NCBI RefSeq assembly: GCF_026210795.1
Contig: NC_089435.1
Location: 248,001-312,000, forward strand
Reading direction: 5' to 3'
DNA length: 64,000 nucleotides
Source of the DNA: Rhizophagus irregularis
Lineage: Eukaryota
Shown here: positions 1 to 64,000 of the stretch, piece by piece
Layout: each line of letters opens with the position of its first letter
How positions within the stretch are numbered: the first letter of the stretch is position 1
Position numbers and translations under genes: made by a program
The notes under the pieces: model-generated
What the model saw: only the letters and a program-made list of their open reading frames with translations
Database searches by the model: none
Told to the model about the DNA's origin: nothing

Positions 1-618
1 AGTTTATCACAACAGTTTGATTACATCCATCAAATATGTTTGAAAATAGCACCTGATGGTACAAGTAACGCAAAAACGATACATTTTTTGAAACTCGACA
101 TGAAATAAAGGTTGTACAAATTAGTTTAAATTTAAATTGTTTATTTTTGAAATCTGACATAATTTAGGTATAAAAAAAAAGTTTAAATTTTATAATATCC
201 TATCGTAAATTAATTAGACATATTTGTACATATTAAATGTCATTAATGTCGGATCAATTTATTGACAATTACACAACCACACACTTTTGTACTAGATATA
301 ACAACATACTCTAACGTCTCACGGATTAAACCCCAAATTGAGGCATTTTATTTATTATATTAATTAATTTTTTTTTTTTCTACGCTGATACTACCTACTA
401 TATTACGAACAGAAATACTGTAATAATTTGAACATCCACACATTAATATTATTAATGTAAAATATTCTACTTGGAAAAAAAAATTACTAAAATTAAATTA
501 AAAGTAAATTAAAAATTTAAAAAAAAAAAACTGTACAAAAAAATTTAAAGTTTGTTTTGTAAAATTATATACTGTATATATAAAATAGGGGAAATAAATC
601 TATTATTATTATTATTAT

Positions 619-2360
619 CTAAATATCCATAAATTCTGGATGAGCTTCTAAATCAGGCAATTTCCCCAACATATTTACCCACTCACGTAAAGTACCTTCA
701 TCCAACATGTCATTTGTTCGTTTACAATTTCCTTTAACATCAATATGTTTATTAGTAAAATAATTTACTTCTCCATTATCATCATTTTCGTCAAGTTCCT
801 CATCAAAATAATCTTGTAATGATATTGATGATGATGATTTCTTTTGTTTTAAGCCGGTTAAGTTTGTGGGAACATCTTTTTCTCGTTGCTTATGAGTTGA
901 TGAAAAAGATGAATGTGGCGATGAAAATGATGAATTTGAAGAGCAACTTGATGCATCATTTGATGGTTCAGGTATAATTTTTCGTACAAAAGCACCCGTA
1001 CGCTTAATTGCATCAGTAGCCGCTGGATGAAACAAGAATAATTGAAATACATGTGGCATAGCTCTAAATTATAAAAAAGTAAATAATAATGTTAAAAATA
1101 AATTAACATATGATGATAAAGAATTACTTATGAGATGATGATTACTTACTCATAGACGTTGAGATTAACTTTGGTCGGAGGATAAGATCTTACTCCTGGT
1201 TTATTACATTCAAAAATTTCGGGATGAGTTTTTGCCGCTTTATGAGCCAACAAAATTGATTCGTCTCTTAATCGTTCTCCACTTCCACATGTCTATATAA
1301 AAAAAATATATATTATATTATTATTATTATTATTATTATTAACTGGAAATTATAAGAAAACATCACGATTAAAATATAAAGTACTTACAATAAAAATTTC
1401 ACCCAACCCTCCCAAATCATCAGAAAGAATTGGGGAAACATAAGGAATGGATAAAGCAGAATTATATGCATAATATTGAACTCTTTCTAATCTTTGTTGA
1501 ATATTTTTATAATCCTTTATTGGATTAGCAGGAGAAGCTTTATGTACAAAACCATTTGGTATATAATCAGTTGGACCATTTGAAAATATAGAAGGTAAAG
1601 AATGATAAAGATCAACCCAAGGAGACCAACAAGCAGCACCAGCAGGTTGAGGTAGACCTGCATCCCTTAAAACGAGCATTAAAGATAAAGCCAAACCACC
1701 ACCAGCAGAATCACCCATGATAACAATTTGTTTTGGATTTATAGGATCGAAACCAGCATCAGCAGGAGGTTGTATTAAATAAAGATAAGCAGCCAAAGAA
1801 TCAACAACAGCAGCAGGAAAAGGGGATTGAGGGGCTAATCTATAATCAATACTAAAAGCTCTAGCGGCACTAGCTTTAGCAACTTTTTGTATTAAAAATC
1901 TATGTTGAGCGGCACTACCCATAAAATAAGCACCACCATGTATATATAAAATTACTCTATCAGCGGAAGTTAATTTCTTTCTATTCTTTGCCTCAACCCA
2001 TTCACCTTTAAGAGGGGATTGTTTCATAGGATCTTCTTTCCATCTCCAACCAACTTTTTCTTCTTGACCACTTAATAAACCAGCCATAATATCTTCAGCT
2101 TGAGAACGACAAGTTTCAGGTACAATAGTTTTTTTAACAGATACAGAAGGAGAAGAAGGTATATGAGCTTTTCCAAGAAATTTTTGATGTTTTTCGATCG
2201 TTTTATGTTTACCCCTTTGAAGAAATGAACGAAGCATTGTAACACCTAAATGTAATTTTAAATCCCAATTTGAATCAGGAATATCATTTTTAAAATGTTT
2301 ATATACAGTACTGAGAAACTTTGGTGTTAAAGCAGCAATATCTTTAGGATCCACCGCCAT
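619..2360 (-). CDS. Alpha/beta hydrolase, GDXG (hormone-sensitive-lipase-like) esterase; 3 exons: 2360-1389, 1292-1150, 1063-619
   Basis: Motifs YIHGGAY (oxyanion), GDSAGG (catalytic Ser) and MPHVFQ (catalytic His). Two GTAAGT..TAG introns join the two ORF-track pieces in frame through TCGSGERLRDE. Confidence 0.92.
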
Positions 2361-5300
2361 TTTTTAATTATCAGAAAATAGGACGAAGAATGGTATATAT
2401 AATAAAAAAGAAAAAAGAAGAAGCAATAACTACCAATACATTCAATTATTATTTATAAATTTTTTTTTTGTTTTATAAAATAAATAATAAAAAAAATAAA
2501 TATAAGAAGAAGAAGAAAAAAAAAAAAAAAAAAGACGAAAAAATTATATATATATATATATAATTTTTTTTTTTTTTTTTTTAAAAAAGTATAAAAAAAA
2601 AAGAGAAACAAATGGGGATGAAATATAATTAAAAAAAACGGGACAGTATATATATATAGGAAAAAAACAAATGAAAAAGGAAGTCACACAAATGTAAAGA
2701 TGTTTCAAAACGTGCAACTCATGCGATCTGGTATACTTGCCAAAAACATAATATAAAATTTTAAATTAAAATAATAATATACAGTGATACTCTTGAAGAC
2801 ACAATAAGGGAAATGATATTCATTAATGTTTTTATTTTATTACAGTAAAATGTAGAAGTAATGTAAAAGTAATGTAAGGCTAATATTTCATTTTCAAAAA
2901 AAGAAAACTTTCAAATATTTTAAAATTATTGGAGGAATTAAGATTTAAGATGATTAAAAAGATTTAAGATGAGGAGATAATAGAATATTCGAAAAAAAAA
3001 TCCAATATTTAATATTTCTGCAAGTTCTGTAACTGAAACATAAGATGAAAAAGTAATAAAAAAAAAGCGGAGACAAGGGTAAGTTAAGACTCCTGCTTAG
3101 CCTGATATCTAATATCAAAGAAGGCTTAGTAAATTCCATATTTGCATTCATTCCGAATTTATCGAAAATCATTAAGAAAATTAGGTAATGATTTTTGGTT
3201 TATTTACTTTATAAGTGATTGTAAAGAGTAATTATTCGTGGCGTTAATGTAAAATGTGTCTTTATTCTCTTTATCTCCTTAATGTTTGAAAATTTTCTTC
3301 TTATAAACATTTTCATCAAACAAAAAATAATTGTTAATAAAACAGGTAATTTTTTATTTTATCTTTTTTTTTAAGGGAATAAAAAAGACCGTGAAAATGT
3401 AACATAAACATATTAAAATCACCTTCTTTTTCTATGATAGACTTCTGAAGATCATTTACTATTATTATAATCGTTGATCTCTTAATATGGAAATAGTAAA
3501 AATATCAACACTTAAATGTTTATATTTTGGCGGGTTTTATTGAGGTTGATCCAAATTTCCCGCCAACGTTAGAACGTTGATCATAATATAAAAAATAAGC
3601 AGTACATTAAAAAAATTTAGTCGATTTTTTTTTTAATAAGGACTAAATTAGAAAGTAAAAGACAATGGAACTTTTCATCATCATTCATTTTCAATAAACT
3701 CTTTTTAGTGACTTGTATTATATCATGCATTCACTTATGAAAAAAAAAGAAATTCTTTAAACCGATTATACAATCTATAACGAAAATAGAAGAAATAATA
3801 ATCTTTTTTATTTTGACCATCTCATCTCTTTTCTAAAAAACTTTAATCTTAAAAAAACAATATATCTTTTTTTGATTTTTTTTTTTTTGTACAACTGTTA
3901 CTGTTACATATGAACCACATTACCTACATATTGAACTTTTTATGGTCTTTTTATTAATATCTATATAGTTATTAATATAATATATGTAATACATATACAT
4001 ATACTACTACTATACGTATATATTATATATTATATATATTAATTATATACACATTAATAATTTATTTATTTTGATTTTTATTTATTTGATCACATTTCAA
4101 TAAATCAATCACAAATTACATCATATCAAATGCTCCACGCATATGAATTCCCAAATGGACTTTTATTCTCTATTATGGTAAAATGCATAATTATTATTAA
4201 TTGAATTACACGACATATTATTACTATTAGTACGAAAGAGAATTACAATGATGTTGTAAATTCTTTCTTTGCCCTGTACCCCAATACTCCACATCAAAAT
4301 ATTTATTCCTCCACAACAAAATAAAAAAAAATAAAAAAATAAAAAAAAATAAAATAATAATAAATAATTCCACAATTTTTTTGTAATAACAATAATTTTC
4401 CTTACTTTCTAAAAATTTAATTGTTTCAGATTTTTTAGTCTCTCGGAATTTTATTTAAGTTTGATATACAAAAAACGTGTAATTCGGGGTTGACAGTTCG
4501 AAAAAATTTTAATTTGGAAAATCCCGATGTTTATCCTAATTAGCTTTGGCCTCCCGACAACAGTTCAATGGTAAATATTTATTACTACGCCGATATTCGG
4601 CCGTTATGAATTATGATGACCATGCCATACATAATCTGTTAGTGTTACATTTCTAAAATTATTTACTTAATATGGATAGAAAAATTTCACTATTTATAAT
4701 TAATAATTAAAAAAAAAATGTCTCTCAATATTTTAATAAAGTGGATTTCCTCCTCCCTCTCCTTATAAGTTATAAATATATCTATATTAATAATTTATTT
4801 AATTTATTGTTGTTTCCAGATCCTCTCCTTAAAAAATAACTTTAAACTTTAAAAAAAAAAAACTGGTATTGATGTTAAACAGAAAATCTTCTGTATAACC
4901 ACCACGCATCCTATGGTCAAAGTTCGATGATCTCATGTTAATATCGAGTGATTAATTGTATTTAAAAAAATCATGCCATTTTAAATGTACATTCAATTGA
5001 TCTTAGCATTACTGGTTAAATCCTGTCAATATTATTAATAAATTCCACAAAATTTCTTCTTTCTTATAAATTAATGTCACATATGTCTTATCATTTCCAT
5101 TTATTCTCATTTCCACATGTTTAAAATTTAAATCTACGGGAATCCAAGTATTCAGATCATTACTGCTATTAAACAATCTCGGATAGATTCGGGAGAAATG
5201 GAACGTTTCATGAAAAAATAATGTTCATAAATATGAACATTTATGGAAAGAAGATATGAACATTTGTGAAAGAAGAATATTCATAAATATTAACATTTAT

Positions 5301-6143
5301 GAAAAAGAATGTTCATAAACTTGAACATTTATGTTCATAAACATGAACAAAAAATCCGCATTATCATCATCTTCTTTCTCTCCATTTTAATCGTGATTAC
5401 CTGTACACTTCTTTTATCGTTATGGTATATTGACTGCCGAAATCATCAATCATTCATGTATTAGTAATTAATTAATCTGCTTATTGTAAATCACTAATAT
5501 TCTTTTCAACTTATGTAAGTGAATATCCGAATTTCCAATACAGTTGTCGTTTATTAAGTGTGAGGTATTTAGAAAGCCAATTATTACTTTTAAGCGTTAT
5601 GCATCATTTAGAAAAATCCCGTTATGAGATGTACTTATTAGGCGTTTATGCATCTATATTTTTGCATAATAAATGATATTCTCTATTTGATGTGTTTGAG
5701 CGTCTAACGTATATACTGAAGCATAAGTTATCAGTTTCTAAATAAAAAAAAAAGTTACAGAGAAGAAAACAATTTAGTTTCTTTCATACAATAGTTCGTA
5801 ACATAAATTTTAGCTTATAGAGTTTTCCCCTTTTTTAAATAAAGATCAGAAAATGTACACAATCATTGGATAATGGTAATAAATTTATAAAGTTATATGA
5901 CTTATATCATGGTAAATTAACAAAAAATTAATTAAAATTTTTTTTTAATATCACGTTTTAACAGTGACGTTAACGCTATCACGTGAAAGTTCATAACTCC
6001 TAAACTCGGGCCAGACGCTTGTGTAACATTCACGAAAAAATTTCTGCGTGACCATCTGATCGGTGATATGAAGTATAATTATATTCATAATTCATGTTCA
6101 TTATGTCTACGCGTACTTTGCGTTGTTCCGTTATTCGTGTTTT

Positions 6144-6256
6144 AAAAATTAATTACGAACTTATTTTACCAGAAAAACTATGCGACTAACTAACTATGCA
6201 TATTTTGAACGCGTGAACCCTTTGAACCCCTTTAAATAAGTTCGTAATTAATTTTT
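6144..6256. mobile_element. Small foldback or MITE-like element
   Basis: Perfect 23-bp inverted repeat: aaaaattaattacgaacttattt (6144-6166) and aaataagttcgtaattaattttt (6234-6256). No TSD identified. Confidence 0.5.
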
Positions 6257-7054
6257 CTTTCCTGATTAAACTATTCATTTTCCTTCTTGTGTAAGTATTA
6301 TGAAAGTATGATTATTTGATAAAAAGAAAAAAATGTTTAACAAGAAAAGAAGTGAATTACCTACACGTTTATATAACAAAAATTTGTGGGAATTTGGTAA
6401 AAAAAAATTAATTAGAAATTCAAAAGGTAATATTTCATTTTTCCTAGAGTCATATATAATTTTTTTTTCGTTATAATTTAACGTTAATGCCTGATGTCAA
6501 AAAACAAAAAAGTAGGTAAAAATTCGCGACAGTTATGCTAGTAAAGTAGTATGGTACGATATGATATAATAAGTGGTATTATTAATTATGTACGAGTACG
6601 ATGGTACGATGGGTACGATGGTACGATGAGTACGATGCCAATTGTACCGAAATATCCATAGGAATTACAATATCACATGAATAACCTTTAGGTATGATTA
6701 ATCACATTACAGTTGTATTATAGACAAAATGAATACTAATTTTATTTAAAAATTTCCTTTAACTTTTAATGGTAAGTTTTAAAATTAAAAAAAATATTAT
6801 AGGCATATATTTTATTAGGCGTACCTGTAAATTTATTATTGTATATATATATACATCCAAGAGCATACCGTAACCAAAAAAATAACCTAACTGAAAGCGT
6901 AAAAAGTTCAAATAATCTATATATATGGGGAAAACCATACCGATATATTATGGTGTAGATTTTATCGTTTTAATAATCAAAATTAGGTATGATATATTTT
7001 ACCATTATGTTGCTGGTTGGAATAATCTATACTAGTAATCTAAAAGGGTTACCC

Positions 7055-7480
7055 TAATGGGATTTTCCTGAATATACCTGAATCTTATTTCTTGAAGTCC
7101 ACTTTCCAAATTCCGAATTCAAATATCCCAAATGGACATTTTTCTGAATTTCCGCTTGAAGAAATTAATGTTTTGCAAATTAATTCTATTGCAGAATTAC
7201 TTATTGCTGAAATTATTTGCTTTCATTTTGAAGAATTCGCGTCAGAAGAATCCGAACTTGCGATTTTTTTATTTTCTTGATTAGGAATAATGTTCCATTT
7301 TATAAAAGGATCCGGCATAAAAGAATTCAGGAAATCGGATGGTTCATTTGATTCAGGAGATTGGAATTCGGAAAATAGGTATTGAAGTTTCGGGAATTAT
7401 CCAGTTCGGGAAATGGTCATTCAGGAAATTGACTTCAGGAAATATTTGGGAAAATGCCATTTGGGAAAGTGTCCGACAAG
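7055..7480. repeat. Degenerate non-autonomous DNA-transposon remnant with inverted subterminal motifs
   Basis: Multiple ttcc(t/c)gaa motifs on the left and ttc(a/g)ggaa motifs on the right; boundaries approximate. Confidence 0.4.
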
Positions 7481-8109
7481 GATCTAAGAGATAAATAACA
7501 AAGATTAAATAATTTCTTTATATCTTTTAATATACTACTGTAGCAAAAAAAAAGAGGATTCCATAAAGAGAAAAGAAAATATTTGGTAAGAGAAAAATTT
7601 ATAAACTTTATAGAATTATGAATAAATATTTTAGAGTTAATATTAACAAGAAATTTATTCAAATCACCGCAGATGATATAAGATATGAATTGCGTGGGAT
7701 AAGAGTTAGGAGAGAGTGATGTTTACATGACAAATTGACACCGCATCGCGTCATTCAAAAAAATTGTTCAGAGGACAGAATACCATACATATTATAATTA
7801 TGGCTATATTCCATATCCTTGAACATCATTTATTCTTGTTAAAATATAATTTATTCTTACTATAATAATTTCTTAAATAAAAATAGAGTTTAAAAAAGGA
7901 CAAGTGAATACTTTTATAAAAAAAATAGTGACAATAATAAAATAATGTAATAATTATAATATAATTATCCATTCAAAATCACTCTTTAAAAAACTAAAAG
8001 ATTTTGGATCGAAAATTAAATGAAGCATATAAGAATCGAATCATTACCAATATCATATGCATATAGTGCAATATCATTTCATTAGCATACCACATTTTAC
8101 TTTGATTGT

Positions 8110-8420
8110 TTCTGATTATTTGATGTAATTTATCCTGAAGTATTTGAATCTTCAGGGATAGTACCGTTTGGAGAAATTATAATAATTGATCCTGTATCGT
8201 AAGCAGTATTATCTGAATATTCTTGGAAAGTAAGTTGAAAATTGTTGTTTGAATGGTATTTTATTGATAGATAACAGGTTTAGGAATGGATATTATTATT
8301 CAGGAATTGTGCGATTTCTGTCGGTATACGTACTGTACATGGTAGATACGTGTATAATTTGGTATAGAAAGATAGTTATTATTCTTATTATTCTGAAGCG
8401 CAGGAATAATAGTATTATTA
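8110..8420 (-). pseudogene. Antisense relic of the Gln-rich repeat gene family
   Basis: Reverse complement contains decayed versions of CCTGCGCTTCAGAAT, ACACGTATCTACCATGT and CAAGAATATTCAGATAAT, all found in the 9369 gene. Confidence 0.65.
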
Positions 8421-9368
8421 ATATATAAATTAGATACTTTTTTTTTTTTTTGTAAATCATATAAGATTAATTATATTTTATAATTCAATATTTCAATTGA
8501 ATATATTTTTATATGATGTTTTTTTTTGTAAACTGTGTTTGTATTGTGTTTGACTTTTTTTTGTGTTTGTTTGTGTATGACCTTTTTTTTTGTAAATTGT
8601 GTTTGTATTGTGTTTTTTTAAAAAACCTTTTTTAATTTTTTTTTGTAAATTTTACTTATATAGTTATTTCGGTGAACGAATAATATTTTACCGTTCAGCG
8701 CCAGTTCATGATCATCATTTGAGATACTAAATTGATGTGGTATGAAAGGTGGATTTAATCTCCTGATGCTTAAAGAATGAAGGGGTGACCTAGCCAAATT
8801 AAATATTAAACATAATGTCCGTGTAAATCGTTGACTACATTCAACGAAACTGACCACACTAAAAACGTCAAATGTTGCATCTTGAAACTTAAAATCGTTT
8901 GCATTAAAATCAATTTTCGATATTAGCTGAATCGATTCCAGTTCTCAATATGATAGATATTCAATAAGAAAATCCTGCATAAATTCTTCAACACGATGAT
9001 TCTATCCGAATTATATCAATAACTAATCATTGAACTAGAGTTAGACGCGATCTACAGTGTAACAACCTCAGTTCAAAAGAAACAGAATGACACAACATGT
9101 GTGACTGACTCCACGATCATGTGAATTTTTGAATGAGCTATTTTTTTTTTTTTTTTGATTGTTTTTTCTTGTATACGTTGTCACTGCAGTCTGCAGTGAA
9201 ACTTGTGTGGTAATATGGTAATTTTACTTGGGACCGGGTACTAACTCAAACTAAAGGAGAAGAAAAACCAAAACATATAAATACATGGTTATTATTTTAA
9301 AAAAAATTTCAAATTTTTCATCGATACAATATAAAATATAAACCAACAATTTAAAAATTATTAAAAAC

Positions 9369-9926
9369 ATGGATTATTCTAATTTACCAATGGATCAAAC
9401 TGGAAATAGCTTCATTAATAATACTAATACGATTGCTCCTGCGCCTCAAAATATTACATATGAATTTTATTTTCCTTTACCAAATAATACGCGTATTTAT
9501 CATGTTACTTATACCGAATTAAATTTAACAGAAGTCGCGCAACTCTTAAATAATAGAATTGATTTATCTCACGTTCCTGATCATCGGTTTCCATATCATC
9601 ATAATGTACAACATTCAATTCGGCAAGAAATTGTTCAACAATCTGCCGGTTATCAACAAAACTACATCCCACAACAATCTTTCGATATTCAACCTAATTT
9701 CCAAGAATATTCAGATAATAATGCTTACGATGTATCCTCAATTCCTCTTATTCAACAACCTGTTGATTATCAACAAGACGTCATTCCACAACAATCTTTC
9801 GATACTATGGATATTCAACCCACTTTCCAAGAATATTTAAATAATAATGCTAACGATGCATCTTCGGTTCCTCCAAACAGTTCTGAAGATGGATACAATG
9901 GAGTTCAATTACATCAAAATAATTAA
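9369..9926 (+). CDS. Gln/Asn-rich repeat protein of unknown function, copy 1 (185 aa, uninterrupted)
   Basis: Open ORF starting MDYSNL, with the conserved block EFYFPLPNNTRIYHVTYTELN and QQPVDYQQD/QQSFD repeats. Three other paralogs in the window; TATA-like tataaata upstream. Confidence 0.7.
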   Translation: MDYSNLPMDQTGNSFINNTNTIAPAPQNITYEFYFPLPNNTRIYHVTYTELNLTEVAQLLNNRIDLSHVPDHRFPYHHNVQHSIRQEIVQQSAGYQQNYIPQQSFDIQPNFQEYSDNNAYDVSSIPLIQQPVDYQQDVIPQQSFDTMDIQPTFQEYLNNNANDASSVPPNSSEDGYNGVQLHQNN

Positions 9927-10151
9927 GGCTAAACCCAAATTATAATTTAAGATAAAACTGTAGTATTAAGTATGTCATTATATGCTGTAAGAAATATAAT
10001 AATACTTATGTTATAATTTATAAATTAATTAATATAATTTCAAATATTTTTATGTTTAACTTAAATAAGCTTCTTAGTTTTTTAAGAATGAGTTTGATAG
10101 AATTGCATATTTGATATTATAATTATGTTATTATTATTATTATATCAGTCC

Positions 10152-10779
10152 AGCATAGCGGACATCCCTATTTTATCACAATACTGATTATTTGTTGATC
10201 ATTTGCCGATCATTTATTCAATTATATCACATAATATAAATACCGTTGCTAAAAAAATTTACATAATAATATATGCTCAAATTACACAAATAATTTAAAT
10301 TTGGTTTTAATTTATTGCATATTAAATTTCATTAGAAACTTTTTAGCTTTTATTATTATTTGGCATATATTTATTCATTTTACGAAATTATTCACTAAAT
10401 ATATTACTAATAAAAAACCTGCATTATGAATCAGATCACTGCATTATTTTTTTTATAGATTCTACATAATATAAGGAATATTTGTGCAAAGTTTTGAGTT
10501 TCGCCCATGCATATTCATCTCCGCCCATCAAATTTTGTCTGATGATCGGTAAAAACTTATGAATTATCATATATGAATAATGTGTTATAAAAATATTAAA
10601 AAATTATGCTAACAATTATATAATTAAAATTATATGATGATTCAATGCTTAGCTTAGATTTCCATAATTTTTTGCCACATTATTTTGAAAATTTTGTGGC
10701 TTTTGCAATAAATTTTAAAATCTGGAATTATGTGATCGGCAAATGATCGGCAAGGTGATATAAGCATGTCCGCCATGCT
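10152..10779. mobile_element. Mutator-like MITE (628 bp)
   Basis: TIRs agcatagcggacat and atgtccgccatgct (13/14 match); 9-bp TSD tatcagtcc at 10143-10151 and 10780-10788. Confidence 0.85.
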
Positions 10780-10949
10780 TATCAGTCCTCTATTTTTATC
10801 ACATTTCCAATATTATCCGGTAATCTGGTATTTTTTTTTTCATTCAAACATACCAGACTACACCATTTTTTAAGAATAATTTATGAAATTAAACGAAACA
10901 TCTATTTATTACCTTTAATTTTCATTTTTGATTTTTGATATTTAAATTA

Positions 10950-13090
10950 ACTTTAAGGGCATAGGGAATAATTGGGTATGATGGAAACTTATAAGCTTAA
11001 CATAATTATGTAAGTTTAGATTAAAAGAATTTTCGGTGGATATATACCGTAAATGTGGTTCTCGTCATATTTCTGGATTATTATTATTATTTCTTTTTTA
11101 CAAAAATAAGTGCTTTCTTCTTTAAATTCCATATCTAAGTTACTTTAGATTTAATGTATTCAATAAAGTGGAGAATTACAAGAATTACATTAAATTTCCT
11201 TTTATTATGCAAATGATGATAGGTAAAATCACAAGAAATTATTAAAATTAAACAAGATTTTATTAAGATTGAATATATAAATCCTTTTAGGTCACTTTAT
11301 TTCGATAATATATATTAAAAACTTCTAATAATGGAATTCATGGTCAATTTATACAGGATATCTATATACTGTAAATCCTATAAAAGTAGGGTTGAATTTT
11401 AAGGATATTTCTGATTTTAAACACATTTATTTCAAGCAATAAGATTGGAACGGGAGGTGGAATATCTCTTTACAGTTGTTAATTATAAGAAAATACCATG
11501 AGCCAATAAAAATAAAAGAATGTTTACTTATAGTATCTGACGTAAATCGTCATATGAGGGTTAATTTAATAAATGATTCATAATATACATCATTTTTATA
11601 GTGTAGAAAGTTTTAAACGACTTAATTCACTTTATTACTTTAATCCTCTAAATTTACTTTATTTGTTGAAGAAAATATATTTATAAACAATCGAGAAAAA
11701 TAACAAATTGAGATCTCGTAATATAAATTAAGGATTTATTCTCCCAAAGTTACATGAAGTCACGATAGCTCAAATTTACGATGCTTTTTCCGATGTAATC
11801 TATTGTGGTTGTAACAAACGAATTGAAATTGGAATTTCAGCAGTTGGTTTGGATGCTCCATCAAGTCTTTTTCAATTATTCAAGTGTTAATCTGATAATG
11901 ATTTTTTTTGCCATGAATTTGAATTTTTTTTAAAAAAAAAATCTTGATTCACGTGATAATCCGGCATCCGACATACCGGACCGGATGTCGGGTTCAAAAA
12001 TTTACCTTGTCCCGAATATAGTTTACTGTAATGTGGGCCAATTTTTCGGGATTAGTAATATAAAAAAAACACAATACCCTTCGACGATGACACAACATGA
12101 AATAATTCAAACCTAGAAAATTTTTAAAATAGAGATTTAGTATTCTTATATAATATATATAAGTTATGTTACGATGTCACACGCATTTATAGATTTTATA
12201 TATTTAATTTTTTTAAATGTATATATTGTAGATAGTTTATTGATTAAATGAATAGTTTTATTATTTATGTTTATATTGGGTAATTGACATACATATACCC
12301 TATAAAAATGAAATGTGTTAAATTTGTGTTCATGTGTAAAAAACGTCCAAAAAACACCATTTTGTCCGATTTATGTCTTATTACAAAAAAAATTAAACAA
12401 AATGGTGCTTTTTTAGATATTTTATTACACATGAGCACAATATTAAACAAATTTAACTCATTTCGTTTTTATAGGGATATAGTTTATTTATTTTTGGTAT
12501 TTAGTTTGGGTAATAAAGTGGGACGAAATGTGACAATTTGGCCGATCTACAACTTGGCCGGAAGACAATTCGTATTTCGGACAAATTGGCCAAAGGACAA
12601 GTTGGTCTTTGGACAAATTATGCTGAATTCTGGAAAGTATATAAAGGATAGCAGGATTTTTGTCTATTTTCCGAGTAATTTAGCATTGACATTTGTAAAA
12701 GAAGGATCTTCCGAATATTACAGAGCGCCGAGGGAGGCAGTAATAATATTGTTAGAATCCCAAAGATTGTTAATAAAACCCTACCGATTGTTTTCCGATA
12801 TCCTGAATACTTTGTTTGTTTTTTTTATTATATATATATTTGTTGCCAATTCCTTACCGAACGTTATAAATCCATTATTTATTTTCCGTTACTACCTCCC
12901 AATCTACACAAATTCGGTAGCAACAGTTACATCAAGTTCAGTATAAGCAGGTTATGAGTCAAATTCTAACGATCCAACAAACTATAAAGTCTAATAAACA
13001 TGATTGATGAAAATACTTTATCTTGAAACTCATCTTCAATATCTACGCAATGTATTAGCACGAATGTTGGAAAATTTGCTTGCAGTATTT
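10950..13090 (-). pseudogene. Decayed multi-exon gene of unknown family, copy A (convergent with the Gln-rich gene)
   Basis: Colinear similarity to 26170-27800, 42090-44600 and 58260-59620; residual GT/AG splice sites on the minus strand; many stops and indels; internal insertions. Confidence 0.5.
12298..12476. mobile_element. CCC...GGG-terminated MITE with 3-bp TSD (CACTA/CMC-like)
   Basis: TIRs ccctataaaaa and tttttataggg; flanked by ata on both sides. Confidence 0.75.
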
Positions 13091-13559
13091 AGAAAAAGTT
13101 GTTTAAGCAAATACTATGAAAATAATTATTTATTGTTCCACTTCGAATGACGTCATCTAATGATCTCTTGAGTTCTTCAAGATTTTTCTGATGTTTTCCT
13201 CCTAAATATTTAGTGATTAAGTTTTTTATTATTTAACATAACAAAATTATATTAATTTCAATTTCAAAAAACAGTAACATTAATAAAATCATGTTTAATA
13301 AAATGTAATCAAAAGTTTAATACTTGATATTAATAACTATTACATATAAAAAAAAATGAAAATATTTGATGAATTTCACTGTTAAAATCATCTTAATTAA
13401 AAATTAAAAAAAAATTTTAAAATGTATGCTAATAAAATAATGTAAAATTATAATGTAATTATCCATCCAAAAATCACCCTTTAAAAAATAAAAGTTTTGG
13501 ATCGTAAATTAAATGAAGCATAACAACATCAAATGTAATAGTATCATTAGCTTGCCGCA

Positions 13560-13830
13560 TTTTACTTGTAATTTATCCTGAGTATCCGAATCTTCAGGGA
13601 TAGCACTGTTTAGAGAAATTGTAATAATTGAGCCTGTTATTATCTGAATATTCTTTGAAAGCGTAGATTGAATATTCATATTACCGATTGTTATTGAATG
13701 ATATTTTGTTGATAGTTAACAGGTTTAGGAATGTATTCAGGAATTGTGCGAATTTTGTTGAATTTAATTCGGTATACGCATGAACAACGGTACACGGTGT
13801 AATGCCAAAATTATCTAGTGAATTTATTAA
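13560..13830 (-). pseudogene. Antisense relic of the Gln-rich repeat gene family
   Basis: Translated VVHAYTELNSTKFAQFLN matches the family block YHVTYTELNSTEIAQLLN. Confidence 0.65.
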
Positions 13831-14394
13831 AAGTGTATAAAATTTTAAAGTATTTTTATTTACTGCGATCCGGAATGACAAACATGTTCGATGAGAAATA
13901 TATTTTTGGGAATTATTTTGTTATTGGAGGTAACGTCTGTAATCGACGTAAAACTATTCTTATGTAAATATCTTGTGTATTATTTTATTTTATGTATGTT
14001 ATTTTAATTTGGTTATAATTTTGGGCAATGATATTTTATTGGTTCTTATAATGGGTTATCTAGATTAAGTCCTCGAAGGCATAAGGAAATATTATAAATT
14101 GAGAGCGAATTCCTTTCAGTTAGAAATTATCAAAAACACACCCATGTAATTCCACATATACTGTAATTTTCTTATTTGATTCTTTTTGCCTTTTTCTTAT
14201 AATGAAAAAGTGCCTCATTAATTTATTTTAATTAATGATTTTTTAGAAATAATAATGAAGGGAAAGAGAAATTACATTGTTAGTTTAGAATTTAAGAAAT
14301 TACCTTTTATATCTTGTTAGAATTAGTTTATTATAGTGTAACTCGGGATATATATTAATATTTTATTATTATTATAAATAAATAAGAAAGGATC

Positions 14395-15228
14395 AAAAGA
14401 GGAGTATGCGGAATAACCAATAGTAAATGCCCCCGATGCTCGATAGAAGATGAGACATGGGAACATATTTGGACATGTGTTTCAAATAATGCTATGACAG
14501 AAATGAACATTTTTAATAATAGTATTAATCAAATTTTATTGGATAATCAAGACATGTTGGACAAAGATATACCATGTAAAGAATTTACAAACACATTGTT
14601 AAGTATAGCTTCAAGTCGCTCTTTTATAATGACAACTGAAGGTATAATTAGAGAAGTAACAAGAGGTTTAATCAATGAGAAATGGTTAACTACTTATAAA
14701 AAAAATAAAGAACGAAAACTCGTTTTATTGATTCTTAACGAGTATTTAAGTGAGGTTCATAAACAGATTTGGATAGAGCGCTGCAATGAGACAATTGAAT
14801 TGGAGAAACAAATGGGTGTTTTCAAAGATACTAAACGAAAAAGGAACAAAAGTAATGACGATGGAAAACTACTAGATTTGGAGAAATCAGAAAATACTAA
14901 AAACAGTAAAAAAATTAAAAAATTAGTAAAAATAGACTTAGAAGAACAAACAAAAAATGACGTATTTAGATTAGGAGATCATAATAGATTTAAAATAGCT
15001 AGTCAAGTAATTAGTAATTTAGTAAATACTTAGTTTATGAGAATATATCGTGAATAGCACGCTGGTTACGATAGTTTACACTTTAGAAATTATTCTAAAG
15101 TTTTTATATGGAGAGGTGTAGTTAGAAATAACTAGCTTCAATGTATTTTTTTTGTATTTACTAGTCAATAGAATGCGTTTTAATTTACTAATAAAATGAA
15201 TAAAATACGTTTATAAAAAAAAAAAAAA
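14395..15228 (+). mobile_element. 5'-truncated non-LTR retrotransposon (LINE) 3' end
   Basis: Encodes a CPRCSIEDETWEHIWTC zinc knuckle and ORF2 C-terminus to 15033, then a 3'UTR and poly(A). About 15-bp TSD aaataagaaaggatc at 14380-14394 and 15229-15243. Confidence 0.9.
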
Positions 15229-16673
15229 AAATAAGAAAGGATCGTCATTTGATTGAGATCATGGATTTCCCGAATGCTTAAAGAATGAAGGGTGTACATG
15301 CAAATCGTTATTGACTACATTAAACGAAACTGGCCATCTAACTTATTTGCATTAAAATCAATTTTCGATTTTAGCTGAATCGATTTAATTCTCAATGTGA
15401 TTTTAACAGTTGCTTTTATTACGGTAGATATTCAATAAGAATATAAAACTGTAAAATAACTATAATTTACGCAGTCGGTTAAAGAGACCGTCATATTATA
15501 CATTCAATAAAATTACTTATTGATTATTCAACTCATCAATTCATCTTCCTTCTTGATTATCTTGTGCAATTTTGAAAGCTATGTAAATTAGTGAAGAAAA
15601 AAATTATTAATGGTAGGCCTGTACATTGATTATTGGGTGACGAACTTGATCAGTTACGGATCCACAAAAAAGTAGAATTTTTGATCGCAATTTATAAATA
15701 AGAAAAAATGAAGGTGTTATTTGTAATTATGTTGATTACATTTTTGGACTGGTTAACGGATTTTGCGATCAAAATCCGAACAATCAGATATGAGTAAGTC
15801 CTAGTGTCGTAAAAATTTTACTTTTTAACATATAGGGTTGTAAAATTACTTTTGGGTTATGTAACTTAATTAATATATAGTGTGTTACGAGTAATGTTAC
15901 GAATAAAGTTAAGAGCCAACAATTATAATATTAAAAAAATAATTATAAATTATTATAAAGTGCTAAAATTTTATAGTGTATACATATTTTTCAAATTTTA
16001 AAAAAATTGTTAAAGAATTTTAATTAGTCCAAAAATTAATTAAGTAGAATATCTCAACAACAGGTAATTCAAATCACGCCAAATTATTTATATATTATAC
16101 ATTCATTCTATAAAATATAAAAAATTTTGTTCAATTTGAATCGCTAATTATAGCAAGAAATATTGACAACCAATGTACACAAAGTATAGTGGGACAATGG
16201 GTCGTGAACAGATCATGTAGTACGTCATTTATATCTTGATTTTAGTAATATAATCAAATCCAAAATAATTAACTACGGAGTATTCTAGTCTAGCCAAAAC
16301 CAGATGGAAAATTTTCATAATGTTGATCAACCTTTCCATTTTTCGTTCAACCAAAAAACGCCTATCGTACTAATATGTATATCTTTGTTTTTTTATGAAC
16401 AAGGACGTGCCTTTTAAGCGCGTCCATTCGACTGAATTGTTTTTCACAATATTGGCAAGGATAAGATTTCACGACCAAATGGATCCTTTTGTGCCGCTTG
16501 AGGTCGTGGTTCCTGTTGAAACCTAATATAAAAAAAAATTTTCGGTAAGTCTCTTAATTAGCAAAGATAAAAAATAAAATAAAAATGATTTGAGGGCACT
16601 GATCACATTTGAAAGGTCTGTCATATAAGGGTAATCTTGAATAACAACTCTTTGGAGGTCCACTATATGAGTA

Positions 16674-17101
16674 CAGTCGACTCTGGTTATAACGAACTTG
16701 TTTGTACCGAAACCTCGCTATACCGAATCATAATTTCCAGAACCGATTTTTTATAAATAATTTCACTGGATATAACGAACTTTTATAATAAAACACTATA
16801 TAACGCATCCGAACCAAACTTAACCAGCCCCTATATATCAGCTATATAATAACTTTATATTTTCTATAACGAACGGTCATGTGACTATATAGTAGTCCAG
16901 GCCAATTTTATAGTGCTGGCCAGAATTACTAGTAATTTTTTCGAAAATTTGTGTTAAAAGAAATTATAATTTTGGCCAGCATTACAAATTTGGCCTAAAT
17001 TACCTATAAAGAAAACTAGTTTGGTATATTATATAACGAATTCACTATATACCGAACTAAACCTCCTGGAACGGAAGGTTCGTTATATCCAGAGTTGACT
17101 G
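16674..17101. mobile_element. Tc1/mariner(pogo)-type MITE (428 bp)
   Basis: TIRs cagtcgactctggttataacgaac and gttcgttatatccagagttgactg; TA duplication on both sides. Confidence 0.88.
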
Positions 17102-17475
17102 TATGTCTGTTTTATTGGTGAAGTACTTTCAGAAGTAGTGTTAGAATTTTGTGAAATAGAAATTGTTGTTGAAACAGGAGTAGGAGTAGGAGTGGAAGTA
17201 GGAGTAGGTTTGGCCGTAAAAATTGTAGAAGGATCATATAATGGTACTAACATTGTTGAACCATTACTTGATTGATTACTAAATGTTGCATAAACAAATT
17301 TGGAGCTATACTGATAGGTAAATTTGTTGTAGCGTCTTGACGAGAAAAGTTATTGATAGATCTTGATATTTGATGATTATCATGATGTTGTGAATTATTG
17401 CCAATAGAGGAAGGAATCGAAGTTTGATAACATTTGATTTGGATTAAAATTATAACCTGAAATTAATTGATTTGT

Positions 17476-17620
17476 AATGATGTTGATGATGATGATGATG
17501 TTGTTGTTGTTGATGATGATGATGATGATGATGATGTTGTTGATGATGATGATGATGTTGTTGTTGATGATGATGATGATGTTGTTGTTGATGTTGATGA
17601 TGATGTTGTTGTTGAGTTGT
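17476..17620 (-). repeat. (CAT/CAA)n trinucleotide tract encoding poly-His/Gln
   Basis: gat/gtt triplet runs on the plus strand; translates as QQQHHHQHQQQHHHHH... Confidence 0.9.
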
Positions 17621-18481
17621 ATAAGCGTTACGAGAATTGATTGAGTAATTATTACCAATATGATTACCAGTATCCAAATTATTAGTTAATGTAATAGATT
17701 GAGTATTAGATGTTGGTAAAATTGAAGAAGGATAACCATAGAGTACTATTAGTAGCTGATGAAATCGCGATATAATTTCCTGAAGGTTCAACAAAAGGAG
17801 GGGAAGGTAAAATAGAAGTTTGTTGAACTGAGGAATCGTGAGAATATTGATGTTGATTAGAAAAAGCGGTAGCTGTCATATCGTTATATTGTCGCGAATT
17901 TTATTGTTGGGAAGTCGTAACGTTCGATTGAGGTGAGTTATTAATATTTATATCCTGGTCTGATAATTGAAATGTCATTGCAGCAATGAACGTCCAATTT
18001 GGTATTTCGAAAAAATTATTGACGCAAGAAGTTGATTGAGTAAGTTCACCTGGTAAATCGAAACCAAAAGATGCTTGAACAGGCGTAGTGGTAGAGATAG
18101 TAGCAGGTGTATTATTAGGAAAATATTGATCGTGAGGGAAATGAGGACGTTGCTGGTCAAGATTCACAGAATGTACAACATCAATCATATTGAAAAATGG
18201 AGAATTGGGGGAAAATTGAACAGTTTTTATGTACAATGAAGACTCTAAAAATTCAGATAATTAAATCTGAAACAATAATATCACTTAAAGAATAATCGTA
18301 AATCGATAGGGATGTGGGTCTTGAAAAAAAGTTACCATATGAAGGGTCCCTGCCTTCTTTTTTATATTTTAAAAAAAAAAATTTTTTTTTTATTTATTTC
18401 AGGTTTTTTTATTTTATGGGAATTTATATAAAGAGTATATTATAAATTTTTTGAACAATTAAAAAAAAAAAAAAAAGAAAG

Positions 18482-18704
18482 AAAATTTTTTTTTTTCCTG
18501 ACCTGGAATCACTTCCAATCAGAACTGTAGTTATTGACAAATGAATTTTAGTTTATTTATATAACCCCTTTTAATAAAAAATTTATATTGTATCAACTAT
18601 AAAATTTTTTTTTTTTCTGACCTGGAATCTCTTCCAATCAGAACTGTAGTTATTGACAAATGAATTTTAGTTTATTTATATAACCCCTTTTATAAAAAAT
18701 TTAT
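18482..18704. repeat. Tandem duplication of a ~120-bp unit
   Basis: Two near-identical copies of ctgacctggaatc..ttccaatcagaactgtagttattgacaaatg..aacccctttt. Confidence 0.85.
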
Positions 18705-18915
18705 AAAAATCGACGATCATTTTATTACCTGCATACAATATAAATAATATTGTATTTATTTATGAACGCCCTTTAAAAAAAGAAAATATGTTATACAACT
18801 CAAGGTACTATTGCATACTGTATAAAAAAAAATATAAATACATTTGATTTTTTCTTTTAAAAAAATTTAAAATTTTCACCAGTACAATATACAGTATAAA
18901 CTCAACAATTAGAAC

Positions 18916-19763
18916 ATGGATTATTCTAATTTATCAATAGGTCAAACTGGAAATAACTTCATTAATAATTCTAATGATATTGCTCCTGTGTCTCAAAATA
19001 ATACATTTGAATTTTATCTTCCTTTACCAAATGATACGCGTATTTACCATGTTATTTATACTGAATTAAATTCAACAGAAATCGCGCGACTCTTGAATAA
19101 TAGAATTGATTTATCTCATATTCCCAATCATCGACTTCCATATCATTATAATGTACAGTACAACATATAATTCGGCAACAAATCACCATTCCACAACAAT
19201 CTTTCGATACTATGGATGTTCAACCAATTTATCAAGAATATTCTGCTTGCGATGTATCTTTAATTCTTCCTATTCAACAACCTGTTGATTATCAACAAGA
19301 TACTATCCCACAACAATCTTTCGATACTATGGATATTCAACGTAATTTCCAAGAATATTCAGATGATAATACTAACGATGTATCTTCAATTCTTCCTATT
19401 CCTGTTGATTATAAACAAGACACCATCTCACAACAATTCTCCGATAATATAAAATTTGAATTTTATCTTCCTTTACCAAATGATGCACATGTCTATGTTA
19501 CTTATACCGAATTAAATTTAACGGAAATCGCGCAACTCTTAAATAATAGAATTGATTTATCCCACATTCCCGATCATCGACTTCCATATAATTATAAAGT
19601 ACAACATTTAATTTGTCAACAAATTGTTCAACAACCTGTTGATTATCAACAAGATGCCATCCCACAACAATCTTTCGAAGAATATTCAGATAATAGTACT
19701 AACGATGCATCTTCAGTTCCAAACAGTCCTGAAGACGGGTACAATTCAATTACATCAAAATAA
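18916..19763 (+). pseudogene. Gln-rich repeat gene, copy 2 (frameshift/stop near 19165; two conserved blocks)
   Basis: ORFs 18916-19170 and 19212-19763 are consecutive parts of one paralog. Confidence 0.75.
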
Positions 19764-20213
19764 CTAATGCTAAACCCAAATCATAATTTAAGATAAAACT
19801 GTGGTATTAAGCAAGCTTTTTTTTAAGAGTAGGTTTGATAGATTTATATATTATACTAGGAAACGGAAACCGTTGGGGGTCCGGAGTGAGAAAATTTTGT
19901 TAATTACTTTTGCAACATTTCGAATTTAAGGTTAGATAAGAAATGTAGTAATCATAAATATCAAATGTAATAATTGAATGTATACGTTAATAAAATTTGA
20001 GTATTATTTGTAAAATAAAATTTAAATAAGTATATCATACTATTATCATGTAATTAATTATTAACAATTGAAAATTGGTAAAAATAAATTCGTAAGAATA
20101 AATGCATAATTAACCGTTTTTTATCACTAATATTTATTCTAAATACGGTAATCTGGCGTGATGATCATATGCGATGTTCGATTAACAAAAGTAAAATACA
20201 AGCCACTATGGAG

Positions 20214-20650
20214 TAAGGTTGCCTGCCGAAACTAAAAAGGAAATTCCGAAAGGTTTCGGCCAATCAAATCAAATGCCGAAAATGCCGAAATTAGGCCGAA
20301 ACTCGGTCTTAATTTTGGCCAAAATTAAAATTCGGCCGAAATTATGATATTGTGTCACGTGACGTTACACAAATTTCCAAAAAAGGAAATTTTGTTTCCC
20401 AGTAAAATCGGAGAAATGTGTCACACAAATGTTACATAAATTTCCATAAAAGGAAATTTACATGTCGATCATTATTCCGGCCAGAATTATAGTATTAATG
20501 TTGGCCAATAATTTCGGCCAAATTTTGGCCTTTCGGTAAAAGTTTCGGCATTGTATAATTTCGGCAAATTTACTTTTAATTGCCTAAACTTTCGGTTTTA
20601 AAAAAGTTTCGGCCTTGGCCTAAACTACTTGATTTCGGCAAGCAACCTTA
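20214..20650. mobile_element. hAT-type MITE nested in the Helitron 5' region (437 bp)
   Basis: TIRs taaggttgcctgccgaaa and tttcggcaagcaacctta; 8-bp TSD ctatggag at 20206-20213 and 20651-20658; many internal gccgaa/ttcggc motifs. Confidence 0.88.
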
Positions 20651-20677
20651 CTATGGAGTTTCTCTATAGCATGCATA

Positions 20678-23600
20678 ATGGATAATAAATTCATAAGCCG
20701 AGACACACTTCGAAAGCGTAAAGCTAGAGAGAATGAAACATCTAGTCAACGTGAAACACGCCTTGCAAAGCAACGTGAAATTACGCGGCAAAAAAGAGCA
20801 AGGGAAAATGCAAATGCTGAAGAGCGAGAGGCGCGTGATGCACGTGACAAAGAACGAAAACGCGTAAAGTTAGCAACAGAAACGGACGAACAACGTGAAA
20901 AATGTCTTAGTTACTACCGTGAACGAAGAAAATACCTGAAAAATATTCAAAATACAACGGCCCAAGACTTGAATTCGCAACAAAAAAATCCGCAGCAAAA
21001 GTATCAAGATAGTGGCGCGGACGGCGCAGAAGATGACGGCGCAGAAGATGGCGCAGACACACATACCGATGCTGGTGTACTTGGTGAATTCGAGCGAGAT
21101 TTTCTAAAGAAATTTCGTAACAAAGTTAATAAATTTAAACATTCGCTCTGCACGACGTGCAATGAAAATTTTCCATCAATTGTAATTATAAGGGGGAATG
21201 CCGATGTTGCCATAAAGAAAAGCAGCCAAAAAAATTTTCGAAAGATAACAATATGGACCCAGGCGAAGTACCTGATGAACTTCGTGATCTCACAGAAATT
21301 AAGGAAATGTTGGTTGCGCGAGTATTTCCCGTGATGTCGGTTTATAGACTTCGTGGAGGTCAGCATGGATATCGAGGAAACGTAATCAACTTTCCTCAAG
21401 ATGTCCAAGAATTTGCTTCAAAGCTTCCTAGGCATCCATCGTTATTAGATGTGCTTGTCATATGTCGTCAATCTGCGAGCAATGCGGAAGCGTTTAGGGA
21501 TTTCAAAGTTTGTCGTGATAAGGTCACTCAAGCGTTAATCTGGTTAAAACAAAATAATCGTTACTACGCTGACGTAATCATCGATCATGAAATTCTCCAG
21601 TCTCTGCCAATTGATGGCACAATTGATGACCAACTTCAAGATATTAATGAAGATATTGATTACGACGAAAGTGAGGATGACGTTATTACACGTACCTTCG
21701 TTCCACTTCCACCCTCAGCCAATCGTAAAGATACTGCTATTAGAAACACACTCGATCGAATACAAAATGAAAATCATCACATAATGTGGCCACAAATAAA
21801 TGGAAATCCTGTTAACGAATTCCAGACGTCAGGGTATATAGCATGCGCATTCCTAACCTTATACCCGACTGGAAGTGCAGACCTTCGCGCAGAACGTATT
21901 AGAGATATAAAGCCTGCCGAGTATTTCAGGTACCTTCTTCAATACAAGGACGGAAGATTTGCGCGTTATGCTCGTTGGCGGTATTTCACATTGAATTCCC
22001 AAATGCGTTGGCGGGCACTACAAGAAGGAAAGGTGTACGTTAAGCAAAATCTTACCGATGCGCAAATTACCGTTACAGATATTCAGGAAAGAATTACCCA
22101 AGGCGATAACTATATGGCCAATAGAATCATGCGATTTGGAGAAGGTTTACGTGGATCTCATCAATTTTGGTATGCTCGATGCAATGAATTAAATGATATG
22201 ATTAAGCAGATAGGACCGGATGGCTTAATCTTTTTTACGTTTAGTGCCGCCGATTTGCATTGGCCTGAGCTCCATTAGCTTATGCCATCTAACAGTAATC
22301 GTGAAACTTCAGCCAAACGCTATCACCAAAATATCGTGGATAATCCTCATATCGCGGACTGGTTTTTTCATAAGCGATTTGAAATTTTCTTTAATGACGT
22401 CTTAAAGAAACAATAGGATTTGGAAGATTGGTGGTTTAGGTTCGAATGGCAACATCGCGGCAGTGTTCACCACTGGTAAAAAAATGATTTATCCTACACA
22501 TATCTTACACATATTGGGTACTCAAAATGTAAAAAATCATACACAAATAATACACATATCATACACATATCGGGTACTAATATATATATCATACATATAT
22601 CAGGTACCTGATAGGTATACTATATATATAAATACCCGATATGTGTATGATATGTGTATTATTTGTGTATGATTTTCTACATTTTGAGTACCTGATATAT
22701 GTAAGATATATGTAGGATATGTGTAGGATAGACCATTTTTTTACCAGTGGCACGTGCATGGAATCGGAAAAAGAAAAAATGCACCTACAATAGAATGGAA
22801 GCATATGAAGGAAGATGAGAACAAAATGAATGAAATTATACAATATCTTGACAGTCTCGTTACCACAATAAATCCAGGACTCGATATGCCTGTTCCTAAA
22901 TGGCATCCGTGCCAAAAGAAAAGCAATGAATTAAATGATGACCAGCAAGACTACATCGACTTGATTAATAAATTGCAACGACATACCTGATGTAGTCCTG
23001 CGTACTGTCTTCGTATCAACCGAGAAGGACAACAAATTTGCCGGTTTAGATATCCTAAAGAAATTGTTGAAAGAACATTCGTGCAAGATGATAACAATGG
23101 ACAACCGGAGCTTGTAACGAGAAGGAACGATCAATACATAAATTCACATAGTCGACTTCAATTACAGGGTTGGAGGGCTAATGTGGATTTAAAGCCAATC
23201 CTTAGTATACATGCTGCGCTGCAATACGTTGCAAAATATGCAAGCAAAGCAGAACCGCGATCGTCAGCCTTTTCGGACGTATTAAATCGAATCCTTAGTG
23301 AAAGTCAGCCAGAAGATACGTTACTTGCTCCGGCCCAAAAGCTTTTATTACATAGTGTTGCGGAACAGGACATCTCTGCCCAAGAAACCTGCCATATTCT
23401 TCTCGGCCTTCCTCTTTACCATTCAAGTCAGCAATTTGTCTTCTTGAATCTTAACAAAGAAGCACCAAGATGGATTTGTGGTACTGGGGAAAGTGAAGAA
23501 TCTTATTCTGTTAATAATGATTCGGGGCGAACGGAGAAATCACCTTTGAAAATATATTGGGATCGACCTACCGAACTTGAAGATTTTACACTATTCCGGC

Positions 23601-25566
23601 TTTACTTGACACACAAGTTGGTTAAAGGTCGATGGAAAGAGTGTCAACAGGAAAATGTTGTGCGTGTCTTTCCACATCCATCATCCTTACGCGAGGGTCC
23701 TCAATGGGAGGAGTTTTGCCGAGTGAAGGTTCTTCTTCACGTTAGACACCGAGATCAAGATTTAACCGAAGACGGAACTATTGCATGGTCATCTTTGTAC
23801 AACGATTATATCGAAGAGATCAATGCTGATCCAATTGATCTACTTGGGTCATCTATAGACGATGAAGAAAGCGAAATAAACGATGAAGAAAAACTATTTG
23901 AAGAAGATGATAATGAACAAGACGAACATCGACCTGACTGGATGTTTCTTGCTGAGATGGGCCCAAAACCAAATTTCGATTGCTCTTTCGATCTAGGTTC
24001 ACGAGACATAGATCGGAACCATGACTGGATTAACGATCCGAGGGAACGATATACGGACCTCGTGGATATTGATACGTTTTTAAGTAGAAATCCTAAGATT
24101 GGTGAAGAAGAAAACGTATTAATGGATTATCAAACATTAAATGTTAATCAAAAAATTGTTTTCGAGCGAATAGAATCACATTATCACAATACGCTTGAGG
24201 GACGTCAAGATGAACCTTTAAGGATCATTGTGATGGGAACTGCTGGGACTGGTAAGACCTATCTAATAGAAGCAATCCAATGCAGGCTTCGAGAAATGGC
24301 AGGAGGACCTAAGTCACCTATAGCAGTGCTCGCTCCGACAGGAGTTGCAGCCTTCAACATTGAAGGTATAACGATTCATTCAGGGCTATCAATTCCGATA
24401 GTTAATGACGCAAACTGTTTTGATATAAGCGGAGAACGGCTGAAGCAACTACAAGATAAATTAAAAGATGTAAGTTACGTAATAATTGACAAGAAGAGTA
24501 TGGTTGGTCGTCGAATGCTTGCTATAATTGATAAGCGGCTCCGACAAGCTTTTCCTGAACATAATAACGAACCATTTGGTGGCAGGTCGATTATTTTGTT
24601 CGGTGACTTCGGCCAACTTCCACCTGTCCTTGATCTTCCTATGTATGCTGATACAAAACGAGGTTCATTATCTAATAGTGGTATTGTGGCATACAAGCAG
24701 TTCAAAGAAGCGTATAAGCTTGAAATTGCACAGCGCCAATCCAGAAATTCTAAAGAGCAACAAAACTTTAGAAATATTCTCTTAAGACTGCGTAATGGAG
24801 AATCTACTATAGATGATTGGAAAATTCTTACCACACGAATTGAAGACAAGCTCAGTATAATAGAACGTAGTAGATTCTCTGACGCTTTGTTCATTCTAAC
24901 AAAGTGGTCCGAAGTCAACGCGGTAAATATAGATCGACTTCGATCTTTGGATGCTCCTGTTGCCAAAATCCAAGCTATACATACAGGTGGAAAAGAAGCT
25001 AAAAAAGCTGACTCAGATACAGCGCATGGTCTCGGAGCATATATATTGCTGGCGAGAGGCGCAAGAGTCATGTTAACGGCAAACTTACAGACAGACGCTG
25101 GGCTAGTCAATGGTTCAATGGGAACTGTCCAAGACATAATATTCAAAGAAGATCAGGGTCCCCCTTCACTCCCTATTGCGGTCTTGATCTCTTTCGATAA
25201 TTATAAAGGTCCCACCATTACTAGCTTAGAGGGTAAAAGAGTTGTACCAATTGTACCAATTAGACGTACCTGGAATGGTAAATCTGGAGCTCCTTGTTCG
25301 CGCTTACAAATTCCAGTTCGTCTTGCGTGGGCAATTACGGTGCATAAAAGTCAGGGTCTTACATTACAAAAGGCTACAATAGACCTTGGTGATAAAGAGT
25401 TTATCGCAGGTCTTGCTTTTGTGGCAGTGTCTCGGGTACGCGCCCTTGAAGATCTTCTCTTCAAACCGTTCAATTTCGAGAGACTTTAGCGTATTAAAGA
25501 ATGCACAAGATTAAAAGAAAGATTAGCCGAAGAGAAACGTTTAGTTTCCATGATGCCAGGAAACTG
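20678..25566 (+). pseudogene. Helitron Rep (HUH endonuclease)-PIF1 helicase fusion, disrupted
   Basis: Rep motifs FFTFSAAD, EWQHRGSVH|VH and YVAKYASK. PIF1 motifs GTAGTGKT, APTGVAA, FGDFGQLPPV, GLVNGSMG, RLQIPVRLAWAITVHKSQGLTL and VAVSRV. Frameshift near 21190; stops at 22276, 22414, 22988 and 25487. Confidence 0.93.
22471..22749. mobile_element. CACTA-type MITE (279 bp), copy 1
   Basis: TIRs cactggtaaaaaaatg and catttttttaccagtg; largely palindromic; cac duplicated (with 1 extra nt); near-identical to 44290-44568. Confidence 0.9.
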
Positions 25567-26169
25567 AATTTAATAATAGATCTAACAATAAAAAAACAAA
25601 AAAACTGAAGGTATTTTTGATAAAAACATTTTATTATGTCTAATATTATATTTAACGCGCGTTTGTGTTGTAAATAAAATACATTATTTTATTTCTACGA
25701 ATCTAACTAAAGTTTCTAATTCTACAAAACATTTTAAATTTTTTTTTCACTTTTTTTTTTGCAGTATATCTTGTAACACTATTCTTGTAACGCAGTATAT
25801 TTTGTAACACTAACACAGTACTAACACTAGCTTATCTTGTTTATCAGGTTTGTTTATCTATGTAGCACAAAGAATCAGCCGACGTGACGCGTGCGGACAA
25901 ACGGACATCGCCACGTGATCCAATATGTCATTAAGGTTCATAAACATATATAGTCCTTCGCTTCGCTCCGGACAATTATTATTATTATTATTTTATACCA
26001 ACAGTCCATTTCCAATATTATTCGAAAATATTTTTTTTTTAATTCAAATATACAACATGTTACATGCTATGATAATCTATTTTAAGAATAATTATTTGAG
26101 ATTAAACGGACGTCTATTTATTACATTTAATTTTCATTTCGGTAATTAAGTTCAAAGAGTATAAGGAAT

Positions 26170-27800
26170 AAATAGGCATGATAGAATTTTATAAGCTCAA
26201 ATAATGTTTAAATTTTCAGTGGATACATAAAAGTGGTTCTTGTCATACTTCGGGATTATTATTATTTTTTTCATAAAAATAAGTGCCTTATCTATCCTAT
26301 ATCTAAATTTCTTTAAAAAAATAAAATAAAATACTTTTCTTTGAGTATTAAAATTAACACATGATCAAAGCGTTTAAAGATTTTAACAAAATTCCTCGTT
26401 TAAAAAAAAAGTAGATTTAATGTATTCAATAAGATTTCCTTTTATTTATCATTCTGCTAATTATTATATACAAATAACGTAAAGATAAAAACCATGATTG
26501 ATCGAAGAAATTAAAAGAGTATTTTTTAAGTTTAAATGTATAATTGTATAAATCACACTCCATTTAGATAATACATATTATTAAACAAGATTTTCTGATA
26601 ATGGAATTTTTTGTCTTTACGTTTGTTCTGTGAATTGTAAAAACAACTATACTTAAATGTTTTCTTTGAGCAAAGCAAAGTTTTAGCACCGATTAAAGAA
26701 GTAATATCAAGTTTTTGTTGATTATCTACGTTGATTATCTACAAAGTTTTACAAAATACATTTTTTAACAGAACTTTGGCGAGAAACTTTAATAGGGAAG
26801 GTTATGAAGTTAATCCAATTGTATTAAAAAGTTTATATCAATTTATACAAGAGAAAAATACCCCTATAAAAATTTTATCCGTTATTTCTGTAAAAACTCC
26901 GTAAAAATGAGCCTTTCACGGATCAACTCATGAAAAATGTAAAAATTCCGTGATATAAGGTTATTGATTCCAGAAATATGAGCCTTTTACGAAAAAAGAT
27001 GGAATATAAAAAACGGATCGACTTTTTTGCAGGTACACTTTATTTCAACAAGAATGTTAAGATGGAATATCTCTTATAGTAACATACAAATAAAAATGTA
27101 AAATTTTCTTAATTATAGGAAAATAATTATACTCACTTTAATTTAAGTGATTTAAGATTTTCTTCAAGTTAGTACCAACTTTAGGAGCAGCTTTTTGTTG
27201 GAGCCAATTCGTAGCAACCTATATATTAGGAAAAAAACACTTGTTAATATTCAATTATTGAAAGAATTAAAATCTATAGTTTTAAAAGGTTGAATACCTG
27301 AACAGGAAATCTACCAATCTCTTTTGAAATGGCAATGACTTCCAATTTTTTCAACTTTGAATGATTTGCAACTGATTCATCGCGACTTTCAAATTTTGCT
27401 GATTCTCTCGTGTATTTTCGGTAAGAAAACTACTATAAAAATAATTAATACACTAGTTATCTTTAATATTAAAAAAAGCATCAATAATTAATAATTACCC
27501 TTCGCCGAAGATACCACCATGGAATACTTAAAAGTTTATAAAAAATATAGATTTAGTATCCATAATTCAAATAGAGTATAATTTTGTAATACACACAAGT
27601 TCGGCATAAGCAGGTTGTAAGTCAAATTCTAATGACCAAAAAACTATAACGCATTTAAGGAACTAAACACGATTGATGAAAATGTGTTAACTTGAAGTTC
27701 ATCTTTACAAACTAGAATTAATTTTATTTCGTACCTTCATGACTCCCATCCACAATGTATTAGCATTAGATGGAAAGTTTCTTGCAGCAACGTATAATCC
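26170..27800 (-). pseudogene. Decayed multi-exon gene of unknown family, copy B
   Basis: Colinear with copies A, C and D. Exon-like blocks (e.g. SLEFDLQPAYAEL, RESAKFESRDESVANHSKVEK) bounded by GT/AG. Confidence 0.5.
26862..27033. mobile_element. CCC-terminated MITE with 3-bp TSD
   Basis: ccctataaaaattttatccg ... cggatcgacttttttgcagg; TSD tac; close copy of 38037-38199. Confidence 0.8.
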
Positions 27801-28249
27801 TATTTTTTTTTTTTTTTAATAGTAATATTTAGAAAAATTGTTTGAGCAAATACTATAAAAGTAATGGTTATACTACAAAATAATATAGTTTATTTACTTT
27901 TCAATTTAAAATGACGACATCTAATCTTGTCATGAATTTCTTCAATACAGCTTTTATTAATAATTATCGCATACTTAATAAAAATATCATTATATTAACT
28001 TGAATTTCACTGTAAAGATCGTCTAAAAAATTAAGAAAAATTCATGCTGTGACTGGTATAATATATAATCTGATGTGACACCAATTTTGTGAATCAGAGA
28101 TTGAAACGTCTCAAGCTGATAATCTCATAATAAATAGAAGACCAGCATGCATTTACTATCTTTTAAAGATCTTCAGTCAAAACCCGATCTTCCTACTGTA
28201 TGCACCGATAATTTCCTATGCCGATAAATTTTCATTGATTTCACAATTA

Positions 28250-28435
28250 CAGCTGATTTCAAAAAGGTCGGAAACTTAACAAATTTTAAAGAACTTGGAA
28301 ATATTCGGTAAAGTTTGACAAAAAATAAAAATTATACGTTAATTTTGGAGTACTATTAGAACGGTGGTATAATTTTATCTTATTTTGAGCTTTACCGAAT
28401 ATTTCCGAGTTCTTTAAAATTTGCTAAATCAGCTG
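28250..28435. mobile_element. Tc1/mariner-like foldback MITE
   Basis: cagctgattt and aaatcagctg termini flanked by TA; long internal inverted repeat (aaattttaaagaacttggaaatattcggtaaag and its complement). Confidence 0.7.
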
Positions 28436-30776
28436 TAATAAAAAAACCTCATTGTAGCAGATGCATGTCGTCTAGAACATGAACATGATGCGCCGTTTCT
28501 GCGATCATCATGTTATTAATAAAGTTAAAAAAAAAAAAAGCCTCATTGTGATATCATAAATGGTTTTCCGAATCACGATGTAACCTGTCCCTTTATAGTA
28601 ATTCCGCATAGTAAATTATACTGACAAATCACATGACTCCATATAACACTGGCATGTAATGCACGTGCTAATCCTTAAAAATTTGTATTTAAAAAAAAGT
28701 ATGAAAGGTTTATTATGAATCACAATATTTCAACCACATGGAAAAAGAAAGACCCAATATTCTTACTTAACAAAGAAAAGAATTGTTTTAACACACGCGC
28801 AGAAGCGTCAACTCTGTTTGGATTATCAAAAAATACCACGACCTATCTGTAGTACTTTTTGTACTTTTTTGTCGATTTATTATGATCGAAAATTTTTAAT
28901 AGTACTGTATCATAAATGTATTCGAAATAAAAAAATACATAAATCAAAAATTACCGACCTTCTTGTCTGTGCATAAATTAGCGAAACTTGTTCGACAGGA
29001 AAATTGACTTTCTGACGTTAGTTCATTTTACATTAGAAATTTTTAACCAATCACAATGAATTTTTTTTAACGCAAATAAAATCATATGATTCGGATTCGG
29101 TCATATAAAATCCTACATATTCCATGAATGAATTGAAGTGAATTTTTATTTACTTGTACTAATTTGAAAAACTTCAATTTATGGTTAATTAACCGATTAA
29201 GTCTTTTTAACTGTTAATGTTTTCTTCCAACATTTATTTTATAATTTAGCTGCGCCCTATAAATTCGAATTTTTAACATAATAAAAAAAAATATACATAC
29301 ATAAATTAATAAAAATTGTACGAAACATTTCTTATTATTAGTACATAATTTTAAATTGACTTTTACACTCTTTTCTCTTGTATAATTATATTCATTATAA
29401 TTATAAATTAATGGACCATCATTTCATATTGCTGAAAATATTGTAGCAAATTTATTTCTTTATTGACAAGCTTATCATATGTTCATTATATTTATTAATT
29501 TTTGATTGCATTTCTTGAATTAAATTATCAATTTTTTCATTCTCACTGGTCCAGTTTGTAAAATTATTTTTTAAATTATTTAAAAGGTACATACTTTCCA
29601 GATTTTCATTTCTGTAAACGTTGGAAATTTTTTAAAATAATATAATGTCATATGATGAACATGATGAGTGTAACAGATAACTTGCAGCAAGTTCCTTATT
29701 TGTTAACAGCCAAATTTTATTAATCTTTATAGTTTTAAATAAAAAACTATTTTATTTTATTTTATCACACGAATTATATTTATTTCAAATAAAAATACCG
29801 ATCCAAACCTAAAAGGTGAAACAAAGAAAACTTTTGGTAAAAAAAATAATGAAAAAAAAAATTAGGGGCTCAGCATAGCACGGCAGCGTCAATCCGATCA
29901 CTGATCCAAACCTAAAGGGGAAAGAACAAAAAACAAAAAGGAAAAAAAAATTTAAAATCCGGTTTAAAAAAAAAGAAAAAAATCAGATTTTAAAAACTGA
30001 AGAATGATAAACCGAAAAAAGTGATAAAAAAATACGGATTTCAAAAACCATAAGAAAAAAATTTAATTTTGGTTTAACCGTTAAAAACAACCAAAAAAAA
30101 AATTTTTTCGGTTTAATAAAAAAAATAAATAAATTCAGTTTAACCATCAAAGGAAAAACTGAAGGGAAAAAAACCAAAAAAATTTTTTTTTACTGCAACG
30201 ATGGAATCCCAATGATCAGAATCCCGTTATAACGTAAACTAAACCCGACGCTCACAATCCCGATAAATCATAATCCCGAAAATTCAAAATCTGACACTCG
30301 TTATCCCACACTTAATATCATAAATAAAAAATATATTAAAAAAAACCTAAATTTCATATTATCTTTTACTTTCTATTCTAAAAATAATGATGATGATTTT
30401 AAGGAAAAAAACAATCATATGCAAACAATTTTTTATTCCATTATTACAGTATTTACATTTCATAAAAGTAAACTACAATGACCACAATGAAAATATCATC
30501 ATAATTATAACGCCAAATTACTATACTCGTTTCCTCTATAAAGCTCTATTATATCTTTATATGCAAACCACATTTTTATTTAATATAAAGCAAAACTGAG
30601 ATCTAAAATATTTTTTTGAGATCCGTAATGCAGATCAATATCTCCGGAAAAAAATGACCCGAAAAAAATAAAATTTCCGTCAAACTTAAATTTTTTTCAG
30701 TAAATAAAAACAAGCAAATTTCAAAGACCAAAAGCGCAATATAACCCATATTAAATCATTCCTATATTTTTATCCA

Positions 30777-31520
30777 ATGGAAACAGAATTTAACAAATTA
30801 AATATATCAGATAGAGATTCCTATGTAATCAAAAATAGCCCACTTTGCAATAAACCCTTTACTGAAAAATTATGGTGTAAAGAACATAGAAAAATAAAGG
30901 ATGGAGTGGAAATCCGGATATTGATAAGTTTATAAAAGTTACGATGTATGACGAGCGTCAAAATTTCTATAAGCGCTTTCAAGGCTGGATACCATTTGAT
31001 AAAATTCAGACATAAAAGAAGTTGGTGAAGGTGGTTTGTCCAAAGTGTATTGGGCATTACTAGGTGAATCTAGAGTTCTTGCTGCGCTAAATAGATCACA
31101 GAATACAGAATACATCAGACAAATACATTATTATTATTTAAATGAAGTATGTTTCTATTATTTATTTCTAACTATTTATTTTATTTTATTGTCGTTCAAT
31201 AATAATTATTTTATTGAAATTTATTGTAAATATAGTTTAAATACACTGGGATTTTTTGTGCCAATATGGTGACGGCATATTATTTTTAATGCCGTTTGGA
31301 ATAACTAAAGACCCAGAAACTCAAGATTTTATGAGTGTTATGGATTTTGCAATTTGAGAAATTATCTGAAAACTGGATTTAACATATTTTTATGAAATCA
31401 GAAATTATTTTGGTTATCGCAATCAATAGCGAACCTACTACGATCGTTGCATAAATTAGGATATCTTCATAAAGACTTTCATAGTGGAAATATCTTACTA
31501 GATTATGGTCTTAAAAATCT
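30777..31520 (+). pseudogene. TKL-like protein kinase pseudogene (5' part)
   Basis: Fragments CNKPFTEKLWCKE, WSGNPDIDKFIK, GEGGLSKVYWA, GITKDPET and LHKDFHSGNILL; multiple frameshifts; truncated after the catalytic loop. Confidence 0.85.
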
Positions 31521-31589
31521 TGAGTTTATACAAAAAAATAAAATAACATGTAATAATTACATTTCTTCAGCCAACCAAGTACACATTTA

Positions 31590-32672
31590 TAAAATTATAT
31601 GCGAAGTGAATCTCGTATTACAACTTGAATTTTCCAAAGATCCAAATTAAAACCAGAAAACCTATGGGAGATGTATTTGGTGCAATAGGAAACCCTACAG
31701 GAAGTCTATTTACTGGAACCCCATTAAATAATTCCAGTCCAGGAATATTCATTTGGTAATCTGGAAGATTGGCCGCATTGCAAGGAGAAAAGTTATTATT
31801 ATTGTTATTAGGATCAGGGCGTCCAACACCAATAAAACTACCGAGAGGAACACCCATTTTATTAATAATATAGTTTATGGTACTTGTATTAGGTTCTGCT
31901 GTCCCAAAAGAAATGATACTAGTTGGAATCAGCGGGGTTGTGCTTGTATGAAGGTACAATGCAGCAATCAGTGCAATAATACTAGTGTTCGTAATAATGT
32001 CTCTACAATCTCCAAATATCTATGGTTCAAGCATATTTACGAAAAGAAAAAGGTTTGATGGCTAACACAATCTGGATTGTGGTTTGTGAACCAAAGTAGA
32101 GAGCGGTTGTTCTATGAAGGTCAGGAAGACTCTGAGAAAAACCAACTTCAACCATCATTGTTGGATATACTATATCATTTTTATCTGCACCCAGACCTCA
32201 GGAGATGTATTGATCGAACCCAACCATCAGATTCCCTTGCAGTGTTTTGACCCAGAATCGTGGTTGCATCAGTACCATACATGAAATTCTCATCATTCCA
32301 TTAATACTGTAATACGTCTAATTGCTGCTGAATGAACAAAGGAAGGTACTTCATATATTTTGATATTCCTGTTATGTAGATACATGCGAACTGAAGAAAT
32401 CATATTATTTTCACGATATTGATATTGGAGATATGTCTAAGAGACAATAATTATTTCCCTTGATTCTGTGTATTCTTCTTCCTTTTCTTTCCCTTCTTCT
32501 CGGGCTTTTTGGAATGTGAGCAATTTTTCTCTTGCTAATTAATAGCCGTAGAGGATAAGTGAAGCCTTTTCACTCGTGTAGAGTCTGAAATTACAGCACT
32601 AGTTAATATACTTTAAAACTGGTAAATTCCTATAATCTTACCATCTGTATCATTGTGAGAACTCGAGGTCAT
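31590..32672 (-). pseudogene. Uma2-like (PD-(D/E)XK restriction-endonuclease-fold) protein pseudogene
   Basis: Minus strand reads IKIYEVPSFVHSAA...ARESDGWVR...YPTMMVEVGFSQSLPDLH...IQIVLAIK...IISFGT. Contains stops and frameshifts; family assigned by motif resemblance only. Confidence 0.6.
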
Positions 32673-33039
32673 AATTTATGTATTTTAAGAGTGATATTTT
32701 AAGAAGAGATTTAGGATATTTATAAGAACGATTGTCGCACAGATTTAGTAATCATCACATGATACCAAACATAATCAATTACTTAGTAAATATATTGTTT
32801 TTGGACGATGCATCATACTGTGTTGTTTTTGATTAAGGAGATGGTGCATACTGTATCGTTTTTGATTATTACAAAAAAAATTGTCATTGTTATTAGTGTG
32901 ATGTAAGATTGTCATGATTTTTCGCAATCAAGATTTTATTAATTATTAGTCACTATGTATTCGAAAAAAAGTATTTATATACCCTCAATACCTTACCCCT
33001 TTTTTTTCATCGTCTTTTTTTTTCGTCAACTAACTACAC

Positions 33040-34140
33040 AATATATACTTTCATTTTCGAGGTCCATCTTCTCTCAGCCAAGACTTCTCTTTATAAAATC
33101 TTCTTTTAGACCCTTTTCTTCACGTCTTCCTTTAGGTATGTGGGTTGGAGTGTGGGAGGGTGTGGGAGGGTGTGGGAGTGCGGGTTGGGAGTGTGGGAGT
33201 GTGGGAGTGTGAAAGTGTGGGAGTGCGGGTTGGGAGTGTGGAAGTGGGAGTGTGGGAGTGTGAAAGTATGGATTTGTGTGTGGGTTTGTGTATGTGGTGT
33301 TTCATTTTATTTTTTTTCGTCATCTTTTTTTTAGGTTTATTTCTCTCTGTCTAGGTCTTTTCTTTATTAGATCTTCTTTTAGGCCCTTTTTCTTTACATC
33401 TCTCTTTAGGTATGTGGGTTGGGAGTGTGGGTGGTGTGGTGTGGGAGTGTGGGTTGGGAGTGTGGGTTGGGAGTGCGAGTGGGTGTGGGAGTGTGAGAGT
33501 GTGGTGTGGGAGTGTGAGTTTGGAGTGCGGAGTGTGAGAGTGTGGTGTGGGAGTGCGGGTTGGGAGTGTGGGAGTGTGGGTTGGGGGTGCGGGTGGGTGT
33601 GGGGAGTGCGGGTTGGGAGTGTGGAAGTGGGAGTGTAGGAGTGTGAAAGTATGGATTTGTGTGTGGGTTTGTGTATGTGGTGTTTCATTTTTTTTTTTTC
33701 ATCATCTTTTTTTTAGGTTTATCTTCTCTCTGCCTAGGTCTTCACTTTATTAGATCTTCCTTTAGACCCTTTTTCTTTACGTCTCTCTTTAGGTATGTGG
33801 GTTGGGAGTGTGGGTGGTGTGGGAGTGCGTGGGTGCGGGTTGGGAGTGTGGGTGTGGGAGTGTGGGTGGGTGTGAGGAGTGCGGGTTGGAAGTGTGGGAG
33901 TGTGGGTGGGTGTGAGGAGTGCGGTTGGAAGTGGGAGTGTGGGAGTGTGGGTCGGGAGTGGGTGGGTGTGGGTGTGGATTGGGAGTGTAGGTGGTTGGGA
34001 GTGTAGTGTGGGAGTGTGGAGTGTGTGTGGCTTATTTTTTTTCGTATTCCTTTTTTTTAGGTCTATCTTCTCTCCATCTAGGTTTTCTCTTTATTAGGTC
34101 TTTTTTCTTTTAGGCCTTTTTCTTTACATCTTCCTTTCAT
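33040..34140 (+). repeat. Compound repeat: four pyrimidine-rich ~100-bp blocks separated by (GTGGGAGT)-type G-rich tracts
   Basis: Seen directly; the overlapping ORFs here are low-complexity artefacts. Confidence 0.9.
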
Positions 34141-37100
34141 ACAATTCTGTATTGCCCAGTACCTTAAATTACCGATCCATAAGATAAAGCATAAATCAAT
34201 TTATAATATTTTTTTCTTTCTTGAACATTATCTGACGGTATTTTTAGTTTATAGGCACATATAATTAATTTTACTATTTTATCATCTTTTTTTTGCTTTA
34301 CTGATATAAAATTTAATGTTTAAATATCTGATTTTATGAATTTTGAAAAATAACAACTAATATGTTTTATGACTTTTAAATTTTTAATTGAACGTCAATT
34401 TTGTAATTACTATTTATTGATATTGTTTCGTTAATACTTATAAAGAAAATTTGAATGAGTAATTATTGGATGAATTTTGGACTTTGAAAATCTTTTAACA
34501 AAATGTTTACGAATTAATAATGTTGTATAGCTTGCTTTATTAATACTCGCGCAAGATCTTTTATAACGCTCGCACAAAATCTTTTTTAGTTAAAACGAGC
34601 AGGCAATTGTATTTGGAGATCTAATAAACTTATAATTTACAGATTTCATTATATTGTCTCCAAGTTCTTAATGACACCTTCAGTAAAATCACCTTCAAGT
34701 TCAATTTTAAACAATATTAACTCCCCAAAAATTCAGATTATCTATCAGGAATGTGCAATCTAAAAGCAACTTTTTGTCATTAGCAATAATTATTCTGAGT
34801 GTAGTACTATAAATGTTAACCTGCAAAACATAATTAGATTCATATTTCTGTAAAGTATAATTCAATTATTTTCGCGTATTTCACTTCTTTAATAACAATT
34901 TTTAAAACAATGTTAAAGCTTTTATTTATAATTTTCTTTCTTTTAGTAATATCTACATCTTAAAACTTCAATAGTGATTTTTTGTTTTTTTTAAAAAAAA
35001 AGAGCTGTGACGCCATTATTCCAAGTTTCCAATTCAATCGGGTCGGGTCAAACCTGTAACCCGACTCAAAACTTTGAAAATCTCATATTTCTTTTTTACA
35101 ACTCCTTACGATCCATTACGATCCATTATACGAAACATGACGCTAATATTAAACATTTTTACGTGACATTCAATACAAAATGACGCAAAAAATCAAAAAA
35201 TATGTAAAATAAAATATTGCTTGCTCTTGGCCAGTTATAAACATACAACTGTTACTCCTGAACACCACGTAGAGGTGGCAAGCTTCGTTCAAGGAAAAAG
35301 AAACCACTTACCTGTAATCTTAATACAACCAGTTTATAATTAATAGGATTAAAAAAAAACAATAATATTTGGGTTATTAAGAACAAAAATTGAGCAGAGA
35401 CGTTCGGACATATAGATATATAATATAATAACTTTCACAACCTGACAAATTCTATATGAAAACTGTGTTTTTTTAGTTATGTTCTGGCCCCAGATACAAC
35501 TACTTATGCACACATGCATTAAAAACAAGAAAGAAAATTATAAAAGAAAATTATTTACGTAAAAATCAAAACAAATAAAACAAATAATGCACATGTGCAT
35601 CAGAACAAGAAAGAAATTATTTTTGTAAAAATCAAAAATAAGCTTTCTCATTCCCCCATCTAATTATTTGGTTTACATATATACACAATACGTACTATGT
35701 ACATACATACATAAAATACGTACGTATATATACGTAATGTGGGAAAGTCGTTCGAGCAATAAACACAGGTTTCTCTACTCAATTTTATTAAAAAATTTGT
35801 TTATGTATGGCTTTAACTTTTTTAAAGTTTTTAGCGTGGAGTTGGTCGTACCTACGGTTTAAAATGAGGTGTGGAGTTGGTTGTACCTTACCTATTACCA
35901 TACATAACAAGAAAAAAAATAAAATAGAAAGGCGAGAAGAATAAGAAAGGAGAGAGGAGTTAAAGAGAATAAGAGAAAAAAGTGGCTATTTTATATTTTA
36001 ATCATGTATCACTTAACCATGATGAGTCATATTATAAACATGTGAACTCCGTAGTATAAAAAATAGATATTTAATCGTAAACATGTGTTTGCAATAATTT
36101 TTCACGTAATCTTGTATATGACGTCAAATTTATATACTATTTCAGTATTTACTGTGGGCGTTATATCATTACATCATTACATCATTAACCACGATCTCAT
36201 ATTCATTAAAGCAATCTAAACTTTGGCTATATTCAAATAAAATGGCCACAAGTAGAGAAATCGTTCAAATAAACAAGTTAACGATCCATTAGATAAAGTG
36301 CGGAATAGGCTAGTAATGTTATCCTTTTGGTTATAAAATTTATGACAAATTAAAATTTTTATCATTTTAAATATTGGGAATCTCTTCCTCAATGAATTAC
36401 TTTATTATATAATAATCATTATATTTGTAATTAATGATTTTATTATAGAAGTTGCGATAAAAGTAATTTTTAAACATCTTAAGTATAAAATTTTTAAATG
36501 ATTATTATGATTATTGAATTTAGTTTGAATTAGTTTTCCAGTTATCATATCATAATTTTATTTTGGATGCGTTTTTAGGTCTATTCTTTATCAATAGACA
36601 CTTCTTCTTCGATAGCAGATGGTTCTTTACTGATAAGAGTACTTTTATATTTCTTAAAACGTATTTTATTTGCTTTTCTAATTGGAACCAGTGTTTATAT
36701 GAATTATATATACCCATTTTGTTACTGTTTTGTATATTAAGAAACAAAATATATTAAAATCATTAATACGACCTTAATAAACATAATATAAATACTTGCC
36801 TGGTACGACTAGAAAATTTACTAGTTAATGAAAACTTTGTAGACATACTGTAGTACATAAAAACTAATTTTTACTAAAATGGTTGAGTAAGAAGTTGTTG
36901 TTTGATTTGGGCATCTAAAAAATATGAACTATCTTTTATATGTGAATTTTTATAAATATTATGCTTAATCAAATTTTCGATCAACAAAAGTCAAATAGCC
37001 ACATTATTTCATTGTGTTTTGTTTTTCTTATTAAAATAGCAGGCAAACTATTCCTTTATGTATGGGATTAGGTTGTAACGAGGCTATATAGTATAGATAT

Positions 37101-37899
37101 ACACTTTTGTTCTTGTCTATATAAGATAAACAGGTTTGACCAATCTTATTCTCGATTAGAAAAATAGGTGTCCTTTTTTTTTAAAAAAAGTATTAACTAA
37201 TCTGACATCCCATATTTTTTTTCACCGAGGTGCCACACGTGGTGCAGGAATGTTGAGTCGTTTGGCCCTATCAGAAAAATGATCACGTTTCTGAGTGAGT
37301 TTCTTCGGAATAAAAACTAGAAAAAATGATCATTTATCGGAGTGAGTTTTTTCCAGAATTTTTTTTTTATAGGGGAGTGCTTATCAAGTATGAAATAAAA
37401 TTAACAAACAAAGGTTCTAAGCAAATATAGAACGATCGACTAATATTTATCACGTGATTAATATTTATTTTTATTACTATAGGTACTACGAAATGTAAAA
37501 ATAAATAATACTAATATGGTAGATTGTTTCACCTATTTTTGATTTAATAGTAAATTATTAAAAATTAAGTGGCTCTGTTGCCAAATCATATTAAAATAAG
37601 CCTAAAAAAGACCAAAAAGAATTGAATGACTGCATAATACTGTATAAATCATAAATGACATAGTTTAACTGTTAATTTATTTGAGATAATATATTTTAAT
37701 TTTTTTGTAGTTTAGAGTCGCGGTTAACTAAAATGGTAGGTGTCAAATTGTGGAGCTAAAGCATGTACTGTTACATTGGGATTTCATTCTAAATAGTTAC
37801 ATTTTCTATAACCAAGAATTCGGATAATTCATTATTTGATAATTTTATAAATACGTACTATATAATAGTATATATAAATGAGGCTTGTATATAATCTTA

Positions 37900-38275
37900 G
37901 TTCATTGATTTTTGGAGAGTAGGTTGAATATTCATATTATCAAAAGATTTTGTTGAATGATAATTTGTTGATAGTTCAGGCTTAGGAAATTTATTCTGAA
38001 GCGCAGGAATTTGTAATAATTATCTTGATTCATATACCCTATAAAAAATTTTATCCGTTATTTCTGTAAAAACTCCGTAAAAATGAGCCTTGTAAATAAT
38101 TCGATAAATTCCGTGATATAAGGTTATTAATTCCGGAAATATGAGCCTTTTATGGAAAAAAGACGGAATATAAAAAACGGATCGACTTTTTTTACAGGGA
38201 TAACGTTTGGAGGTATCTCAGAGTTATTTTTAGTTTGACCTATTGATAAATTAAAAAATCTTGTTGTAGCATGTT
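37900..38275 (-). pseudogene. Antisense relic of the Gln-rich repeat gene family, split by a MITE
   Basis: Reverse complement has AATTTATCAATAGGTCAAACT, CCTGCGCTTCAGAAT and CAACAAAATCTTTTGATAATATGAATATTCAACCT. Confidence 0.55.
38037..38199. mobile_element. CCC...GGG MITE with 3-bp TSD
   Basis: ccctataaaaaattttatccg ... cggatcgactttttttacaggg; TSD ata. Confidence 0.85.
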
Positions 38276-39285
38276 TCAATTGTTTCAATTGTTTCATGAT
38301 TTTTTTTGTGAATTTTAAAATATGAGAGAATTTTTTCGAAAGAAACTTCGTTCCGAATTTCCGAATGGCAAAGTAGATAGGATAAAAGTATGACGTAGAA
38401 CCGATGATTAGTTACATCTTTTTTCCTTATATATCAAGAAAATATCACACAACATGATTAAGTAACTAAAAGAGCGGATTGTGAACCTTTTTTTTGTTTT
38501 TCACGTTTTACCAAGATTATCAAATTTGTAATAATAAATAGGATTACTTGTACGGCACAAAGTAAGAACAAATGTAATAACAATCAATGATCATTATGTT
38601 ATAACAATCGTCTGTACACGCCTTTAAATATATTATGCACCGTATCTGTTTTAAAAAGGATCGTTATTTGATATACTAATAAGGTTATGAAAGAGGTCCG
38701 AATGCTTAACGAAAGTAATAATGTACAGTACGTACAAATCGTTATTGATCATATTCGACGAAGATTTAACTATCCATAAACTAAAAACAGCAAATTAATG
38801 AATTTAACAGTTACTTTTAATGGTAAGATATTTAAGGAAATTTTGTATCATATGGGATCACTTGATGATCGACATTCCGATGTCAAATCCACTTCTTCGA
38901 TGTAATGATTAATTGTTTATGACAATCAACTATCATACTTAAATAACTACCAATTCAACTCAATGAAACAATTAAACTTGGCTGGGTTAATCACGATATA
39001 CTTTGTTACGTGAAAATATGAAAATATCATATGATATTAAATAATTTACCTGCAACTAATTAATTGTAATTTTACATAGGTGATCAACTTTATACGTTAC
39101 GCAAACAAAATAAAAGTGAAAAAGAAACCCACCCCAAATATAAATAAATACATGACCCCATTCTTTTCTTTTTTAAAAAAAATTTGAAATTCTCATAAAT
39201 ATACATTATAAACTAACGGTATTTTAAAAATTGTTAGAAACTGAATTCAGATAACCGTGTCACACAAGGTTATTCTAATTTACCA

Positions 39286-40207
39286 ATGAATCAAACTAAC
39301 TTCGGCATACCTTCAATTATTGACAATAATAATAAAAACTTTCAATACGCTTCAAACTCTGATCCGAATTCAGATACTTCGAATATTAATAACATTAATA
39401 CAACTGCTCCTGCACTTCAAAATTTTACATATGAATTTTATCTTCCTTTACCAAATGATACACGTATTTATCATGTTACTTATACCGAATTAAATTTAAT
39501 AGAAATCGCGCTACTCTTGAATAATAGAATTGATTTATCTCACATTCCCAACCATCGACTTCCGTACCATTATAATGTACAACGTTTAATTAGGCAAGAA
39601 ATTATTCAACAATCTGTTGGCTATCAACAAAACACCATCCCATGACAATCTTTTGATACTATTGATATTCAACCAATTTTCCAAGAGCATCCAGACGACA
39701 ATGCTTACGATGTATCTTCAATTCCTTTTATTCAACAATCTCTCGAATATCAACAAGAAGCCGTCCCACAACAATCTTTTGATAATATAAAATTTGAATT
39801 TTATCTTCCTTTACCAAATGATGTATATATCTATCATGTTACTTATACCGAATTAAATTTAACAGAAATCACGCAACTCTTAAATAATAGAATTGATTTA
39901 TCCTACATTCCTGATCATCGAATCCCATATCATTATAATGTACAACATTTAATTTGGCAACAAATTGTTCGACAACCTGAACCTAATTTTCAAGAATATT
40001 CAGATAATAGTGCTTACGATATATCTCCCATTCAACAACCTGTTGATTATCAACAAGATACCACCTACAACAATCTTTCGATGTTATATAGATATTCAAC
40101 CACTTTTCCAAGAATATTCAAATAATAATACTAACGATGCATCTTCAGTTCCTCCAAACAGTCCTGAAGATGGATACAATGGAGTTCAATCACATCAAAA
40201 TAACTAA
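39286..40207 (+). pseudogene. Gln-rich repeat gene, copy 3 (original start altered, stop at 39643, later frameshifts)
   Basis: Two EFYLPLPND..YHVTYTELN blocks and the family C-terminus PPNSPEDGYNGVQSHQNN. Confidence 0.75.
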
Positions 40208-40349
40208 GTCTAAACCTAAATTATCATTAATTTAAAGTATTAAGATATATGTCATTATATGATTTAAGAAAGATAATTATACATTACAATTTAACATTTC
40301 ATGTTAATATAAATTCAGAATTTATATGTTTCACTTAATAAGCTTTTTA

Positions 40350-42010
40350 TTATATTTATGTTTTTTTTTGATATCGCCTGGGTTTTTTTTTCAAATATGT
40401 CACATGATGTACAATATATAGAGTAAATTTATTAATCGGCTGACGGTTGATTTTTTAACTTAGCTAATTTTTGATCGGTTAAACTTAAAAATTTTATCGC
40501 AAAAAGATATTTAAAAAAAATTTTTTTGCAAACATATTTATTCAAAATAATCGTATCTAATGATATTTTATTTACAAATATTAAAATTTAAGTCACACAT
40601 TTACGATTTTAAAGAAAAAAATCACCGTATTTATTTTTTTAATGAAGTGATATAAATAAAAGAATTAATAACAATAAATAAAAAAGATAAACCGTAAATT
40701 GGTATCCAATCAAAATCTCGACAATCACTTGCACGACTAACACAAGATCGACAACAAAATCTCGACAATCCAAAATCTCGGCAATCCAAAATCCTGACAA
40801 GTCATTATATCGACAATTTTATGATGTGTGTTTCTAATAAAATAATTTTTGCAATATGTAATATTTAGTTTAAATGTGTTATGATTTTGTCGGAATTTTG
40901 ACTTGTCAGGATTTTGACTTGTCAAGATATTGGATTGTCGAGATTTTGTTGTCGGTCTTGTATCAGTCGCTCAAATGATTTTCGAGATTTCGTACCAAAA
41001 CCAAGTAAATTACAATGATCAAGGAGAAAGATGCTAATAAAAAAAATGAAATAGCAATGGTGTAATGGAAAGTAATAGAAGATGAAAGGGAGTAAAAAAG
41101 AGTAATGAGAAGTAATAGGAAACAAAAAAAAGAAATAGGACATGGTGAGAGATGAAAAGGAGTGGCGAGAGACGAAAAGAAGTGATGAGAGACGGAGAGG
41201 AGTGATGGGAGATGAAAAGGAGCGATAAAAGAAGTGATGGGAGACGAAAAGGGAGACGAAAAGGAGGGATGGGAGACGAAATAAGTGTTGGGAAGATGAA
41301 GAGGAGTGATGAGATACGAAAAGGTGCGATGGGAGACGAAAAGAAGTGATGGGAAGATGAAAAGAAGTGATGGGTGACGAAGAGGAGTGATGGGAGACGA
41401 GAAGGAGTGATAAGAGACAAAAAGAAATGATGGTAAGTAAACAGGAGAGAAAAAGAGATAATGGAAAATGAAAAGATGCAATAGAAAATAATGGGAGACG
41501 AAAACTCCCCACTCTCGCTGTGCAATGAAAGTGTCCAGACAAACCGGCATCAAATGACGCCATTCGAACCAAAAGAAATAAAACGAAAAACAAAAAAGAC
41601 AAAGGAAAAAGAAAAGGATGATGAAAAATGATGAGAGACAAAAGTAAAGAAATGATCATGATAGGAGGTTGGGTAATAATAGGAAACCAAGTAAAAAATA
41701 AAATCATAAAGTAAAAAAAATGAAGTTAGTAAGAAATGAAATATAAGATAGAAACGAAATAAAAAAGAATAAATAAAAATATTTTTATTAATTGTAGAAC
41801 CGAAAAAACTAAAATACCAAAAGAAAAAAATGAAATAAAATTAGTAAACCCAAATATGAAAGAGAAACAAATAAAAAAGAATAAAAAAAATGAGTAAGTA
41901 ACGAAACGTAAAGTGAAAAACAACTGAACCTTAATTGCAGAACCGGAAGGACTAAAGGACCTAAAAATAATGAAATAGAGTTAGTAAGACTACAATTGCT
42001 ACATCATTTT
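40350..42010. mobile_element. Unclassified insertion, probably a non-autonomous transposon, containing an inverted-motif cluster and a purine-rich minisatellite
   Basis: Absent from the paralogous cassettes. aaaatctcgacaa/ttgtcgagatttt motifs at 40710-40990; (gatgggagacgaaaagaagt)n at about 41140-41500. Ends approximate. Confidence 0.5.
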
Positions 42011-42389
42011 GAAAACGATAATAATCTATTTTAAGAATAATTTACTATTTGAGATTAGACGAACATCTATTTACTACCTTTATTTTCATTTGATAGATGA
42101 TGGAATCTTATAAGCTCAAAATAATTAGATAATTCGTTTCACTTCAATAGGTTTATATTTTCAGTGGATATATAAACGTGGTTCTTGTCATACTTCAGGA
42201 TTATTATAATTGCTTTTTTTTTATAATATAAAATAAGTGCTCTCCTTTCTTTAAATTCTATATCTAAGTTTCCTGTAAAAAAAAAAAAAAAAAAAAAAAA
42301 ATTCCTTCGAATATTAAAAATACGAAAAACAAAGATTCTTATTCTGAAAATTACAACGTTACAGTCGTTACATTAAAATTTCCTTTTAT

Positions 42390-43179
42390 TAGAGCTTTGA
42401 ACTGGATAACCCTAATGCTGTTATGGGGTTATCCGTTTCAAAAAAATTGTATCCGAATACCCTGTGTCAGTTAGTAACGGATAAATCCGAATGAAAATTA
42501 TAAGATATTCGGATTATCCTAAGCTTACAGGCGCAGCAATTATCCACACATATTTATTTATTATAATTAATTCAAATAAATTTATATTTATTACATTTTC
42601 GCTCGATTTAATTTTACTTAATCAATTAAACATCATATCAACCATGTTACAAAGTATTAATGCTTCAAACAAGTCTTCTTTCATTGAAGTTCTTTTAGCT
42701 GTCATTATCAAGCCTGCATCTCTAAATACATGTTCACTTGCGCCTGACGTTGCTTGAATTTGATAAATATTTTCTAGCAATTTGGCTAAAATTGGAAACT
42801 GTCTTTGATTTGCATTCCACCATTTTAGAGAATCTTGGTCCCTAGGAATCTGAGCTATTGCAAGATATTGTTCAACCTCATCATCTCCATTTTCTTTCTC
42901 AGATAGTTCCTCTTCATATTGTATTATTTATATTATTTTGTGCTAGTGTAGTTTCTTTATTATTATCACTAGTAGCCATTTTTAGAAGAGTTAAAAGCTT
43001 AAAAATAACAATTAAGCTATAAACTATTATTAAACCTGGGATATCCGAAAGTATAATCCGGATAATCCTATATAAAAAAAATCAATATTCGGATACTCTA
43101 TAAAAACAATCCGGATATATAGGCTAATAGGATAAATCCTAGAGTATTCTAGTTACATTACCCGTTAAGGAAAGCTCTA
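42390..43179 (-). mobile_element. Internally deleted hAT transposon retaining the C-terminal dimerization domain
   Basis: TIRs tagagcttt and aaagctcta. 42613-42900 reads DEVEQYL..LKWWNANQRQFPILAK..QATSGASEHVFRDAGLIMTAKRTSM. No intact TSD; adjacent host sequence appears deleted. Confidence 0.85.
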
Positions 43180-44289
43180 GCTATATCTCTTACAGTTGTT
43201 AATCAACTTAATAAAATAAAAAAATGTTTACTTACATAAATCGTCATCTGAGGCTGAATTTACTTAATAAAATGACTCAGAGAATAATAAATGTCGTAGA
43301 TTTTTATGATATTAGAAAGTTCTAAACGAACTTAAATCGCTCAGTTACTTTAGTCCTTTAAACTTACTTTATTTGTTGAAGAAAATATATTTTAAACAAT
43401 CAAAAAATTGAGATCCTTTAATTATAAGTTAAAGATTTATTAGATTTATTCTTCTAAAGTTACATGAAGTCGCGGTAACTTGAATTGGGAAATGGAATTT
43501 CAGCTGATTTGGGCGCTTTGTCAGATCTTTTTTCAATTTTCAATTGTTCAGGTGTTAATCTATTGATGATTTTATTTTCTCATGAATTTACGTTAATAAA
43601 TAATTTTTTTTTTCGTTTTTTAAAAAAAAAACTTTTTCAAATAATCATACTCACTTTGAATTCAAGTGATTCAAGATTTTCTTCAGGCCGAGTAACTACT
43701 AGCACCAATTAAAAGAGAAATAATTCCAAGTTTTTGTTAAACCCAATTCCATTAATATTCAGTTGTTGAAAAAATTAAAGATCAGAGTTTTAAAAGGTTG
43801 AATGATATAATAACGTGGCTTCATCTAAGATCCTCCAATTTTTTTTCAACTTTTTTGAATGATTTGCAACTGATTCACCGCGACTTTCCGATTTTGCCGA
43901 TTCTCTTATATTTGGTAAGAAAACTAATATAAAGATAATTAATACAATAATTACAATAATTATCTTTTAATATAAAAACTCTTAATAATTACCTTTCGAT
44001 AATGGACACCACATAAAATAATCCCAATATTAAATAGAGATTTAGTATTCTTATATATTCAAATATAATATAATGTAAATTTAATTATATGATACACACC
44101 TCGATTTCAGCATAAGCAGGTTCATTGTAAGTCAAGTTCTAATGATCAAACAAACTATAACGCGTTTGAAATCCAATGAAAGAACTAAACACGATTGATG
44201 TAATACTGATGAATCTTCGATATCTACAAACTAAAATTATTACTATATTTTCGTATCACAGTAATTCTGCAAATGTTTTAGCATTAGTA

Positions 44290-44568
44290 CACTAGTAAAA
44301 AAATGATTTATCCTACACATATCTTACACATATTGGGTACTCAAAATGTAGAAAATCATACATAAATAATACACATATCATACACATATCGGGTACTAAT
44401 ATATATATCATACATATATCAGGTACCTGATAGGTATACTATATATATAAATACCCGATATGTGTATGATATGTGTATTATTTGTGTATGATTTTCTACA
44501 TTTTGAGTACCTGATATATGTAAGATATGTGTAGGATATGTGTAGGATAGACCATTTTTTTACCAGTG
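44290..44568. mobile_element. CACTA-type MITE (279 bp), copy 2
   Basis: Starts CACTA and ends ccagtg; perfect 3-bp TSD gta. Confidence 0.92.
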
Positions 44569-44896
44569 GTAAATGCCTCAAGATGAAATATTTCTTGCAT
44601 CAAAGTCTTATTTTTTTTAATAATATATAAAAAATTGTTCTAGCAAATACTATGTATAAACATTTTTTACTTCGATATTGATACCCCTTATTACATTCCA
44701 TTTTGTGGGCGTGTTTTTCTCATCATGGGTAACAATAGGCATCAGACCACTCAAAAAACTGAGATAAATATACTCTGCGCGTTATCGATAGTCACGTGCA
44801 AAGTGACAAATAGATGTCACAGTTGTCACACAGATATTGCAAGTCACATGATATTAGTAAACCGAGTAACAAATCAGGAATGTTTCTATACATACA

Positions 44897-45246
44897 GAAT
44901 GGTTCCTATTCCCCTTTGGTTGATCTTGTGCACTTCTAATTTTCTACATTCTGGTGGATGGTCGTCTTATGTTCGACAACCTAGTGTTATAGAGTTAAAG
45001 TTAAATAATTTCATTTGTTTAACAGTTAAAATTTTCTTTTTTTTTAGTTAATTTTTTTTATTTTCTCCTTTTTCCAATAATTCGCTATAGACCGCAGGCT
45101 ATGCCTTGTGTTCTTTTAGAATAGCAGGCAGGGCGACTACACTGGCATCTCCAGTTGTGATTGGGTACATTCTTGTAGTTTATGTTTTTCTCATTAAGTT
45201 GTATGACTCCAGTCGTGTCTAATTTTAAAAATAAAATAAAATAAAA
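44897..45246 (+). mobile_element. 5'-truncated non-LTR retroelement tail (350 bp)
   Basis: Ends in (aaaat)n; 14-bp TSD tttctatacataca at 44883-44896 and 45247-45260. Confidence 0.8.
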
Positions 45247-46203
45247 TTTCTATACATACAAATTGACATCATTCAAAAAAATGTTCAGAGGACAGAAATT
45301 TTTTTGGTAGTTAATATCTTACTTATATATCATCACTATATGGCTATATTCCATATCCTTAGACAATTTGACTTGATGATGAATGTTCATTTACCCTCGT
45401 TAAAATATAATTTATTCTTATAATCAATTTCTTAAATAAAAATAGAGTTAGGACAAATAAATATTTTTATAATAAATAATAATAATAATAATAAAATAAT
45501 GTAAAAATTATAATGTAATCATCCACCCAAATCCATTCTTTAAAAAACTAAAAGGTTTTGGATTGTAAATTAAATCTTTAAATGAAGCATATTGGTGATT
45601 TAAAAATAAAAAATAAAAAAATAAAATATTCAAATTTTTTTTTTAATTTGATTACATTAGCATAAATTAATATATTTATCTTAGCATGTACATTTGTACT
45701 TATACATTAAATAGAATAAAGTTAGAAGACTTTAGTTTATCAAGAAAAAAAATAACTGTTCATTATATTTAAAATAAAAGTCAATAAATATAGATTAAAT
45801 ATAATTAGCTATTAAATAAGTATAAAAAATTTTACATTTTATTATTGAAATATTATTATTTTGATAATTTATATCTCATAATTGGAAAAGTTATAAAAAA
45901 AAGATTTATTTAAATTACAAACTAAGAAACTTGTAAAATATTACTTATTACTACTCTGATCTTAGTGTTTTAAATAATTCTAAGTATAATAAAAAAAAAG
46001 TGAATATAAATATTTAAGCTAAAAAAAAAGAATTATTTAAATTACAAACTAAGATACTTGTAAAATATTTTACTACTCTTGCCTTAGTGTTTAAATAAAT
46101 CTATACAGAATAAAATAAAAAACAATTTCTTTTGAATGCGTAATATCAAATATCACTTAAAAAAAGCTATAAATTTTTTTAAAAATAAACTGACAATGAT
46201 TAG

Positions 46204-49200
46204 TTAATTTTCATCTGTTTCAATAATTATATAAATAAATTAATTTTCATATAAATAATTTGCAAGATTAATTCTTTTATATATCATAGTACATACCTAG
46301 TGACCCTAAATCCTTAATTATATAATCATTCAAATCTTCACTTACTAGCATTTCATTTGTTTTTACACTAGCTCGTGAATCTTCACTTTCAAGAATTTCA
46401 TTCAATTTTTTACTAGTAAAACCAAGTAAGCGACTTTTATAACATGCTTGTGGATGTGATTCGGTAATAAGATTGTTATACTGCCCAATTGGCGCATTTA
46501 TAAATTCCACAATATTGCTTTTTAATTCTTCATTAGTTTGATCATCATCAGGATGGAAAATCCATTTTTCAATAGTTTTTAATACTTCTTTAGAAGATGG
46601 TCTTTTTGATGAATCTTCATTCCAACATTCTTTCATTAAATCTACATAACATTGTGGAGTATTTTCGATAATTTCAGGACGTTCACCTTTACAAATACTG
46701 AAACTAAGTTGAATATCATGTGCTCTATTATTAAATGGTGGTACCCCAGATGTAAGTTCCCACATAATCATAGAAAAACTATATATATCACTAGCTGGAG
46801 TATAAGATTTGCCTCTTAAAACTTCAGGAGCCATAAATGGCACTACACCATAAATATCATACTTTTTCAAAAATGATTTTACAGGTTGACATAATCCTAA
46901 ATCACTAATATAAATTTTATCACTATACACATCATCATTATGATTTAAAATATTACCATCATGAAAATCACAATGAATAAGATTTTTTTCATGTATATCA
47001 CTAAGTCCAGAAATAATTTCGTACAACATATATAATTTTTGATTCCAATTATTTTTGACTATTCTTGTTAAATTTTCTCTTAAATTGCCTTTATTTGCAT
47101 ACTCCATTACTACCATATATTTTGAAGTATTTGGATCTTCTGTGAATCCATAAACATCTATAATATCACTTGAAGCTGAAACACTTGTATGATATTCCCA
47201 CTATAAATAATAATAATAATTTATTAATATAAATAAATTTTAATTTAAATTAAAAATAGAAAATAATATACTATCATACTTCTTTTAAAAATTCATTTAA
47301 ATTTTCATTTAAATTCTTGTGGCATTTAAGAATTACTTGATTCTTTAACCAAGTAGCTTTATATATAGTACCAAATCCTCCTTCATTAAGATATTCAACA
47401 CTTTCAAATTTGTTATAAGGAATCCATCTTAATTCTTTTTCAAGAATAAAATTATCTATAACTGTATTTCCACTTTTCCCAAATCTATAAATTTAAATAA
47501 TTAAAATTATATATAGATATTATAGATTGTATTATAATTTACACAAAATAAATTATTACTTACTCTAAAATTTAAATATGAATTTAATGTAATACAATAT
47601 AAGTCTTAATTTTTGGATAAATATATACAATAACCTATAATTTACAACTTACCAACTAAAGTAACAGATGTTTTTCAAATGGAAGAATTCAGTTAACAAA
47701 TAAATATTATATAAATATATAATGATACATATACTTACAAGCTAGATCATAAATAATTTTTTTTTAATAAAGAAATTAGTTAGTTTAAATTATATGTAAA
47801 TGTTATAACAATAAGTAATAATAGAATTAAATAAATAACTTATAACTTACGATCTATTTAAATAAAGAAATTAGGTAGTTTAAATTATATGTAAATATTA
47901 TAACAATAAGTAATAATAGAATTAAATAAATAACTTACTCCCTATATTATTTAATAATTTTTTAAATAAAGAAATTAGTTAGTTTAAATTATATGTAAAT
48001 ATTATAACAATAAGTAATAATAGAATTAAATAAATAACTTACTCCCTATATTATTTAATAATTTTTTAAATAAAGAAATTAGTTAGTTTAAATTATATGT
48101 AAATGTTATAACAATAAGTAATAATAGAATTAAATAAATAACTTACACCCTATATTATTTAATAATTTTTTAAATAAAGAAATTAGTTAGTTTAAATTAT
48201 ATGTAAATATTATAACAATAAGTAATAATAGAATTAAATAAATAACTTACCATCTATAAAATAATTTTTTAAATAAAGAAATTAGTTAGTTTAAATTATA
48301 TGTAAATATTATAACAATAAGTAATAATAGAATTAAATAAATAACTTACGAGCTATATTATTTAATAATTTTTTAAATAAAGAAATTAGTTAGTTTAAAT
48401 TATATGTAAATATTAAAACAATAAGTAATAATAGAATTAAATAAATAACTTACTCCCTATATTATTTAATAATTTTTTAAATAAAGAAATTAGTTGTTTA
48501 AATTATATGTAAATATTATAACAATAAGTAATAATAGAATTAAATAAATAACTTACTCCCTATATTATTTAATAATTTTTTAAATAAAGAAATTAGTTAG
48601 TTTAAATTATATGTAAATGTTATAACAATAAGTAATAATAGAATTAAATAAATAACTTACGAACTATATTATTTAATAATTTTTTAAATAAAGAAATTAG
48701 TTAGTTTAAATTATATGTAAATATTATAACAATAAGTAATAATAGAATTAAATAAATAACTTACGAACTATATTATTTAATAATTTTTTAAATAAAGAAA
48801 TTAGTTAGTTTAAATTATATGTAAATATTATAACAATAAGTAATAATAGAATTAAATAAATAACTTACGAACTATATTATTTAATAATTTTTTAAATAAA
48901 GAAATTAGTTAGTTTAAATTATATGTAAATATTATAACAATAAGTAATAATAGAATTAAATAAATAACTTACTCCCTATATTATTTAATAATTTTTTAAA
49001 TAAAGAAATTAGTTAGTTTAAATTATATGTAAATGTTATAACAATAAGTAATAATAGAATTAAATAAATAACTTACACCCTATATTATTTAATAATTTTT
49101 TAAATAAAGAAATTAGTTAGTTTAAATTATATGTAAATATTATAACAATAAGTAATAATAGAATTAAATAAATAACTTACCATCTATAAAATAATTTTTT

Positions 49201-50277
49201 AAATAAAGAAATTAGTTAGTTTAAATTATATGTAAATATTATAACAATAAGTAATAATAGAATTAAATAAATAACTTACTCCCTATATTATTTAATAATT
49301 TTTTAAATAAAGAAATTAGTTAGTTTAAATTATATGTAAATGTTATAACAATAAGTAATAATAGAATTAAATAAATAACTTACGAGCTATATTATTTAAT
49401 AATTTTTTAAATAAAGAAATTAGTTAGTTTAAATTATATGTAAATATTATAACAATAAGTAATAATAGAATTAAATAAATAACTTACCATCTATAAAATA
49501 ATTTTTTAAATAAAGAAATTAGTTAGTTTAAATTATATGTAAATATTATAACAATAAGTAATAATAGAATTAAATAAATAACTTACTCCCTATATTATTT
49601 AATAATTTTTTAAACAAAGAAATTAGTTAGTTTAAATTATATGTAAATGTTATAACAATAAGTAATAATAGAATTAAATAAATAACTTACTCCCTATATT
49701 ATTTAATAATTTTTTAAATAAAGAAATTAGTTAGTTTAAATTATATGTAAATATTATAACAATAAGTAATAATAGAATTAAATAAATAACTTACGAGCTA
49801 TATTATTTAATAATTTTTTAAATAAAGAAATTAGTTAGTTTAAATTATATGTAAATATTATAACAAATAAGTAATAATAGAATTAAATAAATAACTTACC
49901 ATCTATAAAATAATTTTTTAAATAAAGAAATTAGTTAGTTTAAATTATATGTAAATATTATAATGATAAGTAATAATATAATTAAATAAATATCTTACCA
50001 TCTATAAAATAAATTTTTAAATAATGAAATTAGTTAAATTATATAAATAATATAAATATAGATATCATATAACTTACACCCTGTAGTATTATTAATTATT
50101 AATTTGTTAGATATAAAGATAATATAAAAGTATTTACTGTAAATTATATATATTACTTACAATCTAGTTATTTAAATTAAGAATATAATTAGTTGAATAA
50201 TGTAAAATATTGAATTGTTTATAAATAAAAACTTAATATTTCAGCTTGTTTGATATACCTTTAATATGTTGGTCCAT
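46204..50277 (-). CDS. TKL-like Ser/Thr(Tyr) kinase with a micro-exon-encoded N-terminus. Predicted 31 exons, ~405 aa: 50277-50259; 26 x 3-nt exons from 50163-50161 down to 47655-47653; 1-nt exon 47564; 47484-47280; 47200-46297; 46214-46204
   Basis: Kinase motifs GGFGTIYKA, VILK, HCDFHDGN, DLG, PFMAPE and DIYSF are intact. All predicted introns are GT..AG and 76-109 nt. The spliced frame is open: MDQHIKDWYDARRNARNGWILLRRTHGWRNPFEFGKSGNTVIDNFI... Kinase identity is certain; micro-exon usage is predicted. Confidence 0.8.
47742..50040 (-). repeat. Tandem array of ~22 near-identical units, mostly 99-105 bp; each unit is one intron plus a variable 3-nt exon
   Basis: Plus-strand unit: acttac[NNN]cta...aaagaaattagttagtttaaattatatgtaaat(a/g)ttataacaataagtaataatagaattaaataaata. 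NNN is tcc, acc, cat, gag, gaa or gat. Confidence 0.95.
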
Positions 50278-53022
50278 TACTATATCAAAATTCTCAAATT
50301 CTCCCCAACTGAAAAAGATAAAGTAAATATCTTTTTTTCTTTTTTTTTATTATTGAGCGCCTTTATCAGTATTAATAAATATGGTAATAATATTTATGCA
50401 AAATACATTATTTGTTATGTGCAAAACGATTGATCACAAGTACAAGCATTGCATCATTGCATGCATACTATATGACAAACAAATTTAGCACAACTGGAAT
50501 GTATATCAATTATTAATTGCAGTAACTGGTTAATCATTTCATCTTAGGTAATTATTAAGTACCAATGAAATGATTATCATTCATTAGCTTGAAGATAAGA
50601 ATGCCAAAAGCCCGTTTAGTTTTAATCATAGCATTATTTTTTAAATAAATTTATTGATCGTACTGACCATGAAATGCAATATATGGTTAATTTGATGCCC
50701 AAATATAGCTTACTTTTCCAGCATTTTTATATTAAGCTTGAAGCTTAAAGCATATACTTAAATGTAGGCTTAAGTATAAGTTTCAAACTTCAAGTTTCAA
50801 GTATTGGATCCACAGTTAGCTTCTCTACAGATGGCAGGTTAATATATATATATATATTTTTTTTAAAAAAAACGTGATTCTTTTTCAAAAAAAAAAAATG
50901 ATAATCGTATACGTAATCATGTACATGTACGTAACAAAATGGTAAAAATGATAAGCATAATTATTTATTTACTATTGTTACCGGTTGTATCAGTAATTAA
51001 GAGTCGTATAACTAGCAGTATTATATCATATAATTACTCGATTACCAACAAGATTCTTACTCAATACTACCTATCCTGGTATTCCGGTATTGTTCGTTAA
51101 GAATTGTCCAGGTGAATAACTACAAAATATGATAAATAATAATACGCAATGGTTATAGAAACAAATGTTAAATGACTGTCAGAAATAACGTGTAAATTTA
51201 ACCAAAGTATAATGATTTTATTAATAGATATAGGACTTCAGGCTTTTACAACAAAGTGATAGAGAAAAGTGATAGGGAATATATTTTAAGACAATTTACT
51301 AGGAGAATATATATATTAAGGTAACTGCTTCTATCAAAGAGTTGGCAGAAGGTATATTTATATATTCATATTAACGATTGTTATTGAATTTATTGAATGA
51401 TATTTTGTAGTATCATATAAAAGTTTATTATTAGAGATTTTTTTGACGATCATTATAATTTATAGTAATCCCTGTTAAAATTCACAAATTCTGTGAGAAC
51501 GCTCCAAATAGTTGTTTTTTTTCATATGATATCTCCCTTTTCAAAAAAAAGTAAACAATTCAAGCCTTTTTAGCTTCTTTAGATACTTCTCAATAAGAAA
51601 AAAAAAATGTTTTTCTTTAGTATTTTCAAAAGAGTGAGGTATTACGTTGTTCTTTGGGTTCTCGTGTATTTGTCTAATCTTTCATTATTGCACAAAGACT
51701 AATAATGCATAGTTTATCGAATTTTTAAAATTTCGGAAATTTTAATGGGTTCTATTTCAAAGTGTGCGCAGATAAATTACTTTCCGAGATATAATTTATT
51801 AATATCAGAAAATAAAGTTAAAAAATCCGAATGAATCTAAAATACCCATATTCAATTCATAACCGGCATAAATTAAGCCATTTCGTATAATCTCTTAATA
51901 TGGTAAATACGTGCATCATTTGGTAAAGGAAATAGAATTCAAATGTATTATTCTGAGGCGCAGAATACAGAATTATCAGTCACTGGCGCAGCGCCAATCA
52001 CTAATTAAAATGTTTGTACTACATAAATTAGCCTATCTTCATTTAGTTGGGACAAAGATTTTAACAAAATATCACTTTTTTTACGATACATTAACCAATT
52101 TTAGTTCTTTCAAAAGTTTTTTACGTGACGAGCCAACCATTAGTATAGTTGTATTGTTGTAAAATTTTGTTGTAAAATTTGGTTGAAAGATTTATATGTA
52201 CGTTGTTGATAAATAGCTGAGAAGGTGAATTCTTTATTATACAGTAAGCGCCAGAACTAAAAAATGTTTAGTTTATAATTACATGTTTCAGAATAATATT
52301 TATTAATCAATAACTTTTTTACATCAGATTTATATGACAGCAACCAACTAAAATAATATTATTTTCGTTTAAAAACAAGATCTTAAATAAAAGTAGTATA
52401 ATTTTGAAGGCTAAATTTGCTTTTATAGCTTGAAAACATTCTATTTATTTGTAAATTTAAAAAAATAGCCAACTACCTGTTATTAATAAAGTTTACATGT
52501 GACGAATAAACCAGAAATTTGAATATTTACTAATAACAAGAAAGTTTCCTAATATTATTTCATTGGATTTATTCGACTCAATTCCTATATATCAGCTTAA
52601 ATTCGTTTGATAGAATATTATGTAAATAATAAAAGTAATACTAAATTATTAGTATTCCTAATATTTATGCATATTATATAATTTAAATTTATTTACTAAT
52701 AGATAAATTGTAAATTATTTATACTGTATATAAAAATTAAGATATAATTGTTGTTTTCAATATTTTTTATAGTCTAATAAAGAAATTCGTGTTAACGAAA
52801 AAAAAACTGTAAAGAGTAATTACTAAATGATTCATTCGTTTATTGTTTACTAATTGGTGAAAAAAAAAAATATTTTTTAGAATTTTATAAATTGGATAAG
52901 AATGGTTTCACAACAAACTTAATTAATAAAGAGTAATCATGGTCATATAAAAATGTATGAAATACATATATTGATAAGAAATAATATATTATATCGAAAA
53001 TAATAAATTTTAAAATATATAA

Positions 53023-54590
53023 TTAAAGGTTATGCTCCATACAAAATTTGATAGCAGTTTCGTCACAATTATAAGCAGCTAATTTCATATAATCCTTAGC
53101 TTTTTCTATATCTTTTACAACCAATACCATTATAATACATCTTTCCAGCGTTATACATTGCCACTCTAAAACCATCTTCGGCAGCTTTTCAAAATATTTA
53201 AGAGCTTCTGAAAAATTTTGATTTTGTATTTTACTCAACACCTTTGCCATGATACAAACAATCTCCATATCTTAATTTCGCTTCAGGGAATTCATTTGCT
53301 TCATCATCAGCAACTTCTTTAGACAATTCAGCAACAATTTTATCTTTATTTGGGGGACTTTCGACAAATCCTTTTGAAATGTAAATTTGCTTTATAATAT
53401 TTTGCTAGGATTTGCCCTATAAAAAATTTTTATCCGAATATTTCCATTATTTCTCCGTGTCTTCCGTAAAAATTCCGTGAAAATGATACATTCACGGATA
53501 TCCGTGATGATTTAAGGCTATAAATTCCATTAAAATGATACATTCACGGAAAAAACATGGAAAGATAAAACACGGATTAGATTTTTTACAGGGTTGATGA
53601 TTACGGGTTATTGTACTCGTCCCGCCAAGGTTTGCATAGGCTTCAAAGCATTTGTATGCAGTTATTATATCTCCAATAAGTTTGTCTTTTCTATCACACA
53701 ATTTATGTTGTTTTGCTGCATCAATGAGTGTCATGTATTTAAACGATTTAAAATCTGGTAAATTACTTGGAAGGGCATGTGCATCTTGATCAATGCTGTA
53801 TGCTCGTTTGGGAGTAGGAATTAACGAGGCACTTGGTCGCTTTGAATAATCTTTGACACAATTCTAAGAACTTCAAATATTTTTGTAATGTCTGGCCTAA
53901 AATATGGATCTTGATGAAAGACTAAAATGTATATAAAAAAAAAAGAAGAAATTTTAAGTCTAACAAATAAAATTATTATTTAAAATATTTTCTTTTACAT
54001 ACCTTCAAATTGTAATTGTTTGAATTCTTCTGGCATTTGACTATTTTCAGAAAATGGTTCTCTATACATTTTATTACATACTTTTTCACAGTATTATTAG
54101 TATCTTTATATGGAATTCTCTCTTTAGCAATTTCCCAAAGTAAGATAAATCTTACATTTATAATCATAATTGAAATTTGGAGCCCTTTCTAACCATTCAG
54201 GTGCACAATAGCGAACTCGTCCTAAATTTTGTACTTGAATTAATGCAAGTGCAGTTAAACGACTTAATTTAAAATTTGCAAGTTTTGCTGTTTCATTGAG
54301 TGTGATTAATATATTAACAACACTAATATCACGATGAACATACCAGACGCCATTTCTTTTAGATACTATAATTATTAAAAGTAATAGCTTATAATTAATT
54401 TAACATTCAAATAAATTTATTGATAGAACTAAATTTTTAATCTTACTTTAGCTAAATCATCTTGATCGGCTTTAATTGTTCAAGTTCATCAGAAATTTTG
54501 ACATCAATAGAAAAAGACAATAAATTAATACAAATATTAAATTCTCCACATAATTCCTTAAAAGTTTTCTCAATACTTTTCGCTTTAATA
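53023..54590 (-). pseudogene. Kinase + Sel1-like-repeat gene, pseudogene, with remnant of an N-terminal helical domain
   Basis: Fragments KSIEKTFKELCGEF..DELEQLK, VHRDISVVNILITLNETAKLANFKLSR, RYCAPEWL, LLWEIAKERIPY, AYKCFEAYA and KDIEKAKDYMKLAAYNCDETAIKFC. Frameshifts, deletions and a MITE insertion. Confidence 0.8.
53415..53593. mobile_element. CCC...GGG MITE with 3-bp TSD
   Basis: ccctataaaaaat ... attttttacaggg; TSD ttg. Confidence 0.85.
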
Positions 54591-56891
54591 AAAAATGTTG
54601 CGAAACATTTTTTTATTAAATTATCTATTAAAAATATTTCGCATTTTTATTAAACTTTTTAAGAAAAATTCATGCGAATTTTTCTTCAACCTGTCAGGTC
54701 AGGTTCAGAGTTCTGGAACCTGTAAAATTATAAATTAATTAAATAAATTAAATTAAACATATTTGGTTTATTCAGCTGATAGATAGATTTTAAAACAAAA
54801 AAAAAAAGAAATGAAATTTCTTTATAAATATGAGTATTGATGAAAGAAAACTTTGAAATTGAATAGATACTATTTTACCTCTTAATCCTAAATTATAGTC
54901 ATCTAATTTTTCTCTTGTTTATTAAAAATTAATGCACAATTAAATGGCTACGGAAAAGCCCAAATCGCAATTTTACTCTAATGATTACACTATTCAATTC
55001 AGCATTCAGTTCCTTTAATATTAAGTATTAATATAAATTAAATTAAATATATATAAATATATATAATTCTGATCCATAATTTGATAATGAACAAGGGCGA
55101 TCATTTTTTGGAAAAATTTACCGGAATCAAAATGATCAGCAAAATTTTAAATCATAGTGATAGTAAAAAAAATGATCGACAAACCACATATTTAATTAGT
55201 AAACGGAAATGCCCGGTGACTGTTATTTAATATATAAATTATCTTGATTTATATTAGGTATTCCGTTTATGGAAGTTACGGAGTTTTTGTTTCATTGATA
55301 ATTATTAGAAATTAGAGATGTGCATGTACAACAGTACATGGCAAAACGTCCAACAATCGTTTAATGCCAGAATATTCAAATATACTTAAAAAGGATCGTC
55401 ATTTGTCGTTTGAGAATTTCTGAATGTAAAATAACCATAATTTGTCGTAGTCAGTCAAAAGAGACCGTCATATTATACATTAAATAAAATTGCATATTGA
55501 TTACATTTTTCTTCTTGATATCTTGTGCAATGTTGAAAGCAATGTGAGTAATTAGCGAAAAAAAATTATTAAGTTCATTTCTGACTGATCGGATTTTTGA
55601 TCAGGGTTTGAGTTAATAATTATTAATTATTATAAAGCTAAACAAGATCATGTCGTTTTTAACTTACTGATATTTTTTAGATAGATTATTATTGCAGATA
55701 TTTTTGACGCATTACGTCATTTGGGTTAAATATCACATATATAGTTTATTTATTATTTTTATATGGAATACAGTTATTGAGATCAATAGAGAATGTTCCA
55801 TTACCTTCTTGGGTGACAAAATTATGCAACTTGATCAATTACATATCCACAAAAAAGTAGAATTTTTGATCGCAATTTAAAAATAAGCAAAAATGAACGT
55901 GTTAATTGTTATTGTTGAAAATTATTTTAATAACATTTTTTGACCGGTTAAACCAATTTTGCGATCAAAATCCTAACAATTATGCAGAAATTGATAGGCA
56001 TAGTATCGCAAAAATTTTACTTTTAAACATATAGGGTTGTAAAATTACATTTTAGGTTGTGTAACTTAATTAATATACAGTAAGTGCTATGTTAAATTTT
56101 ATAGTATTTACAATTTTACATATTTTTCAAATTTTTAAAAAAATTGTCAAAGAATTTTTAATTAGTCCAAGAATTAAGTAGAATATCTCAACAGCTAGTA
56201 ATCAGTAATTCAAAATCATGCCAAATTTTTATACATTATAAATTTAGTTTCATTCTATAAAATATAAAAAATTTTGTTCAATTTGAATCGTTAATTTATA
56301 ACAAGAAATATTATCAATCGCTACACAAAGTATAGTGGGACAATGGAACGATTTGGGAATGAACAGATCATATGATTAATAATTTTGTTTATTTTATTTA
56401 ATTACATACTATATGTATTCAATCTAGGGAAAATAGTTTTTACCAATATATCTGGGATTTCTGGAAAATCATGCGAAACTTTCATTATGTTGATCAACTC
56501 GGTCATCTACTTATAGCGCAGTTTGTAAAACAATCAATCGAACCTTTCATAATGTTGATCAATCTTGCCATGTTTGGTTAACTAAAAACGCCTATCATAC
56601 TAAATATGTATATAACTTGCTTTTTTAGATAATAGGAGGAAAAACTTTAAAGCGGTGACGTTAATTTATTTCTCAGTATGCATAATCTGCATCATGCCGG
56701 CAAAATAATTTATACAAGATGAAAACTAATCCAAATGTGACGTTTAGACGTTACACAACTTTATATATTATCTTGTATATACATAAAGAGAAAAGAAAAA
56801 AGATATATATAAATACGTTGTTATTTTTTCTTTGAAATTTTCACCAGTACACACACAGTATAAACCCAACAATTTAAAAATTATTAGAAAC

Positions 56892-57879
56892 ATGGATTAT
56901 TCTAATTTATCAATGGGTCAAATTAGAAATAACTTCATTAATAATTCTAATGCAATTGCTCCTGCGCCTCAAAATATTACATTTGAATTTTATCTTCCTT
57001 TACCAAATAATACACGTATCTACCATGTTACTTATACTGAATTAAATTCAACGGAAATCGCGCGACTCTTGAATAATAGAATTGATTTATCTCATATTCC
57101 AAATCATCGACTTCCATATCATTATAATGTACAACATTTAATTCGGCAACAAATCACAATCTTTCGATACTATGAATGTTCAACCGATTTACCAAGAATA
57201 TTCGGATAATAATGCTTTCGATTTATCTTTAATTCTTCCTATTCAACAATCTGTTGATTATCAACAAGATGCTATCCCACAACAATCTTTCGATACTATG
57301 GATATTCAACGTAATTTCCAAGAATATTCAGATGATAATGCTGACGATGTATCTTCAATTCTTCCTATTCCTTTTGATTATAAACAAGAAACCACTTCAC
57401 AACAATCTTCCGACAATATAAAATTTGAATTTTATCTTCCTTTACCAAATGATGCACATGTCTATCATGTTACTTATGCCGAATTAAATTCAAAAGAAAT
57501 CGCGCAACTCTTAAATAATAAAATTGATTTATCCCACATACCCGATCATCAACTTCCATATCATAATAATGTACAACATTTAATTTGGCAACAAATTATT
57601 CAACAGCCTGTTGATTATCAACAACAAGATGCTATCCCACAACAATCTTTCGATACTATGTTCCAAGAATATTCAGATAATAGTTCTTACGATATATCTC
57701 CTATTCAACAACCTGTTGATTATCAACAAGACACCACTCTACAACAATCTTTCGATACTATAGATATTCAACCCATTTTCCAAGAATATTCAAATAATAA
57801 TGCTAACGATGCATCTTCAGTTCCCCCAAACAGTCCTGAAGATGGATACAATGGAATTCAATCACATCAAAATAACTAA
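56892..57879 (+). pseudogene. Gln-rich repeat gene, copy 4 (single frameshift near 57155)
   Basis: The ORF from MDYSNL (56892) and the 57172-57879 ORF are consecutive parts of one paralog; two conserved blocks. Confidence 0.75.
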
Positions 57880-57984
57880 GGCTAAACCCAAATTATAATT
57901 TAAGATAAATATGCTGTAAGAAATATAATTATATTTATATGTAAATTAATTAATATAGATTCAATTATTTGTATGTTTAACTTA

Positions 57985-58120
57985 ATAATATAGTATGTCT
58001 ACGCATTATGACAAATGATCGATCACGTGAGTTCTCTGTCACTCATGTGACGTCATCCTAAGAAATCGCAAATCTGTATTTTTTTCGCACCGGACTTACG
58101 TCGGTTTCCGTTTCCTATTT
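57985..58120 (-). mobile_element. Miniature non-autonomous Helitron relative (~135 bp)
   Basis: Reverse complement starts taggaaacggaaaccgacgtaagtccggtgcgaaaa (compare the Helitron left end at 19857). It ends cacgtgatcgatcatttgtcataatgcgtagacatactat (compare 25912-25952). Confidence 0.65.
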
Positions 58121-58259
58121 ATATCAGGCCTCTATTTTTATCCCATTTCCAATATTATCCGGTAATCTGGTATTTTAAATATACTAGACTACACCATTTT
58201 AAGAATAAGTTATGAAATTAAGCGAAACATCTATTTATTACCTTTAATTTTCATTTTGA

Positions 58260-59620
58260 TATTTAAGTAGAAATTATTAAATTAAATAAGATTATATTAA
58301 CTTAGATTGAATATATAAATCCTTTTGGGTCTCTTTATTTCGATAATATATATTAAACAAAAACTTCTAATAATGGAATTTATGGTCTTCATTTATATCA
58401 ATTTATACAGGAGATCTATATATAAATCCTATAAAAGTAGTGAGAGTTGAATTTTCGGATTTTAAATACATTTCTTTTAAGCAATAAGATTGGAATGGGA
58501 GAATGCCTAAGGTAGAATATCTTGTACAGTTGTTAATTATAAGAAAATATCATGAGTCAATAAAATAAAAGAATGTTTACTTATAGTATCTGACGTAAAT
58601 CGTCAATTTAATAAAATGATTCATAACATACATCATTTTTATGGTGTAGAAAGTTCTAAACGACTTAAATCACTAAATTACTTTAATCCTCTGAATTTAC
58701 TTTATTTGTTGAAGAAAATATATTTAATATAAACAATCGAGAAAAATAACAAATTGAGACCTCGTAATATAAATTAAAGACTTATTCTTCCAATCGCGAT
58801 AGCTTAAATTTTATGAGACACTTTAATGCTTTTTCCGATGTAATCTATCATGATTGTAACAAATAAATTAAAATTGGAATTTCAGCTGGTTTGGATGCTT
58901 CATCAAGTCTTTTTTCAATTATGTTAATAAATAATTTTTTTTTAAAAAAGAAAAAACCTTTTTCAACACTTTAATTCAAGTGATTTAAGATTTTCTTCAG
59001 GCCGAGTAACTAATCTTGCACCAACTAAAGGAGAGGTAATTCCAAGTTTTTGTTAAACCCAATTCGTAGCAACCTATGTATAACGATAAAAACCATTAAT
59101 ATCCGGTTGTTGGAAAAAATTAAAGACTAGAGTTTTAAAAGGTTGGATACCTGAAAACGGAATATGAAATGACAATGGCTTCATCTAAGATCCTCCAATT
59201 TTTTTCAACTTTTGAACGATTTGCAACTGATTCACCACGACTTTCCGATTTTGCTGATTCTCTTATATTTTCTGGCAAGAAAACTAATATAAAATTAATT
59301 ATTAATACAATAGTTACAATAATTATCTTTGGACACCACATGGAATAATCCCAACCTAAAAGATTTTAAATAGAGATTTAGTATTCTTATATAAATCAAA
59401 TATAATAAGTATAATTTAATTATATGATACACACCTCAATTTCAGCTGTTAGTCAAATTCTAACGAACAACTAACTAACTATAACGCGGTTGAAGTCCAA
59501 TGACCTTTAATATCTACTAAAATTATTATTATTATTTCGTACCTCCATCCACGTAATTCTGCAAATGTATTAGAACGAGTGAGTGCTTAAGATGGAAATT
59601 TTGCTTTACAGCAACGTATA
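58260..59620 (-). pseudogene. Decayed multi-exon gene of unknown family, copy D
   Basis: Colinear with copies A-C; exon block IRESAKSESRGESVANRSKVEKNWRILDEAIV. Confidence 0.5.
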
Positions 59621-60848
59621 ATATATACTTACTTTTTTTTAGAAAAAATTGATCGAGAAGATACTATAAATATAATAGTTAATTACTATTCCAATTCGAG
59701 CGACGTCATTTAATGGTCTCATGAGTTTTTCAACTGGAGTTCAAAGCTAATAAGCATGAATAAATAAAATATCAACATTAAACTCTCATCTAAATTCTCC
59801 ACAAACTTTTTCGGTGATTTCCTCCTAAATATTTATTAGTTAACATAACAAATTACACTAATTTCAATTTCTGTAAACGTATTTTTTTGTAAAAACATTA
59901 ACAAAGCATTTTTAATAAAATGTAATCGAACCTTTTTTTAATATTTGTTATTAATAATTATTTCGATAAAAAATACTCTCATATGATTTGATATTAAATC
60001 ATTTTAAGATAAAAATGCCGGTATAATATATATATAATCTGAAGTGACACCAATTTTGTGAATCAAAGATTGAAGCGTCATCAAGCTGATAATCTCAATC
60101 CCAAGCCAATATCTGTTAAGAAGCTATCCTAAATAGGAAGTTTATCGGTACACAATAATATTAAATGAACCCTTTTAAATTAATTTGAATTGTGTAACGA
60201 GTCTCGTCATAAAACTCGTACCATGTCGATCATTTTTATTGACGATACATTAGAGTTTCGATCCCGGTTCGAAGAGTATTCGAAGCAACGGGCTGTTACT
60301 ATTTTTTAAAATAAAAAAAATTACATAAATCAAAAAATTATTGACCTACCTTTTCTGTGCAGAAACTAGCGAAATTTGTTAAACAAGAAATGTGAGTCGT
60401 TATTTAAGTTGGGAATTTTTAAACGAACAATCGAAACATCAGATTTGGATTCTGTCATTAAGAGTTTTAGAACGCTATACAAAATCCTACATTTTTCATA
60501 ATAAGTTTAAGTGACTTTTAATTTTATACACGAAACAACTCTTGAAAAACTTTTGTAAATCATTTCAAGTTAATTAATTTATGATTCAATTAACCAGTTA
60601 AGTCGTTATGGTTTTTCCAACATTTTTTTTTTTATTTTATCTGCGCCTTATATAAATACAAATTATAATAAGAATTATAAGCCACCTTGTAATCTCGTTA
60701 TATTTCACTTTGCGAACATATATCATTTTCTCCAAAAGCTAATTGAATAATATTGTACAATAAAAATATATATACTCTAAATATAATAAGATAAACGATA
60801 TTTTATATGAAAATTTCTTATTTCTTCAGATATGATTAATAAATGAAA

Positions 60849-63346
60849 CTAATTTCTTATGCGTTTTCCTATTTTAAATTAAATAAATAAATAAATAAAA
60901 ATATAAACAACAAATAGTGAAAACATTTAATCAAATAATACTGTATATTTACCATTATTTTCATAAGAATTAATATTTAATTCTTCAATATTTCGTTTAG
61001 TTCCAAGTACGTTGAGTTCACTAATAATATAAAATCGTATTTTATTGATTTTTGAATTGTTTGAAATTAAATTATAAATAATAAATATTTTTAACTTTAA
61101 ATACCTTTCAATACCTATGCCTAATTCGAATTCTTTTGAAATATAATCTATAAGGAAAAAAATTTTTAATTTATTTATTCAAAGATGACTAATAATAGTA
61201 TTACGGTATAGTACATACCATTTGATGAAAAATTGATAGATGAACAATTAGTAAATATAGATGAACATTTAGAAATGTAAGAATTTAATGATCTACTTGT
61301 ATAAATAGCTTTTGGATGAGGCTTTTCACTAAACTTGGAACCAAGCTTCTTCGAAACTATTAAATTTTTCCTTTTTAATTCAGCTTGGTTAAATTGATCA
61401 TGATAGTATTTGAGAGGTTCATCATAATTATGACAACGCCATGTTTCACAAGTATAATAAATTTCTTTTATAGAAGGTCTTTTTTTTGGATCAGAATCCC
61501 AACAACTTTTCATTATATTAGCATAACATTCTGGTGTATCTTCTGTAATTTCAGGTCTTACACCATCCATAATATTAAAAATAAGAATATGATCATGTTC
61601 AATATTAGCAAAAGGCTTACAACCTGTTGTAAGTTCCCACATGATCATACCCAAACTATAAATATCAGATTCTTTAGAATATACAGACCCTTTAAATATT
61701 TCTGGTGCAATATAAGGTATCACTCCATAAATTTCGTTATCCGATGAGGTATCATTTGCAGGTCGTGATAATCCTAGATCTCCGATTTTAATTTTAGCTG
61801 GATAATCTACCAATATATTTCCACTATGAAAATCTCGATGTATAAACTTTGCATTGTGAATAGTCCGGAGTCTAAAATAAAATAATTAATAAATTTGCAT
61901 TATGAATTAATCATTTACCAATATATTTAAAATATGATTACCCAAATGTGATTTGAAATAAAATAATTATTTTCTGTTGCCAATTAATTTTTGTAAAATT
62001 CTTTTGTAAATACTTATGTAAATCTCCATTCTGCGCATATTGCATAACTAGTATATAATCGTCTAATTTTGGATCCTTTGTAAAACCATGGGTTTTAATA
62101 ATAGTTTCATAACTTCCATAATGATGATTTATCTTTAACTATTAATTCCCAAGATTAATAAGATTAAAATTAAAATATTTTTAATGAATATCAAATAAAA
62201 ATAATTACGAATTGTTGACGTATTTACCTCATTCATAAAATATTTTTCAGCAAATTGAGAGTTTTTAAACCTTTTTAAAATGACAATGTTATCTCTAGTC
62301 AAAAAACGATAAATATTCTTATTTGAACCATTTAACCGAGTTGCTTGATATACAATACTAAACCCTCCTTTTGTTATTTCTTTTACATTTGTAAATTGAG
62401 AATATGGTATATATCTCATTAATAGTCCTTTAAAATTATCGCAAATAGAAATACAACACATCTCGAATGGAACGAAATATTCATCAATACTTTTTACATT
62501 GTTAGCAAAATTAGCTATTTCCAATTGATATGATCTTATGCTAACAAGAAAATCATCTAAAACACTATCTCCACTGTTAATACCAATCATCTTTGTGATA
62601 TCAAAAGTAATAGTTGATACTCTCTTGCATTTTTTACATTGCGATTGATTTGTATATCCAAAAATAACATTTGTTGTTAAACAAAATCTACATCCAATAA
62701 AAAATATGAAACAATTTTCACAATACTTTTGACAGTTAGATGTTAATATTAATTCTTCAAAACAAAAACAACTAAATCTATTTTCCCACCATGGTAAATA
62801 AATAATTGAAATAGGCTTTTTAGTTAAGGTTGATTCTATATATCCAATAGAGATTAGATAACAATTTGAACATAATTTAAATTCCGTTATAATGTTATGA
62901 TCTGTTCCTTGATATAATAATTTTCCGCATAGTTTACAATATTTTTCACTTTCGAACACGTTTTTGTATATGGGAATTTTTTTCGATTCCGAAGTGTAAC
63001 TACGTATTTGTTTAAAAACTAATATTGTCAAGCAATTTCTACAGCATTCTTGAATATTTCGTGATACTTTTGTTCCATTTATTTCATGTTCACTACATTC
63101 TAAGTCCTCTGCAAATAAATATACGTCCAAGTATATATTATTATCTGTTATTTTAGTTAAATAACATGATAAGCATTTTTTGCAATATTTTTGCTCATAA
63201 ATTAACGTTTTTGTATATACTCCTCCACAATGAAAACAATATTCATCTCTCAAATTAAATGAAACGAAAAAAATCGGTACGGGACTAGATTTTAATTTTG
63301 GTGTTGGATCAAAAGAATTTTCATCATTTACATTTATAAGATCCAT
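60849..63346 (-). CDS. TKL-like kinase with a long Cys-rich (multi-CxxC) N-terminus; exons 63346-62228, 62138-61942, 61871-61219, 61147-61105, 61020-60953, 60868-60849
   Basis: Motifs GGFSIVYQA, VILK, HRDFHSGN, GDLG, PYIAPE and DIYSLG. Five GT-AG introns keep the frame to GKRIRN*. Confidence 0.88.
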
Positions 63347-63879
63347 TTTATTATGTTTTCCATATAAGCAAGTATTGAAAATTCGATATATTTATAGTTT
63401 TTCAAATCCTTAAATGATGAATATCTGAATAAATATAGAATTTTCTATCAGTGAATTCTCCAGAAAATTCGGTTCGTATTTATTTTTGGAAGTACTTTAT
63501 CTAAGGGTATAATAAATGCATAATGTTAATGATGCTGATCTGTTGATCTACATGCCTAACTCTACCAATTGAAAGGAGAAGAACAAAACAAGGGGGGGAT
63601 GTTTCTATTTTAAGAATTTCATTGAAAAATATTTTTCCTTTACGTTTTGTATATTAAAATAAAATATATAGTTTGACTTCTATCCGTGATTACTAACTAA
63701 ATTGTTGCTGATCGTATTTTAATTTTTGTGCGATCTGTCTGTCGTGTAAAACATTAAACATTTGAACCATCATTTTGATTTTTTAAAGAAAAATTTCCTT
63801 ATATGTCCAAATACACGATCTATTATTGTTAAAGAAAATAGCAAGTTAAAATAAATTTGTGGTAATTTAAATATTATTA

Positions 63880-64000
63880 CAGTCGCCACTTAATATAACG
63901 AACCACGGAACCACCCTCCGTATAGGGTGAATTCATAATATAATACTAATAATCTATACAACGAACAGTACGGTATATAGATTCAAACATGATTAAATTA
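63880..64000. mobile_element. Possible left end of a Tc1/mariner-type element running off the window
   Basis: TA followed by cagtcgccacttaatataacgaac, resembling the TIR of the 16674 MITE; the other end is not visible. Confidence 0.35.

What the first reader, a model, noticed from the sequence alone, without database searches (positions are those of the whole stretch)
47485..50277. A tandem 'satellite' that reads as an array of 26 three-nucleotide micro-exons building a kinase N-terminus
Seen: on the minus strand every unit reads AG|NNN|GTAAG, with a CTAAC branch-point consensus about 35-40 nt upstream of the AG. The main variable site of the repeat is exactly the 3 nt between acceptor and donor. 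Exons in transcript order (lowest plus-strand coordinate): ATT 50161, GGT 50078, ATG 49999, ATG 49900, CTC 49795, GGA 49691, GGA 49587, ATG 49488, CTC 49384, GGA 49280, ATG 49181, GGT 49077, GGA 48973, TTC 48869, TTC 48765, TTC 48661, GGA 48557, GGA 48454, CTC 48350, ATG 48251, GGT 48147, GGA 48043, GGA 47939, ATC 47851, CTT 47739, TTG 47653. They lie between a 19-nt ATG exon (50277-50259) and the first kinase exon (47484), which has no start codon of its own. Joined, they give MDQHIK-DWYDARRNARNGWILLRRTHGWRNPFE-FGKSGN with no stop. Inference: about 2.8 kb of DNA encodes about 33 residues, one codon per intron. This may be a diversity-generating module on a receptor/sensor-like kinase. It is conceptually like schistosome micro-exon genes, but I know of no description of it in fungal kinases. 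Standard gene predictors and read aligners would miss it.
Basis: partly seen in the sequence, partly recalled or inferred. Interest (0 to 1): 0.97.

Follow-up and report, generated by a model that had tools for sequence, protein, structure and literature searches.

The report
Kinase head built from one-codon exons
In the root-symbiotic fungus Rhizophagus, the front of a protein kinase gene is cut into 26 three-base pieces and one single base separated by short introns; a spliced, probably RNA-derived sequence shows the last ten pieces joined in order, related kinases carry different arrays of such pieces, and the layout likely lets this large enzyme family vary a short, possibly partner-recognising segment very fast.

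Summary
Confirmed, and it is spliced. All 26 AG|NNN|GTAAG units are present; a 1-nt exon at 47564 is also needed for frame. The gene is a Rhizophagus irregularis TKL-type kinase. A spliced contig of a probably-RNA run, identical to exon 2 over 78 nt, continues with 30 of 30 shown letters equal to the predicted join; poly(A) reads, mostly from paralogs, show the same junction with other triplets. Thirteen distinct soil-metagenome kinase loci carry such arrays, also phase 1, so each codon straddles two exons. Triplets differ far more than their introns (0.65 versus 0.014 per site) and turn over between 95-98% identical paralogs: likely DNA-level shuffling under selection. Not shown: splicing of the first 16 triplets, exon skipping, any function; three long soil arrays break when fully included. 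Closest precedent: codon-sized mini-exons of Tuber nank NLR genes; no AM-fungal description found. This scan saw one-codon exon arrays on kinases in other genomes before (e1-7136646, e1-7450022, e1-7450023).

The parts
50259..50277 (-). Exon 1 coding part (19 nt, ATG start, phase-1 donor GTATAT); 5' UTR extent unknown
   Evidence: Sequence; resembles the start and end of the longer first exons in paralog models such as P0028, P0139. Its junction to the array was not seen in RNA.
47485..50258 (-). Whole array: 28 introns of 76-109 nt enclosing 26 three-nt exons and one 1-nt exon (79 coding nt, about 27 residues)
50078..50163 (-). First two micro-exons (50161-50163, 50078-50080) with diverged introns; predicted to give Asp-Trp, the same two residues that open the array of soil locus L009
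   Evidence: splicing inferred
47857..50036 (-). Homogenised core, period about 104 nt, 21 copies, 95% matches; holds micro-exons 3-23 (lowest coordinates 49999, 49900, 49795, 49691, 49587, 49488, 49384, 49280, 49181, 49077, 48973, 48869, 48765, 48661, 48557, 48454, 48350, 48251, 48147, 48043, 47939)
   Evidence: order of exons 17-23 matches the spliced contig; exons 3-16 inferred
47653..47853 (-). Last three triplet exons (47851-47853, 47739-47741, 47653-47655); the last two recur in paralog reads
   Evidence: L002 also ends with the same last triplet and the 1-nt exon
47564..47564 (-). One-nucleotide exon (AG|A|GTAAGT), required for frame
   Evidence: first loose letter in all three listed loose ends at 47484; also present in L001-L004
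47280..47484 (-). First large kinase exon (FGKSGN helix, Gly-rich loop, VILK lysine)
   Evidence: depth, loose ends at 47484, joint 47200/47280
47201..47279 (-). Ordinary 79-nt intron, used as the splicing control
   Evidence: Skipped by 43 reads of X23, 47 of X24 and one X6 contig (reads include paralogs)
46297..47200 (-). Main kinase exon (HCDFHDGN, DLG, APE motifs)
   Evidence: 3' end inferred from protein P0001 and the donor seen
46204..46214 (-). Short last coding exon with the stop codon
   Evidence: Inferred from the C-terminus of P0001 and the sequence; not tested with RNA

Best explanation
The repeat is a chain of real introns around one-codon exons: the last ten pieces and a single-base exon are joined in order in a spliced, probably RNA-derived contig, the whole chain is predicted to write about 27 residues in front of the kinase, and these residues likely form a fast-changing, possibly partner-recognising segment that is probably reshuffled in the DNA and kept variable by selection. 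Step by step: (1) SHOWN for the 3' part: the ~100-nt introns are removed and the 3-nt and 1-nt exons are kept. (2) INFERRED: the usual transcript includes all 26 triplets after exon 1, giving a ~405-aa TKL kinase. (3) SHOWN by sequence: all introns of the triplet run are phase 1, so every residue depends on two neighbouring exons, and a small set of triplets yields many residues when units change neighbours (18 different residues reachable from this array). (4) INFERRED: near-identical introns act as recombination handles; unequal crossing-over or conversion duplicates, deletes and reorders 'intron + downstream triplet' cassettes, so paralogs acquire different Arg/Asn/Trp/Ile/Lys/Tyr-rich segments without frameshifts. 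(5) INFERRED: selection keeps triplets different while introns homogenise. (6) GUESS: the segment, which sits where non-array relatives carry a CxxC...WCxxC motif, sets binding or regulatory specificity in a hugely expanded kinase family, for example in nonself sensing. Exon skipping may add variants but is taken as secondary.
For:: X6 record 7 (184 nt, depth 11) matches 47407-47484 with 0 differences and has a 106-nt loose end whose 30 shown letters equal the first 30 letters of the predicted join printed (compared by eye), not the genomic letters; 106 nt fits 98 coding nt plus 8 nt of UTR. X6 contigs skip the control intron and have zero depth in intron bins. Poly(A) runs X23 and X24: 51 of 276 and 58 of 338 laid reads have loose ends at exactly 47484; both consensus strings start with the same 7 letters as the predicted join and continue in triplet register with other triplets; depth upstream in the introns is at most 1; of 51 loci, 14 AT-rich ones (13 distinct; L017 repeats L016) have 2-28 such sites upstream of the kinase exon; of 146 parsed small exons (27 from the window, 119 from 13 other loci) 142 are 3 nt, 3 are 1 nt, 1 is 2 nt. 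With an anchor that ignores splice sites, 98 of 118 units are followed by AG-NNN-GT. Phase: 12 of 13 soil loci have a YAG acceptor in phase 1 at the matching place (the 13th has AAG in the same phase); L009 gives a complete open model, two upstream exons ending in phase 1 plus 8 triplets. Stops at junctions: phase 1, 2 of 118 against 5.5 +/- 1.8 in shuffles (P = 0.04); phase 2, 16 against 16.3. Triplet versus intron difference per site: window core 0.654 vs 0.014; 94 soil units 0.641 vs 0.156; nearest neighbours by intron 0.635 vs 0.067. The 20 nt before the acceptor are more alike for same-triplet than for different-triplet pairs in 8 of 8 loci, and more so than the 20 nt after the donor. L007, L008, L011, L013 are 95-98% identical over 150 nt of kinase exon but differ in triplet order.
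Against: No RNA evidence for triplets 1-16 or the exon 1 junction. X6 is only guessed to be RNA, and the match rests on one contig of one run; because triplets repeat, the 30 letters can also be parsed as a skipping product. Most X23/X24 reads come from paralogs (30 of 276 and 23 of 338 are 99% or more alike), so they do not test this locus. Three long soil arrays break on full inclusion (L006: one stop and a mid-array 1-nt exon; L010: one stop; L016: a 2-nt exon) although the kinase parts held are open: this points to skipping, decay or assembly error. Stop avoidance is weak (P = 0.04, one of four tests). Same-triplet pairs are few in most loci (1-47). Recombination is inferred from pattern, with no strain comparison of this locus. 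No data on the protein, on a partner or on function.
Confidence: 0.55

Rival explanations
1. Splice-level diversifier, as reported for Tuber nank genes: each gene yields many isoforms by skipping 3-nt exons; frame is kept and every skip also changes the residue at the new junction.
For: All triplet exons are frame-neutral; this array allows about 6.3 million distinct triplet subsequences, and no skip between two of its triplets makes a stop (only three T-ending triplets joined directly to the 1-nt exon do). Three soil arrays are not open on full inclusion. Loose-end consensus agreement in raw reads is only 0.73-0.78. Precedent in Tuber.
Against: The one locus-specific contig runs unbroken for 106 nt upstream and fits full inclusion in order and length (contigs drop rare forms). 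The low agreement is expected from mixed paralogs. In soil arrays shuffled order would give about 5.5 stops in 93 junctions against 2 seen, which suggests genomic order matters.
Confidence: 0.25
2. Neutral or selfish intron multiplication: an intron-plus-3-nt unit amplified in a tolerant linker; 3 nt is simply the spacing that keeps frame, and the peptide has no specific role.
For: The intron unit is homologous across loci (shared donor and TTTAAAY/CTAAT core in 107 and 89 of 118 introns); array length varies widely; some arrays look decayed and two carry small inverted-repeat insertions; AM fungal genomes hold thousands of kinases (PMC10234402, passage seen).
Against: A neutral tandem array should homogenise its 3 exon bases like its 100 intron bases; instead triplets are about 45-fold more different than introns in the window core and about 9-fold among nearest soil neighbours. 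Conserved ends (Asp-Trp start shared with L009; last triplets and 1-nt exon shared by paralogs) and weak stop avoidance point to selection on the product.
Confidence: 0.15
3. Non-coding satellite inside one long intron, removal of the units with loss of the 3 nt (recursive splicing), or an assembly artefact.
For: TRF sees an ordinary 104-nt tandem repeat; the database model of the gene uses almost none of it; the 5' two thirds are untested with RNA.
Against: The triplets are retained, in genomic order, in the spliced contig; arrays with diverged, indel-rich introns keep AG-NNN-GT in independent soil assemblies.
Confidence: 0.05

Closest known systems
Codon-sized mini-exons of Tuber melanosporum nank (NACHT-ankyrin NLR) genes (Iotti et al. 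2012; not held; known here only from passages in PMC4986451, PMC10197012, PMC13449251)
   Same: Tens of 3-bp exons in an expanded fungal gene family of a root symbiont; proposed to diversify a sensing region.
   Different: Here the host is a TKL kinase without NACHT or ankyrin domains, in Glomeromycotina rather than Ascomycota; the array is N-terminal, built of tandem, partly near-identical intron-exon units, phase 1, and ends with a 1-nt exon in this subfamily; evidence here favours DNA-level turnover, while alternative splicing is what is reported for Tuber. Phase and intron similarity in Tuber could not be checked.
Schistosoma mansoni micro-exon genes (MEGs; bioRxiv 10.1101/2023.06.21.545858, abstract and passages seen)
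   Same: Runs of very short exons, mostly multiples of 3, missed by automatic annotation.
   Different: MEG exons are 3/6-81 bp, mostly 15 bp, with introns of 0.1-5 kb and a signal peptide for secretion; here exons are 3 nt, introns about 100 nt, and the array is a small part of a kinase with no evident signal peptide.
Expanded tyrosine kinase-like (TKL) kinases of Rhizophagus irregularis (PMC4219462 and PMC10234402, passages seen); nearest solved relatives CTR1, TAK1, MLK/ZAK, RIPK1/4, IRAK4 and one EGFR entry
   Same: The host gene is a member by Pfam and by sequence.
   Different: Micro-exon arrays are not mentioned in the passages seen; database models misread them.
Earlier notes of this scan: e1-7136646 (single-codon exons between a kinase and a HET domain), e1-7450022 and e1-7450023 (29 three-nt exons behind a kinase), e1-9904360 (split codons in a fungal kinase-LRR)
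   Same: One-codon or split-codon exon runs on fungal-type kinases.
   Different: Unchecked AI notes on other genomes; position (linker or tail) and lineage differ; homology with this array was not tested.

Membership tests
Tuber nank-type codon-sized mini-exon genes | Tens of consecutive 3-bp exons | tested here: met
   26 in the window, up to 28 sites in L010; retention shown for the last ten
Tuber nank-type codon-sized mini-exon genes | Host gene is a NACHT-ankyrin NLR | tested here: not met
   Pfam finds only kinase-related families at or near cut-off in P0001; the open frame is about 405 aa
Tuber nank-type codon-sized mini-exon genes | Extensive alternative splicing of the mini-exons | tested here: inconclusive
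   One locus-specific contig fits full inclusion; raw reads are mixed paralogs shown only as a consensus
Tuber nank-type codon-sized mini-exon genes | Expanded, variable paralog family | tested here: met
   1134 homologues at E <= 1e-30; 13 distinct array-bearing soil loci with different arrays
Schistosome micro-exon genes (MEG) | Very short exons in multiples of 3 | tested here: met
   142 of 146 parsed small exons are 3 nt
Schistosome micro-exon genes (MEG) | Long introns (0.1-5 kb, longest in the middle) | tested here: not met
   Introns 76-109 nt, uniform
Schistosome micro-exon genes (MEG) | N-terminal signal peptide, secreted product | tested here: not met
   Predicted N-terminus is charged, without a long hydrophobic run (by inspection; no predictor was run)
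TKL-group protein kinases | Best Pfam match PK_Tyr_Ser-Thr and nearest solved relatives in the TKL group | tested here: met
   PF07714 144 bits against PF00069 137; CTR1, TAK1, MLK, RIPK, IRAK among the best hits. No tree was built.
TKL-group protein kinases | Catalytic motifs intact (Lys of subdomain II, catalytic Asp and Asn, DxG, APE) | tested here: met
   VILK, HCDFHDGN, DLG, APE in P0001 (motif roles recalled); activity not tested
Recursive-splicing ratchet points | Acceptor directly followed by donor, no bases left in the mRNA (feature recalled) | tested here: not met
   Three bases lie between AG and GT and are retained in the spliced contig
Non-coding satellite DNA | Unit homogenised along its length and absent from mRNA | tested here: not met
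   Triplets escape homogenisation and appear in the spliced contig

The most novel reading that the evidence does not exclude
AM fungi run an undescribed receptor-repertoire generator: many of their expanded TKL kinases carry a hypervariable N-terminal recognition segment written one split codon per intron, reshuffled by recombination between near-identical introns (perhaps between coexisting nuclei) and further varied by exon skipping, for nonself or partner recognition; current gene models hide it.
Probability: 0.3. Interest if true: 0.92.

Novelty: new variant of a known kind. Interest (0 to 1): 0.74.

Why it matters
R. irregularis is the model AM fungus and holds about 2,500 kinase genes of largely unknown use (2,533 in PMC10234402, passage seen). 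A family-wide, fast-changing segment in front of many of them gives a concrete, testable handle on what the expansion is for and on how a long-clonal fungus makes protein diversity. It is also an extreme splicing substrate, 27 consecutive exons of 3 nt or less in a culturable organism with public RNA data, useful for asking how such exons are defined and ordered. Practically, the N-termini of these kinases appear wrong in databases: 10 of the 120 listed homologues have an [ML]SK[FS]G junction like the one that contradicts for this gene, and 5 have Gly/Ile/Met/Leu-rich heads that look like triplets read in the wrong frame (inferred, their DNA was not seen).

Tried and rejected
Searches for transcript-derived full N-termini among proteins found none; a few gene models (P0044, P0058, P0178) have heads that look like phase-1 readings, but they are predictions. 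Reading the triplets as codons (frame 0) was rejected: out of phase with exon 1 and the kinase exon, and L010 has TGA triplets. Phase 2 was rejected (16 stops in 118 junctions). The 5-nt reading of the 47564 site implied by database model P0001 was rejected by the loose ends. Rows dropped before counts: five hits of 4-6 nt (L009, L010, L012) were removed as likely intron-internal matches, L017 was left out as a duplicate of L016, L001, L003, L004 and L015 were not used, and chains were split at gaps outside 60-125 nt; L050 (2 sites, 60% GC) was not counted as an array. No structure was predicted, because the spliced product is not a contiguous translation of the window. A look-up of earlier findings by sequence and by place gave nothing relevant. 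Literature: searches 'microexons'+'Rhizophagus' (2 unrelated papers), 'micro-exons'+'Rhizophagus irregularis'+'Glomeromycotina' (0 occurrences of micro-exons in the 20 listed of 374), searches found no description in AM fungi; the library lacks most subscription papers, and supplements were not searched.
Full report
OBSERVATION. The stricter pattern YAGNNNGTAAGT has 26 matches in the window, 25 in the array, against 0.52 expected. Introns are 76-109 nt; 21 of 26 contain CTAAC 30-42 nt from the end. A further, single-base exon at 47564 is needed: exon 1 (19 nt) plus the triplets alone is out of frame with the kinase; with it the frame is open for 408 codons, to the first stop inside what is probably the last intron.

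HOST GENE. The main exon is 100% identical over 98% of its length to P0001, named a kinase-like protein of Rhizophagus irregularis; 1134 proteins match at E <= 1e-30, and the named ones among the 120 listed are all Rhizophagus. Pfam's best family is PK_Tyr_Ser-Thr; the nearest solved structures include CTR1, TAK1, MLK, RIPK and IRAK4. Catalytic motifs are intact by inspection. TKL genes are expanded in this fungus (PMC4219462, passage; 2,533 kinases in PMC10234402, passage).

SPLICING TEST. Four runs were laid on 46950-47693. Run X6 (contigs, RNA guessed) behaves as spliced: a contig skips the control intron 47201-47279 and intron bins have zero depth. Its record 7 (184 nt, depth 11) matches 47407-47484 without a difference and has 106 further letters that do not fit the genome. 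The 30 letters shown equal the first 30 of the join predicted: the 1-nt exon, nine whole triplets and two bases of a tenth, in genomic order. Full inclusion predicts 98 coding bases upstream, so 106 fits with 8 bases of UTR; this is consistent, not proof, and since triplets repeat, a skipping product could give the same 30 letters. In the two poly(A) runs, 51 of 276 and 58 of 338 laid reads break off at exactly 47484. Their consensus starts with the same seven letters and goes on in triplet register with other triplets (agreement 0.73 and 0.78). Most of these reads carry paralog variants (30 and 23 are 99% or more alike), so they show that paralogs with the same layout are expressed; they do not resolve isoforms of this locus. 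X7 shows no listed loose end at 47484 (10 rows were not shown). All three listed loose ends contradict the database model, whose MSK- start would need a 5-nt exon at 47564 (inferred from the sequence).

FAMILY. One scan of metagenome contigs returned 51 loci. Four close relatives (L001-L004, 55-82% identical) keep the 1-nt exon. Fourteen AT-rich loci, 13 distinct, have 2-28 AG-NNN-GT sites upstream of the kinase exon; most are 42-50% identical to the query, and the kinase of L009 has its best named matches in Funneliformis (59%) and Rhizophagus (51-55%), so it belongs to an unidentified AM-fungus-like lineage. Their introns are homologous to the window's but diverged and rich in indels, yet 142 of 146 parsed small exons (window included) are 3 nt (drops listed under Tried and rejected), and 98 of 118 units found by an intron-internal anchor are followed by AG-NNN-GT. 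In 12 of 13 soil loci a YAG acceptor in phase 1 opens the first large exon; L009 yields a complete open model whose array also begins with Asp-Trp. Relatives without arrays (L014, L020, L022, L025) have a CxxC...WCxxC motif at the same place, before FQxNFxxWTSGN, so the array appears to stand where that motif stood.

WHAT VARIES. Because introns are phase 1, each residue is made of the last base of one exon and the first two of the next. The 118 junction codons give Arg 18, Asn 15, Trp 14, Ile 12, Lys 12, Tyr 8 and 12 rarer residues, plus 2 stops, against 5.5 +/- 1.8 stops after shuffling (P = 0.04); phase 2 shows no avoidance. Triplets differ far more than introns: 0.654 against 0.014 per site in 20 core units of the window, 0.641 against 0.156 in 94 soil units, 0.635 against 0.067 for nearest neighbours chosen by intron. 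A triplet travels with the intron end before it (in the window all five ATG exons follow a short intron type). Four soil paralogs that are 95-98% identical over 150 nt of kinase exon have different triplet orders. The array ends are more conserved than the middle.

AGAINST. No RNA covers exon 1 or triplets 1-16. L006, L010 and L016 are not open on full inclusion, though the kinase parts held are open; L024 and L015 look broken in the kinase exon itself. Nothing here tests protein, partner or function.

MECHANISM. Best reading (0.55): a mostly constitutively spliced, split-codon cassette array that recombination between near-identical introns reshuffles and selection keeps variable, writing a short basic and aromatic specificity segment on a TKL kinase. 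Splicing of the 3' part and the phase are shown; full inclusion, recombination and selection are inferred; the recognition role is a guess. Rivals: splice-level diversification (0.25; not exclusive), neutral intron multiplication (0.15), non-coding repeat or artefact (0.05).

WHAT IS KNOWN. [quoted passage not shown] 2012; original not held). This works like that system in exon size and family expansion but is not a member: no NACHT or ankyrin domain, another phylum, skipping unproven. Schistosome MEGs differ in exon and intron size and in secretion (bioRxiv 10.1101/2023.06.21.545858, abstract and passages). Searches (listings and abstract starts only, apart from the papers named) found no description in AM fungi; subscription papers and supplements were not covered. 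Earlier notes of this scan describe one-codon exon runs on kinases in other genomes; they are unchecked and are not counted as support.

VERDICT. Real, expressed in spliced form at least in its 3' part, family-wide, misannotated, and apparently undescribed in AM fungi; a new variant of a known kind. Interest 0.74.

Noticed in passing
Proteins P0006, P0021, P0035, P0052, P0094, P0055: Database models of paralogs with Gly/Ile/Met/Leu-rich heads of about 20-48 residues, which look like micro-exon triplets read as codons in the wrong frame; they suggest arrays of about that many units in R. irregularis and R. diaphanus. Their DNA was not seen.
   Followed up: partly
L016:1428-1650 (same in L017) and L010:1470-1734: Insertions of roughly 170-190 nt bounded by inverted repeats inside array introns (seen by eye), like small non-autonomous transposons; the flanking splice sites are intact.
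   Followed up: no
Proteins P0021, P0025, P0028, P0046, P0058, P0062, P0139: Paralog first exons encode acidic Glu/Ser/Gly-rich repeats, some starting MGQ-; the window's exon 1 looks like a short deletion form. An acidic head next to a basic, aromatic array segment may matter; a lipidation signal at MGQC is a recalled possibility, untested.
   Followed up: no
window 61175-63391, minus strand: A second kinase gene with a long Cys-rich N-terminal region and no micro-exon array.
   Followed up: no
window 20633-25489, plus strand: Long ORFs with a P-loop helicase-like motif in a 38% GC island, resembling a Helitron-type element (label recalled, not tested).
   Followed up: no
window 9342-9926, 19152-19763, 39238-40125, 56787-57879, plus strand: Four related Gln/Pro/Asp-rich ORF regions with an internally repeated FEFYLPLPN-type module, a local gene family of unknown kind.
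   Followed up: no
window 22548-22730 and 44367-44549: The same pair of short tandem repeats occurs twice, suggesting two copies of one mobile element end.
   Followed up: no
L009:1129-1284: A 156-nt array intron that looks like two fused units whose middle acceptor-exon-donor was lost: a possible snapshot of micro-exon loss.
   Followed up: no

Follow-up and report, generated by a model that had tools for sequence, protein, structure and literature searches.

A probable one-nucleotide exon between a three-base exon array and a kinase domain in Rhizophagus irregularis

Does a single nucleotide lying between two introns serve as an exon, and does the reading frame of the kinase that follows leave no other choice? 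The question is raised by a locus in a 64-kb window, the whole stretch of Rhizophagus irregularis DNA analysed here (64,000 nucleotides). The minus strand reads TAG|A|GTAAGT around the A at 47564, one base flanked by AG and GT, with a normal GT..AG intron on each side (88 nt upstream, 79 nt downstream). These features, read directly from the DNA, are as originally described. The junction is composed as follows.

47653–47655, minus strand: last three-base exon, TTG, which supplies the G of a Glu codon; part of the RNA loose end described below.
47565–47652, minus strand: upstream intron of 88 nt, GTAAGT..TAG, with GT-AG ends.
47564, minus strand: one-base exon (A), middle base of the Glu32 codon G|A|A; TAG|A|GTAAGT, RNA loose end, kept in a close paralog (L001).
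47485–47563, minus strand: downstream intron of 79 nt, GTAAGT..TAG, phase 2; record 7 of sequencing run X1 aligns exactly to 47484 and X1 gives no cover here.
47280–47484, minus strand: kinase exon from A|TTT (F-G-K-S-G-N), which needs phase 2, with the Gly-rich loop and the VILK lysine; X1 records 5 and 7.

Joined by their coordinates, the exons give 408 residues without a stop, and the kinase is entered through N-P-F-E-F-G-K-S-G-N. The Glu codon is assembled from three exons, as had been proposed, and the RNA loose end agrees. With the A omitted from the same joining, the frame stops after 41 residues. Shuffling the 168-nt stretch 200,000 times produced a YAG-N-GTRAG site by chance in 179 cases (0.09%); in the window, both strands counted, the one at 47564 stands alone. 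A recursive (zero-length) splice site was ruled out, one base being found between AG and GT and in RNA. The A is very likely a genuine spliceosomal one-base exon through which the kinase stays in frame. We assign a probability of roughly 80% to the fuller reading, in which it is a true exon in most transcripts and acts as a fixed adaptor between a phase-1 chain and the phase-2 kinase exon, not as a switch; its inclusion in most transcripts is likely.

The original prediction called this exon obligatory. The exon itself is borne out by the X1 loose end, which contains the A, by TAG-A-GTAAG in L001 and by E-F-G-K in a relative that lacks introns at this place (L002). That the frame alone forces it does not hold, since two further acceptors lie 23 and 29 nt into the kinase exon:

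47456–47464, minus strand: two in-frame bypass acceptors, a CAG ending at 47462 and a TAG ending at 47456, inside the kinase exon.

Splicing of the last three-base exon to 47461 or 47455, without the A, would lose E-F-G-K-S-G-N and leave open products of 400 and 398 residues, respectively. With such acceptors present the frame is not decisive, and the case therefore rests on RNA and conservation. The same holds for the argument from the protein: the exon is needed for a conserved sequence, as L002, intron-free at this place, has E-F-G-K, though the bypass acceptors exist.

Four of the 24 listed runs (X1, X2, X3 and X15) were compared over 46200-47690, as assembled contigs. None is recorded as RNA: X1 and X3 were judged to be RNA, X2 and X15 to be DNA, by intron cover alone. 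Among the four, the junction of this gene is covered only by X1, which the run index marks as 'RNA?' by guess and whose RNA nature we infer from a spliced pattern: its record 5 joins 47280 to 47200, and 47500-47690 is without cover. Record 7 (315 nt, depth 27) agrees with 47484-47292 at every letter; a further 122 letters upstream of that match are loose. As it reaches 47484, the acceptor at 47485 was used in that contig and the bypass sites were not. Record 6, which comes from a paralog (14 differences, 6 gap letters), stops at that position too.

The loose-end consensus of 30 letters pools record 6, from the paralog, with record 7, from this gene, and was compared with the splicing models by eye. 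Its first 10 letters all agree with the model in which the A is kept (ATC, CTT, TTG and A, on the gene strand). The cDNA junction suggested as a check thus favours the form with the exon (23 of 30 letters) over the form without it (9 of 30), with a paralog mixed into the consensus. In line with the micro-exon model, the loose end opens with the last three micro-exons and the A. The same comparison eliminated models with 7-nt extensions of the final two micro-exons, with a 6-nt exon at 47634, or with one or the other flanking intron retained.

How much of this consensus belongs to the gene itself can be gauged from its ambiguities. By hand arithmetic, its agreement of 0.73 is what unweighted counting gives when 16 of 30 letters differ between the contigs, and such counting also fits the other two- and three-contig rows of the same table. 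All seven mismatches are alphabetically earlier letters than those of the model (three against T, four A against C), a pattern expected about once in 80 by chance, again by hand arithmetic. Ties between the two contigs would therefore go to the earlier letter. Under this rule each of the two contigs must have the leading T, and the model accommodates record 7 across its last ~10 micro-exons. We infer that this gene's own contig, and not just the paralog's, carries the A. If the paralog supplied all the consensus letters, the result would stand at the level of the family, with the junction of this gene less tightly constrained.

The length of the loose end is also accounted for: with the A kept, its 122 letters equal 98 coding letters plus 24 of 5' UTR, which places the contig start at 50301. 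A TCAGTT, which we take to be an initiator-like motif, lies at 50310, 9 nt before that start; it could equally be the acceptor of a 5' UTR intron.

A paralog contig of X3 (depth 2.6) shows 25 letters of the upstream intron, then the A, then the kinase exon directly. It may be a splicing intermediate from which the downstream intron was removed first; a paralog whose genome has lost that intron is at least as likely. The first of these readings is weakened by the DNA-like X2 and X15, whose joints from 47400 to 47564, with the same 25-letter side and unknown letters between, land on the same 47564. On both readings, the A and the kinase exon share one frame.

The second support comes from relatives. 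A metagenome scan returned 12 loci, of which one (L001) is a close paralog and another (L002) a distant member of the family; scans of viral (1 locus) and prokaryote genomes (3 loci) gave distant kinases only. L001, with 82% protein identity, keeps both TAG-A-GTAAG and the edge of the kinase exon, and both of its introns have small deletions. The proposed conservation of TAG-N-GTAAG is accordingly seen in 1 of 1 close paralog loci with DNA. L002 is without an intron here, and its E-F-G-K-W-T-S-G-N aligns with E-F-G-K-S-G-N of this gene.

These data also address where the extra base comes from. An alignment alone cannot trace a single base to its origin, and the A in RNA might in principle reflect a difference between alleles, faulty assembly at the exon edge or an inserted base, and not 47564. 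We regard such an origin as the least probable of the alternatives: a canonical TAG-A-GTAAGT sits exactly where it is needed, at the low chance frequency given above, the site and the exon edge are conserved in L001, and DNA-like paralog contigs span the region.

Public protein models of the family disagree at this very border. Three protein searches (best 120 of 1169, 47 of 47 and best 120 of 145) gave 233 distinct proteins; an FGKSGN-type border occurs in 95 of those listed and is absent from the model in 138. The counts are by protein letters, on predicted models in which alleles of one locus are maybe counted repeatedly. In the 95, the border is preceded by S-K in 21, C/G/R-K in 9, N/I-L-E in 8, Y-R in 9 and another E in 1; the model starts at F/Y-G in 14, and 33 are of other kinds. 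A read-through L-N-F-R-V is found in 3 of the 138 listed borderless proteins, and this gene's intron translates as ..I-T-L-N-S-Y-L-N-F-R-V-S-N-N-L-F. To judge by their letters, the S-K, N/I-L-E and L-N-F-R-V classes look like mis-annotated read-throughs of the tag-A-gt site; they are labelled R. irregularis, R. diaphanus and R. clarus. A kinase entry of the form P-[FL]-[ED]-[FY]-G was found in 0 of the 233 listed proteins, the motif being a narrow one. Six models (P0023, P0028, P0042, P0059, P0139 and P0182) have a longer, acidic first exon with ..E-F-E-G-S.. repeats, ending in E-S-K-D; this end appears to correspond to the phase-1 border of this gene's first exon.

Two alternative readings of the junction draw on these models. 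The first is a longer exon:

47560–47564, minus strand: 5-nt reading AGTAA|GT with donor at 47559, which suits frame 0 and is disfavoured by the RNA loose end.

Here the micro-exons would be read in frame 0, entering the kinase as ..L-S-K-F-G-K. The S-K class just counted includes P0001, the public model of this gene, which begins M-S-K-F-G-K and probably uses this AGTAA choice. We find this exon scarcely credible nonetheless: only 7 of 30 loose-end letters fit it and its four extra bases are missing there, the ATG exon ends in phase 1 and cannot join a frame-0 chain, and L002 has E, not S-K, before F-G-K. Bypass of the site, the second reading, gains from its two open routes and from public models that start the exon at D-F-I (e.g. 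P0023, P0028 and P0139). It is very improbable, given that cover by X1 record 7 extends to 47484, that the CAG at 47462 is CAA in L001 and in most of the paralog depth, and that the 14 border-bearing models noted above begin exactly at F/Y-G; minor use of these acceptors would not be surprising.

The one-base exon, as we read it, closes a chain of extremely short exons.

50259–50277, minus strand: first coding exon, ATG plus 16 nt (19 nt in all), ending in phase 1; placed from the open frame.
47653–50163, minus strand: chain of 26 three-base exons in phase 1, with 9 distinct triplets and introns of 76-109 nt; YAG-NNN-GTAAG sites.

The 26 YAG-NNN-GTAAG sites run from 50163 to 47653, most of them within a 104-nt tandem repeat of 21.2 copies, 95% alike. 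The exon content fits the 30 letters of the RNA loose end for the last ~10 exons and is deduced from the length of that end for the others. Altogether, 27 exons of 3 nt or less stand in succession, and 28 introns have to be removed for ~79 coding bases. Between 47759 and 50036 a higher-order period of 307 nt overlies the array, and the units before ATG exons have a different, 5-nt shorter intron end; this points to block duplication by unequal crossover. A TAG-6 nt-GTAAG site at 51066-51061 (minus strand), ~800 nt upstream of the ATG, may be a 5' UTR micro-exon or due to chance.

Joining any pair of exons within the array creates a stop in 0 of 325 pairs, a composition that would permit alternative splicing. 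Skipping the TTG exon alone gives a TAA stop, and 5 of the 26 three-base exons give TAA if they come last before the A, including the one that precedes TTG. Skips within the array are therefore harmless to the frame, and the last two micro-exons are constrained; this pattern could be chance, given only 9 distinct triplets, and the contigs compared showed no alternative form.

How would a spliceosome handle a one-base exon? Each short, AT-rich intron would most likely be recognised singly, by intron definition, and the introns would leave one at a time; no complex would then have to span the single base. The downstream 79-nt intron has a branch-like TTAAT. The upstream 88-nt intron is the sole case among 29 introns whose last 50 nt are without YTRAY, which we take to be the branch-point motif. 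The downstream intron would probably be removed first and the upstream one more slowly or later, as it has no consensus branch motif. Once the downstream intron is gone, the A would be the first base of a 206-nt exon. Sequential intron removal of this kind has been proposed for the one-base exon of APC11 (PMC4674806). As to its origin, the exon may date from the time when a conserved Glu codon acquired a second intron, a single base away from the first, and it would have been retained since losing the A truncates the kinase. The layout of array and one-base exon would be common to many paralogs in three Rhizophagus species, with the single base fitting a variable N-terminal module to the kinase frame in a fixed manner, not as a switch.

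A switch had been suggested: the exon would be real and conditionally skipped, giving the 41-residue product or mRNA decay and turning the kinase off. The frame indeed stops at residue 41 without the A, the missing YTRAY of the upstream intron could make inclusion fragile, and the one-base exons of plant VPS55 are alternatively used in some lineages, according to the accessible part of that report (PMC8831610). We consider regulated skipping unlikely, given the strong consensus of both donor (GTAAGT) and acceptor (TTTTAG) and the constitutive use of the APC11 one-base exon (PMC4674806). No skipped junction was seen among the contigs of the four runs, which is weak evidence, as assembled contigs drop rare forms.

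A broader reading, tentative and on balance doubtful, extends the fixed adaptor to a whole Rhizophagus kinase subfamily, in which fast-expanding arrays of codon-straddling three-base exons, combinatorially spliced as in the Tuber nank genes, would produce hypervariable N-termini, each combination reaching the kinase frame through a single, family-wide one-base gate. Were this true, the one-base exon and the base preceding it would choose between Glu, Lys, Gln and stop, and arbuscular mycorrhizal (AM) fungi would possess a splice-coded generator of diversity that serves signalling or the recognition of nonself and is hidden from all current annotations.

The protein behind this junction is recognisable as a kinase. 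Beyond the exon entered through the A, it continues as follows.

47201–47279, minus strand: 79-nt intron, removed in X1, whose record 5 joins 47280 to 47200.
46277–47200, minus strand: main kinase exon (HCDFHDGN, DLG, APE), with a donor at 46296 or the stop at 46277.

The main exon is 100% identical to P0001 of Rhizophagus irregularis, which scores 144.1 bits with PF07714 against a cut-off of 23.1, and the catalytic motifs GGFG, VILK, EFLKE, HCDFHxGN, DLG and APE are all found. The gene is accordingly assigned to the PF07714 (TKL-like) protein kinases. X1 record 1 crosses 46296-46215 ungapped; the last intron implied by P0001 (46296-46215, minus strand; P0001 ends in ..G-S-L-D-E-N) is thus retained in that record, which gives ..G-S-L-G-M-Y-Y-D-I.

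Elsewhere in the window, a decayed kinase gene with Sel1-like repeats, stops and frameshifts was recognised by eye at 54500-53020 (minus strand), through motifs that we take to mark such genes. The same 30-nt and 11-nt repeats occur at 22534-22730 and 44367-44549, 22 kb apart, which suggests a dispersed element. G-rich repeats of the TGGGAG type with a strong strand skew occupy 33142-34030, and 43 ATG triplets form a run at 17477-17605.

The family to which the gene belongs is itself known. Tyrosine-kinase-like genes are expanded in Rhizophagus irregularis, as stated in the accessible part of PMC4219462. Our gene shares the PF07714 membership of that family; it has 1169 relatives in total, and among the best 120 of them all species-named ones are Rhizophagus. 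What sets it apart is that the public N-termini disagree both with one another and with the RNA, which suggests that the N-termini of many kinases in a model AM fungus are wrongly annotated. Among the literature matches listed, no description of micro-exons in this tyrosine-kinase-like family was found. Nor did those matches include a paper on micro-exons in Rhizophagus or Glomeromycota, which subscription papers and the supplements of genome papers may mention.

One-base exons have been published elsewhere, and the comparisons that follow draw on the accessible portions of the reports. The closest fungal case is the one-nucleotide exon of the Fusarium CYP621A P450 genes (PMC12940212), where one base likewise joins a phase-1 to a phase-2 border as the middle base of a conserved codon, was missed by annotation, and is supported by an intronless relative and by transcripts. 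The Fusarium exon, as described there, is solitary between ordinary exons in a conserved motif, whereas ours ends a 26-exon chain in an expanded kinase family and the three bases of its codon come from three exons, two of them micro-exons. In plants, one-nucleotide exons have been published for APC11 (Arabidopsis; PMC4674806) and VPS55 (PMC8831610). From what these accounts give, they too consist of a single base between GT-AG introns that is frame-essential, near the N-terminus and mis-annotated, with sequential intron removal proposed. APC11 is mutation-proven and the genes are single- or low-copy; our exon is known from sequence and RNA contigs, in an expanded family, with short introns (79 and 88 nt) and neighbouring exons that, unlike those of APC11, are themselves 3 nt long. 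Long-read annotation of Coprinopsis cinerea lists 13 one-nt exons in 13 genes (PMC12230235), so that such exons recur in fungi; this species is a basidiomycete, and the excerpt available describes no array context.

For the array, the nearest counterpart is found in the nank (NACHT-ankyrin) genes of Tuber melanosporum, with codon-sized, alternatively spliced mini-exons (Iotti et al. 2012, known to us as cited in PMC4986451). Going by that citation, both systems belong to mycorrhizal fungi and place multiple 3-nt exons in tandem within an expanded gene family. The nank genes are NLR-like host genes, whereas ours encodes a protein kinase; in addition, its exons straddle codons (phase 1), lie in a young 104-nt tandem repeat and end in a one-base exon. 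The kinase array resembles the Tuber system and is not a member of it.

One-base exons and codon-sized arrays are thus both already published; their combination in an AM-fungal kinase family was not found among the literature matches listed. Much of the interest of the finding is carried by the surrounding array. If alternatively spliced, it would give fungi with a still unexplained expansion of kinases one more way to vary their proteins. One-base exons are rare and no longer unique; the 28-intron chain that ends in this one offers a strong test, provided by nature, for intron definition and for the order in which introns are spliced.

Follow-up and report, generated by a model that had tools for sequence, protein, structure and literature searches.

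A tandem array of three-base exons precedes a kinase domain in Rhizophagus irregularis

Here we report that a kinase gene of Rhizophagus irregularis carries, ahead of its kinase exons, an array of 26 exons of three bases each and one exon of a single nucleotide. The gene lies in a 64,000-nucleotide stretch of DNA, which we refer to as the window. All of the tiny exons are probably spliced in, following their order in the DNA, and the encoded tail probably diversifies at the level of DNA, through copying and reshuffling of array units, with stop codons purged.

Results

Layout of the array

A splice-signal scan of the window returned a single chain, which runs from 50163 to 47564 on the minus strand and consists of 26 AG-NNN-GTAAG units and one AG-N-GTAAG unit (Table 1). 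No other such chain was found in the window, where isolated three-base matches numbered one and three on the two strands. The one-nucleotide exon at 47564 falls just beyond the range 47653 to 50163 given in an earlier note on this DNA. Array introns measure 76 to 109 nt and have a GC content of 9 to 19%, while the triplet exons contain 39 G or C among their 78 bases (50%), in agreement with the earlier description of GC-rich triplets within AT-rich introns. Within the core of the array, donors and acceptors are identical and uniformly strong, and a branch-like CTAAC motif is found about 40 nt upstream of the acceptor. A pure satellite or an assembly artefact was ruled out by the existence of a spliced form and by the ordered differences between units.

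Table 1. Coordinates of the array and of the kinase gene in the window.
Feature	Position	Strand	Basis or remark
Upstream exon, coding part (six codons and one base)	50259..50277	-	start codon 50277-50275 and phase-1 donor, both predicted from the frame and paralogue N termini
26 three-base exons, phase 1-1	47653..50163	-	splice-signal scan; introns of 76-109 nt between them
Triplet exons 1-13, high coordinates	50163, 50080, 50001, 49902, 49797, 49693, 49589, 49490, 49386, 49282, 49183, 49079, 48975	-	
Triplet exons 14-26, high coordinates	48871, 48767, 48663, 48559, 48456, 48352, 48253, 48149, 48045, 47941, 47853, 47741, 47655	-	
First two triplet exons; their introns are older and diverged	50078..50163	-	intron identity to the core intron 73-88%
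Core of recent expansion, with about 21 tandem intron-plus-triplet copies	47857..50036	-	period 104, 21.2 copies, 95% matches
Three last triplet exons	47653..47853	-	last two common to the read consensus of other copies
One-nucleotide exon, phase 1 to 2	47564..47564	-	splice-signal scan; in loose ends of three runs
Exon with GKSGN motif and kinase subdomains I-II	47280..47484	-	read cover, breaking off at 47484
Ordinary 79-nt intron	47201..47279	-	spliced joint 47200 to 47280 in RNA
Main kinase exon to stop codon	46277..47200	-	100% identity to P0001; PF07714; predicted protein of 408 aa

The window holds further repeats. Two 98% identical elements of 287 nt with long terminal inverted arms (22471-22757 and 44290-44576) are likely miniature transposons, and four copies of a dispersed family with internal repeats, 60 to 95% alike (9340-9950, 18887-19830, 39311-40270, and 56863-57940), are possibly a paralogous gene family. 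Skewed low-complexity repeats are present at 33138-34030 (G/T-rich), 41130-41457 (an A/G-rich 20-mer), and 17477-17605 (a trinucleotide run).

The kinase gene and its public models

The protein of the main exon is 100% identical to the public model P0001, in which the PF07714 kinase domain is detected with an E value of 6.4e-42, and inspection of the exon showed that the HxDxHxGN, DLG, and APE motifs are all intact. Judged by its sequence, the gene is a member of the R. irregularis tyrosine-kinase-like kinase family, which is described as expanded in this fungus in the excerpted text of PMC4219462. Its transcription is demonstrated by a spliced RNA contig with a 78-nt stretch identical to the kinase exon. 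The domain matches of the gene were to kinase families only, with neither NACHT nor ankyrin among them.

P0001 begins three residues ahead of the FGKSGN motif and does not include the array, and two protein searches returned no model that clearly contains the array of this gene. The array is likewise absent as a named feature from all paralogue models of the family that we inspected. Eight of these (P0005, P0017, P0031, P0052, P0123, P0125, P0127, and P0141) have strings rich in Ile, Leu, Gly, and Met directly before an FGKSGN-type motif, and they seem, from such strings, to come from gene finders reading such arrays out of frame, in phase 0. Some paralogue models (P0017, P0020, and P0029) have MGQxIxK at the N terminus. 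This start presumably resembles a lipid-anchor signal, and we take the likely start of the window gene to be without that glycine. When all exons are joined, a single frame runs from the probable start at 50277 into the kinase, for a predicted total of 408 residues. Given this predicted start codon, the N terminus appears, from its composition, to be charged and unlike a signal peptide.

The last part of the array is spliced in phase 1

Splicing was assessed in four sequencing runs (X4, X5, X23, and X24), compared over 46950-47690. The joint of the 79-nt intron was spanned by 9 reads in X23, 10 reads in X24, and one contig in X4. At 47500-47599, the depth was zero in all four runs. At 47484, where the kinase exon begins, loose ends were found in three runs, each of which contained the one-nucleotide exon in these ends, and none was found at this position in X5. 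A 184-nt contig of depth 11 in X4 (record 7) aligned with 0 mismatches over 78 nt and continued into 106 loose letters; the RNA status of this run is a guess, its contig being spliced nonetheless. The 30 loose letters that are visible, out of the 106, all match the prediction without skipping, and they cover the one-nucleotide exon, nine triplets, and two further letters from a tenth triplet.

Because the one-nucleotide exon and the last triplets are attached to the kinase exon in this contig as predicted, phase 1 is fixed, which bears out the earlier claim that the micro-exons are of phase 1-1 and that codons straddle their junctions. For the window gene, phase 0 is ruled out by this join in the RNA and by the frame of the kinase, and phase 2 was rejected on account of a stop in the gene's own phase-2 reading. 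As triplets recur in the array, 27 different exon choices produce the identical 30 letters; with 30 of 106 letters shown and these equivalent choices, use of the exons in order is the simplest reading of the contig, not a proven one. The first 16 triplets are presumably included in the transcript as well.

The polyA runs gave a more mixed picture. In X23, 14 reads break at 47484 into other triplet-like strings with a consensus agreement of 0.68, while the 7 such reads of X24 agree at 0.91; the strings of both runs have the last two triplets and the one-nucleotide exon in common. The low agreement in X23 would fit substantial skipping on top of complete splicing, through which one gene would produce many tails and stop-containing products would simply be lost. 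Every triplet exon preserves the frame, as such skipping would need, and the alternatively spliced Tuber nank genes set a precedent, according to the accessible passages of PMC4986451 and PMC3689799. However, about half of the reads at the X23 and X24 breaks carry variant bases, so the strings likely represent paralogues or alleles, and paralogues also explain a mixed consensus, a measure in which copies, isoforms, and paralogues are blended inseparably. Moreover, the single contig path listed at the junction in X4 is the one expected without skipping, with the proviso that contigs lose rare variants, and the strong, identical splice sites of the core also speak against frequent skipping. Altogether, we regard substantial alternative skipping as unlikely.

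Junction codons and the outcome of skips

The 26 three-base exons of the array represent nine distinct triplets and start, as previously noted, only with GG (11), AT (7), CT (4), or TT (4). None of the 325 ordered triplet pairs makes a stop, which confirms that no skip among the three-base exons can create one. The sole stop route proposed before, a T-ending exon joined to the one-nucleotide exon, does exist, since each of the five triplets ending in T gives TAA in this context, but one skip is enough to open it: loss of the last triplet (47653-47655) alone results in TAA. Skipping had also been expected to shorten the peptide and to recode a neighbor. We found that 12 of the 26 single skips recode, while 14 are plain deletions. 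The 27 residues made at junctions include six Arg, three Trp, three Asn, and two Gly; calling the peptide Gly-rich was thus an overstatement.

Related arrays in metagenome contigs

Related arrays were collected from metagenome contigs with a pattern of three consecutive triplet exons, which matched at least 118 stretches, with at least 114 loci stored. We kept 57 loci with a GC content below 27.5%, after exclusion of five short-period satellites (L015, L038, L085, L087, and L112). Removal of the near-duplicates L002, L016, L069, and L079 left 53 arrays, which together comprise 415 triplets and 351 neighbor pairs. Loci of higher GC (23 inspected) were treated apart and lie outside all counts. 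They include one group formed by L025, L031, L040, L050, L052, and L091 and a second formed by L070, L100, L101, L102, and L107, both with clear branch-point motifs and introns alike one another; several higher-GC arrays have stops in phase 1 and none in phase 0.

Among the matches listed, about 11 to 12 of the 53 AT-rich arrays carry a related kinase exon, and the position of the array before the kinase is kept in relatives that are about 40 to 60% identical in protein. We infer that these kinase-linked loci come from Glomeromycota. In 5 of the 12 kinase-linked loci, a phase-1 acceptor located 74 to 120 nt past the last triplet leads into the conserved frame, with a phase-0 candidate acceptor in addition in L003. 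A clean array-to-kinase junction was not found in the 7 others examined.

Stops are purged between neighbors but not from skip products

The earlier note had proposed that selection for free combinatorial skipping keeps the alphabet of triplets stop-proof, so that any combination of skips stays open, and the complete absence of stops among the ordered pairs of the window array is in line with such an alphabet. Triplets starting with AA, AG, or GA would then be depleted across related arrays. We found instead that such starts are freely used, in 71 of 415 triplets and 30 of 53 arrays among the matches listed, and that 28 of these 53 arrays have both such starts and T-ending triplets. A stop can be reached by skipping in 19 of the 53 listed arrays, and by a single skip in 12. 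At the 17% rate of the related arrays, an alphabet of nine triplets would lack AA, AG, and GA starts by chance with a P of about 0.18, and 6 of the 19 listed arrays with at least six distinct triplets lack them as well; their absence from the window array does not exceed chance.

The distribution of stops differed strongly between neighboring exons and exons brought together by skips. Among the matches listed, no phase-1 stop occurred in 351 neighbor pairs, compared to 12.7 upon shuffling within arrays, and 0 of 5000 shuffles was as low; as array units are kin by descent, the counts are non-independent and the P values generous. The result was the same with repeated pairs collapsed (0 of 335 in the listed arrays), and a T-ending exon was never followed by an AA, AG, or GA start (0 of 101 against 17 expected among these matches). 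The 12 kinase-linked arrays alone, which provide a weak test, had 0 neighbor stops in 78 pairs against 2.3 (P 0.046). In contrast, stops after one skip showed no depletion (13 of 287 against 10.5 expected among the matches listed), and all non-adjacent pairs of the listed arrays gave 110 stops in 1749, compared to 75 to 86 in shuffles. Neighbor stops are purged and skip stops are not; therefore, selection protects the written order and not the products of skipping. Together with the single skip that gives a stop in the window array itself, these data make an alphabet selected to be stop-proof highly improbable. Because a single skip ends in a stop about 5% of the time among the matches listed, skipping could be common without a stop-proof alphabet or a visible signal, a point in favor of the alternative with many tails per gene.

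The same counts bear on the reading phase of the related arrays. Phase 2 was ruled out by stops in 67 of 351 neighbor pairs among the matches listed. Phase 0 contains one stop triplet in 415 in this set, and stop counts alone cannot fix the phase in arrays unlinked to a kinase.

Units change in their triplets and are probably copied with their introns

Window units 4 to 22 show 0.015 differences per site in introns versus 0.645 in triplets. Eight units with a letter-identical 101-nt intron carry four different triplets, and about five changes in the 3 exon sites, a minimum estimate, versus five in 101 intron sites have a P of 4e-6 under an even rate. In the listed metagenome arrays, the triplet differs in 22 of 33 unit pairs matched by flanks at least 95% identical, a choice of pairs that itself lowers the figure for flank differences. 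Intron ends co-vary with the start of the next triplet, both in the window and in the metagenome arrays listed, which indicates that the copied unit is likely an intron plus the triplet that follows it. Accordingly, at 47939-49693, one intron variant is present in five units with the same triplet after it and four different triplets before it.

These features could also be accommodated by a neutral minisatellite of introns, the spliced-out copies of which would each add a residue to an unconstrained tail, with selection acting against stops only and the peptide having no particular role. The expansion of the core is recent and homogeneous, and the tie between triplet starts and the preceding intron ends is what a few founder units would leave behind. 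Furthermore, among the matches listed, the 53 arrays rarely use starts of GT (2 against 53 expected from base frequencies), TA (1 against 11), or GC (1 against 10). We infer that donor mimics right after the acceptor are avoided, which would limit the alphabet at the level of splicing, without selection on the protein. On the other hand, a neutral tail does not readily explain why variation falls mainly on the three coding bases, or why the array holds its place before the kinase in diverged relatives. In addition, Trp codons created by T-GG joins number 46 against 22.8 in shuffled arrays (related arrays among the matches listed). At twice the shuffled count, they show that the order of triplets matters, although the excess may reflect either selection or copied blocks. 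We consider the neutral alternative decidedly unlikely, more so than substantial skipping.

Discussion

The reading that we favor, and think probable, is that the one-codon exons of phase 1 would be spliced completely and in order to place a short N-terminal peptide on the kinase. Intron-plus-triplet units would be copied and reshuffled by unequal crossing-over or conversion, and selection would remove those arrangements that place a stop between neighbors. Because each codon combines the final base of one triplet with the two opening bases of the triplet that follows, a change of neighbor would mean a new residue. The combinatorics would then act between genes and generations rather than between transcripts, and each kinase paralogue would obtain its own N-terminal peptide. 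The variable recognition or targeting tag suggested before remains plausible to the extent that the exons are spliced and that the peptide differs between paralogues, the role as a tag being itself conjectural. The concentration of variation in coding bases and the analogy with other systems suggest that the peptide may serve members of the expanded family as a docking or recognition tail specific to each paralogue, a proposal less well supported than the mode of splicing and copying. More tentatively still, a large hidden class of mycorrhizal kinases might exist, with a specificity tail of one residue per repeat that is kept diverse by selection for recognition of partners or non-self. The repeat scaffold would in that case be spliced away, and each reshuffling of neighbors would recode a junction. 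We see this broader scenario as possible, though the odds are against it.

The closest known system is that of the codon-sized mini-exons of the NACHT-ankyrin (nank) genes of Tuber melanosporum, which are reported to be alternatively spliced (Iotti et al. 2012, as cited in the accessible passages of PMC4986451, PMC13449251, and PMC3689799). As far as these passages go, the two systems share tens of three-base exons, an expanded fungal signaling family, and a proposed diversification of products. They differ in that the window gene is a tyrosine-kinase-like kinase of Glomeromycota with an N-terminal phase-1 array that ends in a one-nucleotide exon. Alternative splicing is reported for nank in the same passages; for the window gene, one contig is compatible with the path without skipping. 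A nank-like locus is present in the metagenome set: L076 (minus strand) contains an 885-aa NACHT-type and ankyrin frame at 815-3469, followed by at least 10 triplet exons, whose phase-0 reading is open and whose phase-1 reading meets stops.

Runs of very short exons are also known from the Schistosoma MEGs, which, in the excerpted text of bioRxiv 10.1101/2023.06.21.545858, encode small secreted proteins with signal peptides from exons of about 15 bp separated by introns of 0.1 to 5 kb, with verified splice variants. Their exons are mostly multiples of three according to this text, comparable to the 26 frame-preserving exons of the window gene. In contrast to the MEGs, the window exons are 3 nt long, the introns of about 100 nt form tandem copies of one another, and the gene encodes a kinase.

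In the HNWD repeats of Podospora, variation is concentrated at a few hypervariable coding positions. The window units resemble them in being near-identical, with variation at few coding sites (0.015 versus 0.645). In HNWD, however, the part of the repeat that stays constant is translated into a fold, while here it is intronic and the protein receives the variable codon only. The domain matches of the window gene, all to kinase families, include no NLR domain. Fungal NLRs, including HNWD, are described in the accessible part of PMC13449251 as carrying repeats of high internal conservation, with near-identical tandem units and reshuffling at the DNA level. Our literature search, with subscription papers and supplements outside it, turned up no publication that describes arrays of this kind in kinases of mycorrhizal fungi, and the supplements of genome papers could bear on this.

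The locus shows accurate splicing of introns that lie three bases apart, as well as of a one-base exon, and it represents a clear case of intron multiplication by tandem copying. The comparison of stops between neighbors with stops after skips offers a simple way to separate selection at the level of DNA from selection at the level of splicing in any such array. The spliced phase-1 array of single codons recurs in a kinase family. No purpose is known for the kinase expansion of R. irregularis, and the N-terminal region is missed or read wrongly in public gene models. If many paralogues carry different micro-exon tails, these would constitute an overlooked and testable diversity of signaling in a key plant symbiont.

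Follow-up and report, generated by a model that had tools for sequence, protein, structure and literature searches.

The locus raises the question of whether a tandem array with splice signals in every unit is part of a gene and, if so, how the array arose and what it may do. The window, i.e., the whole stretch of DNA that was analysed, is 64,000 nt long, and positions are counted from its first letter.

Exon anatomy and RNA support

We found that the minus strand at window positions 46277–50277 carries a TKL-type kinase gene of Rhizophagus irregularis (contig NC_089435.1). The 307-codon ORF at 47200–46277 corresponded to the R. irregularis kinase-like protein P0001 with 100% identity over 98% of length. 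A Pfam profile search with P0001 identified PF07714 (PK_Tyr_Ser-Thr; E 6e-42, 144.1 bits against a curated cut-off of 23.1) and kinase families only. The catalytic part is that of an ordinary family member (320 matches at E ≤ 1e-100), and P0001 is the sole member of its 90% cluster. Joining exon 1, the small exons and the two kinase exons gave one open frame of ~408 residues. The features are as follows (sequencing run X11 and the loose-end consensus are described further below):

50259..50277, minus strand: exon 1, with the predicted start codon ATG at 50277 and 19 coding nt, ending in phase 1; read from the sequence
50164..50258, minus strand: intron 1, 95 nt, whose donor reads GTATAT; no relation to the core introns (z −1.0)
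49999..50163, minus strand: 5′ edge, with 3-nt exons at 50163–50161, 50080–50078 and 50001–49999, presumably included in the mRNA, and two introns (z 1.5 and 4.2)
47742..49998, minus strand: homogenised core of 22 related introns (85–109 nt) and 21 3-nt exons (49902 to 47851), the 3′-most units supported by RNA
49279–48872 and 48349–47942, minus strand: exact 408-nt duplication, from self-comparison of the sequence
47565..47741, minus strand: 3′ edge, with 3-nt exons at 47741–47739 and 47655–47653, matched letter for letter by the RNA loose-end consensus, and introns at 47738–47656 and 47652–47565
47564..47564, minus strand: 1-nt exon (A), read from the sequence, with 10/10 agreement at the RNA loose end and the same motif in the paralog locus L001
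47485..47563, minus strand: 79-nt intron that follows the 1-nt exon; at 47484, two X11 contigs depart from the genomic sequence
47280..47484, minus strand: kinase exon A, 205 nt, with the glycine-rich loop and the ATP-binding Lys; 100% identical to P0001 and to X11 records 5 and 7 (0 other letters)
47201..47279, minus strand: 79-nt intron in phase 0, removed in X11 record 5
46277..47200, minus strand: kinase exon B, 307 codons and stop, PF07714; X11 records 1, 3 and 5 with 0 other letters

The gene thus contains 26 three-base exons and one single-base exon (47564), each flanked by YAG and GTAAG; the core introns also have a CTAAC/CTAAT branch-site-like motif 21–42 nt before the AG. These microexons account for 79 of about 1,224 coding nt and for 27 of roughly 408 residues. 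The 27-residue stretch, which includes 6 Arg, 3 Trp and 3 Asn, lies directly before the kinase N-lobe, and the predicted N-terminus is charged, not hydrophobic. The paralog models P0028 and P0140 also start with M-D-Q, and their first exon likewise ends in Lys before the next unit. In several other paralogs, the first exon is far longer than in this gene.

All triplet exons are in phase 1, such that each completes one codon and begins the next. A swap or gain of a unit therefore alters two neighbouring residues, and the proposal of the first-pass annotation that single codons are shuffled did not hold. Three exons share one Glu codon, whose middle base is the 1-nt exon, and without this exon the kinase would be out of frame with exon 1; the span considered in the first-pass annotation (47565..50258) missed both this exon and the intron at 47563–47485. 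With the 9 triplet types of the gene, all 16 possible junction codons are sense codons (for 15 amino acids), so the frame stays open upon gain, loss or reordering of any unit, although avoidance of stops by 9 types is not significant alone (about 0.15 by chance).

Four of 24 listed sequencing runs (X11, X17, X5 and X2) were compared, as assembled contigs, with positions 46150–47690. X17 is RNA on record and X11 was guessed to be RNA. X11 records 1, 3, 5 and 7 were identical to the gene with 0 other letters, and record 5 joined 47280 to 47200, with the kinase intron spliced out; the kinase exons are transcribed and spliced. Depth of X11 was 0 in bins 47502–47690. These bins were covered by X5 and X2, which extend through introns and behave as DNA in which many paralogs are summed. 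X17 yielded paralog pieces only and no contig at the 47484 junction. Both record 7 of X11, derived from this gene, and record 6, derived from a paralog (14 other letters, 6 gaps), left the genome at 47484. Record 7 is one unbranched contig of 315 nt, identical to the gene over 193 nt and followed by 122 nt of other sequence, as compared to 98 letters predicted up to the ATG under full inclusion of the exons.

The loose-end consensus beyond this junction consists of 30 letters that mix records 7 and 6 (agreement of 0.73, i.e., 16 differing columns, unweighted). It matched full inclusion at 23/30 positions, the first 10 of them exactly (10/10), and at all 7 mismatches it had the alphabetically earlier letter, as an alphabetical tie-break would give; ties were probably broken in this manner. 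The fit was 10/30 for unspliced sequence and 17/30, with 4 violations, for edge exons only. Single-exon skips among the last 12 exons gave 9–22 of 30, each with 1–8 violations and all below full inclusion. The public model P0001 starts at an internal triplet and has a 5-nt last exon; the corresponding phase-0 reading was rejected, as it is out of frame with exon 1 and matched the consensus at 7/30. When central orders were shuffled in 200,000 trials, 23 matches were reached in 1.1%, and 23 without violation in 0.16%. Enumeration gave 684,236 tails, of which 36 were compatible under the tie-break rule, and one multi-skip tail fitted better (26/30). The mixed consensus fits full inclusion and also some skipping isoforms. 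A depth-weighted reading of it was discarded, since 0.73 does not result from any whole number of differing columns; on a reading in which the first contig wins, the consensus may be the paralog's own microexon string. That the mRNA includes the 1-nt exon and the final triplets (ten or so) is supported by one run; the 16 triplets upstream are predicted exons.

Repeat structure and triplet diversity

The 22 introns between exons 50001 and 47741 formed one family, 83–100% identical to a modal 101-nt unit (z 11.9–18.7 against shuffled interiors), which bore out the first-pass description of about 22 nearly identical central introns. TRF reported a period of 104 with 21.2 copies and 95% identity, typical of a minisatellite (head-to-tail units of 10–100+ nt with high identity), as well as a higher-order repeat with a period of 307. 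This 307-nt trimer consists of a short intron with ATG, a long intron with a variable triplet and a C-marked intron with GGA. The longest exact internal repeats were 408 nt at a distance of 930 and 228 nt at a distance of 307. Both span exons, which shows that introns were gained here by tandem duplication of intron+exon units, as had been proposed; the higher-order blocks noted in the first pass were all recovered at their stated coordinates. Also, a 96-nt intron precedes 4/4 ATG exons at 49902–48253 and none of the other triplets, in line with the earlier claim that this exon travels with a shorter intron. Among 19 core units, C-marked introns preceded GGA in 5/5 cases and short introns preceded ATG in 3/3. 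These data show that an intron and its downstream exon travel as a unit, and given their proximity (the ATG marker is within about 10 nt of the exon), plain physical linkage accounts for the association. No copies of the core intron were found elsewhere in the 64-kb window, and 13 metagenome loci gave only one 23-nt low-complexity match. Introner-like elements are near-identical introns dispersed over unrelated genes; the comparison made here covered the window and these loci.

The outer introns behaved differently. Four of them (50258–50164, 50160–50081, 47738–47656 and 47652–47565) had no detectable relation to the core (z −1.0, 1.5, 1.8 and 0.4, respectively), as the first-pass annotation had stated. 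However, intron 50077–50002, which it had not named, is a distant relative of the core (z 4.2) and resembles 47738–47656 (z 3.8), the only one of 21 outer intron pairs above z 2. Similarity of border introns to the core was graded, with z of 4.2 and 14.0 at the 5′ side and 13.3, 11.9 and 1.8 at the 3′ side. The AG-NNN-GTAAG arrangement claimed for the outer introns was only partly upheld. The motif occurred 4 times within the 512 nt of outer sequence that is not repeated, where 5000 Markov samples gave 0.02 on average, and 5 times in 118,000 nt elsewhere in the window, but the donor at 50258 is GTATAT and the intron 47652–47565 is followed by a 1-nt exon rather than NNN. The outer introns are, judging from their sequences, mostly older, unrelated introns and not decayed core copies. 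Their splice sites would then indicate that the gene was already a microexon gene before the core was multiplied, and not that satellite ends had been kept by purifying selection, as was first thought.

Variation within the core was very unevenly distributed. In the 19 core units, triplets differed at 331/513 sites (0.645) and adjoining introns at 154/16,998 (0.009), a ~70-fold difference. The five core triplet types require at least 7 substitutions in 3 sites, and the core introns showed 7 events over about 101 sites, namely 3 indels and 4 columns with substitutions. The excess at exon sites was significant whether counted per base (P 5e-8) or with each triplet change taken as a single event (P 2e-4), and the even spread of variation over the unit that characterizes a neutral minisatellite was absent. 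Unequal crossing-over, invoked in the first-pass annotation, explains the number and order of units, but alone it does not explain this excess, since it moves units without concentrating change on three letters. This suggests either selection for different peptides or a process that spares or swaps the exon letters.

Traces of the array in paralogs

Three word searches provided 235 proteins, including 92 with the motif that starts the exon at 47484 and 79 with at least 2 residues before this motif. The large kinase family to which they belong is turning over, and its N-termini are very variable. In 29 of the 79 models the N-terminus ended in [CGRS]-K, compared with a background of 1.6%; this is the product of reading a triplet into the GTAAG donor. 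Eight paralog models ended in L-E, which corresponds to the donor behind the 1-nt exon, and 3 others read through that exon. In addition, 9/60 models having at least 20 N-terminal residues contained a 20-residue window with 17–20 G/I/L/M/V/F, a count that never exceeded 14 per 20-residue window in 210 kinase parts, and the triplets of this gene yield a string of this type when taken as codons. The nine strings, from R. irregularis and R. diaphanus, were 21–48 residues long and all different, with I, G, L, M and V making up 84% of 284 residues. On the evidence of these protein models, they look like microexon arrays translated in the wrong phase, and the microexon design is likely family-wide. 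Inspection by eye of the N-termini of 26 representatives and of the 235 word-search hits (372 proteins retrieved) did not reveal the phase-1 peptide predicted here, and the 26 representatives inspected added no transcript-derived N-terminus.

A metagenome scan gave 13 loci, of which one, L001, belonged to this subfamily and had 124 nt upstream. It keeps the 1-nt exon motif. Its introns are about 90% identical to those in the window, so the conserved splice sites reflect descent more than selection, for which they are weak evidence. In a relative subfamily that is intronless, a CxxC module occupies the same position (64/76 motif matches), which would fit a variable appendage before the N-lobe.

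Possible origins, known systems and significance

The exon-intron anatomy, the block duplications and the triplet excess are directly observed. The explanation that we favour, with a probability of roughly 0.55, is that of a transcribed kinase gene with 26 three-base exons and a single-base exon at its front. Some 21 central exons would have been multiplied by tandem and block duplication, the exon letters being likely kept diverse by selection on a short peptide predicted to set the partner or location of the kinase. Most likely, one intron+exon unit was amplified in an old gene that had a handful of 1–3-nt exons. Intron-definition splicing of the 76–109-nt introns, which have canonical signals, would join the exons serially and produce the 27 in-frame residues. 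The near-identical ~100-nt introns could provide the homology that makes each 3-nt coding unit recombinogenic, and unequal exchange would then add, delete and reorder exons without ever shifting the frame or creating a stop in any order. Selection on the peptide would keep the exon letters diverse, and we hypothesize that it is the partner, substrate or location of the kinase on which the peptide acts.

Other explanations are to be considered. Combinatorial alternative splicing might be the main diversifier, as in the nank genes of Tuber (PMC4986451, PMC13449251, as far as these describe it), in which case the DNA array would serve as a palette from which each mRNA draws a different in-frame subset. 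Every exon subset is indeed in frame and stop-free, the distinct 30-nt tails that can arise number 684,236, and the compatible tail with the most matches (26/30) requires skipping. We consider this rather unlikely as the main source of variety, given that all single skips among the last 12 exons fitted below full inclusion and that heavy mixing of isoforms would be expected to break the single unbranched X11 contig, which extends 122 nt past the junction (although contigs drop rare variants). Alternative splicing is compatible with the favoured explanation and does not exclude it. Neutral growth of a minisatellite in an old microexon gene, by slippage or unequal exchange, with extra exons tolerated in a dispensable linker or skipped and their letters unselected, appears improbable. 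It would account for the typical minisatellite statistics, for the turnover and variable N-termini of the large kinase family and for a first exon far shorter than that of several paralogs, and any 3-nt unit is frame-neutral, so its survival needs no benefit. But under neutrality change should spread evenly over the 104-nt unit instead of being ~70-fold concentrated on 3 exon letters, and nine paralog models with long, mutually different strings of a narrow alphabet also speak against it.

Alternatively, the exons could be old and the introns new. Here, ancient triplets would have had their introns overwritten by conversion tracts ending at the shared GTAAG/TAG ends, followed by a few block duplications, and the excess would be retained old diversity. 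The core triplets start with the same four dinucleotides (AT, GG, CT, TT) as the six edge triplets, two edge triplets recur unchanged in the core, and the similarity of introns at the array borders is graded, all of which is in favour of this scenario. Still, conversion between unrelated introns would have only 5+3 nt of homology, the exact 408- and 228-nt repeats span exons and thus point to duplication of whole units, and something sparing the exon letters would still be required; we regard the scenario as quite improbable. That the array is an assembly artefact with mis-multiplied units, or the gene a pseudogene, seems very improbable indeed. Two single-base length variants (100 and 102 nt) could be read errors, P0001 stands alone in its 90% cluster and the read comparison was confined to 46150–47690, outside the core. 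However, mis-assembly does not yield five types of triplet whose introns carry linked markers, nor blocks of higher order, and the gene is intact, with spliced contigs that match it with 0 other letters. Beyond the favoured explanation of duplicated units with a selected peptide, we tentatively propose a whole subfamily of arbuscular-mycorrhizal kinases with a hypervariable specificity tag in split-codon exons, which nuclei or isolates may reshuffle at the DNA level via long identical introns, maybe with splicing variety on top.

Several known systems resemble this gene in part. Schistosoma MEGs are secreted proteins coded mostly by symmetric in-frame microexons of 6–36 nt. Like these, the gene has a run of symmetric, in-frame microexons varying a protein, but its exons are 3 nt long, they code for ~27 of roughly 408 residues rather than for most of the protein, and the product is an intracellular-type kinase. 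The nank family of Tuber melanosporum has codon-sized exons and is reported to be diversified by alternative splicing (PMC4986451, PMC13449251). As far as nank is known from these descriptions, both systems line up tens of 3-nt exons, occur in a mycorrhizal fungus and are read as diversity-generating devices; nank is an expanded gene family, and protein models suggest that the kinase arrays are likewise spread over one. The host protein here is a PF07714 kinase and not an NLR, with neither NACHT nor ankyrin domains, and the phylum is different. The two may also differ in that the kinase units are split codons in phase 1 with a 1-nt exon at their end, and that block duplication is visible in the DNA through near-identical introns. 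Whereas alternative splicing is the mechanism reported for nank, the consensus obtained here agrees with full inclusion as well as with certain skipping isoforms. The kinase gene works like nank but is not a nank gene.

Single-nucleotide exons are described in CYP621A of Fusarium (PMC12940212), in Arabidopsis (PMC4674806) and in 13 genes of Coprinopsis cinerea, a fungus with 89 gene models that contain exons no longer than 3 nt (PMC12230235). According to these reports, such exons share with that at 47564 an internal position, a role as the middle base of a codon and a history of being missed by gene predictors. The cases reported are isolated microexons, whereas here the 1-nt exon closes a run of 26 triplets and seems common to a paralog family. 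Tyrosine kinase-like genes are stated to be expanded in R. irregularis (PMC4219462, citing Tisserant et al. 2013). Compared with that family, the catalytic part of our gene is ordinary, and the microexon N-terminus is absent or mis-phased in the public models examined. A search of titles and the beginnings of abstracts, with subscription papers and supplements of genome papers outside its range, found no description of such arrays in kinases of Glomeromycota. New points of the present gene are the kinase family that hosts the array, the phase that splits codons, the 1-nt exon at the end of the run, the RNA support for part of it and the trace across the family in a model organism.

The gene clearly illustrates how introns are gained by tandem duplication, and it is a natural test of the spliceosome, which would face 27 consecutive 1–3-nt exons between near-identical introns. 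If our explanation is right, dozens of public kinase models from Rhizophagus have wrong N-termini. It has long been asked how R. irregularis produces variety in its hugely expanded kinase families and makes use of it; this model species, for which long-read DNA and RNA data are public, would then offer a directly testable class of loci for that question. If the specificity-tag reading is true, a largely clonal symbiont would possess a system for diversifying receptors that is convergent with nank of Tuber and hidden in all current annotations.

5' end of the main kinase gene and first exons of its paralogs

On the minus strand, a pyrimidine run and CAG (50309-50330) lie about 31 nt upstream of the main kinase gene's ATG and, judged from the sequence, may mark the 3' splice site of an intron in the 5' UTR. 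The first exon is longer in several paralogous kinase protein models (P0021, P0025, P0028, P0018 and P0062), where it contains acidic Glu/Ser/Gly repeats, a stretch absent from the main gene's first exon; two of these models start with M-G-Q.

Other coding sequences in the window

Further coding features were assigned from ORFs, Pfam matches or both.

61175-63391, minus strand: second kinase gene, of a subfamily other than the main gene's (ORF and Pfam)
1350-2363, minus strand: alpha/beta hydrolase exon (Abhydrolase_3; Pfam)
9342-9926, plus strand: Gln-rich ORF family, member 1 of 4 (ORF)
19152-19763, plus strand: member 2 (ORF)
39238-40125, plus strand: member 3 (ORF)
56787-57879, plus strand: member 4 (ORF)

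The second kinase gene matched PF07714 at 61178-61885, and its N-terminal exon is Cys-rich and gave no Pfam match. The Gln-rich ORFs at the four plus-strand sites are mutually related and have an internal repeat; the one searched against Pfam (57142-57876) had no match.

Repeats and a Helitron-like element

20600-25500, plus strand: Helitron-like element (Pfam domains)
33140-34030: G/T-rich low-complexity repeat, strong strand bias
41146-41437: A/G-rich low-complexity repeat, strong strand bias

A 3-nt unit is also repeated 43 times at 17477-17605, where the minus strand reads as poly-His/Gln. Pfam placed DUF6570 and Helitron_like_N at 21166-22278 and a PIF1 helicase at 22991-25489 within the Helitron-like element, whose coding part is broken into several ORFs and whose GC content exceeds that of adjoining sequence. 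Because identical 30-nt and 11-nt tandem units are common to 22534-22730 and 44367-44549, their sequence suggests that a piece of this element was duplicated.
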